A stretch of DNA of 64,000 bases from a virus, in the IMG/VR virus record IMGVR_UViG_3300033143_003851, positions 9,904 to 73,903 of that record; one strand, written 5' to 3'. The position numbers and the translations under genes are program-made. The notes below the pieces were generated by a model. That model was given only the letters and a program-made list of their open reading frames with translations. It had not been told where the DNA came from and made no database searches. Below are positions 1 through 64,000 of this stretch, piece after piece; positions within the stretch are counted from its first letter, which is position 1, and each line of letters begins with the position of its first letter.

Positions 1-825
1 GAAGACTTAGTATTTAGAAGCGACAGACGAATTAAACTATATGCTACAAACGTAACTGGTAGAGAATCTGCTATAGTTAATAGGGGCAGAATAGCCGACA
101 GACAAACTGTAAGAATATATTTTAAAGTAGACAGTGAAAACGCAAACTGCACATTTGATATAGGAGAAGCAAGCGGTTCCCTTAACAATATTCAAACAAG
201 AATTAGTAGTGGAATGATTCAAATATATGATGGTAACGGAGCTGCGTGGATTGATATATATCAAATTACAGCCACCACAAAAGACAACTGGTTCAAGTTA
301 GATATAGAATTAGATTATAATAGAGGAGCCAGAGTATATTATGAAATATTAAATACAACAACTAGTGGCTCATCTGATTGGTATAGATACACATTTTCAT
401 TTACTGAGCTTAAGACAATTAAAATTGCAGCAGATGGAAACAACTCTAATGCCACCACATTATATGTTGGAGATGTGTCCCTCTTTGGAGGAGACACATC
501 AGGGAGCACTAAGACATATGTTCATTTAGCTGACACAAGCACCATTACATATACAACTTCTAATTATGTATTTAAATATATGTCAGAAAGAGGGGTGGCA
601 GACTTTGTGTGGGTTAATCCATATGTTGGTTTGAAACAGGGACACAAGGCAGATATAAGTATGCTGTATCAGAAAGGGGCAAACTATACTGTTACATATG
701 CTAAAGGTCATGGAGTTTGTTTAGTTAGGAGTTTGTTGTCTGACATTTCTCCTGACTCACCTATAAAGATGCGAGCAGGGGAAAAAACAGTTCTCACTCA
801 GGATATTCAACTAGTGTTTACTTAA
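1..825 (+). CDS. Partial (5'-truncated) beta-rich virion/tail-region protein
   Basis: Frame 1 is open from base 1 to TAA at 825, so the track start at 214 is internal. Thr/Ser/Gly beta-strand-rich; last plus-strand gene before the convergent minus-strand arm. Confidence 0.55.
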   Translation, partial: EDLVFRSDRRIKLYATNVTGRESAIVNRGRIADRQTVRIYFKVDSENANCTFDIGEASGSLNNIQTRISSGMIQIYDGNGAAWIDIYQITATTKDNWFKLDIELDYNRGARVYYEILNTTTSGSSDWYRYTFSFTELKTIKIAADGNNSNATTLYVGDVSLFGGDTSGSTKTYVHLADTSTITYTTSNYVFKYMSERGVADFVWVNPYVGLKQGHKADISMLYQKGANYTVTYAKGHGVCLVRSLLSDISPDSPIKMRAGEKTVLTQDIQLVFT

Positions 826-846
826 TTATATCACGTGATATGATAA

Positions 847-1023
847 TTACCCCAGTAACATTTTATTATGAGCAATATCTTTGTTTAGTTTTTGTCGTTG
901 TTTAGTTTGAAAGGCTAGTTGCTTTTTTAATCTACACCTATTACAACACCTATAATAGCCTTCTCCATCTGGTTCAGATAAAAACTCTATATTACAATCA
1001 TCGCATTTCACTCTAGCTGGCAT
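847..1023 (-). CDS. 58-aa Zn-finger microprotein (not in ORF track)
   Basis: Manual translation MPARVKCDDCNIEF...YYRCCNRCRLKK; GAGGGA RBS-like sequence upstream. Confidence 0.6.
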   Translation of the reverse strand: MPARVKCDDCNIEFLSEPDGEGYYRCCNRCRLKKQLAFQTKQRQKLNKDIAHNKMLLG

Positions 1024-1059
1024 AGTGTTTTATCCCTCACAAATATATAGTTTATTTTT

Positions 1060-1647
1060 TCAGTATCTAAATCCAATTCCAACTCTCCCTAAACTCTCAG
1101 CAACTTTCATAACAACTCCAGTCTTGTCGAAGGGGTCAACCACAATATCTCCCTTACTAGTTGTGCACCTAATAATATTTGCCACTAACCCCTCTGGCAG
1201 ATGTGGGATACTATTAACTGTGGCACTAGCATGCCCCCTAAATGAGTTTGACAAATTAATATTCACGAAAAAATATCTGTTAGGGCTCTTAGCAAACCAC
1301 CACACAGGTTCCCCTACACACCTAAACTTCCTATCGCTTGTGGCACCTAAGAATAGCTTGTCCCAATGAATAATATCTATAAGATGCATATCTGTCAACT
1401 CAGATGCCCCAACCCCTGACCTAGTAATCCTATGATGGTAAAACATGTGCCCAGTTGGAGCAAGCCATGTTTCAACATCTTTAAGAAACTGAGTTTGCTT
1501 GGCAATATATATTGCCTCAAGGTCATCTAGTTTTTTCTTGCCTGGCACAGTGTGAGGGGGCGTTGTGATAAATAGATCAACATGCCCTGGTTTATATCCT
1601 GCCTCATTTAACCAAACATCGAAATAATAGCCATCTGTTTGTGGCAT
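1060..1647 (-). CDS. Degenerate beta-class N4C/N6A DNA methyltransferase homologue
   Basis: Motif IV-like VDLFITTPPH precedes motif X/I-like HLPEGLVANIIRCTTSKGDIVVDPFDKTG...LGRVGIG; both motifs deviate from consensus. Confidence 0.65.
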   Translation of the reverse strand: MPQTDGYYFDVWLNEAGYKPGHVDLFITTPPHTVPGKKKLDDLEAIYIAKQTQFLKDVETWLAPTGHMFYHHRITRSGVGASELTDMHLIDIIHWDKLFLGATSDRKFRCVGEPVWWFAKSPNRYFFVNINLSNSFRGHASATVNSIPHLPEGLVANIIRCTTSKGDIVVDPFDKTGVVMKVAESLGRVGIGFRY

Positions 1648-1883
1648 GAATCTACCTCTTTAATTACTTCTTTAGCCTTTTTAGAGCTACCAATCTCTGT
1701 AATATTAGCTACATCTAAACAGAAAAACACATCCCCATACAGATACAGTACAGAGTCAATTACTTGGAATCGCTCAATACTATTTATCTCAATATAAAAT
1801 TCATCTTCCCCACAAGAAATATAAAAATTAAAATCCTCATTCATAATATGTCTCATAGCTCTGTATACAGCACTTGGTTGCAT
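1608..1883 (-). CDS. Hypothetical protein
   Basis: ORF in tightly packed minus-strand operon. Confidence 0.5.
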   Translation of the reverse strand: MQPSAVYRAMRHIMNEDFNFYISCGEDEFYIEINSIERFQVIDSVLYLYGDVFFCLDVANITEIGSSKKAKEVIKEVDSCHKQMAIISMFG

Positions 1884-1885
1884 AT

Positions 1886-2086
1886 TTATTTTCCCCTCCG
1901 TTTTCTTTCGTATGCTAACTCCTCAGCATTATTTGGCACTCGCCTAGGTCTAACTCTTGGCCTAAAAACCTCAGGTTGAGTGGGCTCATCACTCAACCCA
2001 CAGCCAGTACACAGCGTATAAAAAATACAATGTCTTATTAATACTCCGTGTCCGCATCTTCTACATATTGTTCCTACTAATGTCAT
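1886..2086 (-). CDS. Zn-ribbon microprotein with basic tail
   Basis: CRRCG...CTGCG. Confidence 0.6.
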   Translation of the reverse strand: MTLVGTICRRCGHGVLIRHCIFYTLCTGCGLSDEPTQPEVFRPRVRPRRVPNNAEELAYERKRRGK

Positions 2087-2734
2087 TTATACCACCCAAT
2101 CCTTTGATCTAATAGTAATATGTCCTTTAATAGTTTTTAACCTAACCCCTACAGATACGTTACTCATAACATGAAGCAACACATCATCACAGGATCTCAA
2201 CTCATCTGTCATGTCTAAAAAATATTTATGGAGCAACCTTTGTTCTGCTATATCTGTCATCCTAACTCCGTTTGACACTATAGAACCAAGCGGACTTAAA
2301 ATATAATGAATAACTCTGTAGCTATAGTCCTGATATATTTTATATACTGTTTTGGTGTCCTTGATAGCCTCTGCTTGAAGGTTCATCCTAATATCAATAT
2401 TTTTCTTGGCCTCTGGTAGAAACGCATTAGTATATGGAGCAACATCCATAGGGCACCTATCTAACACCACAACTCTGTTCTCCTCTGTTGCCTGCTCCGA
2501 CAAGAATAGGCAACTTAGAGCCCGCTTAGACTGTGCCCTAATCATGCCCCACTGAGACCCTGGGCTGGCATCTTTATTGATAGGCCAAGAATATTCTTTA
2601 TTTACATCACTAGATACTGAACTACCTCTGACAACCCCCCAACCGCTATTGTGCATCTCTTCACACAGGACATCAATGATAGTTGTTTTACCTGACCCAT
2701 GAACCCCGGAGAAGATAATACATAGTTTAGTCAT
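2087..2734 (-). CDS. P-loop nucleotide kinase-like protein (AAA_28 / dNMP kinase-like)
   Basis: Walker A GVHGSGKTT, VVVLDRCPMD (the DR motif of dNMP/TMP kinases), NGVR lid-like motif. Confidence 0.75.
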   Translation of the reverse strand: MTKLCIIFSGVHGSGKTTIIDVLCEEMHNSGWGVVRGSSVSSDVNKEYSWPINKDASPGSQWGMIRAQSKRALSCLFLSEQATEENRVVVLDRCPMDVAPYTNAFLPEAKKNIDIRMNLQAEAIKDTKTVYKIYQDYSYRVIHYILSPLGSIVSNGVRMTDIAEQRLLHKYFLDMTDELRSCDDVLLHVMSNVSVGVRLKTIKGHITIRSKDWVV

Positions 2735-2933
2735 TATCTTCTCCTACAAATATTGTTACAATCTCTTTAGTATCAACAATTACAGTCCCACTAACAGTTT
2801 CAAATAAAACAGATGCCATCCATATTGTGTGGTTATATGGGTGAATCTCTGCCACTTTCCCATCGCTTGTAGTAATCTCAAGAGGTAAACCAGCATATTT
2901 TTTTAAAAACCTAATTAAATCCTGCATGTTCAT
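2727..2933 (-). CDS. Hypothetical protein
   Basis: ORF with AGGAG RBS upstream; overlaps the next gene. Confidence 0.5.
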   Translation of the reverse strand: MNMQDLIRFLKKYAGLPLEITTSDGKVAEIHPYNHTIWMASVLFETVSGTVIVDTKEIVTIFVGEDND

Positions 2934-2972
2934 GTTGTATAGTCTCCTTTAAATTTTTTCTCAATATGAATA

Positions 2973-3167
2973 TTATAAACCACAACTACCGCCCCTACAG
3001 TATGGATCATAGATACAATTGTGGTCCGTTAGACACATGCAACAGAGCCACGCATCACAATGCACACATAAATATAGTTTTATATTTTTTATATTACATT
3101 TTTCACAAGCTAACATTAACAATACCTCCTTATTATCCATGTAGCAGGACATGTTTGACATCGCCAT
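2973..3167 (-). CDS. B-box/AN1-like Zn-finger microprotein
   Basis: CEKC...CVHC...LCCMCLTDHNC. Confidence 0.55.
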   Translation of the reverse strand: MAMSNMSCYMDNKEVLLMLACEKCNIKNIKLYLCVHCDAWLCCMCLTDHNCIYDPYCRGGSCGL

Positions 3168-3212
3168 ACTCCATCATATCCTTTACTCATCTCTTCAGTA
3201 CAACCAGGACAA

Positions 3213-3956
3213 TTAAGCATATATAGACCACGCATATTTAATATTGTTTTTTGTTAACCTATCGCACGCCTCTACAAATATCTTCATATCAATCTCTGTG
3301 CCTATAAAATTTCTACCAAGCTTGGCACAAACCACAGGGGTTGTTCCTACCCCCATAAAGGGGTCATAGACCGTCGCTCCTGGATATGTGTATAAGGATA
3401 CCAACCAATCAATTAAGCGCTCGGGAAATGCACTAAACTTACCATATTCTGAATCCCCACAAATTTGCCACACATTTCCTGTCAGTTTTGCCTGCCTGAT
3501 TGCTTCAATATCTAATTTTTCTACTTTTGTTTGATATGGTTTGCCCTTAGAATACATGATGATAGATTCCCACAACCAATAAGGGTAGTAAAATGTTGAA
3601 TACGGAGTCTTCAACATTGTGTTAGGCCACCCCCCTACACCTACTGGCTTTTTCCACACAATTTTATTTACAAACTGCATACGATAGTCATGTAAAAACT
3701 CGCTGGTAATAGCATCGTTGTCAAGGTGTTTAGTATTACCTATATTAATAATCATCGTGCCCCCGTCTTTAAGTGCCCTTAAACACTGTTTCCACACAGG
3801 AAATAAAAATTTCTCATGGGCCTCATCAGTTGCCCAATCTGGTCCCCACCTTTTAACGCCTGGATATGGTGGGCTTGTTATTACATAGTCTAATGACTTA
3901 GTTGGTATTGCACATGCAAACTCTAGTGCGTCTCCTAACACCATATCAATTGTCAT
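3213..3956 (-). CDS. Beta-class DNA methyltransferase, probably N4-cytosine
   Basis: ITSPPY (motif IV), IVWKK, AFPERL, YDPFMGVGTT (motif I), GRNFIGTEI. Confidence 0.9.
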   Translation of the reverse strand: MTIDMVLGDALEFACAIPTKSLDYVITSPPYPGVKRWGPDWATDEAHEKFLFPVWKQCLRALKDGGTMIINIGNTKHLDNDAITSEFLHDYRMQFVNKIVWKKPVGVGGWPNTMLKTPYSTFYYPYWLWESIIMYSKGKPYQTKVEKLDIEAIRQAKLTGNVWQICGDSEYGKFSAFPERLIDWLVSLYTYPGATVYDPFMGVGTTPVVCAKLGRNFIGTEIDMKIFVEACDRLTKNNIKYAWSIYA

Positions 3957-3957
3957 A

Positions 3958-4311
3958 CTATGACATCCTAGGAACCTTCAGTGCGTGCCAGTTATCTACA
4001 GTAGCAATATAATGCTGGAACCAATATTCTAGCATTCGGTGTGTTGTTGTAGCCTTTCTCCACGCCCGACTAAAGGCAACACATCGACCAAACCACTTAT
4101 TGTACTCATCATCTGGGTGAACCTTCGAGACGCCAACAAAAACACACATCATATCTGGTGTGCTCATTTTAATCGTGCATTTAATCATGCTCTTATAATC
4201 AGATTCGAACTGCACATCTCCATAATGGTTTCTTATAAAGGAAACCATTGATTTGGTTTCCTTTTTGGTCATTATTAGTTCTGTGCCAGTCTTATTTTTT
4301 ATTTCTTTCAT
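3958..4311 (-). CDS. Hypothetical phage protein
   Basis: GVSKVHPDDEYNKWFGRCVAFSRA resembles a common phage motif (G.a.C.p.D.f....G..iA..RA). Confidence 0.55.
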   Translation of the reverse strand: MKEIKNKTGTELIMTKKETKSMVSFIRNHYGDVQFESDYKSMIKCTIKMSTPDMMCVFVGVSKVHPDDEYNKWFGRCVAFSRAWRKATTTHRMLEYWFQHYIATVDNWHALKVPRMS

Positions 4312-4322
4312 ACTTTAACACC

Positions 4323-4712
4323 TTAACACGGTCTATATGTCGTTTTAAGTGTCCACATATTAGACAATTTTTCTCCAACTTTAACCTTAGAACAATCACA
4401 ATCACTACACCAAAAAAGACCAGGAGATTTATATATATCATATAGTTTTTCTCTTTCTCTATCCCATCCAACCACACTATATTTTCCAAGTATGATCTTA
4501 GTTTTTCCTTCATTAGCTTTAATGACAATATCATATGAAGTAGTTAAATACACAGTTTCATTATACCAGTCTACTAGTTCTTTGTGGCAGTTTTTATGTA
4601 TGTGTCTAACAAAGGTCATATTGTCTCCATCAAATTCAATATAGCTTATTTCTTTTATTTCTTTATTATCAATAGTAACTTCTATAGAAGATCCATCCAG
4701 TAGTTGTTTCAT
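4323..4712 (-). CDS. Hypothetical protein
   Basis: ATGA overlap with the deaminase gene. Confidence 0.5.
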   Translation of the reverse strand: MKQLLDGSSIEVTIDNKEIKEISYIEFDGDNMTFVRHIHKNCHKELVDWYNETVYLTTSYDIVIKANEGKTKIILGKYSVVGWDREREKLYDIYKSPGLFWCSDCDCSKVKVGEKLSNMWTLKTTYRPC

Positions 4713-5191
4713 GTCAGCACCTTATCTGGAATCACTGTAAAGGTAATTTGATTCATCCATGTTTTAGGAATTGGTGGTTCACACTCATATGGTATATCGT
4801 TAAGCCCACTAATAAACATTGTTGTAACACCAGCATATATCAGGTGTTTCATACACCCTGCACATGGCAAGCTAACCCCATTCTGTCCATATAAATACAA
4901 GGTGGAGTCCCTGATTCCACCACCATGCATAAGTGCAACCATCTCAGCATGGATACAACTAATCTCTAAGTTAGTTCCTGAGGAAATGTTTTTTCGTAAA
5001 CATCTCCTACCGCCACACCTACCAGCTAAAGAGATAGGGGACCTATTCCAACCACTCACTATTCCCCCTGTCGGTAATTTAATAACTGCCCCCCACTTAG
5101 ACCTACAACATGGAGACATATTACTTGTTTTCTTTGCTAGCTTCATCAGGTCTATGTGTATCTTTTTTAACTTCAGTTCCACTACCTCCAA
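4709..5191 (-). CDS. dCMP deaminase family protein
   Basis: SPCCRSKWGAV, GWN, CIHAE and PCAGC zinc-binding motifs. Confidence 0.88.
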   Translation of the reverse strand: MEVVELKLKKIHIDLMKLAKKTSNMSPCCRSKWGAVIKLPTGGIVSGWNRSPISLAGRCGGRRCLRKNISSGTNLEISCIHAEMVALMHGGGIRDSTLYLYGQNGVSLPCAGCMKHLIYAGVTTMFISGLNDIPYECEPPIPKTWMNQITFTVIPDKVLT

Positions 5192-5726
5192 TTTTTGTAT
5201 ATATTTGCCTTAAAATTTTCCACATAGCGTCATTACTAAACCCACAGGACTTTTTCTCTGGGCAAAATCCCCTATATAAACACTCTGGAACACACACCAT
5301 CCATAACTCAGGATCAATTTTCTCCAACTTCTCTAACATAAGATCCCAAGCATGTCTAGTTTCGCCAGCTGCCCTGCCACACATCCGTTTCCTTGATATA
5401 TTAATAATAGCTTGTGCGTTAATAACACACGAAGCTGTGATGAGGGCATCTTGATCTTTTTTACCTCGGTTGCTATCAGGTCGTTGACTATGGATAAACC
5501 ACTCTACACCAATCTTGTGCCTAACGAAGTGGACATGGACCCAATAAGGCATATCTGTCCAAACACAAATATATGTTAGTGCTCTAATAGGACTATGCTC
5601 GGCCATCAGCACACCGTACTTAAAATCCTTGCTAGGTTCTTTGTGGGTCATCTTTTTCCCAGCAGTAGCTCTAGCTAGACCAAGTGCAGTGCTCCAACCT
5701 GTAAGTTGTTCTATTTCACATTTCAA
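5121..5726 (-). CDS. thyX: Flavin-dependent thymidylate synthase (ThyX-like)
   Basis: AEHSPI, FVRHxxxxxxxxSQR, SRKRMC...ET, and VPECLYRGFCPE..SCG C-terminal motifs. Confidence 0.78.
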   Translation of the reverse strand: MKCEIEQLTGWSTALGLARATAGKKMTHKEPSKDFKYGVLMAEHSPIRALTYICVWTDMPYWVHVHFVRHKIGVEWFIHSQRPDSNRGKKDQDALITASCVINAQAIINISRKRMCGRAAGETRHAWDLMLEKLEKIDPELWMVCVPECLYRGFCPEKKSCGFSNDAMWKILRQIYTKIGGSGTEVKKDTHRPDEASKENK

Positions 5727-5911
5727 TTATAAGACCTGACCCATGTTACAAACTCTTTCCATGTTCTGTGTGTATCTCTATCCCAATCAACAGAGCATTC
5801 CTTACATATACTAAGCGTGCTCACAGAGTTGTATGCTCCTTTAGTTTCTTTAGTTGGAACAACAATAGTATAGTATGCATCAAACTTGCCACGACACACA
5901 TAACAAACCAT
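5723..5911 (-). CDS. Zn-finger microprotein
   Basis: MVCYVC...ICKEC; AGGAGGT RBS supports the ATG at 5911. Confidence 0.55.
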   Translation of the reverse strand: MVCYVCRGKFDAYYTIVVPTKETKGAYNSVSTLSICKECSVDWDRDTHRTWKEFVTWVRSYN

Positions 5912-6077
5912 TAGGCTAACCTCCTTCTGATCCAATCCTTAAGTGTGTGGACAACACCACTATGGTCATCTATATAGTTTTCTTTGCATGAAACCGTGCA
6001 GAACCGATACTGTCTAAACCTATGTGGGAACCACATAAAGTTTCTACTACATGTTTTACATTCCATATTTCTGTCTC

Positions 6078-8225
6078 CTAATAATCAAATATGCTTTTCT
6101 GTTTCCCGTGTATTACGTCTTTTAAATCAAGTCTCTTAACTGCCCCATCAATAATACTAGCATAGTACTTAGTGTCGATTTCATATATAGTCTTTTCGTT
6201 TCTCTCAACAACAGGCCCAGTGGCCCTAAATATTAGCTTGTCATCAGGGTGGATTAACTTTGGGGCTTTCCCCTTGCTCATCACAAACTCATACTGTTCT
6301 CCATCAGTTGGTTGGATGCCATATGTTTCCTTCACCTGCCCAATTATCTGCATGCTTTGACAATTTTTTGACTTATACTGGTCAGGGGACTTTACTCTAA
6401 TCCTCATAGCTAGGTCCATAATCCCCATCGCCACATAAAACCGCTTGTAATTATAATATAGTTCCCTAAGCTTTTCATTGTCCTGCTTGAACCTAAAAAT
6501 AATTGCACTGTCCCTGAAATTGTCATACATGCTTGGCAACTTGCTGGCTCTGATACTGACACCTTTATATTTGAATTTGTTACCCCCTTGCCACAATATA
6601 TAATTTTTGCCCTTGGTGTCTCTAAAGTATGCCCCATCATACTTATCGGTCTTCATGGTCATTGTGTTTTCGTTGAGTAGTTGAAACTGGTCTATGAACT
6701 TGTTAATTAAACACTGTATTATAGTGTTAGGAAACTTACTGGTTGTATAAAAACCATCTGTATCTACAGCTATAACTGTTTTAAACAAGTTGTATCTTAA
6801 TATGTCTTTTTTAACTATATATTCTTTATATATGTTGTTAAAGAACTCATTATATAAACTAGTTGATACACCTTGTTCTATAGACTCTAGTCCACCCATA
6901 ACCCACTTAATAATTTCCCTGCCAATCCCAACGATGCTGACATATTGGCACAAGTCTGCATACTTAGCCCACTGCATGCCCATGTATCCAGTAATAGCAT
7001 TAAGAATAATCTTGATGCCCCCTTCTTGAGCGTGCAATTTTTGATATTCAGCTGAGTTTTCATCAAGTTTTGCCTTTTTAGCTTTAAGATCTACTCGAAT
7101 TTTATATAAAGCTCTAAAGTATTTTGGGATTCCACCCTCAACTTTCTGATCTATATCTATAACCCAAGTCTTATAACACCTCTCGTCTGGAATATGTAAC
7201 CTTAAAACATCGTCACCTTTAATATATTCAGAACTAAACTTATCTGTGTATGGTTCAAACCTAACAAACCTAGTTGTCTCAATTGATATATTAAATGTCA
7301 TCACAATATTAGGATACATACTGGCAAAGTCTGAGTGATATATAGGGTCAAGGTAGTATCCTGGTTTCATAGTATCTGTGAGAGCTGCCCTTATATTGTG
7401 GGCAATGTCTGGACCATACTTATCTATGTTAGTTTCTTTAAATGTGTAAATATCTTCTCCTAAATTCTCCCATATTGTTCTACATAGCTTGTTAGCAGGG
7501 TATGAACTGCTCATATATATATACTTTTCTACTGGGATGTCCAGCATGTTTCCAACCGTAATCCAGTTTCTAAAGTATGTATTAAAAAGCACAACGCTGG
7601 CATCAATATCATTTCTAAGATATGATTTTAGTTTTTCGGACCCCAACATATTTCTCATTTTCATATATTGGTTTCTATCTAGGTCCCAATATTCCCCGCT
7701 GGGGTTGAGGTGCTTCGCTACTGTTTTAAGTTTCCTATCTTTAAGATTAAATAGTCGCTGGTCCTTTGCTGACCCCTGAATGAAACTATCAAATATCAAC
7801 CGTTGTCCTAGTCGTATCTTAGGGATTTCCTGACGCCTACCCATAAGATATACAACCTCTTTAACATCTGGATCAATGTTAAAATCCTGAGTTGGGTCTT
7901 TAATAACCACCAGCTGAGTAGGATCTATATTATTTGTTTTAAGCCTACTAATAATATATGGTAAATCAAAACCCATAACAAAATAACCATGTAATATCTG
8001 GATACCGCCCTGTGGTATCTTGACATCGTCTGGTAAATCACTAACCTCATATCCAATCTGGATGATAGTGTTTCTTTCTGGGGTAGGAAATGTGCCATTT
8101 GTGTCAACTTCAATATCAAAATGAATTACTTTGTTCCAGTTTATAGGATCATTTATAAGCTTAATAAAATCCTCTAATATTTTTTTATCTGATTTAAAAT
8201 TTTCCGCTTCAAATATTTCCACCAC
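6078..8225 (-). CDS. polB: Family B DNA polymerase with 3'-5' exonuclease and C-terminal PIP box
   Basis: ExoI FDIEV, ExoII GYFVMGFDLPY, ExoIII YLRND, PolA DFASMYP, PolB KIILNAITGY, PolC VDTDG, C-terminal QKSIFDY. Confidence 0.95.
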   Translation of the reverse strand: MVEIFEAENFKSDKKILEDFIKLINDPINWNKVIHFDIEVDTNGTFPTPERNTIIQIGYEVSDLPDDVKIPQGGIQILHGYFVMGFDLPYIISRLKTNNIDPTQLVVIKDPTQDFNIDPDVKEVVYLMGRRQEIPKIRLGQRLIFDSFIQGSAKDQRLFNLKDRKLKTVAKHLNPSGEYWDLDRNQYMKMRNMLGSEKLKSYLRNDIDASVVLFNTYFRNWITVGNMLDIPVEKYIYMSSSYPANKLCRTIWENLGEDIYTFKETNIDKYGPDIAHNIRAALTDTMKPGYYLDPIYHSDFASMYPNIVMTFNISIETTRFVRFEPYTDKFSSEYIKGDDVLRLHIPDERCYKTWVIDIDQKVEGGIPKYFRALYKIRVDLKAKKAKLDENSAEYQKLHAQEGGIKIILNAITGYMGMQWAKYADLCQYVSIVGIGREIIKWVMGGLESIEQGVSTSLYNEFFNNIYKEYIVKKDILRYNLFKTVIAVDTDGFYTTSKFPNTIIQCLINKFIDQFQLLNENTMTMKTDKYDGAYFRDTKGKNYILWQGGNKFKYKGVSIRASKLPSMYDNFRDSAIIFRFKQDNEKLRELYYNYKRFYVAMGIMDLAMRIRVKSPDQYKSKNCQSMQIIGQVKETYGIQPTDGEQYEFVMSKGKAPKLIHPDDKLIFRATGPVVERNEKTIYEIDTKYYASIIDGAVKRLDLKDVIHGKQKSIFDY

Positions 8226-8235
8226 GCCACCGCCA

Positions 8236-8306
8236 TAGGCTGTGCAGGATTCGAACCTGCGCTGCCAGATCCAAAGTCTAGCGAACTACCATTATTCTAA
8301 CAGCCC
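8236..8306 (-). tRNA. tRNA-Gln(UUG), CCA not encoded
   Basis: Cloverleaf: GGGCTGT/ACAGCCT acceptor, CTAGA-CTTTGGA-TCTGG anticodon arm, GCAGG-TTCGAAT-CCTGC T arm. Confidence 0.9.
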
Positions 8307-8569
8307 CAAAATTTCACAACTTTAGCAATATCTCTTTTACGAGGATCAGATGATTTACTTAAAAAAGATATAGTCTCCATGTCTTTTTTCATTTTGTCTG
8401 TTAATCCACCACTAATAAAACTAAAATGTCTAGCTGTACTAAGTGTGGTGCCTCCTATTTCGCCAGTTAATATGTTTCTAAACGTTACATGTCCATAGTT
8501 TCCATCTGGTATAATCTCTATAATCTCCCAATATTGGCCGTTCTCTACTGTAATTAATCCAATGCTTAT
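8297..8569 (-). CDS. 90-aa hypothetical protein, probable AUA start (not in ORF track)
   Basis: Open frame (M)SIGLITVENGQYWEIIEII...LTDKMKKD fills the gap exactly; the ATA overlaps the upstream TAA (ATAA); weak similarity to 22348..22626. Confidence 0.55.
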   Translation of the reverse strand: MSIGLITVENGQYWEIIEIIPDGNYGHVTFRNILTGEIGGTTLSTARHFSFISGGLTDKMKKDMETISFLSKSSDPRKRDIAKVVKFWGC

Positions 8570-9141
8570 TGTAGCATCTTTGCTATCATTATTTTTAAAT
8601 ATGTAAGATACGTCTGGTATGTAACTCCCCCCTTTATAACAAAAGATGGGTGAAATGTCGGCATAACATTTCCCCTGTAGTCAAGTCCTCTAATATTTAC
8701 TGCTTCTTCATATCTGCCCGCAAGCTCTGTCATGCTTTTACCGTATAGTAATACTCTTTTTGTAGGTGTTGTGCCTAGCAACACAATACAGACTGGTTTA
8801 ATTAGTTGAGTTTCCATAATAAGATATCGTATGCATGCTTCAATTTCTTTTGATCTGGGTTTTCTATTATTAGGTGGGTTGCACTTAACAACGCTTGTGT
8901 GGTATGTATGAACATTTTCTATTAACCCAATATTTTTAATAGCCTTAGATAACAGTGCCTTAGATAAGCCACTAATGTTTGGGGCACCTGAAACAAACAT
9001 AATAGTTGGTCTATGTATATTACCTACAGGCAGTATTGGTGTTGTGTTATATCTAAGGGGACAATCCTCACATGATAATATCCTATCACACATCACCTGA
9101 TGTTTCATCTTCGACCTCCATAATAGTTGCGCTAGCAGCAT
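8566..9141 (-). CDS. Uracil-DNA glycosylase family 4-like protein (4Fe-4S)
   Basis: CEDCPL, VVKCNPPNNRKP..EIEAC, IVLLG, PTFHPS; motif A is altered (SGAPN). Confidence 0.85.
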   Translation of the reverse strand: MLLAQLLWRSKMKHQVMCDRILSCEDCPLRYNTTPILPVGNIHRPTIMFVSGAPNISGLSKALLSKAIKNIGLIENVHTYHTSVVKCNPPNNRKPRSKEIEACIRYLIMETQLIKPVCIVLLGTTPTKRVLLYGKSMTELAGRYEEAVNIRGLDYRGNVMPTFHPSFVIKGGVTYQTYLTYLKIMIAKMLQ

Positions 9142-9412
9142 GCATCATCTTAATATTTTTATTACTATATTTATATCCTTCCTTTTTTAGCATTCTCACT
9201 CTCTGACTATATGTTGGCATCCTAATACCGTGATATGGGTCCCATTTTTTTGATTTTGCCCATAAACTATAACACGTATCACAAATATTTGTTCTATAGA
9301 AAGGGGCATGTCTGGATCTACAATATTTGCATCGTTTTGGTTTTTTATCTTTTGTGGGCATTTTATAGAATGAGAATGCGCTAAATGAGCTAAATGGGCT
9401 AACATATGGCAT
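9086..9412 (-). CDS. Basic Zn-finger protein
   Basis: CKYC...CDTC. Confidence 0.55.
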   Translation of the reverse strand: MPYVSPFSSFSAFSFYKMPTKDKKPKRCKYCRSRHAPFYRTNICDTCYSLWAKSKKWDPYHGIRMPTYSQRVRMLKKEGYKYSNKNIKMMHAASATIMEVEDETSGDV

Positions 9413-11046
9413 TATTTCACAACCTTTATTGGTTCGTCTTTTCTGGACCCATATCTGTATACAGTAACTCCCTTAAGACTTGGTAAAAACTTAAGTAAGT
9501 TATCTGACAACTCATCCACACTATACCCCGATGGCAGTATGATCGTTTTTGAAATACTGCCATCTGTCCACTGTTGAACCTGCTTCTGCACAGCTAGATG
9601 TTCCTCTGGTGGACACGAATATGCCGACACAAGGTGATCTGTTGGTAATCCAAAACCACTTAGTTCTTTATATATTGAAGCAAACTCGTGAAATTCTTTA
9701 TACTTACTCCCATCATATCTAATTTTCCTAATCCACTCAATAGCTGGCGGGGGTTCAATTCCACTAGTTGTCTCTGCTACAATACTAATAGTTCCTGTTG
9801 GGGCCACTGCTAATAGTTGCATGTTTCTCAAACCATATTGTTTAATGTGTGTTATAGTTGCTGTATTAAGTTTCTTAGCTATAGGACTTGCGAAAAATTT
9901 ATCACGACAATTATACCATGATGGTGCAGGTCCATCTGTTTTAGCTAACATAGCGCTTGTCTCATATGCTATATTAAGAATGGTGGACATTATCTTATCA
10001 ATAGTTGTCATACACCGTTCGTTATCTCCATATCTAATTCCCATCCTAGCTAACAGATTATACAACCCCATAAACCCAACACCAACTTGTCTGTAGTGGT
10101 GGGACACCACTCTAATCTTATCTATAGGGTATGTGGTCTTATCTAATACTTTATTAAGCCCACACACAGCTAGTTTAGTTGCACTTGCTAGTCCAAGTAA
10201 GTCTACTCCACCCTCATAGTAAAAGTTTTCTAAGTTAATAGATGCCAAACAACATGACCCATTCTCTGGTAGGGGCACCTCGCCACAGGGGTTTACTCCA
10301 TATATTGGGGCATCTATGTATGAATCTCGTTGCATATTTTCTATATTAATAATACCTGGTTCTCCGTTCTTCCATGCTTGTTCTACAATTTTTCTCCACA
10401 GTATTCTAGCAGGTAAAGATGCGGTTAAAGGAATATTATGGGCTGATCCAAATGGTTTAAGATTCCACATATCATCATTTTTCACAGCTCTAATGAAGTC
10501 ATTATTGATAGCTACAGAAATATTAAAAGATGACAATATTTTATCGTCTTTTTTGAAGTTGATGAACTTAAGAATATCTGGGTGAGAAACATCCATTATA
10601 CCTATTAGAGCTGCCCGCCTCTGTCCACCTTGTTCCATAGTCTTAGCAATTGAGTTAACAGCATTCATAAACCCAAGGGGCCCACAAGCATAGCCCCCTT
10701 TAGTATATATATAACTACCTTCTTCTCTTAGCTTACTTGCATTAATCCCAACACCACCGCCACTGGAGCTAACTATAGAAAAGTCTCTAAACAACGAACC
10801 TATAGATTCTATATTATCATTCCAACCTAGTGTAAAACAGTTCAGTAATGCTGGGTGCTTCCGCCCAGCATTTCGCATAGTTCTACCACCAAATATAACG
10901 CTCTTCTGATACATCAGTGATTTTAAAGTATTTGGTAGACCTAAAAATTTACACGTCCTATCACAACATTGTTCCCAGGTTTCATCTGGATTTAGTGCGT
11001 GTCTAGATTTAAATGTTGCCTCTGCAATAGGGGTCTTGAATGACAA
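9412..11046 (-). CDS. nrdJ: Class II (adenosylcobalamin-dependent) ribonucleotide reductase
   Basis: LLNCF, GGGVG, QGGQRRAA, HPDI..FI, GEPG, NPCGE, CCLASINL, APTGT, ISKT, KGVTVYRYGSR; no small (R2) subunit gene in the window. Confidence 0.92.
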   Translation of the reverse strand: MSFKTPIAEATFKSRHALNPDETWEQCCDRTCKFLGLPNTLKSLMYQKSVIFGGRTMRNAGRKHPALLNCFTLGWNDNIESIGSLFRDFSIVSSSGGGVGINASKLREEGSYIYTKGGYACGPLGFMNAVNSIAKTMEQGGQRRAALIGIMDVSHPDILKFINFKKDDKILSSFNISVAINNDFIRAVKNDDMWNLKPFGSAHNIPLTASLPARILWRKIVEQAWKNGEPGIINIENMQRDSYIDAPIYGVNPCGEVPLPENGSCCLASINLENFYYEGGVDLLGLASATKLAVCGLNKVLDKTTYPIDKIRVVSHHYRQVGVGFMGLYNLLARMGIRYGDNERCMTTIDKIMSTILNIAYETSAMLAKTDGPAPSWYNCRDKFFASPIAKKLNTATITHIKQYGLRNMQLLAVAPTGTISIVAETTSGIEPPPAIEWIRKIRYDGSKYKEFHEFASIYKELSGFGLPTDHLVSAYSCPPEEHLAVQKQVQQWTDGSISKTIILPSGYSVDELSDNLLKFLPSLKGVTVYRYGSRKDEPIKVVK

Positions 11047-11047
11047 T

Positions 11048-11377
11048 CTATTCCCTCTCTAGACTTTCTATTGCTTTATGTTCTGCTTCACAATCATTAA
11101 TTCCTTCAATAGAAAATGCCCAGTGAATTATCTCATGCTCAACAACGGTGCTTATAACATACTCAATAACTTCCTCACATGAGTCATCAACGACGCTTGT
11201 ATGGCACCACTGCATAGCTCCCAGAGAAACCTCAATTACGTTTGGTGGACAAAACAACCCTAACAAAATTGCACTGTTCTCTGCATCAATAAACGGACTT
11301 AAACTATATTCTATCTCGATCATTATATTCTCTCCTGTATAACCACCTGGGGCATGGGTTTTCCCCTGTTGAGGCAA
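11048..11377 (-). CDS. Small acidic zincin-like (HExxH) protein
   Basis: TVVEHEIIHWA...EAEH; likely start at MIEIE. Confidence 0.5.
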   Translation of the reverse strand: MPQQGKTHAPGGYTGENIMIEIEYSLSPFIDAENSAILLGLFCPPNVIEVSLGAMQWCHTSVVDDSCEEVIEYVISTVVEHEIIHWAFSIEGINDCEAEHKAIESLERE

Positions 11378-12317
11378 TCCGATCTGCCCACCCTACAGTG
11401 GCACTAATTCTTTCTATGATTCTATTTTCCTCTCGGTTATTAATTCCAACTGGAAACCACCTAGCATTTTTCTTAAAATACTCAAATATCTTAATTGGTT
11501 CCAATCCTTTTTCAAACCTTAAAAATACTGTAAGTGCCCAATACATATCATGGTCAGGCAACTTATCTAATAACATAACTTCTAAAAATGGTTGTGTAAT
11601 TCCTGCAGGCTTCTTAGGAATAAATTTTTTGGTCTCTATTTTAGGAACATCCATTAAAAGTACTTCTGGTTCAGAGGGTATATCTATGTCAACTTGCCCA
11701 ATTGATTTCTGAAATATTGTGCTGATGCGATCATCTATATTAATAGGAACACTATACCTGCCATTCCCTCTGGCACCACACAACCTAACGATGCCATTTC
11801 TTTTATATACACTAAGGTCCACATTTTTAGACCTGCCTATAGTAAGCCCATATTTTTGTAGGTTAAGATGGTCATACATCTTCTGAGTTTGTTGCTTCAG
11901 AAATATCATAGTTGAATACTCATCTGCATCAGACGGCTCTATATGCCATATTAAGTGGAGCCCCTTAACTCCACTAAATTTAACTATAGGTGGTGTCAAA
12001 GAAAAATTATATATGTCCCTAGCTGCATGCAACATATTCCATTTACCAGGTGAATCTAAGTCTATAACATACAAATATATATTATTATTTTGTTTAAGAC
12101 TAGAGCATGGACAGTATTGTGTTGGAGAATAGTCTGAACCTTCCCTAGGATTAAACCACACATCTCTGTCCTCCTGCCATTCAACAATGCGACTGAAACT
12201 AGGTGCAGGAGCAATGATTGAGTTACACTCATCCAATATTTCTCTATTAATTTTCATCACACCATCTCTTTTTACCGTCTTTGCGACAGTCTTTACATGG
12301 ACCAAATAAAGCTGCAC
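11304..12317 (-). CDS. Archaeo-eukaryotic primase (AEP) with C-terminal helical domain
   Basis: VIDLD (motif I), KFSGVKGLHL (motif II), VDLSVY...RL (motif III); likely start near 12257. Confidence 0.85.
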   Translation of the reverse strand: MQLYLVHVKTVAKTVKRDGVMKINREILDECNSIIAPAPSFSRIVEWQEDRDVWFNPREGSDYSPTQYCPCSSLKQNNNIYLYVIDLDSPGKWNMLHAARDIYNFSLTPPIVKFSGVKGLHLIWHIEPSDADEYSTMIFLKQQTQKMYDHLNLQKYGLTIGRSKNVDLSVYKRNGIVRLCGARGNGRYSVPINIDDRISTIFQKSIGQVDIDIPSEPEVLLMDVPKIETKKFIPKKPAGITQPFLEVMLLDKLPDHDMYWALTVFLRFEKGLEPIKIFEYFKKNARWFPVGINNREENRIIERISATVGWADRIASTGENPCPRWLYRREYNDRDRI

Positions 12318-12395
12318 ACTCAGATTTAGTAAGAGGCTTTTTAGCTTGTGGTGTGTTATTATATTTTTTCTTTTTCTTTGGTCCTTTCATATTTA

Positions 12396-12875
12396 CTACC
12401 CAAACATTGGATCAAACTTTTCTTTAGGTTCATTATATAGATTGTTTATAATAGTATCAATATCTTGACCCTGTGCTGATTTTTTCTCAATTGTATGCAC
12501 AGTATCAATACCTAAGCTGGCAACAAGTTCAGCTCTGTGTAGCTCTTCTATACCTAACAATATTAACATATTTAACAAAGTATTTAAGGTATATTCTACC
12601 TCATCTTTATCCAATTCTGTCATAAGTTCTGCTAACCTAGCTCTTGTTGTGCCGTGAGTAGTGAATAAAATTTTAGGGTTGCCCTCATCTTTTTCTTTTT
12701 CAATTTGTTTACTAATCGTAGTTACAATATTTTTTATAGCTTCTTTTCCTTTTGTCATATTCTCAACCATTATACCGCCCCTCCTTATGACATTGTCTCC
12801 AGTACGGACACCATTTTTTGTTGCAAAATTTGTATGTTGGATTCGATTGATATATGTTTCGATTGACACAATCAA
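12396..12875 (-). CDS. Putative ribbon-helix-helix DNA-binding protein
   Basis: ILFTTHGTTRARLAEL...TLNTLLNMLILLGIE strand-helix-helix pattern; likely start at MVENM. Confidence 0.4.
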   Translation of the reverse strand: MIVSIETYINRIQHTNFATKNGVRTGDNVIRRGGIMVENMTKGKEAIKNIVTTISKQIEKEKDEGNPKILFTTHGTTRARLAELMTELDKDEVEYTLNTLLNMLILLGIEELHRAELVASLGIDTVHTIEKKSAQGQDIDTIINNLYNEPKEKFDPMFG

Positions 12876-13647
12876 TGAAAAACCTGACCCGCCTAAGTAC
12901 TTTTTGAGCTAGATCATCAGGTGGAATTATAGCAACCCACTCACAAGTTCTTAAGTAGTGGCCTGCCATGAGTTCAGGAATTTGTCCATACTTCTCTGCA
13001 TATATGTATGAATAAAACTCTAGTTGTCTAATATATTCTTCTCGCATGGGCATCTTATATGGTTTACTAGTTTTATAGTCTACAATAGCTACCCCAGCAC
13101 TGTCCCCCATAGGGAGCACAGCATCAATCTTACCCCTTAATATAACTGGTAATTTTTCCCCCTCAGTGGTGATAACACACATATCAGATGAGATACGCAC
13201 ATCTATCTCAGTTGCTTTAGGGTGCATGTTCTTAAATGCTAAGAATGCTGGTTTCCCTGCATCCACATATACAAAGAACTGCATAACATACCAAAGAATA
13301 TATCTGTCAACAATCTTAGTAATATCTGTTAGTGTTTCCAACCAATCAATCTTGTTCTCTACACAGTATTTTTTAATTCCCCCCCGCTCAATCTCAGTAA
13401 TACATATATTGCTACCTATGTGTGCCATAAACTTGTGTAGTTCTGTCTCTGTCTTACAGTTATTTTTAATATCGTGCCAAGACAATAGACTTAGTTTCTC
13501 CACGATGTCATGGACAACTCTGCCTTTATATATGTGTATTGAAGGTTCCTCAGGAATCCTTAAAATATATCTATAGTAGTACTGAGATGGGCAAGCATAG
13601 AACTTGTTAATCATGGTGGGGGATACTCTGAACTCTTTGCTCACCAA
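12763..13647 (-). CDS. Cas4/RecB-like PD-(D/E)xK nuclease
   Basis: SPT..N.FYACP, GRVVH, RGKIDAV, IVDYKT, QLEFY, C-terminal C..C..C completing an Fe-S staple. Confidence 0.88.
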   Translation of the reverse strand: MVSKEFRVSPTMINKFYACPSQYYYRYILRIPEEPSIHIYKGRVVHDIVEKLSLLSWHDIKNNCKTETELHKFMAHIGSNICITEIERGGIKKYCVENKIDWLETLTDITKIVDRYILWYVMQFFVYVDAGKPAFLAFKNMHPKATEIDVRISSDMCVITTEGEKLPVILRGKIDAVLPMGDSAGVAIVDYKTSKPYKMPMREEYIRQLEFYSYIYAEKYGQIPELMAGHYLRTCEWVAIIPPDDLAQKVLRRVRFFIDCVNRNIYQSNPTYKFCNKKWCPYWRQCHKEGRYNG

Positions 13648-15053
13648 ATATCCTCCTTTGATATAATTACACTAACGTTGCCCGTAATAGGGTTATCAAA
13701 TAACATATCTCCTGTTCTTGAATCAATCTGTGAACTAACCCATCTCTCATATGACTCATCGTCTGTAGATTCTTTAATCTTGTCTCTACCATGTCTCCAA
13801 CAGTTGACCCAATCAATTTTTTCAACTTCTTCAAATGTCTGGACCCGATAGAACACCCAAGATCTGGTATCACTACTTCGCTTCTTAACCTCTAGGTGGT
13901 GGCTATGCTCAGCCATCACAGTCATAACATACCTGACAAAATCATATGGTACTTTGATATCTATCTCAGATAAACCTCGAACCACGTCATCAACTGTAGC
14001 CCACTTACGAGTTTCCTGTTTAACAGAATATTGTAAAATATCTTGTTGAGATGTATTAAGTGTGCCACCAAACTCTGGGCGCTCATACATCTGTAAAATT
14101 TTATCTCCTAAGTATGGAACCCCAAGAATATTTCTGGCACATGTTTGTCCATATATAAAATGATTAACTCTGACATCTTGTATTGTCATTAAATATCTAC
14201 CGACATTCTTATCTTTAACTTTCATACTATATGGAGATACTGCATCTGTCCCAATCCTTAGCTTGGCAAATGCCTTAGCAAATTTATGATATTGGATCTT
14301 ATAACTGGGCGATGTAGTTCCATATGAGGGCAATGTCTCTACTAAATATGTAGCGAACGGGTTAGCAATTGGTAATAGTTCTCGTGAATCAGCTACGATA
14401 ATACGTCTAATTCTTTCTTGTAGTGAAAATACTTCTTCTTCTGTAAATTCACTGAATCTTTCGGGTAAAAATTCCCATTCTGCATTTAGTTTCTCGATTT
14501 CGTGAACATGTTTTGGTGTAATATCTAAGTTGATTTCTGGGAACCGCCTGGCTAACTCTGTGTCAGTTCCTCCCTTACCATAGTGCATGTTCTCATAGGC
14601 TCTGGTGTATACGACACCAATATCTTTAGGGATTGTTTTTGTTTCTACCCCAGTGCGATCAGCCTTAGTAACAAGCCTCTTGGAGTCTTTACCCTCGCCC
14701 AGATCTTTCATCATCTCAACCAGGGACAACTTAGATTCACCAATTGCTTTCTGTAACTCTGGAATATATAGAAACTTAATATTTTCCCATTGGTCATAGA
14801 ATGCAGCTGTGTCGCTAGATAATCCAATTTTCTTAATCCATGAACTATCTACCAATTCAAACATCGTATCAAGTAATTTAGTTTTGCCTGCCCCACTAGT
14901 ACTAGCGATGCCAAATTTCATCCTAGTTGTTAGTGCAGCAAATACTGTTAAAATATTTTTTTCTTCACCAGCATATCCTTCATGTCTGGCCCATCTTAAT
15001 ATGTCTTTTAGAATTTTCACTATCCGCCACCTCCACCAATTCCCCATTAACAC
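13641..15053 (-). CDS. P-loop ATPase, probable replicative helicase
   Basis: Walker A SGAGKT, Walker B-like LYIPEL, ELARRF Arg finger; next to the primase and Cas4-like genes. Confidence 0.7.
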   Translation of the reverse strand: MLMGNWWRWRIVKILKDILRWARHEGYAGEEKNILTVFAALTTRMKFGIASTSGAGKTKLLDTMFELVDSSWIKKIGLSSDTAAFYDQWENIKFLYIPELQKAIGESKLSLVEMMKDLGEGKDSKRLVTKADRTGVETKTIPKDIGVVYTRAYENMHYGKGGTDTELARRFPEINLDITPKHVHEIEKLNAEWEFLPERFSEFTEEEVFSLQERIRRIIVADSRELLPIANPFATYLVETLPSYGTTSPSYKIQYHKFAKAFAKLRIGTDAVSPYSMKVKDKNVGRYLMTIQDVRVNHFIYGQTCARNILGVPYLGDKILQMYERPEFGGTLNTSQQDILQYSVKQETRKWATVDDVVRGLSEIDIKVPYDFVRYVMTVMAEHSHHLEVKKRSSDTRSWVFYRVQTFEEVEKIDWVNCWRHGRDKIKESTDDESYERWVSSQIDSRTGDMLFDNPITGNVSVIISKEDIW

Positions 15054-15083
15054 ATTTCCAACAATTTTCTCCTATCAAAAAAA

Positions 15084-15284
15084 CTACCACACAGATTTTT
15101 CAAGAATCATGAGACATTTAGTAATTCGTTTTTTAATTCTCTTGAGTCTCCACTCTAAAAACCAACTATCATAGTAAATGCATTCTTCCATCTGAAATTT
15201 TTTTGTCTTACCTTTAATATAAATTAATACGTGCCCTGCTGATGGATATATTCTCCAGTTAATTTTTATATATTGCTCAGACAT
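15084..15284 (-). CDS. Hypothetical protein
   Basis: ORF in packed operon. Confidence 0.45.
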   Translation of the reverse strand: MSEQYIKINWRIYPSAGHVLIYIKGKTKKFQMEECIYYDSWFLEWRLKRIKKRITKCLMILEKSVW

Positions 15285-15696
15285 TATTAACCACCTTCAT
15301 CCATGCTTCATCTGGGGTATCTGCTATAAACCATATACCAATCGCATCACCGCATTTGCAATCACAAGGACCCTCTACTCCATAGTCCATTAGTCGATAG
15401 TTGCCATTGATTTCCCACAACATTTCCATATAATTATTGTCAGAAGGGAGATATAATGGATTATGTTTAAAACTTATTAGCCTGGTAATAGTATCTTCAG
15501 TGCCTTCCCAAGGAGACGGACCAATGATAATATAGTCATCATCTCCCAACATAAGAAAGTATCTGATTTCAGAATCATCCTGACCTTCCGTATAATATAA
15601 ACCAAAATCTTTCTCTTTCCACCTATGCTCTCCATAAACATCTCTAACTTTCTGAGCAATCTCAATTTCTCTATGGTTGCTTGCGATGGTTTCCAT
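15277..15696 (-). CDS. Hypothetical protein, paralogue of 19477..19836
   Basis: Shared REIEIAxKVR, LPS..Y.xMLWEI and TPxEAWMKVV blocks. Confidence 0.75.
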   Translation of the reverse strand: METIASNHREIEIAQKVRDVYGEHRWKEKDFGLYYTEGQDDSEIRYFLMLGDDDYIIIGPSPWEGTEDTITRLISFKHNPLYLPSDNNYMEMLWEINGNYRLMDYGVEGPCDCKCGDAIGIWFIADTPDEAWMKVVNNV

Positions 15697-15872
15697 CACA
15701 AGCCCCATCCTTCTCTAGTGTGATTAAGCATACCGTCTTTACCAAACACCGTGCTGTAGATATTGCCATATCTACAGCTTTTGCACACACTACTTCTTTT
15801 ACTTGTCCCGTACTTACAAAGTTTGCATTTTCGTTTACGCCTTTTAGATTTTCTGCTGTTCCAAGATGCCAT
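15696..15872 (-). CDS. 58-aa basic Zn-finger microprotein (not in ORF track)
   Basis: MASWNSRKSKRRKRKCKLCKYGTSKRSSVCKSCRYG; GAGGTG RBS. Confidence 0.65.
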   Translation of the reverse strand: MASWNSRKSKRRKRKCKLCKYGTSKRSSVCKSCRYGNIYSTVFGKDGMLNHTREGWGL

Positions 15873-16158
15873 CTATCCACCTCAGTTGTCTTCTCATTCT
15901 ATTGATACTTTTATTAACAATACCTCTTATTATAGGCATACATTTTAAACATAAAGGATAGTTATTAATTGGAGAAGTATAAGTATTGTTTCTATATTTT
16001 GAACAGTTGTTACATCTGCGTGATTTGTTCCCATCTTTATCGTAAGATATATTACATCTATTACAGTATATTTTCTCTTCTTCATCAAATATTTGTATCT
16101 CATAACCACAATCACATACAAAGTATTTTATTTTTTTAGTTATAGTTTTAAGTGGTAT
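15844..16158 (-). CDS. 104-aa double Zn-ribbon protein, probable AUA start
   Basis: GAGGTGG-aaa-ATA CCA CTT; CDCG..CNRC..CNNC..CLKC; no ATG/GTG/TTG in frame before about codon 70. Confidence 0.6.
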   Translation of the reverse strand: MPLKTITKKIKYFVCDCGYEIQIFDEEEKIYCNRCNISYDKDGNKSRRCNNCSKYRNNTYTSPINNYPLCLKCMPIIRGIVNKSINRMRRQLRWIDGILEQQKI

Positions 16159-16299
16159 TTTTCCACCTCTGGTAGTACTTAGCTAACTGCTCTGGTGTTG
16201 TTGTAGTGCCAATAGGCTCGGTGCCACAATCAAAACAGTAATATCTATTACTTGTCTGGCTGTAAAAAGCGAGGCGACTACAGTCTGGACACCTCATAG

Positions 16300-16581
16300 C
16301 TAACCACCAGCATGTTTACTCATAAGTCTTCTAACCTCTTCGGCTTCTGAATTACTAACAACAACAACTTTGTTCCGCCTAGCATATGACTCAAAGTCCC
16401 TAAGCTCATCCTCTGCCAACACAATCATCCTTTGAGCATTAGACCTGATAGTTGCCAACTCTTCATCAGTTAAGTCCCTGGCCTCTTCAAGCACAGCTTC
16501 AAGCACCACATAACAATCCTTTTTCTCATACTCTCCCGTGCTTATGGTGTTGCCCATACTAACTTTAATCGAATATGTCAT
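16300..16581 (-). CDS. Hypothetical phage protein
   Basis: ORF; IKVSMGNTISTGEYE resembles a widespread small phage family. Confidence 0.55.
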   Translation of the reverse strand: MTYSIKVSMGNTISTGEYEKKDCYVVLEAVLEEARDLTDEELATIRSNAQRMIVLAEDELRDFESYARRNKVVVVSNSEAEEVRRLMSKHAGG

Positions 16582-16834
16582 AAATAACCAACTCTATTTA
16601 ATATAGATCCTTCAACATATGGGGGAACCTTACTGCACTTAGGACACACCCAATCTCCACCTGTATCTGTTGTAGTGTATATGCAATATATACTACAACT
16701 TGGACATTTATCTCGTCTCATAACAACCACCAGAAAGTAGCAGCACACATAGCAAACAATAAGATGAAAATATTTAGTGGCATTTTCATCTCACCCTATA
16801 AAATTGTTCTTCTCCCATGTTTAGTCCTCTGTAT

Positions 16835-17638
16835 TCAATTTGGCCACCAACTAATTTTCTTACGATTCTTAAAGATATGGATTGCTTTCTCTAGATCCCC
16901 AATACCGCCACCAATATCACTCATAAGGGTCATAGTAATAATCTCCTGTAAGTTCCTAGCGGTGGGTGTCAGCTCAAGGATTGTTTGCTTACACTTCTCA
17001 ATTGCCTGCATAGATTCAGTATCAAACATCCCAACTTCTTCAACTACCGACTCTACCTGCTCTGTCTCCTCAGAAACAGAACCCCAGGGCACAAACTCAA
17101 CATACCAATTAGATTTCCCATCCTGTGAAGATATGTGGCATTCATATTCGTGCCATGTATCTTCACTCCAACTCTTGTTGAGTCTTTTTAACCCATTTGA
17201 AATAGCTAAGGCAAGCTTAGACTGTTCTGGATACCAGAGCTTTTCCTCACAACACAGCGTGCCATTACCCCACTGGTGGCACTTGCTACACAACCCACTC
17301 TGTCCATACCTCTCCCAGTGTTTAATCACAACCCCTGGTTCGTTAGGGGGTTCGATATAGAACGACCAAAGCTCCCACCTACCACCATATGGAGATGGTC
17401 CTGTCTTTGGAGTATCATACATAAGCCTAAGATATTGTGAGTGCCACATAAATAGGTGCATAAATCTGGCATCTCCTTTGTTTTCCCCTCGGGTAATTGG
17501 CAAATCCTCAAACCCACAGTATCCATCCTTTTTCTGCCTAGCATATTCACTAAACTTAGGGAACGTACTATCGTATAAAATTTTCATCTCTGGGCTTTTC
17601 TGCCCAGCTTCCTTTAATAAAACTCGTCTAGTATTCAT
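16835..17638 (-). CDS. Hypothetical replication-module protein (possible ssDNA-binding/annealing)
   Basis: Aromatic-rich beta domain, CxxC..CC insert, acidic linker; located upstream of the helicase. Confidence 0.4.
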   Translation of the reverse strand: MNTRRVLLKEAGQKSPEMKILYDSTFPKFSEYARQKKDGYCGFEDLPITRGENKGDARFMHLFMWHSQYLRLMYDTPKTGPSPYGGRWELWSFYIEPPNEPGVVIKHWERYGQSGLCSKCHQWGNGTLCCEEKLWYPEQSKLALAISNGLKRLNKSWSEDTWHEYECHISSQDGKSNWYVEFVPWGSVSEETEQVESVVEEVGMFDTESMQAIEKCKQTILELTPTARNLQEIITMTLMSDIGGGIGDLEKAIHIFKNRKKISWWPN

Positions 17639-17844
17639 ATTTTTTCCTCTTTTAATTTTTTACCACAAAACATACAAAACTTAATTGGCACCTTAAAACC
17701 AGCGCCTGCCATTTCACAACAACTTGCAACGTCTACATCAATATATAGATTTTTATTTCCCATGTAAAGTTCTAAGTTAGAATAATTAGTTAAAAACTTT
17801 GTCTCAATATTAAATATTACTGAGTTTTTACAGTACATACACAC
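17635..17844 (-). CDS. Zn-finger microprotein
   Basis: MCMYC...IKFCMFCGKKL. Confidence 0.65.
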   Translation of the reverse strand: MCMYCKNSVIFNIETKFLTNYSNLELYMGNKNLYIDVDVASCCEMAGAGFKVPIKFCMFCGKKLKEEKI

Positions 17845-18077
17845 TATATCTCACAACCTTCACATATTCTCTTCATGCGTCGCCTAAAATTTTTAAACTC
17901 TGGTTTAGCATAGATACCCCAATCAACAATATCAATTGAGGAATATAGTTCACATACTCTTAATAGTTCTTTTAGGCCCACGTCATATTCGTGGTGTTTG
18001 CCCAGTTGGAAATAATTTTTGGATTTTAATGTTTTCTCATTAGGTTTGTTTTTATCATATGTTACATGCATCCTCAT
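17844..18077 (-). CDS. Hypothetical protein
   Basis: ATGA-coupled ORF. Confidence 0.5.
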   Translation of the reverse strand: MRMHVTYDKNKPNEKTLKSKNYFQLGKHHEYDVGLKELLRVCELYSSIDIVDWGIYAKPEFKNFRRRMKRICEGCEI

Positions 18078-19012
18078 TGACTATCACCGAATAACTTTTT
18101 GTGCTCTTTTACTTTATCTTCATAAATACTAACAATTTTATCCATAAGAGCTTGGGTGTTTCCAAGTTCTTGTTCTGATGCAATATATTTAAAAAATATG
18201 CTTGAACTAAACTTGGATGACCAGAAGTATTTTGGTCCTAAGCTCCCCCATACTTTGTATCCTATGAATCTATGGTTATCGTCTGTATACTTATTTTCAT
18301 CAATAACTTCATATTTTGAGTAGACACATATAAAGTCATCATCTCCCCGAAGGTGTTGTGGTATTAGCTCGTGCAGTTTTTCCGCAACACCTTCTTCTGG
18401 CATAGTCCACTTATTTACAGGACCATCAGACTTCTCAAGAATAGCATATACGTGGGCTTCCCCATACTTAACACGCTTAATATCGTGCTTTAAGATATAT
18501 CGCCCTGGCACTATATCAATTGTGTCAATATCAGGGGAACCCCCTTTACATACAAAGTCATCATAGTCTGCTAAAGAATACCACCACAGATCAGTACAGA
18601 TCCCACCAACTTCTGGTCCCCAGGATTTCTCTACAACATCAATATAGTCATCATCATGGGCGTAATTAGCAACTCTTAAAGTATTTCCATCTTTAAAAAT
18701 CCCTGGACATGAGTTTCCTACAAACCCATGCAGCAACCCCTGTTCCCCATACCACTCCACTGTCTCCTTGATGCCCAGCATTTCGTTAACATAAAAATCT
18801 GGGCATCCTGGGTACTGGTCTCTAAAGTCATTCCCATATGCTAGTTTGCCACTAGGAATTTCAATAGCTATTTCTATATACTGTCCGCCATAGTTTCTCT
18901 TAGGCATAAAACCACCTCGGTATACTATCATATTGGTCAAAGTATCCTGTGCAGTCATGCAAAATATTTTGACCTTCTCCTGACCACAAACCAAATAAGC
19001 TTGGTCTACCAA
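18074..19012 (-). CDS. Hypothetical protein
   Basis: Long ORF with FVGNSCP and ICTDLWWYSLADYD segments. Confidence 0.65.
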   Translation of the reverse strand: MVDQAYLVCGQEKVKIFCMTAQDTLTNMIVYRGGFMPKRNYGGQYIEIAIEIPSGKLAYGNDFRDQYPGCPDFYVNEMLGIKETVEWYGEQGLLHGFVGNSCPGIFKDGNTLRVANYAHDDDYIDVVEKSWGPEVGGICTDLWWYSLADYDDFVCKGGSPDIDTIDIVPGRYILKHDIKRVKYGEAHVYAILEKSDGPVNKWTMPEEGVAEKLHELIPQHLRGDDDFICVYSKYEVIDENKYTDDNHRFIGYKVWGSLGPKYFWSSKFSSSIFFKYIASEQELGNTQALMDKIVSIYEDKVKEHKKLFGDSQ

Positions 19013-19088
19013 CTTTAATTCTCATAAATCCCACCCAATTTCTTCACAAGTTTCAAGAACCTATTAATATATGTTTAGTATTATAAAT

Positions 19089-19283
19089 TTAGTAGAACTT
19101 TATTAAGTGTTTCACACAACAGAAATGGTGTAAGCTACCATCAAACTCAGATCCATACCCATGAGAGACACTTATTGTATCGTACTCTAGCTTTTTTCCA
19201 CACATATCACAAGAATATTTTTTATGATATTCGCCACATTTACTACATCTGCTTTCGCTGATTGCCATAGCTACTCCCCCCAC
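19089..19283 (-). CDS. Zn-finger microprotein
   Basis: CSKCG, CDMCGK, FCCVKH. Confidence 0.6.
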   Translation of the reverse strand: MGGVAMAISESRCSKCGEYHKKYSCDMCGKKLEYDTISVSHGYGSEFDGSLHHFCCVKHLIKFY

Positions 19284-19476
19284 CTATATCCTAATCATGT
19301 TCTACTATAGGAAACTGAAGTTCTCCATTTGGTGGTTTAAATAGGGGGTAGAGACACTTAAAACAAAAAAATACCCCTAACCATCCTTTACATGGACACA
19401 TATCGCTCATATTATCATCTTTCTGCTGGTCCACACTCATCTCCACACCTATAACATTCTATGTAGTTTATACAAG

Positions 19477-19836
19477 TCATAATACAACCTTCATCCATGC
19501 TTCTCCTGGAGTACCCAGCAGCTCATTAAAATCAAATGTCCATAAGTCTTTTTGATATGCTGTTTCCCCCATATATACTCCATCATCACAGAGCACAAAC
19601 TTATCAGGATCAATTTCCCACAACATTTTCATGTAGTCTATCATGGAAGGGAGCCAGAGGGCAGAAGCTATAACTGCCATTTTAGATGCCTCACAAATTG
19701 GATGTGAACCCCAAATACCTTTAATCTGAAGTCCTACAGTGGCACCAACAATATATTGATCCCCATATTGAAATTTTCTCTGCCCATGAATTTCTCTGAC
19801 CTTTCTAGCAATCTCAATTTCTCTTTTACTAATCAT
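19477..19836 (-). CDS. Hypothetical protein, paralogue of 15277..15696
   Basis: Three conserved blocks shared at protein and DNA level. Confidence 0.75.
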   Translation of the reverse strand: MISKREIEIARKVREIHGQRKFQYGDQYIVGATVGLQIKGIWGSHPICEASKMAVIASALWLPSMIDYMKMLWEIDPDKFVLCDDGVYMGETAYQKDLWTFDFNELLGTPGEAWMKVVL

Positions 19837-20125
19837 TTTCCACCTTAAAACACCGCTTGCACGGCCTTGCCCAACCTAGTTTAAATAGTGCCCGAATATA
19901 TGATAAGTTAACAGGATATTTACCAACACATGGTCCCTCTAGGTGGTGGACAACTACATTACGACCACCAATTTTGCTAACAGTAGCATCCACACGCCAC
20001 TTAACATCTACCATAGTTTTTTTAATTTGTTTTGGAGACATATATACTCCTTTTGGGCACTCAAAACATACTCTATCTTCTCCATCTAAAAATCTTCTGT
20101 TACATCTATTAACCATGTGGCACAT
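19829..20125 (-). CDS. Cys-rich Zn-binding protein
   Basis: Multiple CxxC and HH..C motifs. Confidence 0.55.
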   Translation of the reverse strand: MCHMVNRCNRRFLDGEDRVCFECPKGVYMSPKQIKKTMVDVKWRVDATVSKIGGRNVVVHHLEGPCVGKYPVNLSYIRALFKLGWARPCKRCFKVEND

Positions 20126-20143
20126 AACTCTACCCTGCTTGCT

Positions 20144-20377
20144 TCACGTAAATTGTTCTAAATAGCCTTTTTTACTCATCCAACATAAGATATAAGTTCC
20201 CACAAAACACGATAACATACTAATTACTAAACCAGCAATCTGTTGATGAGTTTGGTCCCATGTAAGTATTACTGTTACAATTAAATGGGTGGCTAACATA
20301 AATGCAATTATCCCTCCACCTATAATAAGTAAAAGAGAGATTAACAACATAAAGAACCACGATGTATTATGATTCAT
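20144..20377 (-). CDS. Small membrane protein (2 TM)
   Basis: Two hydrophobic stretches; AGGAG RBS. Confidence 0.65.
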   Translation of the reverse strand: MNHNTSWFFMLLISLLLIIGGGIIAFMLATHLIVTVILTWDQTHQQIAGLVISMLSCFVGTYILCWMSKKGYLEQFT

Positions 20378-20567
20378 ATCATGTCTCCTTTAGTTTTTCA
20401 ACAAGATTTCTCTCCACTATTGTATCTTCTATGTAGAAGATAATCTGATCTGCTCAGATGGTGTCCAAACACAAAGTTTTCAACCAGTTGTCCAAGTCTT
20501 AACTGAGGATATTTGTGCCACAGGTCTGTAAGCATCTTCATAATCCTGTCAATTCTGTCTGGGTTTC

Positions 20568-21470
20568 TCATCTCTTTACCTCAATATCTCTACCAGAACT
20601 AGTGTTAATAAGCCTGATATTTTTATCATCGAAGATAACAAATCCTTTAGTCCACTTAGGAAACTTTTCTGTGCTCTGTTTATACTCCATGTTAGCTGAG
20701 TCGCACAGACAACCCATATCAATTACGTGAAATGCTCCACTGTGAGACATAGTATATGTAAGGTGGTGCTGGTGCCCAACAATAACGTTTTCATGGTATG
20801 TCTCAGCAATAAAATTACCAAGCCTACCTCTGATAAGGGAGAATTTCCTTGGGTGGCAAACTCGCCACCGCTCTCCTATAGTATCAACAAAGAACATATG
20901 GTCAATATCTACCGCCTTAATTTTCCGCCCAAACTCATCTACGGCAAGAGACAGCATCTTGTCATATGATACTCCAATACTCCTGGACATCCTCTCATCG
21001 TGGTTCCCTCGAATCACATAGATCTGGTCAAATACCGAGAGGGCATCTTCAAACATGACAATAGCCATGTTAATCTCTTGCTCTAGTGGGATTGTCGGGT
21101 GGTTGTGGTGAAACTTACTAATCCTCTCACAGTCTAATGTATCTCCACCAAGCACCAGAGTTGGTTTAGTATATTCTTTAGCGTGCGACAACACGCTGGC
21201 CCAACTGTCTTGACACATATATGGGATATGCATATCGCTGACCATAAAAACAGTGGACCCTTTAATCTCAAATGTCTTAAATTTGTTCTTAACTGGGCTG
21301 ATGTAGAACATCCCACTAGGAGATTCCTTGACGCTAATCCCTGTTTCTTTCTTAATTGTGCTCAAATATCTTTTCACAGTATCTGGTTTGACACCCAGAT
21401 ATTTAGAGAGGAAAGTCATATTTCGGGCTTTCCTCTGGATAATATCTACCATTTCTTCATATCTATTCAT
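20568..21470 (-). CDS. HTH-fused calcineurin-like metallophosphoesterase
   Basis: N-terminal HTH (LSKYLGVKPDTVKRYL); SDMH, GGDTLD, RGNHDER, CHP, VGHQH. Confidence 0.88.
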   Translation of the reverse strand: MNRYEEMVDIIQRKARNMTFLSKYLGVKPDTVKRYLSTIKKETGISVKESPSGMFYISPVKNKFKTFEIKGSTVFMVSDMHIPYMCQDSWASVLSHAKEYTKPTLVLGGDTLDCERISKFHHNHPTIPLEQEINMAIVMFEDALSVFDQIYVIRGNHDERMSRSIGVSYDKMLSLAVDEFGRKIKAVDIDHMFFVDTIGERWRVCHPRKFSLIRGRLGNFIAETYHENVIVGHQHHLTYTMSHSGAFHVIDMGCLCDSANMEYKQSTEKFPKWTKGFVIFDDKNIRLINTSSGRDIEVKR

Positions 21471-21780
21471 TTTTAATTAATCTCCCATTATTACTATAAT
21501 AGTTATTTACAATATCTTTTACCCTTCCCATAGAAACAACTTGGTTGCATAATTTATTAAACTCACGCAATCTTATAGTGTGGTGGCACATCATTGAATA
21601 TTTCCTTGTCTTAATATATAAGTGCTCAACTATTTTTAAAGCAACTCTTTCTTTAACAGCTCCGTCACAGGCTTTTTTAAGCTCATATCTAATAACATCG
21701 CCTATTCCCATCCCTATGTCGTCTATTTTCATACGATAAACCACATAGTACAACTCTGCAACCAGATCATTTCTAGACAA
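21463..21780 (-). CDS. Hypothetical protein
   Basis: TTG start with AGGTGA RBS. Confidence 0.55.
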   Translation of the reverse strand: MSRNDLVAELYYVVYRMKIDDIGMGIGDVIRYELKKACDGAVKERVALKIVEHLYIKTRKYSMMCHHTIRLREFNKLCNQVVSMGRVKDIVNNYYSNNGRLIKNE

Positions 21781-21786
21781 AAATCA

Positions 21787-22338
21787 TCACCTTTTTTGAC
21801 AACCACTAATATACTTAATAAGACTTTCAGTGTTTATATTATCTATATTTCCTAAACTAGTGCCTATATCTATTATATTTTTAATATCGAAGCTTTTCAT
21901 ATCAGAACCATTATAAACATCTAGTAGTTTACTAGCGCTTATAATAGTAGTGTCGTTCAAAGTTGACCAGTAGAACAGTATATACACATCAACATTAGAG
22001 TCAACTAATGTCTGGTATGTTTTGAGTTGGTTATGTTTCCTAGCACTACCACCAGACCTGTCAAAGAATGTCCACGAATATCTGTCTGTTTTAACACTAG
22101 ATTTAACTTCTAATAGTGCCAACCCAAACTCTGGGTGAACAATAAGGAAATCTGCTGGTTGAGGAGGCAAGGGAACATACCTACTGTTCCCAGTTCGCCT
22201 TCCACAATCTAATTCTTCAACTAATGCCTGGTCATTAAGCTTGAGAATATATGGCAACTTCAAAACCTTAGGTATCATTTTTTCAACTTTCTTCCAGTGG
22301 ATTTTTTCATCCTCATAATCCCTAATGTTGGTTCCCAC
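21787..22338 (-). CDS. Hjc/RecU-like PD-(D/E)xK Holliday junction resolvase
   Basis: RDYE, PADFLI, LLEVKS, HNQL. Confidence 0.72.
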   Translation of the reverse strand: MGTNIRDYEDEKIHWKKVEKMIPKVLKLPYILKLNDQALVEELDCGRRTGNSRYVPLPPQPADFLIVHPEFGLALLEVKSSVKTDRYSWTFFDRSGGSARKHNQLKTYQTLVDSNVDVYILFYWSTLNDTTIISASKLLDVYNGSDMKSFDIKNIIDIGTSLGNIDNINTESLIKYISGCQKR

Positions 22339-22347
22339 ATATAAATG

Positions 22348-22626
22348 TTACCTTGGAGGAACATATGCCAGAAAAATATCTAATTTCATTTTATCTGGAA
22401 TACTACTAGGTAATCTATCAAAAAGTTTTTTAGGTATAACTCTAGATATGTGTATATCACACTGAAAATCAAATAACTGTAAATATGGTGTATCATCTAT
22501 ATAAGGCATAACTACTCTAATAGAAGAACTATCTTTTCTTATAACCTTTCTAATACCGTCATATTTTCCTCCAAGCACTGGCAACATGATATAATCCCCA
22601 ACTTCTATTGTTTCAAAAATACTCAT
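22348..22626 (-). CDS. Hypothetical SH3/KOW-like protein
   Basis: IEVGDYI pattern; ATG lies 1 nt after the tRNA-Leu 3' end. Confidence 0.55.
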   Translation of the reverse strand: MSIFETIEVGDYIMLPVLGGKYDGIRKVIRKDSSSIRVVMPYIDDTPYLQLFDFQCDIHISRVIPKKLFDRLPSSIPDKMKLDIFLAYVPPR

Positions 22627-22627
22627 A

Positions 22628-22710
22628 TGCACAGGGCAGGATTCGAACCTGCGAAGGCACTAAGCCACCAGATCTTAAGTCTGGCCTCTTTTCCGCTAGA
22701 GTACCTGTGC
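22628..22710 (-). tRNA. tRNA-Leu(UAA)
   Basis: GCACAGG/CCTGTGC-A73, CCAGA-CTTAAGA-TCTGG, long variable arm GGC-TTAGT-GCC, TTCGAAT loop. Confidence 0.93.
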
Positions 22711-23174
22711 TAATCTAATCCTTTAAACTACTAAATCCTCGTCTGTTTCTCCTAGCAGCAACCCCACAAGTTTCATCCTATTTGCCTGACTTAGTGGAGC
22801 AACTATAGTGGAAAGCTCATCTGACATACAGAAAAACGCCTCGTCATTGTAGTTAACTATCTTAAATTTCATTCTTATCCCCCATATTTCCCATTTTAAT
22901 ATACTCCTCACAACCACACTCAGCACACACTAGCACTACAAAATCTGGTTCATCTGTGTCTGTGCTATAAGTTATTTTTACATTCCATGTATCTGAGTTA
23001 CACCTGCAAAACCTCTGCGACATCTAAAACCCACTCCACATATATATAGAACGAACACTAGTATTTCTGAACTTTGCAGCATTTCTGATAGCATCATTCT
23101 CTCTCTCAAAGGCACACAGAGTTGCACCATCAACACATACTATCCATATTGGTTTCCGTAACATTCCATCTCCA

Positions 23175-23247
23175 AGCCTGCCGAAGGACTCGAACCCCCA
23201 ACCTGTGGTTTACAGGACCACCGCACTACCAATTGTGCTAGACAGGC
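23175..23247 (-). tRNA. tRNA-Thr(UGU) with C33
   Basis: GCCTGTC/GGCAGGC-U73, GTGGT-CCTGTAA-ACCAC, TTCGAGT loop. Confidence 0.85.
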
Positions 23248-23424
23248 AAATAAGAAGGTGTAATATATATATGATTAAAATGTGATCGGCATTTAAACAT
23301 AATACTACTATATGAGTAAGCAGCAAGTGAACCACTATATTTTTTACATTATACTGTAATAATATATCTCGTGATATGCCAACTGCCACAATATCCTTCT
23401 ATCAGAGTACTTCATATTCTATTA

Positions 23425-24213
23425 TTACATTTCCAATAGTTTTTTCTGTGATGCATCACAATCATTACAAACATCGAACTCATTTTTAGTCTTCTCAATT
23501 AGTCCTGTATCCCAACAAGATGGACAACTCACATATCCTGTACTATAATCTTTATCACAGCTTTTATGGAAGCACCTATCACAAATATCTCCAAGCTGAT
23601 CCACTGTGTCTTCATCACAATAGGCACAAAGATATCTATCCTTTTCTGGGACGGTTTCTGACTGCTCAACTAATACAATGTTAGTTGGACAATCTGAACA
23701 TATTGCCATACTATGAGCATCGCTTTTCACATGCTTATAGCACACGGATCTACAGCAAGAACTACAAACAAATGAAATTTCCCCTTCGCAGCCTTCAATT
23801 TGACACAAAAATCCTGTATCAATATCATCTCTAAGTCTTTGTGAGTTAGCCAAAACAAATTTAGATGCGCTGTCTACAGACGTAAGGTCATCTAATGCAT
23901 TAGTAATTTTTTTATGACCATGAATTGTTTTTATAATTATAGATGGAGTATAGTGAGGCAACTCATGTGCTACCTGATGAAACAACACCCTCAATGCTGT
24001 AAAGTAGTTACAGCATTTTATATGAGTCTCCATCTCACGAATAACTCCAAGGGCAGTATATACAATACCAGCCTCTTCTTTTTCTCGATGATGTGTATCA
24101 CACAGAAAGAACACATTGTCAGCAGTAGCCCACTTATGGGTTCCTAGATCATCACAACCATCATTACCACAAGGCTCTACAGCAACCACAGGTGGCGATT
24201 CTGTCTCAGACAT
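23425..24213 (-). CDS. Multi-Zn-finger protein including an AN1/B-box-like finger
   Basis: CGNDGC..CDTH; CQIEGC..CSSC..CYKH..CSDC; CAYC..CDRC; CPSC..CNDC. Start at MSETE after a GGTGGAG RBS. Confidence 0.7.
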   Translation of the reverse strand: MSETESPPVVAVEPCGNDGCDDLGTHKWATADNVFFLCDTHHREKEEAGIVYTALGVIREMETHIKCCNYFTALRVLFHQVAHELPHYTPSIIIKTIHGHKKITNALDDLTSVDSASKFVLANSQRLRDDIDTGFLCQIEGCEGEISFVCSSCCRSVCYKHVKSDAHSMAICSDCPTNIVLVEQSETVPEKDRYLCAYCDEDTVDQLGDICDRCFHKSCDKDYSTGYVSCPSCWDTGLIEKTKNEFDVCNDCDASQKKLLEM

Positions 24214-25132
24214 CAGAATCTCCACCGTTTGACACATGCCAGTCCATAATAATTCTGCTATAGAGATCAAGCTTTGTCTCCATGAGACCTGGGGCACTAT
24301 TCGTTTCGAGGACAACAAACTCACCATCTTCTTTTCTGATAACATCAATTGCTGCAATCTTTAGTCCAATTGCTTCTGAAGCTCTGTTACATAGAGTTTC
24401 AAGCTCTGACCACGCAGTAAACCTGTCTGGATCTCTGCGACTATGACGATAGCCATTGTCAAATGCTCTAATTTTGCTCACAACATCATAGAAAATTTCA
24501 AAGTAAAGAGTAGTATGTTCAGCAATATACTCATTATAGTACTCCATATCGTGGATTTTTTGATCCAGATATACCATACTCCCATTCACCATATGAGCTC
24601 TATACTCTGTGTCGCTGGGAACCCATTTCATAAGAATAGTTTTATTATCCCTGTCAGATCTTGGTAACATATTATTACTAGTAATCTTATTTGCTCTGGC
24701 AATTCTGGTGCCAGATCCTCCATGATGAGAGTTTGGTCTCATAATAATAATATCATTACCCTGCTCTCTTAACCAGTCAGTGGGCACAACTCTACTGGTA
24801 ATAAACTCTGGAACCGCAATATCAGCATCTCTCAGCTTAGCTAGCATAACATCCTTTCTTCGGCTGTTGTCAATACTGCTGATGGTATTAAGCTCATTAG
24901 ATGGGTTAACATATCCTACTAAAGGGTGTCTGGACCCCCACCTTACAAGATTAAATTCGTTTTCACGGGTCCATACTTTAAGGCGACGACTTACAGAGTC
25001 AGTATATGATCTGCTATTGTGGTTAAGGCCATAGATATGATCTCCAACACCCATGTCAGATATTTTTAAACTTAGTCGTCTACCTGTCCCCGCCATGCTT
25101 TTACCAAACAAAACGATGAGTTTTTTGCCCAT
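24206..25132 (-). CDS. ATP-grasp peptide ligase (RimK/YheC-like, phiEco32 type)
   Basis: VRWG, RPNSHHGGSG loop, EYRAH, IGLKIAAIDVI, VLETNSAPGL. Confidence 0.88.
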   Translation of the reverse strand: MGKKLIVLFGKSMAGTGRRLSLKISDMGVGDHIYGLNHNSRSYTDSVSRRLKVWTRENEFNLVRWGSRHPLVGYVNPSNELNTISSIDNSRRKDVMLAKLRDADIAVPEFITSRVVPTDWLREQGNDIIIMRPNSHHGGSGTRIARANKITSNNMLPRSDRDNKTILMKWVPSDTEYRAHMVNGSMVYLDQKIHDMEYYNEYIAEHTTLYFEIFYDVVSKIRAFDNGYRHSRRDPDRFTAWSELETLCNRASEAIGLKIAAIDVIRKEDGEFVVLETNSAPGLMETKLDLYSRIIMDWHVSNGGDSDV

Positions 25133-26169
25133 TACTTTTCCTCCATTTCTTTTAGTGGTTCTGTAATTGTCATCCTACACTTATAACACGCTTTAATACT
25201 ACTAATTTTATTATCTACCTTGCACCTTTGACATTTGGCAATCATCTCTCCAAATGACTTTCTATATGTTTGAGACCACATCTCGTAGCCTACAATTGCA
25301 TCTATGTTTTTAACGCTATGTATTTTTCGTTTAAGAGATTTACCAGTACATACCCCAGTAGTAATCTTCGGGGTTATAGTCGTCGACTTCGTCGCCTTCG
25401 ACACAGGTGGGGTTTCCGCCCCGCTGCGAGGGAAATCACTACTATACCCCCCACTGTATACAGAGGCAGGCTTTGTAAGCTTGTCCCCAAATACAACTGT
25501 AGGACCAATTTCACAGTCTAGCAGGGCCATTGTCTTACTTGGAAAATTCCATACTTCTCCAAGATTCTGCATCATAGTTGGGATTCTAGATGCATATATC
25601 CAACCACCGTTTTCTAGTTTCAATCCTTGAAAGTCTCCATATGAAACATATACATATGTGCTTTGGTGTTCGTCATCATCTTCTACTTCTTGCCACAAAT
25701 ATACTCCAGTTCCGTATATAGGGGCATAGATTCCCAACTCTGCAGTCAAAATTGCCATAATCATAGAGTCAGATGAGAAGTGTAAATCTGCCAAATCATA
25801 GTCATACCCAATGGCCAGACTGAGAATATGTTGGTCATATCCTCTCCAGGTGCCATTATGAGCAAAAACTACTTCTCTAGTTTCGCAACTCTGAGCAGAT
25901 ATATGAAATGGGTGGCAAAGAATATCTTCTTTACCGCCTATAGATGCGATTCTAGTGTGAAAGATAAAATCCTCATCTCCAAAATGTTTTGATGAATCAA
26001 AGCATTCTTTGACAGTCATTTTTAAAGCCTTGTCGACATAGGCTTCTGTCCCCAGAAATCCACCAATTCCATTACCGTGCCCTCCACCTGTCTTTTCAAG
26101 AGCTTTAAACAGGTTAATCATATCATCTTCGGCTGTAAATTTATGAGATACTAAAGCTAGCCTGCACAT
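25132..26169 (-). CDS. Class II (Ntn) glutamine amidotransferase with C-terminal Zn ribbon
   Basis: N-terminal nucleophile MCRL, HGNG, FHTRIASIG, CHPF, AHNG, SDS. Confidence 0.9.
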   Translation of the reverse strand: MCRLALVSHKFTAEDDMINLFKALEKTGGGHGNGIGGFLGTEAYVDKALKMTVKECFDSSKHFGDEDFIFHTRIASIGGKEDILCHPFHISAQSCETREVVFAHNGTWRGYDQHILSLAIGYDYDLADLHFSSDSMIMAILTAELGIYAPIYGTGVYLWQEVEDDDEHQSTYVYVSYGDFQGLKLENGGWIYASRIPTMMQNLGEVWNFPSKTMALLDCEIGPTVVFGDKLTKPASVYSGGYSSDFPRSGAETPPVSKATKSTTITPKITTGVCTGKSLKRKIHSVKNIDAIVGYEMWSQTYRKSFGEMIAKCQRCKVDNKISSIKACYKCRMTITEPLKEMEEK

Positions 26170-26170
26170 A

Positions 26171-27298
26171 CTACCACTCTCCTTGAGTATTGCTCTCTTT
26201 TACTTGCATTTTACTAATGTTTGGTAAATTATCTTTAATTATCTTAATTAGTTGTTTATAAGAAGGAGCATTAATGGTTGTAATAAATTCCTCTTCAGGG
26301 CGATGAGGGTGGTTAGGACTGAAGTCATTATGTTTAGTATCATATGATACATGATTATCAGCATCTGTTTTATTGATATTAATCTTTTCAGTAACAACCA
26401 ACCTTCTGCTAGCCTTAATTAGCTTCTCAATGGCAGATTTTTTAAAACCACCACTTACTGTAACTTTAGCAGGGCCTCTCTCTAGGTCCCAGTTCTTAAG
26501 GATTGATAGCTTATAGAATGTTTTTTTGTTTTCAATCATATCAAAGATAGGGTTAATCCAAGACTCATATCTACTCCAAAGATGACAAGTCTGAAATACC
26601 TCTTTAGCTGTATTTACCGTAGGCATGAGGACATCAGTATCAATTGTTCTGAATGCCTCTTTAATTTCATCACCAGAACTACTGATTGCTAATATTCTAC
26701 GCAACACAGATTTTTCTCTGAGATATTGGTCAGTAGCTACCCACATCATAGCTAGGGCAGCCTTTGTCATAGTTGGGTGAGTTAACCAGCTACTAAGTGC
26801 CCTATACTCTACATGTCCATCTCCCTTAAACATACGGCTAGTAGAGACCCCTGCTAGATGTCCATAACTACTACTGTTTCTCCTTCTTATGCCCATCATC
26901 CTATTCTCTACTAGAACGAGCGGAATGCCTATCATGTTATCCATATATCTACATATGTTTTCTCTTTCACCAAGCATGTTATCATTAATATCTCCACTGA
27001 TATGAATATGACCACCAATAACATCTGACCCAATTGCTCCTCCTCCTCCAACAAGCATCCAACCTGGGGGGATGAATCTTCCTATGTCTCGAAGACAACC
27101 TCGGATCTGTTCCATATGTTCCTCTGGGGTTCCTGTGCCAGGTCTAATTTCAAACACCCGACCACAGTGATCCTGTCCAATTCGTCTAGAGCTTCCTATG
27201 AAGTTGTGTGCCACAGACAACACAGTATTCACATTACAGTATCTAAGATCATCCTCTTTTACTAACAGTAACTCTGGGTCGCTTCCTATAAGCAGCAT
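26171..27298 (-). CDS. phiEco32-like COOH-NH2 ligase (glutamine synthetase / gamma-GCS fold)
   Basis: IGSDPELLL, FEIRP, GGHIHI, RRR..YG, HVEYRALSSWL. Confidence 0.88.
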   Translation of the reverse strand: MLLIGSDPELLLVKEDDLRYCNVNTVLSVAHNFIGSSRRIGQDHCGRVFEIRPGTGTPEEHMEQIRGCLRDIGRFIPPGWMLVGGGGAIGSDVIGGHIHISGDINDNMLGERENICRYMDNMIGIPLVLVENRMMGIRRRNSSSYGHLAGVSTSRMFKGDGHVEYRALSSWLTHPTMTKAALAMMWVATDQYLREKSVLRRILAISSSGDEIKEAFRTIDTDVLMPTVNTAKEVFQTCHLWSRYESWINPIFDMIENKKTFYKLSILKNWDLERGPAKVTVSGGFKKSAIEKLIKASRRLVVTEKININKTDADNHVSYDTKHNDFSPNHPHRPEEEFITTINAPSYKQLIKIIKDNLPNISKMQVKESNTQGEW

Positions 27299-27742
27299 TT
27301 ACTTTTCCTCCTTTAACATATCTTTAACATGATTTATATCTAGTATAAGTTTTTTTAAGTTCCATTTACACACAGTACTATCGTCTAAAATTACCTTTAT
27401 TTTTGATGATATTCTATGAATTTTTCCATATATCGTATTTATACCTCTAATACGATTAGAATTAATACTACAGTAATTAGTTTTACTAGATACGTAAGCT
27501 GTTTTAATATGAGAAAAAATGACTCTGTTGGCAGAAGAAAAATGAGTTTCAACCCAACTAAATAATTCTATACTAAGTCTATGAGCTATTGTCTTAATAT
27601 TGGTATTAAATTGCATATCTATCATAGATATAAAACCATATGTGTCCCATAGGCTTTTTAAAAACAGATCTGCCTCAATTATTTCTTCAATCTCTTGGGT
27701 GGTGATGTGCATATAGTTTTTCCCACCTACATATCTCTGCAT
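27299..27742 (-). CDS. Hypothetical protein
   Basis: AT-rich ORF directly upstream of the ligase. Confidence 0.5.
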   Translation of the reverse strand: MQRYVGGKNYMHITTQEIEEIIEADLFLKSLWDTYGFISMIDMQFNTNIKTIAHRLSIELFSWVETHFSSANRVIFSHIKTAYVSSKTNYCSINSNRIRGINTIYGKIHRISSKIKVILDDSTVCKWNLKKLILDINHVKDMLKEEK

Positions 27743-28130
27743 ATGTTAAGGAAGCATAATAAGTAATTTTAACATAAACCATAAAGGGTATATCTGACTT
27801 ATAAGTTTCAAATATTGACTGAAGCTCTGATATTGTTGCATACATATCCTCAAAAAAAGAAAATACTACTGCATTTTCAAAATTAGATATATGTTCTTTT
27901 GTATGTGGAAATCGAAGTGATCCACTAGCGTCTAACTTAGACCTATTCAGTTTAGATCTTGTGTCAACAAGATGGTTTCTAAAAATCATACCGATAAAAG
28001 ATAGTCTTGAATCGACATTACCAGATCCATTAAACGCACAATCTAAGCAATGAATAATATTTGAGTTCTTTTTACGAAATACTCTATATTTAATATATGT
28101 GTCTATATCCATATACCCACCTGGATTCAA
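27687..28130 (-). CDS. Hypothetical protein
   Basis: AT-rich ORF in operon. Confidence 0.5.
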   Translation of the reverse strand: MNPGGYMDIDTYIKYRVFRKKNSNIIHCLDCAFNGSGNVDSRLSFIGMIFRNHLVDTRSKLNRSKLDASGSLRFPHTKEHISNFENAVVFSFFEDMYATISELQSIFETYKSDIPFMVYVKITYYASLTYAEICRWEKLYAHHHPRD

Positions 28131-28620
28131 CTCTGACGTATTTAATTTGAAGACACTTACGATACCTTAAGAATGCTCGAATTACCTCGCACTTAGATGG
28201 GACATTTCTTCTCCTGCCTCCCCACCTCTTTTTGTTATTTCTGAGCCTGTCGAGGATTGCCAGGATTGGTATGTGGTTTTCGTCTGCTTTTGGTATGTGT
28301 GGAGACACCTGCCTCCACACATCTTGGTTGCTCATGTGTTTTCCCCCAGTGTTTAATTTGAACAGTGTTAGGAAAATATTTCCTATGTTTTACAGCTATA
28401 GTTTGAGACTTCAAACATTCTTCGCTGTGGCTCCCGTTTTCATTGATCCTGACAAGACCAATGTTCTGCCTCCAGAGCCAGTAGTATGCTCCAGGGTAAA
28501 GAAACCATACTGGTTCTTTACCTTTGTCTTGGTATGTGATTGGGGCAATATACTTGCCAGACCTAGTTGAGATCAACTCCTGCCCCTTAGATCCAGTATA
28601 TTTGATTGTCATTGTAGTAC

Positions 28621-28839
28621 CTATGAACATTCTATAAAATTCATAATAGCAATAAGAAGCGCTCCAACCATCCACACTCGAAGTAAAAACCAGTATAAAC
28701 TTAACAGCTCAAAGAACGGATCAAAATCCATATAGATAAAACTAAACAAAAGAATAAAACCAAATACCATAACATAAAAAACAGACATCATTATTACACC
28801 AACCACCAATGAAGCAGCGATGCTAGTCAGTTGCTTCAT
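28621..28839 (-). CDS. Small membrane protein (2 TM)
   Basis: Highly hydrophobic; ATGA-coupled. Confidence 0.6.
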   Translation of the reverse strand: MKQLTSIAASLVVGVIMMSVFYVMVFGFILLFSFIYMDFDPFFELLSLYWFLLRVWMVGALLIAIMNFIECS

Positions 28840-29615
28840 TGTTGTTCCCCAGCCTTCTTAAATGCTCCAAGGATGGTGGACATCATGTCCATCATCCTTT
28901 TAATTTCCTTCATGTTCCTCTCCTGCCCAGTAACCATGAATTTAAGTTCCCTCAGAGTCTCGGTCAATCCCCCCGATAAGTTACTGAGGTGGTGTCGAAC
29001 CTCTGACATCATCTCAGTAGACTTATCCATCTGGTCAATGACATCTGCCCACCTCTCATTAAATGTAGGCTTATCCATTGAGACATGTTCATATCCTGGT
29101 ACTGGTACTGGCACAGGTTCAGGTTCAGATTTAAGCTCTGGCCAAACTCCTCTAAAATGAACTCCTCTTGGAATCCTTTTCTTATACAGAACAATATCAC
29201 ACATTAGATCATCTGTATTTGGAGGGTATGGAAGATGCTCTGGGATTGCGACGACTTTGCCCTCGCAATCATCCAGAACCTGTTTCAAGAAGGTAGCCCA
29301 TGTCTGAACGTTAGGGGAATCCCTTGAGTGCTCACAACATGGCACGAAGATAATCTGTCTATCATCTTCGACATTTACGTAAACTGGTTCTGCCATCTTC
29401 ATATTTTTGAGTTGGCTCATGGTCTCCTCATCTGCCACTGAAGCTGCCCAACCATTGTAAGCAGACATAAACACATATACATCTGCATCCACCTTATCCA
29501 CCGTTGGGTTGCCTGTAACTGCAGGTTCAATCACAGTTGCAGTTTCCATCGCTCGCTCTTGAACCTTGGCCTCTAGTTGAGCAATCACTTGCTTAACGCT
29601 GATATTTTCTTGCAT
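28836..29615 (-). CDS. Hypothetical protein with EPEPVPVPVP linker and C-terminal coiled coil
   Basis: ORF with GAGGTGA RBS. Confidence 0.65.
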   Translation of the reverse strand: MQENISVKQVIAQLEAKVQERAMETATVIEPAVTGNPTVDKVDADVYVFMSAYNGWAASVADEETMSQLKNMKMAEPVYVNVEDDRQIIFVPCCEHSRDSPNVQTWATFLKQVLDDCEGKVVAIPEHLPYPPNTDDLMCDIVLYKKRIPRGVHFRGVWPELKSEPEPVPVPVPGYEHVSMDKPTFNERWADVIDQMDKSTEMMSEVRHHLSNLSGGLTETLRELKFMVTGQERNMKEIKRMMDMMSTILGAFKKAGEQQ

Positions 29616-30321
29616 TATTTCACCTCTAGTTGAACTCTACTGTAATTTTTGCCTCTAATAACACCACTACCATTATCATATAAAACATCATATAAATATC
29701 CCATGACTCCACGACTATGTCTAGCACAAATCACTCCTACTTCTCCCTTATATGGCCCTGTAAGACAGGTAACTTTGGTTCCAACCTGTAAACGACCAGG
29801 AGCAGGGTGCTTGGCAGCGTCGTATGATTCAATATATCTTTCAAGAATCCACCCAGTCGTACAATTAACCATATACTCTAGACTTGTTTTTGGATTTGTT
29901 AGCACAGAAATACGAGTAATATATCCAGACAAATTAATATGTTGGACATACACAAGATCTCCCACCTCATACTTATTATTTGAAGTCATCTTCTTAATAT
30001 TCTTTGATACGGTATATAAATTACACTTAGCAATCATAAGTATGTTACTATTCACTTCAATACCTACAAAATTATTAGGGAATAAAATTTTTATTACTCC
30101 AGATTCTTCTCTACCAGCTTCCCACCAATATACAGTATCTCCGACTTTGAAGTTCTGTGTAAGCGGAGGTGGAGTTTTGTGCCAAAATGGATCAAGAGTC
30201 TTTACATACTCTGGTTTCTTCTCATGGAGATTGTCAGGGATAATCTCCATGCAGGACATACACCAGTTTCCACAACTCTCTTTCCCACAGGTTTTACACT
30301 TATATATTTGTAAATCCTTCA
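29615..30321 (-). CDS. Zn-finger plus three tandem KOW/SH3-like repeats
   Basis: FKVGDTVY, YEVGDLVY, LQVGTKVT repeats; start moved to MKDLQ because the track start lies inside a tRNA. Confidence 0.65.
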
Positions 30322-30331
30322 TACTATCACA

Positions 30332-30438
30332 TGGACCTAAGAGGATTCGAACCTCCATTCTTCCTGTCCCTACTCTCCCAGTCTAAGCAACTAAGATTTC
30401 GAACTAAACAGGATGCTTTTCCATTAAGCTATAGGCCC
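30332..30438 (-). tRNA. tRNA with 35-nt anticodon-loop insertion, probably Pro(UGG)
   Basis: GGGCCTA/TAGGTCC-A73, D and T arms intact, TCCTG/CAGGA anticodon stem; removing 30371..30405 gives loop TTTGGGA. Confidence 0.7.
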
Positions 30439-30452
30439 CATAATATATCTTA

Positions 30453-30524
30453 TGGGCCTGGTGGGATTTGAACCCACGACCTTCAGTTTATGAGACTGGT
30501 GCTCTACCACTAAGCTACGGGCCC
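30453..30524 (-). tRNA. tRNA with CAU anticodon, probably Ile2 (otherwise elongator Met)
   Basis: GGGCCCG acceptor typical of archaeal Ile, CT-CAT-AA loop, A73; no initiator triple G-C in the anticodon stem. Confidence 0.85.
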
Positions 30525-31136
30525 AGATATTGAATTAAAAGCATCTCTAAGTTGTGCTACATACCTTTCAATAATCACATACTCACATTCATCTAAACCC
30601 AGGAGGAAACGGGTAGTTTCCTCCCTGGTTGCTAAGCGAATACAGTTATCTGATGAGTCAGGCATGTTATTGCCCTGAAGTCCATTATTTCTTATGGCCT
30701 TTTGATTCTGTAAGAAGATAACTGGATGTGTCCCGTAGTTATGGTCGTTTGGATTTCCAGTGATAACTATAAGGGTGCCAGAGTCAAAAGAATATTGTCC
30801 TCGCCTTACAGTTCGACCAACTGGAACTGGCACTAAATTACTACTACCAACTGTTTGAATAATAAGATTAGCTAACTTAAAAAATATATGCTCTCTTCTA
30901 CCAGTCATATTTGTAGCTGTCTGCTCTATCTCAGTTAATACTTTGGTGAGATTATTCCGAACTACAGTGGCCTCATCAACCTCACCCGATGATGATGATG
31001 CGCTAGTGTCATCATCCCAAGCTCTCTCCATGATACTCAGAATAATCTGTTTTAACTCTATTCTGACATGAAATGTCTGAACAGACATAGCTGCATCTAG
31101 GCGACTTAAAAATTCCCCATAACTTGCTGTTGGCAT
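30510..31136 (-). CDS. Hypothetical protein
   Basis: ORF with GAGGGGA RBS; 3' end overlaps the tRNA(CAU). Confidence 0.65.
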   Translation of the reverse strand: MPTASYGEFLSRLDAAMSVQTFHVRIELKQIILSIMERAWDDDTSASSSSGEVDEATVVRNNLTKVLTEIEQTATNMTGRREHIFFKLANLIIQTVGSSNLVPVPVGRTVRRGQYSFDSGTLIVITGNPNDHNYGTHPVIFLQNQKAIRNNGLQGNNMPDSSDNCIRLATREETTRFLLGLDECEYVIIERYVAQLRDAFNSISGPVA

Positions 31137-31137
31137 G

Positions 31138-31578
31138 TCATTTCCCTCTATATATTATTTTTTTAACTGTAACTGATCTAAATGTCATGGCACTATATTT
31201 TTTATACTCATCTTTTTGATGGTTCTCATGCGAACACCAAACCATCCAGGTGCCTCTATACATAGGATCATATCCAACACACTTTACTACAACAACTTTA
31301 TAGTTAGTAAAACGCAGTTTGCTACTTATATATTTAGCGTAGTCTTTTGCGTGTCTTTTATTAGTAAAAACATGGATACCAAATATTGATTTAAAAAACA
31401 CACTGTCTTTAGATATAGTATCTATACTATTTTTGTTGGCATATGTTCTTCTATTTTTTGTGTAATAAAACTTTCTAATGCAAGATACGAAGATATCGTC
31501 AAGCGTGTCCCACATAAGGACAACTTTATATACTGGGCGACTGTATTTCTTGACAGGGTGAAAATTCTCTAAACACAT
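31138..31578 (-). CDS. Hypothetical phage protein
   Basis: MCL..VYKVV..F.S..FYY..GIHVF..A..VVVKC pattern common in phages; GGAG RBS. Confidence 0.6.
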   Translation of the reverse strand: MCLENFHPVKKYSRPVYKVVLMWDTLDDIFVSCIRKFYYTKNRRTYANKNSIDTISKDSVFFKSIFGIHVFTNKRHAKDYAKYISSKLRFTNYKVVVVKCVGYDPMYRGTWMVWCSHENHQKDEYKKYSAMTFRSVTVKKIIYRGK

Positions 31579-31609
31579 ATGATATCTCCAATATATAGAT
31601 ATATAAGAA

Positions 31610-32677
31610 CTAAAGAAACAGTTTGTTATCTGCACTAACTCCACGACGAAAGTCTTCAAGGGACATCGCAGGTTGTCCAGTAGCCTGCTGACAGATATCA
31701 TCGAGAGCAGCGTGAATCTTGGGAATTGTCTTGTCGTAGATATTTTTGTCAGACCCAATCAGATCATTGAACTCTTCAACCACCTCTGGGTAGTTTGTTC
31801 CCATGTATTTTTTGACAGCTCCCCAAAGACCACTGTCATTGCTCTCAGCATCAGCCACAATCTCTTCTTGGATTTCCTCGATACTAAGAGTATCTACAAC
31901 ATCAGCAACAGGGTCCACAACTTCCGCTTCTTCTTCAGTAGTTTCTTCACTGTCCTCATGGGAACCGAGCTGTTCTAGCTGCTCCATGAGCTGAGCCACA
32001 GTGAGGTTTCCATGCCCCTGCTTGTTGAACTCATGCAAGGTAGCATAGAGGATATTGATATCGTTGTTCTCCTCATCTGTGTTGATTTCTGGTTCAGTGC
32101 TCCTGTCAGCAACAGTAACAACAGCTGTCTGAGCAACAGGTTCAATGTGCTCAAGAGTCTTTGAGGCTGCTTTGTAAAACACAGCAACCCCATCTCGAGG
32201 CAGATGAAGGAAATGTCCGTCTCCTTCAGTAACCGCAACATGAGCTGCAGCCTTGATACCTGCCCAGCCACCCTTACATGCATAGATGGACCCATCCCGC
32301 TTTCTGACCCAACAGGATTTATATACGCTACCAGCAGGCTCATGCCCAATAGCGTTGTCCTCTGGGCCAGTCCAGCGACCTCCATCTTTAGTTTCAGTAG
32401 TGGCCAGCCACCTTTCTCCATCAAACTGGAAAGACCTATCGTATAGGTCTTTCGCATCAATGAGAGCACTTTTCTGGTACTCCCCCGTCTTTACCAGATC
32501 ATACTCTGGCCACTGTTTCTGAACAGAGCGCTTAGACCAACGATCCTCACGGGTCTCTTGCGGAGTTGATGACCTCGGTTGTAAAGTCGAACGAATCGAC
32601 TTGACAACTTCGGGAGTTCGAACCAAGGGAGCACTGCCAAAAAGGGCGGAGATCTGGGGAACCTTCTTATCTGTCAT
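31610..32677 (-). CDS. Putative early protein with acidic C-terminal half
   Basis: GC-richer ORF with its own promoter and a GGTGA RBS before MTDKK. Confidence 0.7.
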   Translation of the reverse strand: MTDKKVPQISALFGSAPLVRTPEVVKSIRSTLQPRSSTPQETREDRWSKRSVQKQWPEYDLVKTGEYQKSALIDAKDLYDRSFQFDGERWLATTETKDGGRWTGPEDNAIGHEPAGSVYKSCWVRKRDGSIYACKGGWAGIKAAAHVAVTEGDGHFLHLPRDGVAVFYKAASKTLEHIEPVAQTAVVTVADRSTEPEINTDEENNDINILYATLHEFNKQGHGNLTVAQLMEQLEQLGSHEDSEETTEEEAEVVDPVADVVDTLSIEEIQEEIVADAESNDSGLWGAVKKYMGTNYPEVVEEFNDLIGSDKNIYDKTIPKIHAALDDICQQATGQPAMSLEDFRRGVSADNKLFL

Positions 32678-32727
32678 TGTATCACCATTTGGGTTTCCAA
32701 CGATTGGACATTGATTTGTTCGTTGTT

Positions 32728-32746
32728 GTATAAATAATTTTCGGGT
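32728..32746 (-). promoter_or_regulatory. Archaeal BRE+TATA promoter
   Basis: Minus strand ACCCGAAAATTATTTATAC. Confidence 0.7.
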
Positions 32747-32775
32747 CATTGCATCACCATCGGTCATAATTTATA

Positions 32776-33300
32776 TTACCACTCACAGACAGTAATAGAA
32801 CCATCAGTATGAATTATAATATTCATCACATCTTTACCAAACTGGTATGCCTGTTTAGCTGTCCAGCACCCACCAGACTTGACATGATCTAGTACTGGGA
32901 CTTTTTTAATATGATGATAGCATGTATCGAAAACCATACCCTGATAGTTATCTGGATACTCATCTACTACGATACATATTAGTGTGTCGCTGTGTTTAGC
33001 GATGTCTATATTTCTTGCCCTATATCCATATCCTTGCGGGTTCCACTGGTGGACTTTAGGGTTAAAAATTAAGTCTGGATTATATATCTTATCATCTTCA
33101 TCCAGATAGTCATCAAGTTTTAGGGCTTCTTCTTCTGCCCAAACATCTATACCACCAACTGGACTACGACCAGATGAGAGTTTGGCACTATAGAGATAAT
33201 GTGCTGTTAAAAGAATATTACGGATGTGCTTTTTAGCAGTTGTCTCTGTGATACTATTGAACTTATCTGCTCCATGCCCAACTATGCCTATAACTGTCAT
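32776..33300 (-). CDS. SLOG superfamily (YspA/DprA-like) nucleotide-binding protein
   Basis: IGIVGH, SGRSPVGGIDVWAE..A, YRARNIDIAKHSD, SGGCWT...A...GK. Confidence 0.75.
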   Translation of the reverse strand: MTVIGIVGHGADKFNSITETTAKKHIRNILLTAHYLYSAKLSSGRSPVGGIDVWAEEEALKLDDYLDEDDKIYNPDLIFNPKVHQWNPQGYGYRARNIDIAKHSDTLICIVVDEYPDNYQGMVFDTCYHHIKKVPVLDHVKSGGCWTAKQAYQFGKDVMNIIIHTDGSITVCEW

Positions 33301-33721
33301 ACTTTCGCCCTCGCAAACTCATTGATAAGTGATCGAAGAAAAAGAAGAAGATATATTTCAAATTTTTCAACAGCTTTATCATCATAGTCGTGTAATCCTA
33401 CTGATGCTTTGCACCACTCTATCCACAATGGGTGTTTTCTTTCGTCTAATATCATTTCAATCCCGCCCTCTTAAGACACACATCACAGCCTATGTTTGTA
33501 GGTCCAATCTCTGTTACTGTGCCACAGTTTGCACAAGTTCTAAGTTTAGACTGTCTTTGGTAGTTGTGCAGTCTTGCTATATAACTACCTATACTCCATC
33601 CTACATCAGATATAGTGGTTGCTGTCATTATATTACCCTCACAATCTGTCTAACATGTCCGCTAGTGGTAGCGCAACAAATAAAACAATGATAATAAGTA
33701 TTACAAAAAACAATTCATCTG

Positions 33722-34111
33722 TCATCTTTTTTGACTCCTTACTTGAAACATGTGTCGGCAACTCTCCATTTTATCAACCATTTTCTGTCTAAGAGTTTCA
33801 AACTCTTCTTTATTATTATTCTCCCAACAGACTGATATCTTATACATAAGAGAATTTTTATAATCACGATGAATATTAGTTGGTAAACAAAACTCTTCGT
33901 AAAGAGGACACTGTATACAGATACCTCTATCCATCCAATTAAACTCATAACAAAACCCACACGCATTCCATATAACAGATGCCCATGCACCGGCTCTACC
34001 AAGCGGTAAATATGATCGCTTAATTAAACGGTCCCATAAGGTATGGTCCCATTTTTTCATACTACTGATAAAATTACTTATCAACACAACTCCCTCCCAC
34101 AGTTGGGACAT
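33722..34111 (-). CDS. Cys-rich hypothetical protein
   Basis: KKW...CGFC...CIQCPL..FC. Confidence 0.6.
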   Translation of the reverse strand: MSQLWEGVVLISNFISSMKKWDHTLWDRLIKRSYLPLGRAGAWASVIWNACGFCYEFNWMDRGICIQCPLYEEFCLPTNIHRDYKNSLMYKISVCWENNNKEEFETLRQKMVDKMESCRHMFQVRSQKR

Positions 34112-34326
34112 CTATAGATACTCTTAACATGTAGTTCCTCTTTGGTTACAATCTCCCACTCTGGATCGGGCGAAACTAGACCCATAAAGTTATATATCTC
34201 TGTAACTCTAAGAAGATGCCACTGAGCATGTCCTTCATAAGAGATATACTTATATTTGTGCCTAAATTTCTCTCTGATAGTAATATCTACAGCATCCTCA
34301 CAATACAGACAACTCACTGGTGCCAC
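34081..34326 (-). CDS. Zn-finger microprotein
   Basis: CLYC...YRCPNCGREL. Confidence 0.6.
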   Translation of the reverse strand: MAPVSCLYCEDAVDITIREKFRHKYKYISYEGHAQWHLLRVTEIYNFMGLVSPDPEWEIVTKEELHVKSIYRCPNCGRELC

Positions 34327-34715
34327 CTTCTGCCACAGGACCAGCAGTCTTCTGGATCATCAGACCCAGCACCACAATCAGGGCAATATTTCGGTATCTC
34401 CACGACACTACCTAGCTGCGGTATTACCAATACCTTGATAGTCTCATCTTTGACACTACCGCTGTCAGATAGTCGAGATTCACAGCACCAGACACAGTTA
34501 CAGTTGACAAAGGGACCATATTTCTCATGGTCTACAACTTTTTGATCTTGGTTGTCAGGGTCAACAATCTTACCAACTACTGCAAAGTCTGTGAGACGCC
34601 CCTGCTCATCATAGAACAAGACCCACATTGAGTTGGTTTCCTCAATGTATATGAAGTGTCCATCTTTCATAAGTATTCCCCCAGAGGGTCCACATATTTT
34701 GCAATCTTTACCCAA
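34314..34715 (-). CDS. Zn-ribbon protein
   Basis: CNCVWC, YCPDCG..CWSCG. Confidence 0.55.
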   Translation of the reverse strand: MGKDCKICGPSGGILMKDGHFIYIEETNSMWVLFYDEQGRLTDFAVVGKIVDPDNQDQKVVDHEKYGPFVNCNCVWCCESRLSDSGSVKDETIKVLVIPQLGSVVEIPKYCPDCGAGSDDPEDCWSCGRRWHQ

Positions 34716-35513
34716 TACTGTCTCTGTTTAACAGTTATGTCATTTCTGCCCAGAAAAGATATGATATCTTGCACGAAGTCATGCTCAGATATAAATAATT
34801 CAGACTCAGCATGGTCAGCGTGGATAGACATCAGATATTCCTCCTGGTGGTGGTGGAACAGATGCTGCATTCATACTTACCCACCCCTTTCTCTTGGATG
34901 TTCACGAGCTTGTGGATGTTTGGCACCCCACAATCTCTGCACATAAGATTTTTGTTCTCGGTTGAGAAAGGCGAGTGAGGACAGTAGTCTCTGTGGTCAT
35001 TAGGGTTGTGCAACCCGAAAGGTTCACCACAGTTCATGCAGACCCAGTGTCTGGATTTGGTCTGAGTTAGGGTACTCACTGCACAGTTGGGACATGTTTT
35101 CATGTCGCAACTACATACTCTGGATCTCTGAAATGCAGCAAGGCTCTGCTGCATTAAATCCAGTTGGTGGTCTGTGAATTTGGCACTAGACAAGATAATC
35201 ATCCTCCATGTACTGCCTCTCGATATCAAGATACCTCTGGATCTCATCTGCACACAGAGGATGGATCTGAAGGGCATCCATGTCTGAAAACATGGCTTTA
35301 CCACACCACGAACAGAGTCTGGTCATCAAACTACCTCCTGTCGAGACTTCACATCTCGATACCAGATCACCCTGCGACGGTAATGCTCTGTATAGCTCAG
35401 TCCAGTCTTCTTCAGGACAATACGATCCCTGAGGCCGTGGGCAGCTCGACTGCCACCCTGCCCAACACTTCTCAGGTCTGCCAACCGCTTCTCCAGGAAG
35501 TTCAGTTTGAGTT

Positions 35514-35852
35514 TCACGGGTAGGCCTCCTGCTGATATATATCAGCCTCGACATCCTGAAGCAGGTCCAGGTAGAACTGAAACTTGAGCTGAACATAAAG
35601 ATCATGCTTGATCTTCATGTAGGTCGCTGAATCCCAGCGGTGCCTGTCGCACCAAGTATATGCGACAGTACGGCCCCCCTTCCAACGAGGGTCATCTGTG
35701 GGGCAAGGAGCCCCTACCATCTTCATATTCTTAGGCACCAACCTAAGAATACCGCAGTTTTTACAGCTACGGTTCGGAACCAAGGAAACAGGGTTGGAGT
35801 TGTTGGTGGACCCAACAACTGAGGACGTCATGGTATCGTTGTTTCGACCCAT
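35514..35852 (-). CDS. Putative early Cys/His protein
   Basis: First ORF after a strong promoter; GGTGG RBS; CKNC..C..CDRH. Confidence 0.6.
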   Translation of the reverse strand: MGRNNDTMTSSVVGSTNNSNPVSLVPNRSCKNCGILRLVPKNMKMVGAPCPTDDPRWKGGRTVAYTWCDRHRWDSATYMKIKHDLYVQLKFQFYLDLLQDVEADIYQQEAYP

Positions 35853-35880
35853 TTTTCCACCAACCATACATTGTATTGCC

Positions 35881-35901
35881 AACTATATAAACATTTCGGT
35901 T
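35881..35901 (-). promoter_or_regulatory. Archaeal BRE+TATA promoter
   Basis: Minus strand ACCGAAATGTTTATATAGTT, near consensus. Confidence 0.8.
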
Positions 35902-35940
35902 TGTTGCATCATCTCCATTTTACATATTTACATGATACCA

Positions 35941-36205
35941 CTAGTTCTATACTATGTATATACACTAGTGTATATACACCTAAAGGTGTATATACATTCT
36001 ATACTATAGTTCTATACTATACATATCTTAATAGATATCTATATCTAATACTAACTCTATGTAAGGCACAGAGTTAGAGTTAGAGACAGAGTTAGAGACA
36101 GAGATCTGTCTCTAACTAACTGAATGACTGACGAAAAACATGGTCAGACGTGGTCAGACATAGTATAAGTGCATTAATTTAGATATTTGTAAGAGATATC
36201 TAATA
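35941..36205. repeat. Palindrome and short-repeat-rich non-coding block
   Basis: 24-bp perfect palindrome TGTATATACACTAGTGTATATACA, TTCTATACTAT x3, GAGTTA/GAGACA hexamer run with a 12-bp inverted repeat, TGGTCAGAC x2. Confidence 0.85.
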
Positions 36206-36250
36206 ATTGCACGGTTTATACATAGAATAAGAGCACAAAAATATAGGGTT

Positions 36251-36265
36251 AAAAAAACAAAAAAA
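36251..36265 (-). terminator. Archaeal oligo-T terminator
   Basis: T7-G-T7 on the minus strand just after the stop of 36268..36471. Confidence 0.65.
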
Positions 36266-36467
36266 GACTAAGAGGTGATGTTTGCCCATATATCTAAATC
36301 AAACTTAGACATATATACAGTGGTAGTGTCAGGCAGATCAAACACAATAGTATTAATCCACAACCCTCTACCTGCGTCTATAGTGTTGTAACCAAACTCT
36401 GCATGACCAACTATAGACACAAATATAGATACACTATCTATCACCATTTTGTAGCTAAAGATCCATT

Positions 36468-36737
36468 TCATTTTACATCACTATCCAAGTTAAATAAATC
36501 AATTGGTTCTTCAGGTATCAAATATCCATAAGATAACTCTATCATGCCTGTTCTGTAGCTGGCACAAGCTCGCTCGCACATAGGAAAGCCTTCATATTCA
36601 TCAAGTTTAAGATCTACTACCCAGTAAAAAAGACCACCAGTATCACTATCTCTATCTACAGCACTATAGTTAGCAGCAACCATATCATAGTCATCGTTGC
36701 TCCAAAACTCATCTAGTTCCTCACAGTACTGACACAT
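36468..36737 (-). CDS. Small acidic hypothetical protein
   Basis: MCQYCEE..; packed in operon. Confidence 0.55.
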   Translation of the reverse strand: MCQYCEELDEFWSNDDYDMVAANYSAVDRDSDTGGLFYWVVDLKLDEYEGFPMCERACASYRTGMIELSYGYLIPEEPIDLFNLDSDVK

Positions 36738-37080
36738 ACTTAGTACTCTCCCAACAGATCGTCCGTCTCTTCAAAGTCAAGGTGGCAGTTGTCCTCTTGC
36801 AACTGACCAATGGACCGAGCGTCAAATACCGCCCAGTCAAACTTCTTCAGGGCCCAGTAGACAACTTGCAAAGTAAGATCAACTTCAATCCAGGTTCCCA
36901 TTTACTTGCCCCCAGAGGCCAGCAATCCCAACTTGCCAAAGTCCAAACTACAGGCAACGGATATTACATCCGTTCTCTGCAGCTCACCAATATCTCCAAC
37001 CAGAACGAAGGGTTTGACCTCTGCCCTGGAGACAGAGGTGGTGGTCGAGGGTTTGTCGCTTGACATGTTATTCCTCCAGA

Positions 37081-37263
37081 GTCTCTGTGGGTTCCGAACC
37101 CATCAATCCTCACAGGACAGAGACATGTAGTGATTTTGTTTTTAGCAGTATCAACACAACTGCTCTGCCCTCGTTCGTCTCAGGTGAGGGGACCATGTAA
37201 CAGATCATCATCTGTTATACAAGCAAGAATCAGGTGCCCCAGCCAAGGGGCACTTGCTACTGC
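37081..37263 (-). ncRNA. Candidate structured RNA or cis-regulatory leader
   Basis: Nested inverted repeats GCAGTA..TACTGC, GTGCCCC..GGGGCAC, TAACAGAT..ATCTGTTA, CCCTC..GAGGG, and a separate three-way junction GTCTCTG..CAGAGAC. Confidence 0.45.
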
Positions 37264-37301
37264 ATTTTTATACCTCCATATTTTGGGTTTTAGCCTCGGT
37301 C

Positions 37302-38210
37302 TCAGGAGATATAGAGGGCGGAACCAGGGGTTCCATCTTTTCTCACAATGACCTTGCCAGTGTTGTTGGCCTTCCTGAACGAAGTGATTTGGGAGTCGGT
37401 GCCATAGCGAGGCAGGTCGGCCCCAGTCTGAATCAGGACCTTTCCAACTCGCCCGAGAGCCTCATTGTAGAAGTTTTTTGAGGAGTTTGCGAGGGCCCAG
37501 TTCCAGGCATCACACTCATCTGAGTGCGTTGCTCTGAGGTGCTTTTTGATGGCCCCCCATTTGTAGCCTGTCAGGTCGCAGGCTGCGAGGATATCAGTAA
37601 CCAGACTGATAGTTCGATTCTGGGTGCCTTTCGGGACCTGAACTGCGGGGACCTCGGGTTTTGGGGGTGGAGGTGGTGCCACCTGGTCGAAGTGGCCCCA
37701 GCGAGTATCTTGGGGGGCACTGATCTGGGCCACAATGGTCTTGTTGGGAACCATCTGAGGTTTGTCCTTGATAGGCACGGGAGTTGAGGTGGTAGCCTCA
37801 ACCTCAACCAGGCTGTGAGACCCATCTTTCTTCAGGTGGAGGATGAAACCCCCTTGGGCCACGAACTCAGGGGCATATTGCTCCAGGGCAGCCTGTGAGT
37901 ATCGCCAGGCTCGGGTCTTGCCCTTGCTCCAGGCCCAGATGGCCTTGAGGACCTTGCCATCATGGTTGCTGATGCGGGAACCGACAACGGTCCCCTTGCG
38001 GTTCTCGTATGTCTTGATTGCATAGGCCCAGGCGGCCTCTACAACCTCACGCTCGGACAGGTCCTCAGGGACCTCAACATCTGTGAAATACCAGTTTCCC
38101 CCATGAGGGGTGAACTGCAGTCCACAAAACAAAACGGGGTTTGGTCCATCACCGAGGGCAATGGATGAGGGGTCAATGGTGTTGTTTGATACCATATTTG
38201 TTTCCTCCAA
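37302..38210 (-). CDS. Putative immediate-early protein with Pro-rich linker
   Basis: GC-rich ORF, first gene of the left arm, with promoter and GGAGG RBS; PPPPPKPE linker. Confidence 0.72.
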   Translation of the reverse strand: MEETNMVSNNTIDPSSIALGDGPNPVLFCGLQFTPHGGNWYFTDVEVPEDLSEREVVEAAWAYAIKTYENRKGTVVGSRISNHDGKVLKAIWAWSKGKTRAWRYSQAALEQYAPEFVAQGGFILHLKKDGSHSLVEVEATTSTPVPIKDKPQMVPNKTIVAQISAPQDTRWGHFDQVAPPPPPKPEVPAVQVPKGTQNRTISLVTDILAACDLTGYKWGAIKKHLRATHSDECDAWNWALANSSKNFYNEALGRVGKVLIQTGADLPRYGTDSQITSFRKANNTGKVIVRKDGTPGSALYIS

Positions 38211-38230
38211 TGGTGAGTAAGTTGGTGGTT

Positions 38231-38250
38231 GTATATAAATGTTTGGTGGG
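38231..38250 (-). promoter_or_regulatory. Archaeal BRE+TATA promoter
   Basis: Minus strand CCCACCAAACATTTATATAC. Confidence 0.7.
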
Positions 38251-38393
38251 ATGTCCCATGATGAGGCACCGAGAGTTCTAGGTGCAAGGGGTTAAAATGG
38301 GGGATATAAGGGAATATTGGTGTCATGAGGGGTGCCAAAAAAGGCGGGTTTTTCGGGGGTTAGTTGGTCAGGGGCACCAAACCATAGGCAGCT

Positions 38394-38900
38394 GGCACTA
38401 GTGAGCCTGGAGCTATGGTTGGAGTTGGGGGAACTATATAAAGCCTATGCAATATAGCTAGTGAAAAGACCAACTATGTGTAATATGGCCACCAGTTGTA
38501 TAGATATGTGCATATACCGATCCTATAAATATAGGCAACTAGTGTTAGAACTAGTGTATTGAGAATATAGTTCCTAGTATCAGGTCTAGTAACCTAGTGT
38601 ATGGGTAGCACTAGTTAGTAACCTGGTGTTAACTAATAAGGGTTTAGTAACTAAACCTCTTCTATACACTGTGTGATCTCTTGAAGAGTCTTCTCAGAGA
38701 GGACCGGTGCCTCGGAGAGACTCGTGGTTTGGAGAGGGGGACAGGGGGCTCTATTTGGGTACTACCTCCACAACATTATAATTTTTCTCAAATCTATATT
38801 TCATTGATTGCACTAGGTATATACCTTTAGGTATATACTAGAACATAGTACTACTCTATGTTCTATACTATGTTCTATACTATAGTATATACACTGTGCA
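38394..38900. repeat. CTAG-rich repeat and hairpin block at the strand switch (candidate origin or packaging region)
   Basis: Repeated CTAGT and TAGTAAC, palindromes GGTTTAGT-A-ACTAAACC and GTATATACC-TTTA-GGTATATAC, TTCTATACTAT x2. Confidence 0.75.
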
Positions 38901-38932
38901 TTAGAACCGTTTACTGTTTTTGATATTTACTA

Positions 38933-38948
38933 GGAAAGGTTTATAAGT
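38933..38948 (+). promoter_or_regulatory. Archaeal BRE+TATA promoter for the right arm
   Basis: GGAAAGGTTTATAAGT about 24 nt before ATG 38971, suggesting a leaderless mRNA. Confidence 0.75.
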
Positions 38949-38970
38949 AGGCGTAACTAATGATATAACT

Positions 38971-39153
38971 ATGAAAAGATGTGTTAGTTGCTCAGATCAA
39001 TTTAAATCTTGGTTGCCAAATGGTGTTATTTGGCCGGATGAAATTAATCCTGAGAGCTCTTATGGAGAACACACACCATATAATAAAATAGTTGTTTGTC
39101 CTTGGTGTGGGGGCAAATTAGATGATGTTTCTAAAGTTGTTACTTTTAAATAA
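38971..39153 (+). CDS. Zn-finger microprotein
   Basis: CVSC...CPWCG. Confidence 0.65.
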   Translation: MKRCVSCSDQFKSWLPNGVIWPDEINPESSYGEHTPYNKIVVCPWCGGKLDDVSKVVTFK

Positions 39154-39166
39154 GAGGCGATAAATA

Positions 39167-39421
39167 ATGAGTTTTATGAAAGGTGTTATGTGTGATAAGT
39201 GTGGAACGCACTTAAATTGGCATTTTGAGTTGGATGGAAATATGACTTGTCAGAAGTGCCATGCCAAAGCTAATGAACGGATGAGTAGAATGATGTTTGA
39301 TTTTGATTTACTGATTGAGCGATGTATGATGTCTTTAGATTCTGTGATTACTAAAGAGAGATATAATTTTTACGAAAAACTTGAGAAAAAGTTTTCAAAT
39401 TTAAGAAAAAAATGGAAATAA
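39167..39421 (+). CDS. Zn-finger microprotein
   Basis: CDKCG...CQKC; GAGGCGA RBS. Confidence 0.65.
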   Translation: MSFMKGVMCDKCGTHLNWHFELDGNMTCQKCHAKANERMSRMMFDFDLLIERCMMSLDSVITKERYNFYEKLEKKFSNLRKKWK

Positions 39422-39443
39422 CATATTATATATATTGTATCTA

Positions 39444-39514
39444 GCAACAGTAGTGTTAAAGGTAGCACAGGCCCAAGCGCAAGCCTAGTATTGGTTCAAC
39501 TCCAATTTGTTGCG
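39444..39514 (+). ncRNA. tRNA-like element with aberrant anticodon arm
   Basis: GCAACAG/TTGTTGC acceptor, D arm with GG, ATTGG-TTCAACT-CCAAT T arm; anticodon arm is AGGC/GCCT with a 10-nt loop. Confidence 0.6.
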
Positions 39515-39597
39515 TCCCTCCCAAACTGGCTGGAAGCAGAGCAACTAGGAAACTAGCGGTAACTGTGATATCGGGGTGAAAATCCCCAGGGGAAACA

Positions 39598-39670
39598 GGG
39601 CCGGTAGCTCTAATGGTAGAGCGGTTGCTTTGCAAGCAAACGGATCTGGGTTCGAATCCCAGTTGGTCCA
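39598..39670 (+). tRNA. tRNA-Ala(UGC)
   Basis: G3:U70 identity pair, TT-TGC-AA loop, CTGGG-TTCGAAT-CCCAG, A73. Confidence 0.92.
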
Positions 39671-39671
39671 T

Positions 39672-39851
39672 ATGTGTTTTTGTTATGTGTTTTGGGCAAT
39701 GTTTTTATTGTGTATGTTTATAGGGATATTTTCAACTAAAACATCAGCAGTAATTGGGGTTGGAGCCATGCTTTATTCAATATATTGGTGGTTCACTAGA
39801 AGCAAAGGTAATGAGAAAACTTGTTGTGAGGGTAAACATAATGTGTTGTGA
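39672..39851 (+). CDS. Small membrane protein (2 TM)
   Basis: MCFCYVFWAMFLL...; ATG 1 nt after tRNA-Ala. Confidence 0.5.
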   Translation: MCFCYVFWAMFLLCMFIGIFSTKTSAVIGVGAMLYSIYWWFTRSKGNEKTCCEGKHNVL

Positions 39852-39985
39852 AGATGATGATGGAACAACGAGCGTAACAGTTATTGATAATAGATGGTTT
39901 CATCCCCCTATTCAATATGGTTGGGTCTGTCCAAGGTGTAAAGCTGTGCATGCCCCTTCGTCGATGAATTGTTTTTGTAAACCAG

Positions 39986-40495
39986 ATGAGGAGAAAAATG
40001 AAGGAAACTGAGTTGACCGGCGGAATTATCAAAGTCGAGAAAAAATTTTTAACAAGTAAAAATGCCACCCCTCTACTTAAGTTCTGGAAGGAGCACATGC
40101 CAGAAAAATATGCCCAGTTTCAATCATATTGTGATGTGGTTGCCCAAGACCCATCCATCCACATGTCTGCCTTCGAGATGTTTGAAGTTGTATTAAACCT
40201 GATGATTAAACATGATTTTATTCTTCATATGGATCAATCAGGTAAAAACTATAAGGACATGAATCAGGATGAGGCTCGCATAGCCGAACTAATCAGGAAG
40301 ATGGGTTCCGAGGCCGTGAACCTAATCCATAGAAATAAGGGGGAAGTTATCCAACGAGATATATTGGATGAGTTACGAGACGGGTTTAAGGAAATTGAGA
40401 TAACAAGGATTAGGGTTCGCAAGAAGTCTGGGGCGGACGAATTGGATGAGATGCTAGAAGCAGAAGAATCAGAGTACGAGATTGAGGAAGAGTAA
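39986..40495 (+). CDS. Putative terminase small subunit
   Basis: Helical protein immediately upstream of TerL; positional inference. Confidence 0.5.
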   Translation: MRRKMKETELTGGIIKVEKKFLTSKNATPLLKFWKEHMPEKYAQFQSYCDVVAQDPSIHMSAFEMFEVVLNLMIKHDFILHMDQSGKNYKDMNQDEARIAELIRKMGSEAVNLIHRNKGEVIQRDILDELRDGFKEIEITRIRVRKKSGADELDEMLEAEESEYEIEEE

Positions 40496-40497
40496 AT

Positions 40498-42246
40498 ATG
40501 GCAATGGCGCTCAAGGAATATATAGGCTCCAAAAATATCTTTATGGAAGAACTTAGGTGGCCAATTACAGTTGCTAAAGAGTCAAGCCGAGAGTTCGCCT
40601 ACCAAGAGATGTTAAAAATATATAATCGAGCAAACTTCTATATGAACCACTCTAAGAACGAAAAAGAGTTGATGTTAAAAGTTTTTAACGACTATGAAGT
40701 TTTTTGTATATTTTTTCGCCGGCTAAACCTTAGTGATATAGATGGCAACATACAACTAGCATCCATGTATCCTACGCCAGCTCAATCTAAAATTACAGAG
40801 ATGATATCTGAGTACGATACTATATATGGGATGTTCTCACGGCAGTCTGGTAAAACTGAGTGGGCATCTACATATGGTCCCTTCCAAGCTATTAGGTCTG
40901 AGGGATATATGTTAAATCTCCTAGCTCCCACTGAGAGGCAGTTAATTGTGATGAAAAATACCCACGATTTTCTTAGTGGGAATGAATACTTGAGGGAAAA
41001 CTTCGTGATGCCTAACAAAGGGGGAGAACTTAATAAGGAGAGCATCACATTCGGAAGGAACAAATCAAGAATATCATCTATGACACTCAGTCAGGCACAC
41101 AGTGGAGACACGAAGAGAGGTATAAGTGGGCACTGTATCATTGATGAGTTTCCGCTGTTAGATAAGAAAACTATTGATGATCTTATTGAGCCTATCCAAT
41201 CGAATGCAAGAATCAAGGTTAAGATTATATATGTGGGAACACCTAAGTTAGAATATAATCCAGATATCGAAACAGAAATGGATACGCTGATAGAGGCGGG
41301 TATAGCGGGCTTCATCCATGTAAACTGCTGGGAGAATATAGAGTTTGGGGCAACTGCCAGAGATAAGATATCTAGGCGATTCATTAAGTTTAATATTCCC
41401 TGCAAATATGGGAGGACAGGCTATTGTCCAAAGTTTTATAAAGATGGTGGGACATTTATTCCCCCAGACCCTAGGCGGGCAAGTTTTAAGTGCGACGAAG
41501 TATGTAAAAACTATGATTCATTTGTTATGGAGAATCTAGCAGAGTTTCCATCTGGATCAAATAGAGTGTTCCCTAAAAATTGGCTATATAATAATTCTCG
41601 GGCTGATGGCAGACTAACTCAACCTCACAATATCAGAGATGTTGGTGATAGGGTTATGTCAATTGATTTAGGGTTTGTTGGAGACCCTACAGTAATATTA
41701 GTTTGTGATCCTGTTTTGAAAACGGGGATGGAAGAATATGCTCTTAGAGTTATTGGTTGGCACGAGATTCAATCATCTGGAGACATGAGTCGAGGCAATG
41801 ACCCACTAAGAGAGGCCATCCAGAGATACTACTTACTATATAATCCTAATACCATATACATTGATATCACTAGGAGTCGGGAGTTTGTATATGGGTTAGT
41901 TAAACATGGGGATAAACTTATCCCTAGAAATAAATTTTATGCGTGTGAAGTGGAGCGGAAGAAAAATTCGTTTGGTGTGTACTGGGCTAACCATGCCACC
42001 AAACATGAGATGATGGTCAACCATAGGAGCCAAGTTCAGCAAGGGAATTGGATTGTTCCACAGAACCCAAGTGAGTTTTGGTCTACTTGGTTTAATGACC
42101 ACTACAAAACAAAGGCAGAGGAAAGTTCGGACCAAAGATATAAGCTATATCCAAATACTGGTCATACTTTGGCAGCTGCTATGCAAGCGAGTTTATGGCT
42201 TGCTGGAAAAGGAAGGGGATCTCCACCTAGTTTAATGGTGTTATAA
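40498..42246 (+). CDS. terL: Terminase large subunit
   Basis: Adenine-binding Q motif (PTPAQ), Walker A SRQSGKTE, APT..Q, RG, Walker B CIIDE, GTP, nuclease SIDLG..GDPT. Confidence 0.92.
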   Translation: MAMALKEYIGSKNIFMEELRWPITVAKESSREFAYQEMLKIYNRANFYMNHSKNEKELMLKVFNDYEVFCIFFRRLNLSDIDGNIQLASMYPTPAQSKITEMISEYDTIYGMFSRQSGKTEWASTYGPFQAIRSEGYMLNLLAPTERQLIVMKNTHDFLSGNEYLRENFVMPNKGGELNKESITFGRNKSRISSMTLSQAHSGDTKRGISGHCIIDEFPLLDKKTIDDLIEPIQSNARIKVKIIYVGTPKLEYNPDIETEMDTLIEAGIAGFIHVNCWENIEFGATARDKISRRFIKFNIPCKYGRTGYCPKFYKDGGTFIPPDPRRASFKCDEVCKNYDSFVMENLAEFPSGSNRVFPKNWLYNNSRADGRLTQPHNIRDVGDRVMSIDLGFVGDPTVILVCDPVLKTGMEEYALRVIGWHEIQSSGDMSRGNDPLREAIQRYYLLYNPNTIYIDITRSREFVYGLVKHGDKLIPRNKFYACEVERKKNSFGVYWANHATKHEMMVNHRSQVQQGNWIVPQNPSEFWSTWFNDHYKTKAEESSDQRYKLYPNTGHTLAAAMQASLWLAGKGRGSPPSLMVL

Positions 42247-42530
42247 TGAAGAAAGATAAATTTAATAGATTAGAAAATGATTGCCTTGTGATTTTAGCTG
42301 AGGTAGCAAGGAGACGTGGGGAACCTCAAACATATAATAAAATATCTGAATGGACAGGTGTGCCACTCACCACAGTTAGAGTGATATTGTCTTGGTCGTC
42401 TAAGCCTGATAATGCCCAACAGAATGACATGCTGTATAAGGTAGCCAAAAGGTTTGGATATGATTATTTAATTATAAGAAAACCGAAGAAGATTATAGAT
42501 GTCATATATAGGGGATTAGTTTATGGCTGA
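42246..42530 (+). CDS. HTH DNA-binding protein
   Basis: TYNKISEWTGVPLTTVRVIL. Confidence 0.65.
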   Translation: MKKDKFNRLENDCLVILAEVARRRGEPQTYNKISEWTGVPLTTVRVILSWSSKPDNAQQNDMLYKVAKRFGYDYLIIRKPKKIIDVIYRGLVYG

Positions 42531-43938
42531 AGAAAAAAAGCAAGATGAAGAAGATAAGCCCACCATGTTTGTTGGGGCAACAGGTCGCAGGTCTGGAGGA
42601 ACGTCTAGACCTGGGTGGGTTAATAAGTTTAGAGATGATACTGCTGGTGGACAAGAGAGCACTAGGTTTAGTGTGTATGAGATTTATGATTATGCGAAGT
42701 TTGGACCACAGGAGTATTTTCAGGCGTGGGATGAAGAGGATTTAGTAAATCCTTGGTTTACCTATCTACTTGATTTTATTAATAATCAACTGTTTGCAAA
42801 TTATCACTTTGAGGGAAAGGGGGCTCCGGCTGTCGAGAAATATTGGCGGGACCACAATATGTATAATAAGATATGGCAGTTAGGTAGGACCACATTAAAG
42901 TATGGGACAGGGATTGCCCAGAAAATTAAAACAAACCTTGGCGGTGTTAAGGGGTTGCGAATATTTTATACCCCTGATTTCAAAGTTGATAGAGATGAAA
43001 GGACGTGGGATGAGAAGTGGAAGTATAGTGGTACTGGAGATGCCATCTCTGACACATGGAAATATAATGATGGCAAGTCAAAGAAGTTTGTTATACTGAG
43101 ACCGTTTAATAGGCCAGAAACTCCTTGGGGATTCGCTATCGCTCATCAGTGTTATCACGCATTACAATCGCTATATAAAATTACAATAGAAGATATTCCT
43201 GCTGGAGCAGAGAATTTTATGACTATTGAGAGGGTTATTAGAGCAGACTTTAGTAACTATGTGAAGGAAGAAGATAAGTTGGCAGCTGGAAAAACACTTC
43301 AGGAAAATTGGAGTCGAGCTAATCCAGCTAAGGGAGATATTAGAATTATTGATAATCATCACGAACTTGGATATATGGGTTCACTTAGTGGTGGGACTCC
43401 AGCTAGGAAGTTGGAACACATCATGTCGTTTATCGAACCCCTTATGTCTGTAGTTCTGTTGAATTACTATATGGCTATTGGTATCATTAGGCAAGATGGG
43501 GCTAACAAGTCTTTAATCAAAAGACAAGAGTGGAAGGCTTTCGAACTGATGCAACCAATTAAAAAATATGTTGCTGAGGAAATTATCCGGCAATTTATTG
43601 AACCTCATGTCATTAAGAAGCGACAAGTTTATCTTGTGCATGACCCCCCATATGAGATGTGGTTAGAGCGGGCTGAAGAGGCTATCGCATTATATCAGGG
43701 GGGCATAGTGCCCAGAGAGTGGGCACAGAGTCAGATTGGATTTAATCCAGAGGAATTTAAAAGGAGATACGGCACATCGAAATTCACATATGTTGAAGAT
43801 ATTGAGAAAGAGTTAGGGCAAGCAAATGCTGGCCTTAAAGAACCTAAGAGTCGCACAAGTGGACAAAAAAGGAACCCTGAAAGCGAAAAGGGTAGTGATA
43901 ACGATAGTGCAACAGGAACAAAGAGGGAGAAACAATGA
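42523..43938 (+). CDS. Putative portal protein
   Basis: 471 aa after TerL; LKYGTG, PWG, LYQGGIVPREWAQSQIGF portal-like C-terminal motif. Confidence 0.78.
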   Translation: MAEEKKQDEEDKPTMFVGATGRRSGGTSRPGWVNKFRDDTAGGQESTRFSVYEIYDYAKFGPQEYFQAWDEEDLVNPWFTYLLDFINNQLFANYHFEGKGAPAVEKYWRDHNMYNKIWQLGRTTLKYGTGIAQKIKTNLGGVKGLRIFYTPDFKVDRDERTWDEKWKYSGTGDAISDTWKYNDGKSKKFVILRPFNRPETPWGFAIAHQCYHALQSLYKITIEDIPAGAENFMTIERVIRADFSNYVKEEDKLAAGKTLQENWSRANPAKGDIRIIDNHHELGYMGSLSGGTPARKLEHIMSFIEPLMSVVLLNYYMAIGIIRQDGANKSLIKRQEWKAFELMQPIKKYVAEEIIRQFIEPHVIKKRQVYLVHDPPYEMWLERAEEAIALYQGGIVPREWAQSQIGFNPEEFKRRYGTSKFTYVEDIEKELGQANAGLKEPKSRTSGQKRNPESEKGSDNDSATGTKREKQ

Positions 43939-44168
43939 GTGAAGAAGATATTACTAATAACGAACTTTTAGAGGCCATCACTAGTGAATTTAGTGATTTT
44001 AGAGACGACATCCAAGAATTACATGAAAAAGTTGGCGAAGTGAAGGGAGAACTCAGTGCCCACAAAGAAGACACAAGTGCCCACATTTATGAGGGAAAAG
44101 GGAAAGTTTTCGCCGGTTTAATCGCTACAATGGTAGTTATTTTGGAAGTAATTGCCACAATTATGTAA
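43935..44168 (+). CDS. Coiled-coil protein with C-terminal TM (holin/XhlA-like architecture)
   Basis: Heptad acidic region followed by a terminal hydrophobic helix. Confidence 0.5.
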   Translation: MSEEDITNNELLEAITSEFSDFRDDIQELHEKVGEVKGELSAHKEDTSAHIYEGKGKVFAGLIATMVVILEVIATIM

Positions 44169-44192
44169 TTGTAGATTAGAGAGAGTGAGTAA

Positions 44193-45158
44193 ATGTCTAA
44201 GAAATATCGGGTTAAGTTTTTGGATCTCAATACTACATACCATGATTCAGATAAAGAGGATCATGTTGGGATTCATCCTTCTTCTCATGTATTAGCCCTG
44301 TCTCAAAATCGTGAGCGGGCACTTAAGGGAGAAATTCCTGTTACTCTCAACCATTCCAATGACAGGATAGGGAGTGTTCTCAGTATTGATTTAGATGAGA
44401 ATGGGATTCCTGTTGCCATTATTGAAGTCGAAAAGGATGTCGATGTTAAGGGAATTTCCCCTGGGTTAAAGACGAACGATGTTCAAGATGGCTTAATCAT
44501 GGATTATGATCTCGATCATATTACAATTGTGAATAGTGATGATATTCAATCTAGAAAACCATTTGAGAGTGGTGATATGATTTTGTTAGGGGCAGATATT
44601 ATGGTTGAAGAAGAGAAAAAGAAAAAAGTTATACTGAATCCAAAAGATGATCCAGACATTGCTAAAGAACTTATGAAGAAACTCAAACATACTGAGATTG
44701 AAAAGGAGAAGCAGGAAAAGGAACTTGAACTTAAGTTGAAGAAACTTGAGGACATGGAAACTAAACTTGCTAACTCTATGGAAAAAATTAAGCAGTATGA
44801 AGATGAGCAAAGAACTAAGTTAATTAATGAGTTGTCGGATTCGGCAAAAAATATTATGGTGGAAGGTGGGATTGACATCAATGTTGTTGATATGGCTATT
44901 TTAGAACAGGCAGTCAAACTGTCTAATATTAATAAACCAACAACTACAGACAAAGTCAAAGAGGAAGTATTAGATGCCGGAGTTCCGCCTCCTGAGAGGA
45001 ACACATCAACTCCAGAGAAAGAGCAGATGACGAAGTTACAGGAAATCAGCATGGCTTCTAAGTATAAAAGCGGTTGGAAATATTTTACTGAAGAACAAGT
45101 AAAGCTCGCTAAAGAAGCTCTGGAGAAACATAAAGATTTATTTAAGAAATACTACTAA
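44193..45158 (+). CDS. Prohead protease-scaffold fusion
   Basis: PVTLNH..RIG.V, KGISPG, DHITIV protease-like N domain; charged coiled-coil C domain. Confidence 0.72.
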   Translation: MSKKYRVKFLDLNTTYHDSDKEDHVGIHPSSHVLALSQNRERALKGEIPVTLNHSNDRIGSVLSIDLDENGIPVAIIEVEKDVDVKGISPGLKTNDVQDGLIMDYDLDHITIVNSDDIQSRKPFESGDMILLGADIMVEEEKKKKVILNPKDDPDIAKELMKKLKHTEIEKEKQEKELELKLKKLEDMETKLANSMEKIKQYEDEQRTKLINELSDSAKNIMVEGGIDINVVDMAILEQAVKLSNINKPTTTDKVKEEVLDAGVPPPERNTSTPEKEQMTKLQEISMASKYKSGWKYFTEEQVKLAKEALEKHKDLFKKYY

Positions 45159-45169
45159 GGAGATATAAG

Positions 45170-46039
45170 ATGGGAAATTATGGAACATATGCTGGAGAAT
45201 ATCTTACCAGCAATAAGATTTTTACGGTGGATTGGTATGAAGGCACGCACGCTTCTGTTGCTACAATTCATTTGCCTGGATCTGGAGTTAGACAGGATGG
45301 TTATACCATCACTGTTCCGATAAAGGATGGTAATTTTGTTAAGGTATATACAAGTGCTGATAACGCTTTTCAGAAAGTTGCTGCTGATGACGATGGCGCT
45401 AAGGTAGTTGGTATTGCTATTGACTACCCTCAGGGCGACACTAGTGGTGTAACTCGAAGGACAGGAAATTGTTACTTTTTTACACCCGGAGATATTATCT
45501 TATGCACAGTTGATCCGGCTAATTCTGCAATTGTGATTGGTGATCCAGTTTCTATTGGAGCCACTGCTGTTGTGGATACTGCGTGTCATGGGGCATATGT
45601 TGATAAGGCTCCTGCTGGAGATCTTGGTTTTGGATATGCTTTAGACTCTGCTAGTGCAGCTGCTGGTGCTGGTAATTATATTCGGGTTATGATTAAGGCC
45701 GAGATGACTCGGGATCAGACTATTACAGCTAACTTAGGGGCAACCGCTTTAGAGCAAGTGATATATCCTTTGTTCCTGGCTCCATATGCTGGTGAACTTA
45801 TGTATGTCCGATATAAGGCAACTTCAGCTTCTGGAGATGCTTCGGCTAATATTGCAGTTGCAGGGGCAGATATTTGGTCTTCGGATAAGACTGATTTTGG
45901 TGCAACAGCTAAAGGTGTGGTTCCTGATGCAGCTACGACTTTTGCAGCTGGAGAACTAATTGCTTTAGATGTTAGTGCTAATGGTACTAATGTGGACGGA
46001 TTAATGGTTCAGTTAGAAGTTCGATATAAGGTTAGGTGA
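45170..46039 (+). CDS. Putative head decoration / cement protein
   Basis: Between scaffold and capsid; VVGIA, AIVIGDPV, GYALDSA motifs. Confidence 0.55.
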   Translation: MGNYGTYAGEYLTSNKIFTVDWYEGTHASVATIHLPGSGVRQDGYTITVPIKDGNFVKVYTSADNAFQKVAADDDGAKVVGIAIDYPQGDTSGVTRRTGNCYFFTPGDIILCTVDPANSAIVIGDPVSIGATAVVDTACHGAYVDKAPAGDLGFGYALDSASAAAGAGNYIRVMIKAEMTRDQTITANLGATALEQVIYPLFLAPYAGELMYVRYKATSASGDASANIAVAGADIWSSDKTDFGATAKGVVPDAATTFAAGELIALDVSANGTNVDGLMVQLEVRYKVR

Positions 46040-46046
46040 TTAAAAA

Positions 46047-47168
46047 ATGGCTTACGCAGATGATCGTGGGGCTATGGGTGGTTTTCAGGGTGATTCGCCT
46101 CTGGCGATTTTCCATCCTGAGCTCTGGCTCGCAGATTGGCAAGAATATATGGAAGCAGAGTTAGTGCTTGGGGCTATTCCGCCCGTTGAGACTCTTAATG
46201 ATGAGAGTTTCTTGTATGAGATTCATACCCCGCCTGGCTCTGATTCTGGGAAAAAGTTTCCCGCAGTGTATCAGTTTGGAGCTCAGGTTCCTTCTATCAC
46301 TGTGTCTGAGATTACAACTGGATCTGGGTTTATTACTGGTCGAGCATTTAAGACTATGGTTTCTCCTCGGGGACAAAACTCATTTAATGGTGTTTCTCGG
46401 ATTAAGAAGCATATGTTAAATTGGTGTGGAGATTGGATTGAGAAAAAAGTGTATCAGGATATTACAGGTGATACACTTTCTTCGGGGACATCTACTGTTA
46501 CTTGGGCTGATAGTGGCGTGTTTGATACTTTCCTTGATACTAATATGAATGGTGGATATTGTAGTTCTGGTGGAACCACAGATATGATTTGTATCGGTCA
46601 GGTTGATGGTTATGAGTGGGATGCCAATAATGGCGACCCTATTGATGACTTCACACGGATTGCAATGATTATGAAAAACCAGATGAAGGTTCAGGGAACA
46701 TCTGATACTACAATTACGATGAACCCTTCAACTTCGGTGGCACTTTTAGATAGTATCTCTATGGGTGCATTATATCGGTATCTTAGGGATGATGGTATCT
46801 ATTACGACAAGGTTGGTCTTGATGCAATTACAGTGCCTTCGCTGTTCGGTTTAACGTTTAGGCCTGCTGATCGTGGACTGCCTACTGGAACAGTTGATAT
46901 TGGTAACGTGTCTACTGGGTATGGACTTTGTCTTATGTATGATACTACAGATGTGCCTTTCAAAGGATATCAGTATTTCTTAGATAATTGGCATGGTTGG
47001 TCTCGTGGTGGGACTGTTAGTGGTTGGGACTTTATGACTAAGAGCCAGTTCGTTCCTGAGGGAGAGGGCGAGTTCGAAGCTAATATGCATCTTTCCATTA
47101 ACAATAAAGTTTGGTATCCTAAGAAACTTGTGCTTTATGGTGGATTCAGATCTGCAGAAAGTATCTAA
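46047..47168 (+). CDS. Putative major capsid protein (HK97 fold inferred)
   Basis: 373 aa, position, AGGTGA RBS, followed by a terminator; biased codon usage suggests high expression. Confidence 0.7.
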   Translation: MAYADDRGAMGGFQGDSPLAIFHPELWLADWQEYMEAELVLGAIPPVETLNDESFLYEIHTPPGSDSGKKFPAVYQFGAQVPSITVSEITTGSGFITGRAFKTMVSPRGQNSFNGVSRIKKHMLNWCGDWIEKKVYQDITGDTLSSGTSTVTWADSGVFDTFLDTNMNGGYCSSGGTTDMICIGQVDGYEWDANNGDPIDDFTRIAMIMKNQMKVQGTSDTTITMNPSTSVALLDSISMGALYRYLRDDGIYYDKVGLDAITVPSLFGLTFRPADRGLPTGTVDIGNVSTGYGLCLMYDTTDVPFKGYQYFLDNWHGWSRGGTVSGWDFMTKSQFVPEGEGEFEANMHLSINNKVWYPKKLVLYGGFRSAESI

Positions 47169-47199
47169 ATACTTTCTACAACAAATAGAATGACCCTTG

Positions 47200-47235
47200 G
47201 GTGGATGGGTATAATCCACCTAATGTTCTTTTTTT
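47200..47235 (+). terminator. Hairpin plus oligo-T terminator after the capsid gene
   Basis: GGTGGAT-N7-ATCCACC then TTTTTTT. Confidence 0.65.
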
Positions 47236-47250
47236 AAAAAAGAGCGTCAA

Positions 47251-47268
47251 GAATGTTTATATATATAA
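47251..47268 (+). promoter_or_regulatory. TATA-box promoter
   Basis: GAATGTTTATATATATAA upstream of a GAGGTGA RBS. Confidence 0.55.
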
Positions 47269-47299
47269 GCTAGCTCAAAAAAAATAGAGGTGAATTAAA

Positions 47300-49432
47300 A
47301 TGAGTTTAACCGTTGCTGGATTTAGTGGACCTTTAACAAATAAACATATGCGTCATAGTAAGTGGCGAAAGTTTGTTGTTATGGCCATCAATGATATGGT
47401 GATTGATTCAATTACGCTTGATAGCGGAGAAACAATTACATTGGCTGATGTTGTGATTGATGATGATGCCACTAATGACCAGCTTGATTTTAATGTTAAC
47501 GACGCAGGACATACGCTGCGTCTTATTAATGCAGGTGCTGGAGATTTTGATTTTAATACAGATGGAGATATAGTTGCTGCTAGTGATATTACTAGCACAG
47601 CTGGTACTATTGAGACATCAGCTGGTGTTATCAATATTAAACACGCAACTCCTAGTTTAGATATCTATGATACTAGCTGTACTGACGACGAAGTTAGTGC
47701 TCAGGTATTAGCTGCTGCTACTGATACATCTACAACTGCTGAAGATGTGGATGTAACACTTAAACAGAAAATTGCTGGAACACTTACGGCATTTTTAACA
47801 TCAGATGCAGATGGCGATATTACTCTTGGATCTGGTCGATCAGTGGTTGCAGACGGAGGCGGAAGCCTTACTGGAACTTGGTCTGATCTTGGTGATGTTA
47901 CTACAATTAATATTGATGGAGGTTCTATTGATGGAACAACGCTTGGAGCTGCTTCGGCATCTTCAGCTATCGTAACATCTGCTTCGATTGAGGGGGCAGC
48001 TCCTACATTAACATTTAAGGATACAGACTGTACTGATGCAGATGCCAATGCTACTATCCTCGCACAAGCTACAGATACCGGAACCGGTGCCGAAGATGTT
48101 GATGTTACATTCAGTCAACAGATTGCGGGCGCTCCTACAGCGTTTTTAACTTCTGACGCTGATGGTAATATTACTTTCGGAACTGGTAGACCACTTGTTG
48201 CTGATGGTGGGGGTTCTCTTACAGGAACTTGGTCCGACCTTGGAGCAGTAACTACTGTGGATATTAATGGCGGAACTGTTGATAATATTTCTACTTTATC
48301 TGTTGAGTCTGCAACTCCTAGTCTGGATTTAAAAGATTCTAGTTGCACAGATGCTGATGTTAATGCTCAGATTTTAGTGGCTGCTACGGCTACTGGAACA
48401 GGGGCAGAGAATATTGATGTTACTATTACACAGCAAATTAGTGGGACACCTACAGATGCTGTGTTGTTTGATGCAGATGGTGATATTGCTTTCGATAGTA
48501 CACGGACCGTTACAACTGGAGCACTTACTGGCACAGCTATTACAAGTACAAGCTTGCCTGGTCGAATCTTCGATTCTGTGGTTTCCTTAGACGAAACTTG
48601 GGGAATTGTTGCCGATAATGGGGTTGCTTGTGGATATGTTGGTGGTATGTCTGCTGAGATCTATACTGTCGATACTGCATATAAAACATATCGGTATGAT
48701 TATGGAACTGGGACAGACACATATACAGACTTAAGTAATGGTGGAACTTTACAGGAAGCTGCTGAAGAGGTTGGTGATGCTACTGTTCTAGTGTGCACAA
48801 GTCAATTTGCTGCTGTTAATTTCTTAAGTTCACAGTTAGCAACTTGGGGCGCTAATGGTGGATTATGGGAGTATGCTACTGCTGCCGATACTTTTGCTAC
48901 GCTTACATTTATCGAAGATAATACTGATGCTATTGATGAAGCTACTGGTCTGCGAGCAATGTCTCAAGATGGTGTAATGACCTTTATTCCGCCTACCAAT
49001 TGGTGGTCTGGTATTCATACAGCTAATACAGGAGCTACATTAGCTGCTGGATATGCTATTCGATATAGAATTACAGCAACTCAGCTAACACAGCCTGCAA
49101 TTGCTCATGCTGGTGGTCGAGGTTTAATACCTGTTGGAATTACAGCCAATACGGGGCATAGATATGATATGGCGGGCACTTTGTCTAAATTAAATATCCA
49201 TGCTGGAACTATTTCAGCTGCAAATGCTGATACTAAGTTCTGCGTGCATAATATTACTCAGAATACTTGGGGCGCTGAACAGACATGGACCAAACAAAAT
49301 CGGCATTTCTATATTGCTGATATTGCTGAGTCGATTACTGCTGGAGATGAGATTTGTGTGCTCGTTACGCAGGAAGATGGAACCACAGAATATGCTGGTG
49401 TGTCTTTCCATATGAAAATGGTAGAGGCATAA
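47300..49432 (+). CDS. Acidic repeat-containing virion fibre/decoration protein
   Basis: Three internal repeats (P.L...D..CTD....A..LA.AT.T....E..DVT..Q.I.G..T.....DADG.I); C-terminal domain shared with 49703..50713. Confidence 0.7.
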   Translation: MSLTVAGFSGPLTNKHMRHSKWRKFVVMAINDMVIDSITLDSGETITLADVVIDDDATNDQLDFNVNDAGHTLRLINAGAGDFDFNTDGDIVAASDITSTAGTIETSAGVINIKHATPSLDIYDTSCTDDEVSAQVLAAATDTSTTAEDVDVTLKQKIAGTLTAFLTSDADGDITLGSGRSVVADGGGSLTGTWSDLGDVTTINIDGGSIDGTTLGAASASSAIVTSASIEGAAPTLTFKDTDCTDADANATILAQATDTGTGAEDVDVTFSQQIAGAPTAFLTSDADGNITFGTGRPLVADGGGSLTGTWSDLGAVTTVDINGGTVDNISTLSVESATPSLDLKDSSCTDADVNAQILVAATATGTGAENIDVTITQQISGTPTDAVLFDADGDIAFDSTRTVTTGALTGTAITSTSLPGRIFDSVVSLDETWGIVADNGVACGYVGGMSAEIYTVDTAYKTYRYDYGTGTDTYTDLSNGGTLQEAAEEVGDATVLVCTSQFAAVNFLSSQLATWGANGGLWEYATAADTFATLTFIEDNTDAIDEATGLRAMSQDGVMTFIPPTNWWSGIHTANTGATLAAGYAIRYRITATQLTQPAIAHAGGRGLIPVGITANTGHRYDMAGTLSKLNIHAGTISAANADTKFCVHNITQNTWGAEQTWTKQNRHFYIADIAESITAGDEICVLVTQEDGTTEYAGVSFHMKMVEA

Positions 49433-49452
49433 TAATAAAAGGTGAATAATAA

Positions 49453-49716
49453 ATGGCTAAAATTCGATTTAAATCTGGTCGAGTTTTGGAGACCGAGAGA
49501 AATGCACTCCGCATTCCTAAGGAAGGAGAAGAGCCTACTGAGATTAAACTCTATGAAGAAGGCTCGGCTCCTGTTCCTTATGAGGTTGAAGAAAAAATTC
49601 GAGCAGTTTTAGAAGATATAGAAGACGACCCAAAAACTTGTCCTATTTGCGGGAAAAAGTTTAAAACAGCTAGAGGTTGTAAAACACATATTCGTATGAA
49701 GCATGGGGGCAACTAA
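49453..49716 (+). CDS. C2H2 Zn-finger protein
   Basis: CPICGKKFKTARGCKTHIRMKH. Confidence 0.8.
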   Translation: MAKIRFKSGRVLETERNALRIPKEGEEPTEIKLYEEGSAPVPYEVEEKIRAVLEDIEDDPKTCPICGKKFKTARGCKTHIRMKHGGN

Positions 49717-50713
49717 AATGGCTTATCATAAATCATATAAGCAGTTTTTATCAATAGATGATGTTTCAGCAACAACTGGATTTTTATTAGTTGATAAATC
49801 AGATACGACAAACTGGCCCCACAATACTCCAACTAGTGGAACAATTGGTCATGTTGTTATTGATGATATATGTGGTCATATTAATTTTGGTGCAGCTTCT
49901 GGTGCTAATGGGCATCTTAATATTGGCGTAATTAAAACTATTTATGATATTCCAGCTAGTCATCTAGTATATATTTATGACTATGGTGGGGGAACAGATA
50001 CCATATCTGTTATATCAGCTGGTGGAAACCTAACTGTTTCTGCTACTGGTGAAGAGATTGGAGACGCCACAATATTAGTTGCTCCTACACAATTTAACGT
50101 ATTTAATGTTGATGTAGCTACTGGAACAACTTGGGGAGGAGCAGGCGGAAAATGGCAATATGCTACTGCTGCAAATACTTGGTCTGATTTAACTATTATT
50201 ACCGACGGGTCAATCAGCGCTACTGATTCACTTGAACAAGATGGTACTGTAAAATTTGTTATGCCTACTGATTGGGTATCGGTAGCGCACACAGCTAATA
50301 CAGGATCAACAACTGCTGGATATGCAATTCGGTTTGTATTAACTGCAACTCAACTTACTCAACAGGCAATAGCACAGGCGGGAACTTTTGGATTAATTCC
50401 TGCAGCCTCATCTATAGTTAACTGGTTTACACGCTATCATGGAGAAAATGGTCAATATACTAATGTAGTGCTCTGTATAAAACCGATTTTAATGCCAATA
50501 GATCCACTTGCTCTTAATGTGGGGTTTGGTCTTCCACAGGAATCTCAAACACTTGGCGGAGCCGAAACTTATGTAGCAAATGGAACTACTATGTCTAGTC
50601 CGTATGGCGATAAAACTGCACTAGCAGTTGGAGATGTTGTTTTGAAAACATGTATTTCTACAGGAACCATGCGTTTTACAATTGGTATTGAATATCACAT
50701 TGAAAATGGTTAG
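49703..50713 (+). CDS. Virion beta-sandwich protein
   Basis: Shares a ~140-aa domain with 47300..49432; start probably 49718. Confidence 0.65.
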   Translation: MGATKMAYHKSYKQFLSIDDVSATTGFLLVDKSDTTNWPHNTPTSGTIGHVVIDDICGHINFGAASGANGHLNIGVIKTIYDIPASHLVYIYDYGGGTDTISVISAGGNLTVSATGEEIGDATILVAPTQFNVFNVDVATGTTWGGAGGKWQYATAANTWSDLTIITDGSISATDSLEQDGTVKFVMPTDWVSVAHTANTGSTTAGYAIRFVLTATQLTQQAIAQAGTFGLIPAASSIVNWFTRYHGENGQYTNVVLCIKPILMPIDPLALNVGFGLPQESQTLGGAETYVANGTTMSSPYGDKTALAVGDVVLKTCISTGTMRFTIGIEYHIENG

Positions 50714-50722
50714 GTGTAATAG

Positions 50723-51235
50723 TTGGCTGTAGATAATATCAACACAATGTTTAGAAATATTTCAGAGTTAGATACTACTGATATCCCTGATGTAAATTTA
50801 CAAGCTACATATATACCATTAGGTTTACAATATCTTAATAAGATGTGTCGGGTAGATTATACAATATCTGATTATACTGCTGGGACAGTGGGAACTGTGG
50901 AGATTAATGATACAGATGTAGGTAATATAATTGACCATATTTGTGCCAACATCACAGCTTACTTTGCTTGGACCACACATAGGATGAATTTTACTATAAG
51001 AAATAGTCGTGATTTTCCTGTGCCAGATGAGTTTTTAAGAAACGCTTGGCAACTTATGGCGGTTGTATATGATGATGTTGTTGTGTTTAATGACAAGTTA
51101 GCATACTATATTCCAGCCGATAAACTACATGATACGCCAGATGCGTATATGACATGTGTGGTTGGAGACTCTACAAAAGAAGGTGGTTTTAGATCAGTTG
51201 ATGCTAATCAAAGTGTATCAGGCAGGGATAGGTAA
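50723..51235 (+). CDS. Putative head-tail adaptor
   Basis: Size, helical character and position; TTG start with AGGTG RBS. Confidence 0.5.
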   Translation: MAVDNINTMFRNISELDTTDIPDVNLQATYIPLGLQYLNKMCRVDYTISDYTAGTVGTVEINDTDVGNIIDHICANITAYFAWTTHRMNFTIRNSRDFPVPDEFLRNAWQLMAVVYDDVVVFNDKLAYYIPADKLHDTPDAYMTCVVGDSTKEGGFRSVDANQSVSGRDR

Positions 51236-51708
51236 TGGCAAATGTATCATGGAACGATGTGTTGGACGACATTAAAGCGCAACTTACAACTCAGGACGAT
51301 AGCACAGAATATCTCGAAAATTTTAATATTTATGACTATAACGATGCTCAAAGTAGCGACTATTATTGCAAAACACCTTATGTTATGATTGGATATGGTA
51401 TAATAAACGATGGGCCCACATTTTTATCAGGCCAAACTAAGTCTGGTATTAATTTTGTTTTCAGGTTTGTTATAGACCATAAGACTACTATCACAGATAT
51501 TTCTGAGTCAGGAGATAGGTTAATAGGATATATTTTACAAGAGCATAAGAAATTTTTACGCACGCTGACATTTACAAATTCAGGTGCTGTAATTGTGAGT
51601 AGGAAAGACTTAAGTATTATAGAAGTTGGGTCAAAAAAGGAAAATAATGACCTTTTATACGAGGCAAGGTGCCAGTGGCTGGTTGAAATACTGGATGAGA
51701 CATTATAG
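51235..51708 (+). CDS. Putative tail terminator/completion protein
   Basis: Size and position before tail-tube genes; TPYVMI motif. Confidence 0.5.
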   Translation: MANVSWNDVLDDIKAQLTTQDDSTEYLENFNIYDYNDAQSSDYYCKTPYVMIGYGIINDGPTFLSGQTKSGINFVFRFVIDHKTTITDISESGDRLIGYILQEHKKFLRTLTFTNSGAVIVSRKDLSIIEVGSKKENNDLLYEARCQWLVEILDETL

Positions 51709-51719
51709 GAGAGTGAAGC

Positions 51720-52637
51720 ATGGTAAAGAAAATACTTGGTGGAAAAACTGTTCATTTTTACCTTAATGGGTATAGGCAGCTTTTAATAGAAAGCCTTAGC
51801 TTTACTCATGGAAATAAACTTGAGGAAATTCAAGTTTTAGATGACCAGTACCCAAGGAGAAGAAAAATTAAAGATGAGGGTGATGGTGAAATTGTATTTG
51901 TTGCTGGAGATGCCGACGATGGTTATGGAACGATGGAGTTAATTTCATATGTTTTAGGCCACCGATCTTGGGATGCTACAACTGCAGATGCAGATACGTG
52001 GGATATTACAAGTGATTCTTTAGTGGTTGGTACTGATGGTAATATGAAGAGATATATGTATCATCAGCAAACGGATGACACAGGTTCTGGGACAAATATT
52101 GTGCAAGGTGGGGCAACTGAAACTCTTACATATACTGTTCGAGGTGAGGAAATTGATAAAATTGCCCTTAAGTTATCTCTCACCGCAAATATGTCTACTG
52201 GACATATTAAAATAACTGGAACAGACTCTAATGTTATTAGATATATTAATAATGCAGATTTAACAGATGGTTTTAATTTATATACTTTATATACTACTGG
52301 TGGTGGATCTACCGAAGGTAGCATTACAACATATTCTGGATCTATGGTTCCTGGGACAATTGATACTCTGACTCTTGAGGTTGATGGAGCTGGGGGAGAT
52401 GATTGTACTATTGATGGAAATGTTGGAGACGATAATCCTTGGTTCTGGATGAGACAATATAATGCAAATCATCTTGATTTAGAAGTTCGAGTTTATAATG
52501 AAGATGAGTCGGTTTATATGAAGTATGTATTTAATAGAGTCTGGATAATGCCTGGAAGTATTGAGATGGGTAGTGAAAAGGCTTTAAGAGGAAAAATTAG
52601 TTTTATGTATGAAGGTTATACAATAACGGAGGTTTAA
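51720..52637 (+). CDS. Putative tail tube protein 1 with inserted domain
   Basis: Beta-rich; paralogous to 52640..53314. Confidence 0.55.
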   Translation: MVKKILGGKTVHFYLNGYRQLLIESLSFTHGNKLEEIQVLDDQYPRRRKIKDEGDGEIVFVAGDADDGYGTMELISYVLGHRSWDATTADADTWDITSDSLVVGTDGNMKRYMYHQQTDDTGSGTNIVQGGATETLTYTVRGEEIDKIALKLSLTANMSTGHIKITGTDSNVIRYINNADLTDGFNLYTLYTTGGGSTEGSITTYSGSMVPGTIDTLTLEVDGAGGDDCTIDGNVGDDNPWFWMRQYNANHLDLEVRVYNEDESVYMKYVFNRVWIMPGSIEMGSEKALRGKISFMYEGYTITEV

Positions 52638-52639
52638 TT

Positions 52640-53314
52640 ATGGCAAAGACTATTTTGGATGGTTCACGGATTTCTGTTGGTGTGGGATTAGAGGCAGTTG
52701 GAGAAAACTCTACAACAGCCGTTACACTTACTGCTGCTAATGCTGAGGATGCAACTAGAGTTGGCGGACTTGGACTTGGGTGCGCTACTGGTGTTACGCT
52801 CTATACTATACCTTTAGTAGAGTCTGCTACTCTTGATGTGTTTCAAAAAGACACTGAGGAGTTCCAAACAATTGATGATAATTATATAAAGCGAAGAGAG
52901 ATTAGAGACAACGGTTCAGTTAGTATTACATTTGTGGCTTTTGATGATGCTGATACTGGTGATCTTACTACAGTAGATGCATTTAATTGGGAATATGCTC
53001 ATTTAAATTTCCCATATGGTCTTTCTGATGTCAGTGCTGGCCATGCTGGAACATATAGCGTATTAGATGATACAGTTGCCAGTAGTGGACATGACTATGA
53101 CATTACAGGATATTGCGTTGAGATTGAAGTTAAAGACGATGTCGGAACAGGTAAGATGTTATACATATTACATAACTGTAGGATGAGTTTATCTTGTGAA
53201 ACTGGCTATCAGAAAGCTCAAAGATATACTGTTAAGTTTGAGGACGCTAGAACTATTGAGATCACAAACGCTGCTAAAGCGAGTCCTTGGGTTCATCTGC
53301 ACAGTTACTCGTAG
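52640..53314 (+). CDS. Putative tail tube protein 2
   Basis: ES.......EE.Q..DD.Y..RR.I.D.G...I.FVA shared with the previous gene; LYILHNC. Confidence 0.55.
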   Translation: MAKTILDGSRISVGVGLEAVGENSTTAVTLTAANAEDATRVGGLGLGCATGVTLYTIPLVESATLDVFQKDTEEFQTIDDNYIKRREIRDNGSVSITFVAFDDADTGDLTTVDAFNWEYAHLNFPYGLSDVSAGHAGTYSVLDDTVASSGHDYDITGYCVEIEVKDDVGTGKMLYILHNCRMSLSCETGYQKAQRYTVKFEDARTIEITNAAKASPWVHLHSYS

Positions 53315-53358
53315 TAAAGTTTATATATAGAATTGAACAAGAAATATATGGTGATTTT

Positions 53359-53754
53359 TTGCCCAAAGGTAAAAAAAATAGTATCTCGGATTTATATAAT
53401 AGATTACCAGAGTTTGAGGAATATAAGTTAGACAGCGGAAATGTTTTTACTATTAGGAGACCAACTCTGGGAGATTGCAAACTGATCTCTAATAAGGCTA
53501 AGTTATATCAGGAAAAGTTATCTGATAACTCATATGCTTTCTTAGCGTGGCAACTCTCAGAGTTTTTGGTTGCTATTAATGGCGACCCAGTTGAAGAAAC
53601 ATGGGGAGAAAGCGAGTATATTGATTTTATAACTGATATTCTTAACCCTACAGATGCTCACGGCTTAACATCTGCATTTCTTGAATTACAAGGTGTCTCA
53701 AAAGAGCGACAGGAACAACTGTTATCGGATTTCAAGTTAACCCCGCCGAAATGA
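53359..53754 (+). CDS. Putative tail assembly chaperone
   Basis: FTIRRPTLGD motif; TTG start after GGTGA; TATA at about 53319. Confidence 0.6.
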   Translation: MPKGKKNSISDLYNRLPEFEEYKLDSGNVFTIRRPTLGDCKLISNKAKLYQEKLSDNSYAFLAWQLSEFLVAINGDPVEETWGESEYIDFITDILNPTDAHGLTSAFLELQGVSKERQEQLLSDFKLTPPK

Positions 53755-54083
53755 ACATACTGATTTCATGTATGAAGTGGGGGATACCACTGAAGCGATC
53801 ACTGATATTTAGGCACAGAATACCGAAAAAGATTATACCAATTCAATGTAATGGTCAGATAATAGAGTATAAGTTTGAATATACTATGGAAGATGAGGTT
53901 ATTACAGATACTTGGTCATTAGAATATATGGAACCAGAACTACTTGTGGGTGTAACACAGGCACTCAGCACTTATATTGAAAAAATTGAGGCCCCTCTGC
54001 ATGGTGCTACATCAGAAGGGGGTGTGAACGCAGGAGGAGACTTGAAAAAGGCTCAAAAAGAACTTGAAAAATCCACAAGGTAG
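53751..54083 (+). CDS. Hypothetical tail-region protein
   Basis: ATGA overlap with the chaperone gene. Confidence 0.5.
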   Translation: MNILISCMKWGIPLKRSLIFRHRIPKKIIPIQCNGQIIEYKFEYTMEDEVITDTWSLEYMEPELLVGVTQALSTYIEKIEAPLHGATSEGGVNAGGDLKKAQKELEKSTR

Positions 54084-55089
54084 TTTAATGACACTGACGG
54101 CTAAACAAATGGGAGGGGGGTTTCTCCCCCAAACTAAAGCAGGAACCTATAATAAATCACTAGGTATTAATTTTACCGTTGAGATTCATGATAGGATTAC
54201 TCCCTCCTGCGACACTATTGGAGAAGGTTGGAAGGGGGCATATACACACTGGCCTGCATATTCTTCTATGCGAACAGATATGTTTTTAGCGGGCCAGTCC
54301 CAACTTCCGCCTATCCACACATATATATGGGAAGAATATCACGCAAAAGGGCGTGGTAGGTGGCAAGATAAATCCACACCATATGGAAGATACTATCCTA
54401 AGCACCTTGTTCAGTATGGGAACCTTGAGGATTCTATTAATAACTTAAGGTGGTATCCTCAAGATGTTTTAGATACAGGCACCAGATCATATATATATGG
54501 TAAGATGCAACAATCTGCAATATGGGGAGATGACATATGGACTATCAAACTAAAGCTAGGACAGTATTTTGGAAATTATCCTAGAAAGTTTGGACCTAAA
54601 AAAGGTAAAGGTGTCGGATATGTTTGGTTGCAGGAATTTGGTTGGGGGGTTCCTAAGAAGTCATTTATTATACCTGCACTAAGGCGAGCAGCTATTGATT
54701 ATAAAATAGGATTTGATGCCAGTGTGTTTGCTGCTAAAGAGATATTAGAAAATACTAAAAGGTCTGGTGTTAAATCTAGGATTACTAGGAGCAGAGTTAG
54801 TGGGCCTATTAGTACCGCTAATATAGGAGTGATTGGTAAATCTAGTATCAGTATGGGGGCAACAAAAGACACTGGTGGGTTTGATTGGTTTAGTTTAATA
54901 TGGTGGATATTACCCACCCATAGATATATGTCTATTATGGCTGCAGCTAAAGATATTGTGCAACTCGTTCAAACTGGGATCACTGTAGAAATTATGAAAG
55001 ATTGGTTACTAGCGTTGGCCCTTGGTAGTGAAGGATTAACTATTAAAAGCCAAAGAAGGGCATTTAGAAGAGCAATGTATGGAGGTTAA
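54064..55089 (+). CDS. HK97-gp10-like basic tail component
   Basis: GNLEDSI and YVWLQEFG...KSFIIPAL motifs. Confidence 0.5.
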   Translation: MKNPQGSLMTLTAKQMGGGFLPQTKAGTYNKSLGINFTVEIHDRITPSCDTIGEGWKGAYTHWPAYSSMRTDMFLAGQSQLPPIHTYIWEEYHAKGRGRWQDKSTPYGRYYPKHLVQYGNLEDSINNLRWYPQDVLDTGTRSYIYGKMQQSAIWGDDIWTIKLKLGQYFGNYPRKFGPKKGKGVGYVWLQEFGWGVPKKSFIIPALRRAAIDYKIGFDASVFAAKEILENTKRSGVKSRITRSRVSGPISTANIGVIGKSSISMGATKDTGGFDWFSLIWWILPTHRYMSIMAAAKDIVQLVQTGITVEIMKDWLLALALGSEGLTIKSQRRAFRRAMYGG

Positions 55090-55092
55090 AGT

Positions 55093-57144
55093 ATGGTATC
55101 AGCAGCAGCGGAGATTTTTGTCATGGCTCATACTCGCCAGGCAATTGCAGAGATTGATAGATTAAAGTTAACTACAGTCAAGGCATTCTCAATTATTACT
55201 AAAATAGCAGAGTTAGCTGCTGTAGGTTTTGTTGCTATGGCTGGGTCCGTATGGATAGCTTCTAGTGCAGTCAAGTCTTGGCAAACGTCTTTAGTCAATG
55301 CTGCTGCTATTGGTGGGTTAACAGAGAAACAGATGTGGGCTCTTGGAGAAGCTAGTACTGAGGCAGGTAAACAAATTGGATTAGCGTCCGATGTTATAGC
55401 TGAGGGATATGTTCAGCTTACTCGGGCAGGGTTTCAAGATATGAATGACATTATGACATTAAATAATGTTATTATGAGAGCTGCTGTGGCCAACCAAATT
55501 TCATATGCTGAAGCTGCGGAGGTTGTTATTAAGTCTGTTAAGGCATTTAATATTAGTGTAGATGATGCATATGATAAGATTGCTGTGCTTCAGTATGTTG
55601 CTAACCAAACACAGGCAGAGTTTATTGACTTTAATAAAGCACTGACATATGCTGGATCAACTTCATATTTTGCTGGGTTGTCGTTTGAGGAGCTTGCAGC
55701 TATGATGGGGGTTCTGTCAGATATTGCTATGGAGGCAGGTATTGGTGCCAGAGGCCTGAATAGGATGATAATTCAGATGATTGAGGATGTTCCTCGGTTG
55801 GAAAAGTTTTTAGCATCCTTTGGCGTTACAGTCCAAGTTGTTACAGCAGATGGTAGGTTAAACTTAGAGGGTATCATTAATGCCTTCGAGGATATTGATG
55901 TTAGTATGCATGTGTTAGAGGCATCTGCAGAACAATTTAGTATTCGGGCACTTAGGTCTTGGTTAGGTCTTATCAGCCACACAGAAAGATATAATGAATT
56001 GATGCTTGGACTAGGAGATGCCACTAGTTATTTCAATACTACATTTCAAGCACAGATTGAGTCTTTAAGTTATATAACTCAGAGAATTAGTGAACAGTTT
56101 TCAGATGTATTTAAGAAACAGGAAGTTGTTGAGAAACTAGAAAGATTTTTTAATGTGTTGTTATTCTGGCTAGACAAGGCTGGGAAAGGCGGAGCAGAGA
56201 AAATCACAAAAAGTATTATGATGTTTTTCGACGCAGCTATTACTCACTTACCTATTATGCTTAGATTGACAGAACTACTATTCGATAGTTTAAATACATT
56301 TTTACCTTTATTAGTTATGTTTGCTAATGTAGGTATTACACTAACTGATACATTGTCATTTTTAAATGCAAATTTCTTAGAGTTATATATTATTTTTAGT
56401 TTCTTAAAACCTATGTGGACTAGTTTAGTGTTTTTAGCTGAGGCATTTGCTCAATATCAATTAATGTTGGCAGATACTACCTTATTAGGTGCAGGAGCCA
56501 ATGTAATATATTCTAAAAGCTTAGAAAACGTAATGATAGCTGCTAGTGCAGCTGGAGCAGCTGTGGGTAGTCTTATGATGGCAAGCGTTGGGGCTTATAT
56601 GGCTGGTATGATGGCAGCTGGATCTATGGGGGCCCTTAGTGGTGAAATGGTTATGTTATCTATAGCTATAGCCTGGGTTAATGCTGCGATGGCTACATTT
56701 TTAATGTTATCTATGGCAGCCCAAGGAGCCAAAATTGGAATTGGTGGTGCTATTGCTGCAGTAATTATAGCTAGTGCAATTGTTGGCGCTTCTTATCACT
56801 ATGGTAGAGAGGCTGGAAAAGCTCAAAAGAAAAAAAGAGAAGAAGAAATGACAGAGATGGAAGAAGAGATGAGTAAGTGGAGAAGTATAGGCGGATCATA
56901 TGCTATGCCATCTGCTGCTAGTGGAGAACCGTATGTGCCAAGAGATATGCCATACTATGTGCATGAAGGGGAAAGGATTTTAACAAAAGAAGAAAACGCT
57001 AGAATGAGCGCAGCAAGTGAAATGGTAGTTAATATTACAGTTGAAAGCGGAGCCGTTGTAACTCTTGAAGAGTTAAAAGAGTCGGTCCTTGATATTATGA
57101 GAGATGAGTGGAGAAGACAATTAGCTGTTATGAGGGTATTTTAG
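55093..57144 (+). CDS. Tape measure protein (TP901-like core)
   Basis: L.RAGF, ALTYAG, GLSFEELAAMMGVLSD..M.AGIGARGL core, hydrophobic Ala-rich region, VHEGERIL C-terminal motif. Confidence 0.9.
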   Translation: MVSAAAEIFVMAHTRQAIAEIDRLKLTTVKAFSIITKIAELAAVGFVAMAGSVWIASSAVKSWQTSLVNAAAIGGLTEKQMWALGEASTEAGKQIGLASDVIAEGYVQLTRAGFQDMNDIMTLNNVIMRAAVANQISYAEAAEVVIKSVKAFNISVDDAYDKIAVLQYVANQTQAEFIDFNKALTYAGSTSYFAGLSFEELAAMMGVLSDIAMEAGIGARGLNRMIIQMIEDVPRLEKFLASFGVTVQVVTADGRLNLEGIINAFEDIDVSMHVLEASAEQFSIRALRSWLGLISHTERYNELMLGLGDATSYFNTTFQAQIESLSYITQRISEQFSDVFKKQEVVEKLERFFNVLLFWLDKAGKGGAEKITKSIMMFFDAAITHLPIMLRLTELLFDSLNTFLPLLVMFANVGITLTDTLSFLNANFLELYIIFSFLKPMWTSLVFLAEAFAQYQLMLADTTLLGAGANVIYSKSLENVMIAASAAGAAVGSLMMASVGAYMAGMMAAGSMGALSGEMVMLSIAIAWVNAAMATFLMLSMAAQGAKIGIGGAIAAVIIASAIVGASYHYGREAGKAQKKKREEEMTEMEEEMSKWRSIGGSYAMPSAASGEPYVPRDMPYYVHEGERILTKEENARMSAASEMVVNITVESGAVVTLEELKESVLDIMRDEWRRQLAVMRVF

Positions 57145-57608
57145 TGGCATGGAGTTTAGAGTGTGATACTACTGGAGACGGGACATTTAATGATACTCTA
57201 TCACAAATATTACTAATTCAAAACGATGCTAGTATGGCAGAGAGTTTTTCAATTGGATATTTTAACCCTAAAAGAACTAACTATGCTAATGATGACTCCA
57301 CAGATATATTATTTGCCCACAAACATACGAATAAAACATTTTCTGTTACGTTATTTACAAACTTTGATGGAATATTGAAATTAACTTATTGGCACATGCT
57401 GGCATGCGATAGCGACACATGGGATGGTTATAACTATTATAGTAACCCAGCTGGTGTTGTGAGAATATTAAAAGATTCTAATACCTTAGCTATAGTGGAC
57501 CATATATATGCATTTGCCATAATTACAGACATAACATTTATAAATAGAGTCGGAGATACAGAGAGGATTGTTGCAGACGTTACTTTTAAAACTTTGAGGT
57601 ATAAATAA
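57108..57608 (+). CDS. Putative distal tail protein
   Basis: Beta-rich, follows the tape measure; probable GTG start at 57144. Confidence 0.45.
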   Translation: MEKTISCYEGILVAWSLECDTTGDGTFNDTLSQILLIQNDASMAESFSIGYFNPKRTNYANDDSTDILFAHKHTNKTFSVTLFTNFDGILKLTYWHMLACDSDTWDGYNYYSNPAGVVRILKDSNTLAIVDHIYAFAIITDITFINRVGDTERIVADVTFKTLRYK

Positions 57609-58351
57609 TGTATGTAGTTGTGTTAGAAGTATTGGGTGATAAGATTCGATGTAAAGGTAGTGGTATGGATAATATTACACTACCTATACCTGATATCAAA
57701 TATTTTTATCGCAACGGGAAACGAATAGATGCCAAAAGGTGTAATGTCTCAGAAGGGGATTATTTTGACCACCCAAGTCTCGGTGGATTATTTTCTGAAA
57801 AGTATCGGGTTAATATACATGGGAAAGTAAAGACATGTGCCACAGAGAGGGAAAGGAAAAGGTGGGTGAAACAATATATGAATGTTAAACTCAAAATTGA
57901 TTGGAATGGTTATTATATCGGTCAAGATGTCATAGATGACACTGGCAACGTTGTTAATAAAGATGAGAAGGCAAAAGAACTTATTGATGAGGGGTTTAAG
58001 AACGCTGCTAAAACATTGCTTGAAGACGATAAAACTAGTACGGTAACTAAGAAAGATGAGGATTTTAGACCGAAGGATTCATATGTTATGATTGCTAAAA
58101 ACATTATGACAACGTGTGATGAATCAGATATTGGTATTGCCTATATCAAAAAAATTACTAACAAAGAACTACACTTTGTTATAGGTAAAAGTAAAGCTAT
58201 CAGGGAAAAGTTTGATGACTATTCTGATAAGACAAAGAAAACCGACAGAATTAATGTAGATGATATTATTGATATTTATAACATGGTTGGTATGATTGAA
58301 GAATTACCAATTGTGTCAGCAATTCTTGAGATTGAATTGGAGGAAAAATGA
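57608..58351 (+). CDS. Hypothetical protein
   Basis: Charged 247-aa ORF with GAGGT RBS. Confidence 0.6.
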   Translation: MYVVVLEVLGDKIRCKGSGMDNITLPIPDIKYFYRNGKRIDAKRCNVSEGDYFDHPSLGGLFSEKYRVNIHGKVKTCATERERKRWVKQYMNVKLKIDWNGYYIGQDVIDDTGNVVNKDEKAKELIDEGFKNAAKTLLEDDKTSTVTKKDEDFRPKDSYVMIAKNIMTTCDESDIGIAYIKKITNKELHFVIGKSKAIREKFDDYSDKTKKTDRINVDDIIDIYNMVGMIEELPIVSAILEIELEEK

Positions 58352-58467
58352 TAAAATGTCCATGTTGTGGGCACCCAGCTGTTGAAGGAGTATATATGTT
58401 ATATTGTACTAACTCTAACTGTGGTTGGCGAGCCCCTGATTTAAAAGTTCACTGGGATGTGTTTTAA
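58348..58467 (+). CDS. 39-aa Zn-ribbon microprotein (not in track)
   Basis: MIKCPCCGHP...YCTNSNCGW; GGAGG RBS, ATGA overlap. Confidence 0.6.
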   Translation: MIKCPCCGHPAVEGVYMLYCTNSNCGWRAPDLKVHWDVF

Positions 58468-58904
58468 TGGAACGGTGGTTAGCTCATTTTGTATTTGCTG
58501 CTATTGTGTTATCAGTTGGTGGGCTATACATGGCAATATATAATGTATACGATGCCCCTGACCAAGAGGGTTTAGTTACTGAAAAACACTATACAGTTGA
58601 ATCAAATAATGAACACTATTATATTGAATTAGATGATGATAGTATATATGAGGTAGACTCTAGAACATATAACTCTATATCTGAAGGGGAAGATGTTTCG
58701 TTCGAGTCTTGTCAAGGACAAAAAACAGAAAATAGCACAGAATGGATGACATGGATATTGTTAGGTGGGGGTATGGTTTGTTGGGCTTTTGTAGCTTATA
58801 TATATGCTAATACTGAGCGACCAGAAACCCCAAATATTGATATGGAAGAGCTTGAGAGATACAAGCGATTTAGAGAGTTAGAAAAATTAAGAGGAGGTAG
58901 ATAA
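58467..58904 (+). CDS. Two-TM membrane protein with acidic beta domain
   Basis: TM - VTEK..YYI..YEVD..TYNSISEGE - TM. Confidence 0.7.
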   Translation: MERWLAHFVFAAIVLSVGGLYMAIYNVYDAPDQEGLVTEKHYTVESNNEHYYIELDDDSIYEVDSRTYNSISEGEDVSFESCQGQKTENSTEWMTWILLGGGMVCWAFVAYIYANTERPETPNIDMEELERYKRFRELEKLRGGR

Positions 58905-58905
58905 T

Positions 58906-59103
58906 ATGGGATTATTTAAAAGCTATTGTTATGAGTGTGGGTGTCAAGTTAGTTGTAGGTGCAAGTGCCACACAACTCCATCTATGAGAATAACTACATG
59001 CTGTGTTAAATGTGGTTGCGAACATATGTGTGCGTGTAGTTGCCATATATCTCCTCAAGTATATTCAAGATATTATTACGAAGAAGAAGAGTGGACAGAA
59101 TGA
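58906..59103 (+). CDS. Cys-rich metallothionein-like microprotein
   Basis: Two CxxCGCxxxCxCxCH units; AGGAGGT RBS. Confidence 0.65.
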   Translation: MGLFKSYCYECGCQVSCRCKCHTTPSMRITTCCVKCGCEHMCACSCHISPQVYSRYYYEEEEWTE

Positions 59104-62100
59104 AACATAGTTGGGTAAAACAGGGTATAGGTCTTTGGCACCATGCTAGGAACTGGGATTCGGGCAAGGTGCCCTCATCTAGTGATACCGCTGTTTTGCC
59201 TGACTGTGCTTCTTGTGTCATTACTAAACCAATTAAAGATATTCATGTAGTTATACAGGGAATATTTAAGATTATATATATGATAAATATCTGTTCAAAG
59301 GATAACATATTTTTACAGACAGATGATAGTTGCGAAGAGTTGTCCGAGTTATGTGTTATTACAGATGCAGATTTTATTCGAGAGTGGTTATTAACTAACA
59401 AAGCTATTCATGCGAGTAATGGGAACGCAGATGCGTTCTGGGTTGCTGGCGATGGTTCTATTAATGATGATGTGAATCATTTGTCAGCCACCAGTGGTGG
59501 GGCTGCTGGCACATTTGGTAGGATTTTACAGCCTGGGGATGATTTTTATATTGATGAAAGCAGCGACAGCGGAGCTGCTTTTACCATTACTTTTAATGCT
59601 AACACAAGTTGCGACACTGTTTATATTACGGTTGATGAGCAACTTGATATTGAAGATGATGGGGCAAGTCGAACTTGGACACTTGATGGGTTTGATATTG
59701 ACCTTAATGGTGGAGATCTAAATTTTGGGGTTACAAATCAACTTGGAACCCTCGATATTGCTAGTATTGGGATTGATATTGCTGGTTCTGGAGCCGAAAC
59801 TGTAGATTGGAATCACCCCACAGTTGCCTTTAATCTTGGTGGTGGTTATGAAATCAGAGCAAGTCTTGGCGGTTTCACCTTAGGCACAAATGCAGATATT
59901 ACGGTAGATGGTGGGGGTAATTGGGGAAACTATGAGAATACCCAGTCTTTCGGTAGTTGTGTTACAAGTGGTGCTTTAACTGTAACCGTTGTGGCAGACT
60001 GTTATTTTGGCAATTTAACTATTGCAGCTAACGGTATAGTTAATCCCAATAATAGTGGACACTTAATTAGTTGTGCTGGTAATTTTAATCCGAGTGCTGG
60101 TGCCATAACCAATGGAAGCACTAATGATTGGGAATTATCATTTACCGGTGCTGGTAAGACATGGACAGTAGGGGCAAATTCAGCTGCATATTATGATGTA
60201 AAAATCAATGCAGGATCAGTTACAAGTGCTGGTCAAACTATTGCTATTGCAAATGATTGGAATTTAGTAGATAATGTTGCTACATCTTTTACAGGGGGAG
60301 TAACAACAAATTATGCGTGGGGTGGCACTTTTATTTATGGAGCCAATGCAAGCATTGTTAGTGGAAGTTATCATATTCTCCCCGGTGGTAATAGAAATTT
60401 GCCGTCTGGAAATGATGATTTTGGGGCATCCTCGTTAAATTTTAGAACTAATGGATCGCATACTATAACAGCCCAAACAGGAATTACAACCACAGGAAAT
60501 GTTGCTATATATGGTTGGGGGGCTGTAATTTCTAGTTTGGATATGGCAACATTTAAATTAGATTGCGATGATTTATATGTTGGATCAGGAGCTCAACCAA
60601 CATGGGAAGGTATTGTTGATTTTGGGTCATATAATGCCGGAACTGGTCATACTATAAATAGTCTGACCAGTTATGTTGATAATGGTAATTCTGCTGTCAA
60701 TATGGGAACTAGCATCGTTACCTGTGATGGAGATGCGATTTTCTCTAATCTTACAACCGTAACAATAGGAACTGGTAAATTTAGAATGACGGCAGCTACA
60801 GCAGATGCAACATATTATCCATCTGGTCCTGCTTCTGGGGTTTCTAACCTATATCATTTAGAAATTGATTCTGCAGGTGGTGGTAATAGTGTTATTGCAA
60901 ACGGTGGAGTAACATTACTTACTATGACCTCTGGCACTTTTGAATTAAATGGTAATTTTAGGTTACGAGGAACAGGAGCACCATTTACATATACTGCTGG
61001 CACTATCACAAACACAGGAGCATCCCAATATTTTATTTGGAACTCATTAGATAATGTGGCAACAACTGTAAATGCTGTTAATTATGGAAACAAACTTGAT
61101 TTTCAAACCGCTTCATCTGGAATAGTGTATACTGCTGCCGGAAATATTGTATGTCTTGGTTTCAGATTATTTGATTTAGGGTATACTCAAATAATGGACT
61201 TAAATGCCCATGATATAGATATTAATGGAATTGGTAGCATAGGTGCAAATGCCACACTATTAGATGGTGTTGGTGGTTCTGAGATTGATTGTAATGGAAA
61301 TTGGACCGCAACAAGTGGCACATTTACTTATGGCACAACATCAGTTATATTTTCTGGAGTTGGAGCAACAGTTACCTTTGGCGCAAGCTCAAATGAGTTT
61401 AATAATATTGAATTTCAAGCAAACTGCACACTTGCAGGAACCAGTCCAAACATATATGGAGATGTTGATTTAGCAGCAGCTATTACCTTAACCCTTGCCA
61501 GTAACATGAATTTTGTTATTAATGCTGGGGGTAGTTTTAATAGTTGCGGTGCTGGAGTAACTATTGCTAAAACAAGTATAAGTTATTTCTCAACATATGT
61601 TGCAGAGGTTTGGCCTGCTGCTGATATTACATTTACAGCATATTGCACAATACGAGGCACAGGGACCACAACTTTATCAGGTGATGTTACTTGTTCGTGG
61701 TCTGTATTTACGGTTTGTGGTGATGGGGCCCTATCAATACTTGATTGTAATACTCATATAATTAGTGCATATGGTGTTAAACTTGGTCAATCAGGATATA
61801 CTGCCAACCGAGGTAAAATTGATTTTGGAACCCCCGGGGCAGGCAACCATAACATAGATGCAGGTGGCCTTGTGGTCTATGATGATGGGGGCAATAATGA
61901 CAATGAGATTGATTGTGGTGGGGGGCAAATTAACTGTTCTGGTAATTGGAACCATAGTGAACTTGCTAATGGTAAATTTACGGATGGCACAAGCACCATA
62001 GTTTTTGATGGAAATTTGACATTTACAAGTAATGGCACAACTGATAAACTAAATAATATCACAATTGCAGGCGGATTTACAGTTACACAGGGAGCAGATG

Positions 62101-64000
62101 TTAGTCAGGATTTGCTCCTAACTTTTGGAGATGGAGCATGGATTGACCATGTTGGATATGATTGGGATCTGAATAGTCCCGGTCAGATGGTTATATTTAA
62201 TGCTGCTAATTCTAATGGTTTTGAAGATACTGGGGCTGGCACAGGATATTGTAGATATAACTATAGTGGTGCTGGTGCCCAAGATGTGTCTGGTGAGGCT
62301 GCAGTTGGAAATGGGCAATACCATAATCTTGTTGTTAGAACATATAACGCTGTTAACAATAAAGAGATATTAGATGGCACTCTGGTTTGCACAGGATATC
62401 TATATATTAATGGTAATGGTGGGGGTAATGTTTGCACGCTTGATACTAACGATAGTGGGGCAGCCGCTGATAGGAATATTGATGTGGGTGCTTATATTAC
62501 TATCTCAACAGATGGTAAAATTGATGCCAATACATCAGATATTACATCTGTTACTGATATGGATTTTTTACTTGGGACTTTTACATACGATACATCAACT
62601 CTTGAAATAACCGGAACTGGCACATTAACGTTAGGAGCCCTTTCAAACTATATTTGGAATTTAACAGCAAGCGGGACTGTAACCATGTCTAATTCAGGAA
62701 TTTGGGCATATACACAATCGGGCGGTGCTGTTATTATTACTGGTTCTCTTCAACTTGATAATACTTTTGTTATTAATACAAACTCTATGCCTTTATGGGA
62801 TAATCAAAGCACGGTGTTAGGGGGTGGGATTCTTATATTTTCATCTGCTGTTAATCAAAATGTAGATTTAACAGGTATATATTCTATTACTACTACACAA
62901 TTTAGAGCCAGTTCGGCTGCCGTTGCAGATATGACATATACCATGATTAATGGGGCATTTGTTACAACAGGAAATATTACATTTACCACAAGTGATGCTG
63001 CTTGGGGATGCATTGTGGATACATCTGCAAATAATTTTGGAATTGAGTGTGCTATTCTTACATCAGGTAGGCCCGGAGCATATGGAACATCTCAACTAAA
63101 GTGTCGTGATTCTGCTATTGTTGTTTCTGGAGATATCACTATTCAACAAAATGGTGTTATTGATGCAGATACTTCTTTAATTCAATTTCAAGGAAATTGG
63201 GATTCAAGTGCTGGAACTTTTACCAGAGATACTGGAAAAGTCCAGCACACAGGATCTGGAACAGCACTAATCACAATCACAGCAGGGGACTATTTCCATG
63301 ATCTTGAAATTGGCCCTGCTGGTGGAACCACAGAATTAATGACATGGTTCTTTGTAGATGGCACACTCACACAGGGTTCTGGGGCAATTGACCAAACCAA
63401 TGCTTGGCAAGGTATTATTTTATCCAATGCGGATGCAACTCCCTTTGTAAATGGTGGGGGATCACAAACAGATTTAATGATTCAGTTTCAAGATGGCACA
63501 TATTCTATTGCTACGGGCATAAATTACAACAAAATTAGAATTGTTGGAGCTGCTTGTGCATCTACACAAGCAGGCCATATTGAAATGTCAGATGATTTTT
63601 GTTTTTATAATGTCAGTCATGCTGTCAATACAAGTTGGAATATGAACAACTATAATTTAACTTGTGTTAATTTTAACGATGAGTGGGGAACTACAAATAC
63701 ACACGGTATTTTTACTATGGGAACAGGTATATTTACTGATTCAGGAACAACAGCAGATTTTTCAAAACTTGCAACAGTAGCCTTTGACACAAGCAAAACA
63801 TATCTAACCGGCACATGTTCTTTTACTGCTGGTGGGTTTAGTTTATATGACGTATACATATATGGAGTTACCACCTGTCAAGACGCCTTCCACTTTGATA
63901 GAGGATATGTGCAAGATGGTGGCACTATGGTTTTTGGGGCACATGCTCATATCATTGATTCTGGTTGGTATGTGGATGGCAGCGGTGCAGGGGGAACTGT
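59100..64000 (+). CDS. Giant (>1630 aa, 3'-truncated) beta-helical adhesin / receptor-binding protein
   Basis: ATG at 59100 (ATGA overlap). Frame read manually at the start, middle and end is open; its absence from the track is consistent with no stop in the window. N-terminal W..G.W..ARNW..G.VP...D motif and recurring GNW....GTF...TS...F.G repeats. Confidence 0.85.
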   Translation, partial: MKHSWVKQGIGLWHHARNWDSGKVPSSSDTAVLPDCASCVITKPIKDIHVVIQGIFKIIYMINICSKDNIFLQTDDSCEELSELCVITDADFIREWLLTNKAIHASNGNADAFWVAGDGSINDDVNHLSATSGGAAGTFGRILQPGDDFYIDESSDSGAAFTITFNANTSCDTVYITVDEQLDIEDDGASRTWTLDGFDIDLNGGDLNFGVTNQLGTLDIASIGIDIAGSGAETVDWNHPTVAFNLGGGYEIRASLGGFTLGTNADITVDGGGNWGNYENTQSFGSCVTSGALTVTVVADCYFGNLTIAANGIVNPNNSGHLISCAGNFNPSAGAITNGSTNDWELSFTGAGKTWTVGANSAAYYDVKINAGSVTSAGQTIAIANDWNLVDNVATSFTGGVTTNYAWGGTFIYGANASIVSGSYHILPGGNRNLPSGNDDFGASSLNFRTNGSHTITAQTGITTTGNVAIYGWGAVISSLDMATFKLDCDDLYVGSGAQPTWEGIVDFGSYNAGTGHTINSLTSYVDNGNSAVNMGTSIVTCDGDAIFSNLTTVTIGTGKFRMTAATADATYYPSGPASGVSNLYHLEIDSAGGGNSVIANGGVTLLTMTSGTFELNGNFRLRGTGAPFTYTAGTITNTGASQYFIWNSLDNVATTVNAVNYGNKLDFQTASSGIVYTAAGNIVCLGFRLFDLGYTQIMDLNAHDIDINGIGSIGANATLLDGVGGSEIDCNGNWTATSGTFTYGTTSVIFSGVGATVTFGASSNEFNNIEFQANCTLAGTSPNIYGDVDLAAAITLTLASNMNFVINAGGSFNSCGAGVTIAKTSISYFSTYVAEVWPAADITFTAYCTIRGTGTTTLSGDVTCSWSVFTVCGDGALSILDCNTHIISAYGVKLGQSGYTANRGKIDFGTPGAGNHNIDAGGLVVYDDGGNNDNEIDCGGGQINCSGNWNHSELANGKFTDGTSTIVFDGNLTFTSNGTTDKLNNITIAGGFTVTQGADVSQDLLLTFGDGAWIDHVGYDWDLNSPGQMVIFNAANSNGFEDTGAGTGYCRYNYSGAGAQDVSGEAAVGNGQYHNLVVRTYNAVNNKEILDGTLVCTGYLYINGNGGGNVCTLDTNDSGAAADRNIDVGAYITISTDGKIDANTSDITSVTDMDFLLGTFTYDTSTLEITGTGTLTLGALSNYIWNLTASGTVTMSNSGIWAYTQSGGAVIITGSLQLDNTFVINTNSMPLWDNQSTVLGGGILIFSSAVNQNVDLTGIYSITTTQFRASSAAVADMTYTMINGAFVTTGNITFTTSDAAWGCIVDTSANNFGIECAILTSGRPGAYGTSQLKCRDSAIVVSGDITIQQNGVIDADTSLIQFQGNWDSSAGTFTRDTGKVQHTGSGTALITITAGDYFHDLEIGPAGGTTELMTWFFVDGTLTQGSGAIDQTNAWQGIILSNADATPFVNGGGSQTDLMIQFQDGTYSIATGINYNKIRIVGAACASTQAGHIEMSDDFCFYNVSHAVNTSWNMNNYNLTCVNFNDEWGTTNTHGIFTMGTGIFTDSGTTADFSKLATVAFDTSKTYLTGTCSFTAGGFSLYDVYIYGVTTCQDAFHFDRGYVQDGGTMVFGAHAHIIDSGWYVDGSGAGGT

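What the first reader, a model, noticed from the sequence alone, without database searches (positions are those of the whole stretch)
7950..8225. PolB proofreading domain with swapped segments (non-circular permutation of the RNase H fold)
In canonical PolB the order is ExoI (FDIE) - II.I.Y strand - V.v..sE.e.l..F...i...dP (strand+helix) - ExoII. Here a segment matching that strand+helix (VEIFEAENFKSDKKILEDFIKLINDP) is at the extreme N-terminus, before ExoI (HFDIEV), and only a short linker (SDLPDDVKIPQGG) joins IIQIGY to ExoII. Inference: beta3-alphaA-beta1-beta2-beta4 rewiring, which is topologically feasible because beta1 and beta4 are adjacent parallel strands. The usual N-terminal domain is absent and the ExoII Asn is replaced (GYF).
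Basis: partly seen in the sequence, partly recalled or inferred. Interest (0 to 1): 0.7.

Follow-up and report, generated by a model that had tools for sequence, protein, structure and literature searches.

The report
Viral DNA polymerase with rewired proofreading domain
A family B DNA polymerase of an uncultured tailed virus has lost its N-terminal domain. One strand and helix of its proofreading domain now sit at the very start of the protein, yet are predicted to fold back into their usual place, a rare natural rewiring of an ancient enzyme fold.

Summary
The 715-aa PolB (window 6078-8225, minus strand) starts 10 nt after a tRNA-Gln gene and has no N-terminal domain. Only 13-14 residues lie between strand beta2 and the ExoII strand, against about 30 in relatives.

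- **Sequence mapping:** a profile of 80 canonical relatives maps residues 4-25 to the beta3-alphaA columns, 32-65 to ExoI/beta1-beta2 and 76-106 to ExoII. That order is non-collinear, and 0 of 2000 shuffles reach the score.
- **Second member:** a 45%-identical metagenomic fragment (P0018) has the same order. The same protein also sits on a second contig, and the genome is a complete 73.9-kb virus with terminal repeats. Misassembly is therefore unlikely.
- **Structure prediction:** AlphaFold2 predicts a strand at 3-6 and a helix at 14-25 with pLDDT 92-96. A split-chain ESMFold2 test scored 0.90 (best control 0.02). It pairs strand 3-6 antiparallel with beta2 and lays the helix on alphaB, which is where beta3 and alphaA normally sit.
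- **Catalytic residues:** all DEDDy residues are kept.
- **Nearest relative:** P0015 also lacks the N-domain but has the normal order.

I read this as a real non-circular permutation, probably made by partial duplication and deletion. It is a new variant of a known enzyme. This scan had not noted the rewiring on other DNA.

The parts
6078..8225 (-). Family B DNA polymerase gene, 715 aa (P0001), with no N-terminal domain
   Evidence: ORF. Pfam DNA_pol_B 2.9e-16 and DNA_pol_B_exo1 5.4e-07. AF2 mean pLDDT 88.6, pTM 0.86. VIA-align Z 22.6, rmsd 4.5 A, 559 residues aligned to KOD polymerase 8s84_A.
8145..8225 (-). Residues 1-27: relocated beta3 (strand 3-6) and alphaA (helix 14-25), ending in the 'DP' that normally follows alphaA
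   Evidence: Profile of canonical relatives maps residues 4-25 to columns 149-171; 0 of 2000 shuffles reach the score. AF2 pLDDT 92-96. ESMFold2 contacts with beta2 and alphaB. 35% identical to P0018, close to the 39% for residues 101-270, the rest of the stretch shared with P0018.
8133..8144 (-). Residues 28-31 (INWN): new connector from alphaA to beta1. It resembles the 'NT..LK' residues that precede beta1 in canonical relatives.
   Evidence: Read from alignments A1 and A3. That this is the duplication junction is an inference.
8037..8132 (-). Residues 32-63: beta1 with ExoI (D37, E39) and beta2
   Evidence: Profile columns 111-146, score 36.8 bits. AF2 strands 32-40 and 54-63. D37 and E39 are invariant.
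8001..8036 (-). Residues 64-75: short linker where beta3-alphaA normally sits. 'LPDDVKI' may be a vestige of the start of alphaA.
   Evidence: 13-14 residues here against about 30 in relatives. Only 25% identical to P0018. The vestige idea is not statistically supported.
7935..8000 (-). Residues 76-97: beta4, ExoII (F82 replaces Asn; D87 kept) and alphaB
   Evidence: Profile columns 176-206, 31.3 bits. AF2 strand 76-80 and helix 83-97.
7608..7622 (-). ExoIII YxxxD (Y202, D206)
   Evidence: Invariant in A1; coordinates checked.
6984..7337 (-). Polymerase motifs A (SDFASMYPN, residues 298-306) and B (KIILNAITGY, 405-414; Thr replaces the usual motif-B Tyr, as in the sister clade)
   Evidence: Alignments A1 and A3; coordinates checked.
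6753..6764 (-). Polymerase motif C DTDG (488-491)
8236..8306 (-). tRNA-Gln (UUG) gene ending 10 nt before the GTG start. It bounds the N-terminus of the polymerase.
   Evidence: ARAGORN; sequence.

Best explanation
This is a working replicative family B DNA polymerase whose 3'-5' proofreading (DEDDy, RNase H-like) domain carries a natural non-circular permutation. The edge strand beta3 and helix alphaA normally lie between beta2 and beta4. Here they are encoded at the extreme N-terminus, ahead of beta1 (ExoI), and a 13-14-residue linker joins beta2 directly to beta4 (ExoII).

In three dimensions the N-terminal strand is predicted to pair antiparallel with the free edge of beta2. The helix is predicted to lie on the same face as alphaB. 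This restores the usual 3-2-1-4-5 sheet. The catalytic residues D37, E39, D87, Y202 and D206 are untouched, so proofreading should work as in other PolBs (inferred).

The likely origin (inferred) is an ancestor that already lacked the N-terminal domain, like P0015. A partial tandem duplication of the 5' end, spanning pre-beta1 to the end of alphaA, would be followed by loss of beta1-beta2 from the first copy and decay of beta3-alphaA in the second copy into the linker.
For: - **Non-collinear profile mapping:** residues 4-25 map to columns 149-171, 32-65 to 111-146 and 76-106 to 176-206, in both P0001 and P0018. 0 of 2000 shuffles reach either score.
- **Spacing:** the ExoI-ExoII spacing is uniquely short in these two proteins.
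- **Independent sequences:** P0018 is 45% identical, comes from another metagenome and starts at the same point. The same protein is on a second contig of 15.7 kb. The genome is complete with terminal repeats.
- **AlphaFold2:** strand 3-6 and helix 14-25 at pLDDT 92-96 despite a misaligned MSA. The P0018 model shows the same elements at pLDDT 77-89.
- **Structure alignment:** VIA-align alignments all start at residue 27-31.
- **Split-chain ESMFold2:** ipSAE 0.90 against a best control of 0.02. The mark was reached by 51 of 78 solved complexes and 2 of 108 mismatched pairs. Runs agree in at least 98% of contacts and the partner pLDDT is at least 91. Contacts are 3-6 with 55-59 in antiparallel register, and 13-20 with 53/54/57 and 91/94/95/98. 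The pLDDT of the domain falls from 80 to 62-67 when the segment is replaced.
- **Published topology:** sheet order 32145 with alpha1 and alpha2 on one face (PMC3985635).
- **Catalytic residues:** conserved.
- **Tree:** P0001 groups with the N-domainless but collinear P0015 (SH-aLRT 99), next to a canonical clade (97).
Against: - No coordinates were available, so the placement rests on a contact list and secondary structure, not on a superposition.
- Both predictors know the canonical fold and may fill the empty site from memory.
- Only two members are known, and one is a 270-aa fragment on a 1.5-kb contig.
- No reads could be mapped.
- Exonuclease activity is untested, and ExoII has Phe for Asn.
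- The duplication-deletion route has only suggestive traces ('DP' after the helix, 'NWNK' before beta1, 'LPDDVKI' in the linker). The profile does not extend into the linker.
Confidence: 0.8

Rival explanations
1. Truncation plus deletion, with no permutation. On this reading the first 27 residues are what remains of the canonical segment just before ExoI (the '..lidkPDFF..' helix at the N-domain/exo border). Beta3-alphaA was simply deleted, leaving a reduced four-stranded exonuclease core.
For: MAFFT placed the N-terminus on the pre-ExoI columns ('LINDP' against 'LIDEP') in A1 and A3. The residues just before beta1 (NWNK) do resemble the canonical pre-beta1 residues.
Against: - HMMER chose the beta3-alphaA columns, not the pre-ExoI columns, for both proteins, and no shuffle came close.
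- None of 50 sequential structure alignments aligns residues 1-26 with the pre-ExoI segment of solved PolBs.
- The predicted contacts are with beta2 and alphaB.
Confidence: 0.09
2. The proofreading domain is decaying. The protein is a polymerase with an inactive, structurally damaged exonuclease remnant, and the N-terminal segment has no defined role.
For: ExoII Asn is replaced by Phe. The N-domain is lost and the domain is shortened.
Against: - All five DEDDy residues are kept, also in P0018, which keeps the Asn too.
- The N-terminal segment is about as conserved between the two members (35%) as residues 101-270 (39%), while the linker is not (25%).
- The models are confident.
- Two canonical relatives also carry Phe at the Asn site.
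Confidence: 0.07
3. The arrangement is an assembly or gene-calling artefact: a chimeric join, or a wrong start that hides an upstream exon or N-domain.
For: The contig is metagenome-derived. No sequencing run could be listed to map reads.
Against: - The same protein is on an independent 15.7-kb contig.
- A 45%-identical protein from another sample has the same order and the same start.
- The genome closes with terminal repeats and is rated complete.
- A tRNA gene sits 10 nt upstream.
- No N-domain-like sequence exists in any frame of the genome.
Confidence: 0.03

Closest known systems
Canonical viral/metagenomic family B polymerases of the sister clade (P0016, P0003, P0017, P0020; 31-35% identity)
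   Same: Same polymerase motifs, including the clade-specific Thr in motif B. Same ExoI, II and III residues. Their beta3-alphaA segment ('..YDDDEKII.DFF.F...DPD') is recognisably the same sequence as the N-terminus here.
   Different: They have an N-terminal domain of about 110 aa and the collinear order beta1-beta2-beta3-alphaA-beta4, with 67 residues from ExoI to ExoII.
P0015, a 687-aa metagenomic PolB that begins at beta1
   Same: Nearest relative on the tree (SH-aLRT 99). It also lacks the N-terminal domain and shares the insertion ahead of the DTDG motif.
   Different: It keeps the normal order, with beta3-alphaA between beta2 and beta4. It looks like the state before the permutation.
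Major capsid protein of Bordetella phage BPP-1, a non-circular permutation of the HK97 fold (PMC3863775)
   Same: A natural swap of two adjacent structural elements in the sequence, with the three-dimensional fold preserved. The authors describe this as rare in nature.
   Different: It is a different fold and function. No sequence similarity to the unpermuted form is left there. Here the moved segment is still recognisable by sequence, and a collinear close relative exists.
RNase H-like / DnaQ-like DEDD exonuclease superfamily (Majorek et al. 2014, PMC3985635)
   Same: Five-stranded 32145 sheet, beta2 antiparallel, alpha1 and alpha2 on one face, and acidic catalytic residues on beta1, after beta4 and on the C-terminal helix.
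   Different: The survey describes one connectivity, and the word 'permut' does not occur in its text. Here the connectivity is 3-A-1-2-4.
Protein-primed PolBs such as phi29 DNA polymerase (own knowledge, not tested here)
   Same: They also start essentially at the exonuclease domain, without the N-terminal domain of RB69 or archaeal enzymes.
   Different: Their exonuclease domain is collinear and they carry TPR1/TPR2 insertions. No sign of these was found here: the best fold matches are archaeal PolB, Pol delta, RB69 and Pol II.

Membership tests
Family B DNA polymerase (Pfam PF00136 / PF03104) | Profile match of the polymerase domain above the curated cut-off | tested here: met
   PF00136 scores 59.7 bits against a cut-off of 23, over residues 287-698. 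PF03104 scores 29.7 bits against 23. phrog_262 DNA polymerase 1.3e-25.
Family B DNA polymerase (Pfam PF00136 / PF03104) | Polymerase motifs A (DxxSxYP), B (K...N...G) and C (DTDG) | tested here: met
   SDFASMYPN at 298-306, KIILNAITGY at 405-414 and DTDG at 488-491. The motif-B Tyr is Thr, as in P0003, P0015 and P0016.
Family B DNA polymerase (Pfam PF00136 / PF03104) | Overall fold like solved PolBs | tested here: met
   Foldseek E 1.8e-24 to 5mdn_A. VIA-align Z 22.6, rmsd 4.5 A, 559 aligned to 8s84_A; Z about 19-20 to RB69, Pol II, Pol delta and HSV polymerase.
Family B DNA polymerase (Pfam PF00136 / PF03104) | N-terminal domain preceding the exonuclease domain (typical of RB69, archaeal and Pol delta-like members) | tested here: not met
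   ExoI is at residue 36 with a tRNA gene 10 nt upstream. No N-domain match anywhere in the genome. This is typical rather than universal: P0015 also lacks it.
DEDDy 3'-5' exonuclease (DnaQ-like, RNase H-like fold) | Catalytic residues: ExoI DxE, ExoII D, ExoIII YxxxD | tested here: met
   D37, E39, D87, Y202 and D206 are invariant in A1. The ExoII Asn is Phe.
DEDDy 3'-5' exonuclease (DnaQ-like, RNase H-like fold) | Spatial 3-2-1-4-5 sheet with alphaA and alphaB on one face | tested here: met
   By prediction only. Strand 3-6 is antiparallel on beta2 (55-59), and helix 13-20 lies on alphaB (91-98), beta2 and beta1. ipSAE 0.90 against a best control of 0.02. The criterion comes from PMC3985635.
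DEDDy 3'-5' exonuclease (DnaQ-like, RNase H-like fold) | Canonical chain connectivity beta1-beta2-beta3-alphaA-beta4 | tested here: not met
   The order here is beta3-alphaA-beta1-beta2-beta4. This is the finding itself. Homology of each piece is clear, so it is a permuted member, not an outsider.
DEDDy 3'-5' exonuclease (DnaQ-like, RNase H-like fold) | Exonuclease activity | not testable with these tools
   Needs an enzyme assay.

The most novel reading that the evidence does not exclude
This may be the first natural non-circular permutation described in the RNase H-like / DEDD exonuclease fold, and it sits inside an essential replicative polymerase. The moved piece is still recognisable by sequence, and a collinear N-domainless sister (P0015) survives. 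Together these would preserve a near-complete stepwise record of how a segment swap evolves by duplication and deletion without loss of function.
Probability: 0.45. Interest if true: 0.75.

Novelty: new variant of a known kind. Interest (0 to 1): 0.62.

Why it matters
Changes of chain connectivity within an ancient, conserved catalytic fold are rare. Those known, such as the BPP-1 capsid protein, usually lack any sequence trace of how they arose.

Here the moved strand-helix still matches its counterpart in relatives. The catalytic residues are untouched, and the closest relative shows the likely preceding state. That makes the route of a non-circular permutation directly testable: truncate the N-terminal segment, restore the canonical order, and assay proofreading.

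It also shows that the RNase H-like core tolerates rewiring of its beta3-alphaA unit, which is useful for protein design. Finally, it warns that collinear profile searches under-annotate such domains: Pfam saw only residues 32-64 as its best exonuclease stretch.

Tried and rejected
- **More permuted members:**
  - Scans of viral contigs and metagenome contigs found none.
  - A word-index search with residues 1-140 and with P0018 against longer proteins returned only the window's own protein.
  - The exhaustive HMMER search gave two 50%-identity clusters with this order among the 150 listed.
- **Closed or empty tools:** For read mapping, no sequencing run was listed.
- **N-domain supplied in trans:** the small ORF between UDG and the tRNA (8297-8560) has no Pfam or PHROG match. 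No frame of the genome matches the N-domain profile.
- **Known phages:** tblastn gave only distant T4-like cyanophage gp43 hits to the polymerase domain.
- **Linker as a vestige of the second beta3-alphaA copy:** A4 lines 'LPDDVKI' up with 'YDDDKKI', but the profile match stops at the linker. It stays a suggestion.
- **Model coordinates:** they are not exposed, so no sequence-order-independent superposition was possible.
- **Literature:** no paper on permuted PolB, DEDD or RNase H folds was found in the held library.
- **Host:** not determined. The structural genes have no Pfam or PHROG matches except a tail tape-measure-like domain.

Full report
**What is there.**
The region lies at the 5' end of a 715-codon ORF on the minus strand (6078-8225; GTG start at 8225 or 8222). 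It is a family B DNA polymerase:
- Pfam DNA_pol_B (59.7 bits) and DNA_pol_B_exo1 (29.7 bits), and phrog_262.
- An AlphaFold2 model with mean pLDDT 88.6 and pTM 0.86.
- That model aligns to archaeal PolB, RB69 gp43, E. coli Pol II, Pol delta and HSV polymerase. The best match is Z 22.6, rmsd 4.5 A, 559 residues to 8s84_A.

A tRNA-Gln(UUG) gene (8236-8306, same strand) ends 10 nt before the start codon. The protein therefore cannot extend further upstream. The window belongs to a 73,903-bp virus record with direct terminal repeats, rated complete. Neighbouring genes are a UDG, a ribonucleotide reductase, a thymidylate kinase, a methyltransferase and an exonuclease.

**Checking the observation.**
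The closest full-length relatives (24-35% identity) are canonical. They have an N-terminal domain of about 110 residues, then ExoI, then beta2, then a '..YDDD.kI..F...i...DPD' strand-helix, then 'GYN...FD.PY'.

The window's protein has ExoI at residue 36. Only 13-14 residues separate 'IIQIGYEV' from 'IQILHGY'. From ExoI to the FD of ExoII is 50 residues here, against 67-97 (one at 60) in 80 canonical relatives. The only other protein with short spacing is P0018, a 270-aa fragment from another JGI metagenome. P0018 is 45% identical, begins at the same position and has the same order.

I built a profile HMM from the N-terminal halves of 80 canonical relatives and searched it against both proteins.
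- For P0001, HMMER returned three local matches: residues 4-25 on profile columns 149-171 (beta3-alphaA), 32-65 on columns 111-146 (ExoI/beta1-beta2) and 76-106 on columns 176-206 (beta4/ExoII).
- P0018 gave the same pattern.
- The columns missing from the usual place are exactly the ones matched by the N-terminus.
- Neither N-terminal segment's score (11.2 and 9.5 bits) was reached by any of 2000 shuffles.

The replaced ExoII Asn (Phe82) is also real. It is not special, because P0018 keeps Asn and two canonical relatives also have Phe.

**Is it an artefact?**
Several results argue against one.
- The identical protein occurs on a second contig of 15.7 kb.
- P0018 shows the order in a diverged lineage.
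- The genome is closed by terminal repeats.
- No N-domain-like sequence exists in any reading frame of the genome, by protein search or by profile search.

**Where does the N-terminal segment sit in space?**
AlphaFold2 was given an alignment in which MAFFT had spread residues 1-30 over unrelated N-domain columns. That biases against the hypothesis. It still predicted a strand at 3-6 and a helix at 14-25 with pLDDT 92-96. These are followed by beta1 (32-40), beta2 (54-63), beta4 (76-80) and alphaB (83-97).

All 50 best sequential structure alignments to solved PolBs begin at model residue 27-31, equivalent to KOD 132-135 and RB69 104-108. The segment therefore does not occupy the place of the canonical pre-ExoI segment.

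Because coordinates are not exposed, I split the domain into residues 1-31 and 32-285 and ran the complex test. This uses ESMFold2 without alignments.
- The score was 0.90 (three runs: 0.89-0.91) against a best control of 0.02.
- This mark was reached by 51 of 78 solved complexes and 2 of 108 mismatched pairs.
- The runs agree in at least 98% of contacts, and the partner pLDDT is at least 91.
- In the contact list, residues 3-6 run against 55-59 in antiparallel register (59 with 3/4, 57 with 4/5, 55 with 6).
- Helix residues 13-20 touch beta2 and alphaB. Further contacts go to beta1 and beta4 (73-78).
- The rest of the domain dropped from pLDDT 80 to 62-67 when the segment was replaced by unrelated peptides.

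This matches the RNase H-like core as published: sheet order 32145, beta2 antiparallel, alpha1 and alpha2 on the same face (PMC3985635).

A pass of this test can reflect the model's memory of the canonical fold. Here that is the question being asked, but it remains a prediction. A shallow-alignment AlphaFold2 model of P0018 has low overall confidence (mean 57.5). It shows the same element order, and the N-terminal strand-helix is its most confident part (77-89).

**How it most likely works.**
- Shown: the pieces of the exonuclease domain are all present but in the order beta3-alphaA-beta1-beta2-beta4.
- Shown: the DEDDy residues D37, E39, D87, Y202 and D206 and polymerase motifs A, B and C are conserved.
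- Shown: the moved segment is about as conserved between the two members (35%) as residues 101-270, the rest of the stretch shared with P0018 (39%), whereas the linker is not (25%).
- Predicted: the moved segment refolds into its ancestral site.
- Inferred: the enzyme replicates the viral genome with normal proofreading, and the rewiring is structurally neutral.

**Origin (inferred).**
On a tree of 49 relatives, P0001 groups with P0015 and its fragment-like relative P0019 (SH-aLRT 99). This group lies next to the canonical clade P0016/P0003/P0017/P0020/P0022/P0029 (97) (quick search, trait columns not removed).

P0015 begins at beta1, so it lacks the N-domain, but it has the normal order. It shares an insertion ahead of DTDG with P0001. 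The simplest path has three steps:
1. Loss of the N-domain.
2. Partial tandem duplication of the 5' end, from a few residues before beta1 to the 'DP' that ends alphaA.
3. A new start at beta3 of copy 1, and decay of beta3-alphaA in copy 2 into the linker.

Traces consistent with this path:
- 'DP' directly after the N-terminal helix.
- 'NWNK' before beta1, resembling the canonical 'NT..LK'.
- 'LPDDVKI' in the linker, lining up with 'YDDDKKI'.

None of these traces is statistically supported.

**Comparison with what is known.**
The protein is a family B polymerase by profile, motifs and fold. It fails two typical features: the N-terminal domain and the collinear connectivity of the exonuclease domain.
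- The survey of the RNase H-like superfamily describes a single connectivity and does not mention permutation.
- Full-text searches found no report of a permuted PolB, DEDD or RNase H fold. The library is incomplete, so this is not proof of novelty.
- The nearest conceptual precedent is the non-circularly permuted HK97 fold of the phage BPP-1 capsid protein. Its authors call such swaps rare, and no sequence similarity to the unpermuted form remains there (PMC3863775).

**Verdict.**
I rate it a new variant of a known kind, with confidence about 0.8 that the permutation is real and structurally as proposed. Interest is 0.62.

It would surprise specialists in polymerases and protein evolution, and it offers a clean test case. 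It rests on two sequences and on predictions, and it probably does not change what the enzyme does.

Noticed in passing
window 8236-8306 (-): A tRNA-Gln(UUG) gene ends only 10 nt before the polymerase start codon. The only possible starts are two adjacent GTG codons preceded by 'GGCGGTGGC'. The window holds five tRNA genes in all: Gln, Leu, Thr, Met and Ala.
   Followed up: partly
window 8297-8560 (-): A small open frame between the UDG gene and the tRNA has no Pfam or PHROG match and no similarity to the PolB N-domain profile. Another first-stage note (e1-6046207) proposes a frameshift extension of UDG here. I did not test that.
   Followed up: partly
window 6762-6881 (-), PolB residues 449-488: An insertion of about 35 residues lies in the palm domain just before the DTDG motif. 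It is partly low-confidence in the model (pLDDT below 50 at 468-478). It is shared with P0015 and absent from the other relatives.
   Followed up: no
window 6984-7013 (-), PolB residues 405-414: Motif B reads K...NAITGY: a Thr stands where the usual motif-B Tyr does. The whole P0003/P0015/P0016 clade shares this Thr, so it is a clade trait rather than a peculiarity of this gene.
   Followed up: partly
window 40498-57144 (+): The large genes of the plus-strand arm, presumably the structural module, have no Pfam, PHROG or known-phage match. The exception is a tail tape-measure-like domain (PF10145) at 55093-57144. The virus is far from any described phage and its host is unknown.
   Followed up: partly
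window 11304-12317 (-) and 12763-13647 (-): A weak primase-polymerase-like match (LigD_Prim-Pol, E 0.05) and a PHROG exonuclease (2e-14) lie in the same replication block as the polymerase.
   Followed up: no

Follow-up and report, generated by a model that had tools for sequence, protein, structure and literature searches.

Four adjacent genes at positions 23425–27298 of the window (the 64,000-nt stretch of viral DNA analyzed here) raise the question of whether they form a single peptide- or amide-ligating system, in which a zinc-finger protein serves three enzymes, or whether the enzymes belong to a kind already known from bacteriophages and the fourth gene is simply their neighbor. The virus is tailed and very divergent, with a 73.9-kb genome that has terminal repeats; the three enzymes are encoded in its early/replication arm. 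The phage amidoligase module is present in hundreds of phages, where for 17 years annotations have called it a “peptidoglycan modification” or “AMG” cassette. Its phiEco32- or Kuravirus-type form was reportedly described by Iyer, Abhiman, Burroughs and Aravind in 2009, and the Pfam family PF14395 is named after it. Because gene order and homology match this bacteriophage module, the trio is, as judged from its sequences, a new member of the same kind that is both minimal and very diverged. On balance, we favor reading the locus as a whole as the phage amidoligase module (phiEco32-, LUZ24-, and N4-like) in minimal, highly diverged form, carried by a probably archaeal virus. In published accounts the module figures as a cassette hypothetically devoted to “peptidoglycan modification” or to secondary metabolites (PMC5498523, PMC10580990, PMC11706807, PMC4431377), and no report identifying its product was found in the literature.

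Arrangement of the locus

The four ORFs are co-directional on the minus strand (Table 1). The ligase and GATase genes meet as TAG-T-ATG, the GATase and ATP-grasp genes share one nucleotide (TAATG), and the ATP-grasp and Cys-rich genes overlap by 8 nt (ATGTCTGA). An SD-like sequence precedes each of the four starts. The four tightly coupled genes of the preliminary description are thus present at the coordinates given there, but their coupling does not mark the limits of a unit. The stop codon of the upstream 147-aa ORF joins the ligase start as TAAATG, so that this ORF is probably part of the same transcription unit, and 22 of the 58 neighboring gene pairs on this arm (38%) overlap or lie at most 5 nt apart. 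Tight coupling is therefore not enough to delimit a four-gene unit. The next ORF upstream is preceded by a 104-nt gap and hence may be the first gene of the transcription unit. Neither upstream ORF has a Pfam or PADLOC match.

Table 1. Features of the locus in window coordinates
Feature	Position	Strand	Basis or remark
COOH-NH2 ligase (375 aa)	27298-26171	minus	ORF
Class-II GATase (345 aa)	26169-25132	minus	ORF
RimK-like ATP-grasp (308 aa)	25132-24206	minus	ORF
Cys-rich multi-zinc-finger protein (262 aa)	24213-23425	minus	ORF and SD sequence
Upstream 147-aa ORF	27299..27742	minus	Stop abuts ligase start
Further-upstream ORF, 141-147 aa	27687..28130	minus	Overlaps the 27299..27742 ORF
tRNA-Thr(UGU)	23175..23247	minus	ARAGORN and Rfam; downstream boundary of the gene block

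The three enzymes

The ligase matches PF14395 over model positions 1–245 of 254 (E = 1.6e-29, 103.4 bits against a cut-off of 25; 104.2 bits in a genome-wide search), and this is the sole Pfam family matched at E ≤ 0.1. It also matches phrog_3815, “COOH.NH2 ligase” (E = 7.6e-6). A catalytic domain spanning aa 1 to ~270 is followed by a tail of ~100 aa outside any assigned domain, and every one of the 15 columns that are invariant in an alignment of 30 family members is kept. In a search of 1.8 billion representatives, the closest relative had 32% identity (E = 2.9e-20). By these matches the protein is a PF14395 carboxylate-amine ligase with a predicted glutamine-synthetase/GCS2 fold, and it appears intact. 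Its pairing with a stand-alone Ntn domain is shared with EgtA/EgtC, where a gamma-glutamyl ligase of GCS2 type is combined with a class-II GATase-like amidohydrolase. Membership in the Pup-ligase family of PafA and Dop did not emerge from the Pfam search, which reported PF14395 only.

The GATase begins with MCRLA, placing the nucleophilic cysteine directly after the initiator methionine. Behind its Ntn domain (aa 1–233, nt 26169–25471) come a disordered linker and, in the C-terminal part, a zinc ribbon of the form CxxC-x11-CxxC (aa 313–331, nt 25233–25177). Pfam GATase_4 matches weakly (9e-4), and since its 18.7 bits lie below the gathering cut-off of 23, the sequence appears too diverged for the curated model; the homologue P0158, 31% identical, has PF13522. 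Residues C2, R73, N105, G106, and D134 are invariant across the alignment. The AF2 model has a pLDDT of ~70–90 over most of aa 1–233 and is disordered beyond aa 233. Its structural matches are the glutaminase domain of GlmS (1xff, E = 1.9e-8), PurF, AsnB, and EgtC, with a Foldseek probability of 1.0 for 1xff, 1ao0, and 1ct9. The four-layer alpha-beta-beta-alpha Ntn fold and the Arg, Asn-Gly, and Asp residues of the glutamine site are all present, and both fold and catalytic residues correspond to those of the GlmS, PurF, and AsnB glutaminase domains and of EgtC (4zfl), whereas sequence-level membership in these families is lacking. A profile of the GATase and three relatives retrieves the cassette GATases of phages NJ01 (1e-11) and QDWS535 (2.5e-14). 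Model and alignment together identify the gene product as a predicted stand-alone class-II (Ntn) glutamine amidotransferase-like protein with intact motifs.

The third enzyme matches phrog_2599 (E = 4.3e-27) and Pfam RimK (2e-4), with weak matches to R2K_2/3 and Dala_Dala_lig_C, and a tblastn search with it matched 159 phage records at 24–29% identity. The NCBIfam models MptN (5e-7) and RimK family (7e-7) fall far below their cut-offs, at 29 bits against 350 for MptN and 143.4 for RimK (TIGR00768). The protein shares the C-terminal Mg/ATP motif of RimK, MptN, and CofF and its overall phage-type ATP-grasp layout corresponds to theirs, but its scores place it outside these equivalogs (cut-offs 143–350). 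The motif IDVIR...VLETNSAPG aligns to that of RimK (7qyr) and Ddl (5d8d) and supplies the Asp...Glu-x-Asn residues D263, E276, and N278; these three, together with K93, the HxGxG loop, and E176, are common to this protein and the phage enzymes. The gene product is accordingly classed, by homology, as a putative RimK-like ATP-grasp amino-acid ligase with its motifs intact. The preliminary description had regarded the catalytic motifs of all three enzymes as apparently intact and had related the enzymes to the phiEco32-type trio. The first point is upheld by the invariant columns of the ligase and the key residues of the other two, and the second by the Pfam, PHROG, tblastn, fold, and profile matches.

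Kinship of the trio and host of the virus

Two phage modules were compared with the locus, those of Escherichia phage NJ01 (JX867715) and Alcaligenes phage vB_Af_QDWS535 (OK172329). Both have the window's order of ligase, GATase, and ATP-grasp on one strand, and in all three the GATase tail carries paired CxxC motifs. The GATase and ATP-grasp of the phiEco32-type module are homologous to those of the window, and the module likewise lies among early/replication genes. In contrast, sequence identity is at most 29–32%, and the window's enzymes are shorter (GATase, 345 aa versus 470–562; ATP-grasp, 308 aa versus up to 398). The window has a single ligase (PF14395), whereas NJ01 and QDWS535 have a second, Amidoligase_2 (PF12224), for which the whole 73.9-kb genome yields no match at E ≤ 0.1. 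No match to the GGACT/GGCT gamma-glutamyl cyclotransferase (PF06094), which is present in NJ01, was found in the genome either. The virus is unrelated to NJ01/QDWS535-type phages and, unlike them, is probably archaeal, and only in the window does an orphan multi-zinc-finger gene follow the ATP-grasp gene.

The comparison also took in distant loci from uncultured viral contigs. In all four IMG/VR loci compared (L004, L005, L006, and L007), a PF14395 ligase 21–28% identical to that of the window adjoins an “MCRL...” class-II GATase, as it does here; an ATP-grasp gene was found in one of them, L006, which has two ligases. The ligase–GATase pair thus appears from these sequences to be the conserved core of the module. 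The four contigs resemble the window in being rich in small CxxC ORFs and contain no relative of its Cys-rich protein. An amidoligase and a GATase have also been reported as “AMGs” in OM43 phages (PMC10580990) and in Vyasavirus, a putative Poseidoniales virus (PMC11706807). As in the window, the pair lies in the replication module and the genome has a metallophosphoesterase (at 20568–21470 in the window), but the ligases of these viruses are PF12224 rather than PF14395. Vyasavirus has a murein amidase but no PolB, whereas the window's virus has PolB and no detectable amidase. Amidoligase_2 is a frequent, not a universal, part of the phage modules.

The preliminary description took the host to be archaeal, which circumstantial evidence makes likely, short of demonstration; the argument draws on the type of the tRNA(CAU), TATA-like boxes, the affinities of PolB, and the lack of sigma-70 or terminator enrichment. 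In the part not used for retrieval, the viral tRNA(CAU) best resembles archaeal tRNAs, the top 7 of 114 all being archaeal (Mann–Whitney p = 1.6e-6, with related tRNAs not being independent data points). Of the two divergent first genes, one has TTTATATA at −29..−22 and the other TTTATAAG at −31..−24 from the start codon, and TTTATATA occurs 25 times versus 8.4 expected. Sigma-70 promoter-like sites (64 versus 60) and intrinsic terminator-like sites (15 versus 12) are not enriched. Among solved structures, PolB is most closely related to Pol delta and the Pyrobaculum PolB. The Shine–Dalgarno motifs fit both domains.

A minor possibility is that the host is bacterial and that the trio remodels peptidoglycan peptide stems or a surface polymer, for example, to block superinfection, as proposed for phiEco32-like phages. 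The detectable relatives of the cassette enzymes are in bacteriophages (in the case of the ATP-grasp protein, all of them), the class-II RNR resembles bacteriophage enzymes, the tRNA(CAU) retrieval pattern also matches many bacterial tRNAs, and a search of 401 archaeal genomes from a single phylum gave no PF14395 match. The peptidoglycan hypothesis is, moreover, the usual one in the literature (PMC5498523, PMC10580990). However, that role is itself hypothetical, and the tRNA type, the leaderless-type distances of the TATA-like boxes, the relationships of PolB, and the lack of enriched sigma-70 or terminator sites point the other way. Furthermore, a comparison of TerL and the structural proteins with 50,697 phage records and with PHROGs gave no match, and no murein-hydrolase domain was detected in any ORF scanned.

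Possible reactions and the zinc-finger gene

If the trio behaves as its fold families suggest, the GS/GCS2-fold ligase would convert a carboxylate to an acyl-phosphate at the expense of ATP and join it to an amine; the likeliest such carboxylate is the gamma-carboxyl of glutamate or a glutamyl moiety. The Ntn amidotransferase, via Cys2, would then take ammonia from glutamine for amidation of a carboxylate on the ligase's product, or alternatively might trim a gamma-glutamyl amide as EgtC does, while the RimK-like ATP-grasp protein would add at least one amino acid (glutamate-type) to a free carboxylate. The infected cell would in this way make a small amide or peptide of the gamma-glutamyl or isoglutaminyl type, either free or carried on a protein or a cofactor. 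Because the core is common to phages with Gram-negative hosts and, should the host assignment be right, to an archaeal virus, its target would not be bacterial murein as such, and the module would not be specific for that polymer. For a host without murein, the target would have to be either common to bacteria and archaea or supplied by the virus. With three enzymes encoded in ~3.1 kb, the trio is the smallest form among those compared with all three enzyme types and is therefore convenient for reconstitution. The value of the locus is limited, since the host is inferred, there are no close relatives to compare, and the zinc-finger gene, the one unusual element, shows no sign of being part of the system.

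It is highly improbable that the trio instead modifies nucleotides or viral DNA, in an amino-acid-type hypermodification that also involves neighboring nucleotide-metabolism genes. Glutamyl and putrescinyl thymidines are known in phages, and genes for a dCMP deaminase, a ThyX-like protein, a nucleotide kinase, the RNR, a UDG, and two DNA methylases lie on the arm that holds the trio. However, the nucleotide genes lie 12–22 kb from the trio, the cassette has no DNA-binding or glycosylase-like domain, and the hypermodification pathways of which we are aware use 5-hmdU kinases and aGPT-Pplase-type transferases rather than this trio.

The fourth gene encodes, as far as its sequence indicates, a real multi-zinc-finger protein with one AN1-like module. 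Among its 262 residues are 22 Cys and 12 His; the cysteines cluster at aa 15–42, aa 137–175 (AN1-like, nt 23805–23689), and aa 196–252, with a predicted helical segment between the first and second clusters. Of the AN1/B-box-like fingers proposed earlier, one is AN1-like as a pattern: its spacing is C-x4-C-x7-C-x2-C-x4-C-x2-H-x5-H, the regular expression C-x2-4-C-x7-12-C-x1-2-C-x4-C-x2-H-x5-H matches aa 137–167, and phmmer aligns it weakly with the AN1 domain 1wys (E = 0.03). No Pfam family is matched at E ≤ 1 (zf-AN1 included), nor any PHROG or NCBIfam model, and a search of 5.8 billion protein clusters returned the protein itself and no homologue, making it an orphan. The AF2 single-sequence model is unusable (pLDDT 34).

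A true four-component system, in which this protein is the substrate or recruiting adaptor of viral peptide tagging (glutamylation or amidation), is unlikely. Its precedents would be the action of RimK on S6 or of PafA/Dop on Pup, and modification of proteins by RimK-type and GS-fold ligases is established in the cases of RimK and PafA. Protein modification has likewise been discussed for phage R2K enzymes (PMC4431377). The AN1 spacing of one finger, the 8-nt start/stop overlap with the ATP-grasp gene together with a good SD sequence, the recurrence of zinc ribbons on cassette GATases, and a number of CxxC-type motifs higher than in any other ORF of the genome would all suit such a role. Nevertheless, overlapping neighbors are commonplace in this genome, as are unrelated zinc-finger ORFs (~15 others have at least two CxxC-type pairs), none of which is a paralogue. 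No Pup-like small protein ending in GGQ or GGE occurs within 1.5 kb of the locus, and PF14395 is the ligase's only Pfam match at E ≤ 0.1.

No counterpart of the gene lies at any of six loci carrying the ligase/GATase core, namely those of NJ01, QDWS535, and the four IMG/VR contigs; all are distant cassettes, since no close relative of the virus was retrieved. Conservation beside the trio, on which the preliminary description had staked its four-gene reading, is thus not seen, and in this comparison with distant cassettes that reading, with the protein as substrate adaptor, fails. The gene is most likely one of the genome's many small zinc-binding proteins, placed next in the operon by chance. 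That the orphan is a dedicated target or adaptor of the trio, in an archaeal-virus system that tags a protein C-terminus or side chain by glutamylation or amidation, is quite improbable; if true, it would provide the first nameable substrate of the phage amidoligase module.

For the Cys-rich gene, a 310-aa frame with a TTG start, to which the end coordinate of the preliminary description points, was rejected as a longest-ORF artefact, and ATG 24213 is preceded by the SD sequence GGTGGAG. An alternative start at ATG 24237 (270 aa) is the one used by the gene caller in the protein database.

The three-enzyme locus and its phage relatives

The ligase, GATase, and ATP-grasp genes constitute a new, minimal, and very divergent copy of a known, uncharacterised kind of viral enzyme module. 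By fold, family, intact active-site residues, gene order, and homology, the three enzymes correspond to those of the phage amidoligase module, bearing out both the identities (COOH-NH2 ligase, Ntn-GATase, and ATP-grasp) and the kinship with the phiEco32-type trio that the preliminary description had proposed. Hypothetical roles given to the module in published work are modification of peptidoglycan or exclusion of superinfecting phages (PMC5498523, PMC10580990), the making of secondary metabolites or the modulation of gene expression in phage or host (PMC11706807), and nitrogen metabolism (PMC10945688). No report of its product was found in the literature.

The ligase matches PF14395 ("phage phiEco32-like COOH.NH2 ligase type 2") with E=1.6e-29 over almost the full model length. 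Searched exhaustively with phmmer against 1.84 billion representatives, it has 627 relatives, the closest at 32% identity, and every invariant residue of a 30-sequence alignment is kept (G5, D7, E9, G41, D43, E50, R52, GGHIH, Y145-G146, and E164). A Pup-like tagging function was rejected, as a Pup-like ORF was not found nearby.

The GATase scores under the Pfam threshold, and one homologue with 31% identity bears PF13522. C2, R73, N105-G106, and D134 are kept in a four-sequence alignment, the set known from PurF-type enzymes at nearly identical positions. The AlphaFold model, with pLDDT of ~70-90 across most of residues 1-233 and disorder past residue 233, resembles the glutaminase domains of GlmS (1xff, E=1.9e-8), PurF, and AsnB, as well as the gamma-glutamyl amidohydrolase EgtC. 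An HMM of the GATase and its three relatives also matches the cassette GATases of the reference phages.

The C-terminal tail of the GATase carries the motif CQRC-x11-CYKC. Because paired CxxC motifs are also present in the GATase tails of Escherichia phage NJ01 (L002:1710-3398) and Alcaligenes phage vB_Af_QDWS535 (OK172329, L003:2605-4017), a predicted zinc ribbon on this enzyme seems to recur among copies of the module; no description of such an appendage was found. In NJ01 (L002, JX867715, 1365-3398), the reading frame of the "glutamine amidotransferase" is already open at position 1365 of the locus, 5' of the start annotated at 1710, and the protein as annotated lacks an initial Met-Cys. 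The deposited start is therefore probably too far downstream.

The ATP-grasp enzyme matches phrog_2599 (4.3e-27), and its tblastn search matched 159 phage records. In a full-length alignment, K93, the H-x-G-x-G loop, E176, R222, D263, E276, and N278 are common to it and the enzymes of NJ01 and QDWS535, while its IDVIR...VLETNSAPG motif aligns with the structures of RimK and Ddl. Its scores are far under every cut-off of the NCBIfam equivalogs; by sequence, the enzyme is RimK-like but is not RimK, MptN, or CofF.

In NJ01 (Kuravirus) and QDWS535, the genes are ordered [PF14395] - Amidoligase_2 - GATase - ATP-grasp - (GGACT). The order in the window is equal, but there is a single ligase, and PF12224 and PF06094 are absent from the entire genome. 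The ligase alignment retrieved four distant IMG/VR loci, each of which pairs a PF14395 ligase with an "MCRL..." class-II GATase (4/4), so the ligase-GATase pair is the core of a modular system of which the window holds a minimal three-enzyme form. An ATP-grasp gene is found in one of the four (L006), together with two ligases and an SNF2 helicase, and an ATP-dependent DNA ligase is encoded nearby in another (L004).

The GS-fold ligase would form an acyl-phosphate and then an amide, probably of the gamma-glutamyl type. The stand-alone Ntn domain could supply ammonia for amidation or trim a gamma-glutamyl amide; a precedent is EgtA/EgtC, where a domain of this kind accompanies a GCS2-type ligase. 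The ATP-grasp enzyme would attach glutamate-type residues to a carboxylate. Candidate acceptors are a small molecule, a cofactor, or a protein.

Features of the window and the surrounding genome arms
Feature	Position	Strand or arm	Length or assignment
Ligase	27298-26171	-	375 aa
GATase	26169-25132	-	345 aa
GATase paired-CxxC tail	25177-25233	-	
GATase acidic-lysine tail	25132-25155	-	
ATP-grasp	25132-24206	-	308 aa
Cys-rich protein	24213-23425	-	262 aa
Acidic-lysine tail of upstream ORF	27299-27322	-	147-aa ORF
CxxC-rich ORFs (examples)	34314-34715, 34831-35304, 29615-30358, 16578-16748, 19089-19283		
Large terminase subunit (TerL)	40498-42246	+	Terminase_6N-like (Atlas, protein-language + structure, 0.99)
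Tape-measure protein		plus arm	PF10145
Giant fibre proteins		plus arm	
PolB, UDG, PD-(D/E)XK nuclease, metallophosphoesterase		minus arm	
Nucleotide-metabolism set	2087-5726 and 9412-11046	-	AAA/thymidylate-kinase-like NTPase, dCMP deaminase, ThyX-like protein, class-II B12-dependent RNR
Two N6/N4 DNA methylases	1060-1647 and 3213-3956	minus arm	
tRNA-like gene	30332-30438	-	
Non-coding stretch between arms	38211-38970		760 nt

The Cys-rich protein and the extent of the gene block

The four genes are co-directional and tightly coupled, an earlier observation that is confirmed because the ORFs, the junctions (in order, TAG-T-ATG, TAATG, and ATGTCTGA), and a Shine-Dalgarno sequence of the AGGAGG/GGTGGAG type at each of the four starts all hold. 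This coupling does not mark the bounds of a four-gene unit. The TAA stop of an upstream 147-aa ORF lies immediately 5' of the ligase ATG, and that ORF is itself overlapped by another; the nearest gaps around the block measure 104 nt on the upstream side of 28130 and, on the downstream side, 35 nt plus tRNA-Thr. Throughout the minus arm, 22 of 58 neighbouring pairs overlap or lie no more than 5 nt apart. The GATase (...KEMEEK) and the 147-aa ORF (...DMLKEEK) end in similar acidic-lysine tails, which may be a coincidence or a common C-terminal signal for a RimK-like enzyme.

The fourth gene product contains 22 Cys and 12 His residues, grouped into three clusters, and, judged from its sequence, is plausibly a real multi-zinc protein. 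The AN1-like finger ascribed to it stands insofar as the middle cluster (residues 137-167) has AN1 spacing and weakly matches the AN1 domain 1wys (E=0.03); the accompanying role as a substrate adaptor found no support. The protein matches no Pfam, PHROG, or NCBIfam family, has no relatives in a 5.8-billion-cluster search or in IMG/VR, and has no paralogue in the genome. Its single-sequence AF2 model is unusable (pLDDT 34), and an Atlas feature search returned sub-threshold leads only (0.85), to archaeal hypothetical proteins. A PADLOC match of residues 9-43 to the Zn-finger stretch of an endonuclease effector (14.9 bits) was judged not meaningful.

The genome contains ~15 mostly small ORFs with at least two CxxC/Cx4C pairs, and the Cys content of the CxxC-rich ORFs is 7-12% versus 1.8% overall. 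The proposal of a four-gene system with a Zn-finger adaptor is thus not supported: the protein is an orphan, none of the six comparison loci has a counterpart even at E<=10, and both tight coupling and CxxC-rich ORFs are common in this genome. A dedicated role for the Cys-rich protein in the trio system is quite improbable.

Genome organization and host

The 73.9-kb IMG/VR virus record, of which the window covers bases 9904-73903, carries direct terminal repeats and is organized in two divergent arms meeting at 38.2-39.0 kb, with the trio and the Cys-rich gene in the minus arm and six tRNA genes spread over both. Within the nucleotide-metabolism set, the dCMP deaminase is assigned by PF00383 (1.2e-9) and the ThyX-like protein by a weak match (1.8e-5). 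TerL has no Pfam or PHROG match, and its tblastn search of 50,697 phage records gave a single weak match (E=1e-2) that is not meaningful; at the sequence level, this divergence shows the distance of the virus from cultured phages. Neither blastn of the region nor tblastn of the ligase matched any of these records, and searches with the ligase, the Cys-rich protein, TerL, the ATP-grasp enzyme, or P0002 (one of the nearest ligase relatives) retrieved no close relatives of the virus from IMG/VR viral contigs; a metagenome scan yielded just an uninformative contig of 1.1 kb. Vyasavirus (PMC11706807) was rejected as a relative because PolB is missing there and a murein amidase is encoded.

The host is probably archaeal, as had been supposed. 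For the viral tRNA(CAU), 120 tRNA(CAU) genes from bacterial and archaeal genomes were retrieved by a pattern on the 5' half only, which by itself matched both domains and is non-discriminating. Ranked on the 3' half, which played no part in retrieval, the top seven tRNAs are all archaeal, and the mean score is 17.3 for archaeal versus 11.9 for bacterial genes (Mann-Whitney p=1.6e-6, an optimistic value given that the sequences are mutually related). Promoter-like boxes precede the two divergent first genes, TTTATATA (-29..-22 relative to the start codon) and TTTATAAG (-31..-24); their positions, on sequence, are the geometry of archaeal leaderless promoters, and another TTTATATA lies 37 nt 5' of a 710-aa late gene. 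Sigma-70-like promoters and hairpin terminators show no excess over the shuffle level. The nearest solved structures of PolB are Pol delta and a crenarchaeal PolB; TerL and the structural proteins are unmatched in the 50,697 phage records and PHROGs, and no murein-hydrolase domain was found among the ORFs scanned.

In contrast, two points count against an archaeal host: the resemblance of the cassette and the RNR to genes of bacteriophages, and a search of 401 archaeal genomes of one phylum that gave no PF14395 match. Pfam scans of the tail-fibre and late proteins gave no host-indicating match, and the Shine-Dalgarno motifs are uninformative on host domain. Should the host be archaeal, the module could not have murein as its common target, and this is the main conceptual yield of the locus.

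One tRNA-like gene matches the Rfam tRNA model at 56 bits but is not called by ARAGORN; an insertion of 35 nt interrupts its anticodon loop, and its acceptor stem contains G3-U70. In the MFE fold, the anticodon stem is extended, an inner hairpin is present, and a canonical bulge-helix-bulge is missing; for the last reason, the gene is not taken as strong evidence on the host. The non-coding stretch between the arms contains many ACTAGTG/AACTAGT-type repeats, G-rich stretches, and TATA-like boxes in both directions, and is likely an origin/promoter region.
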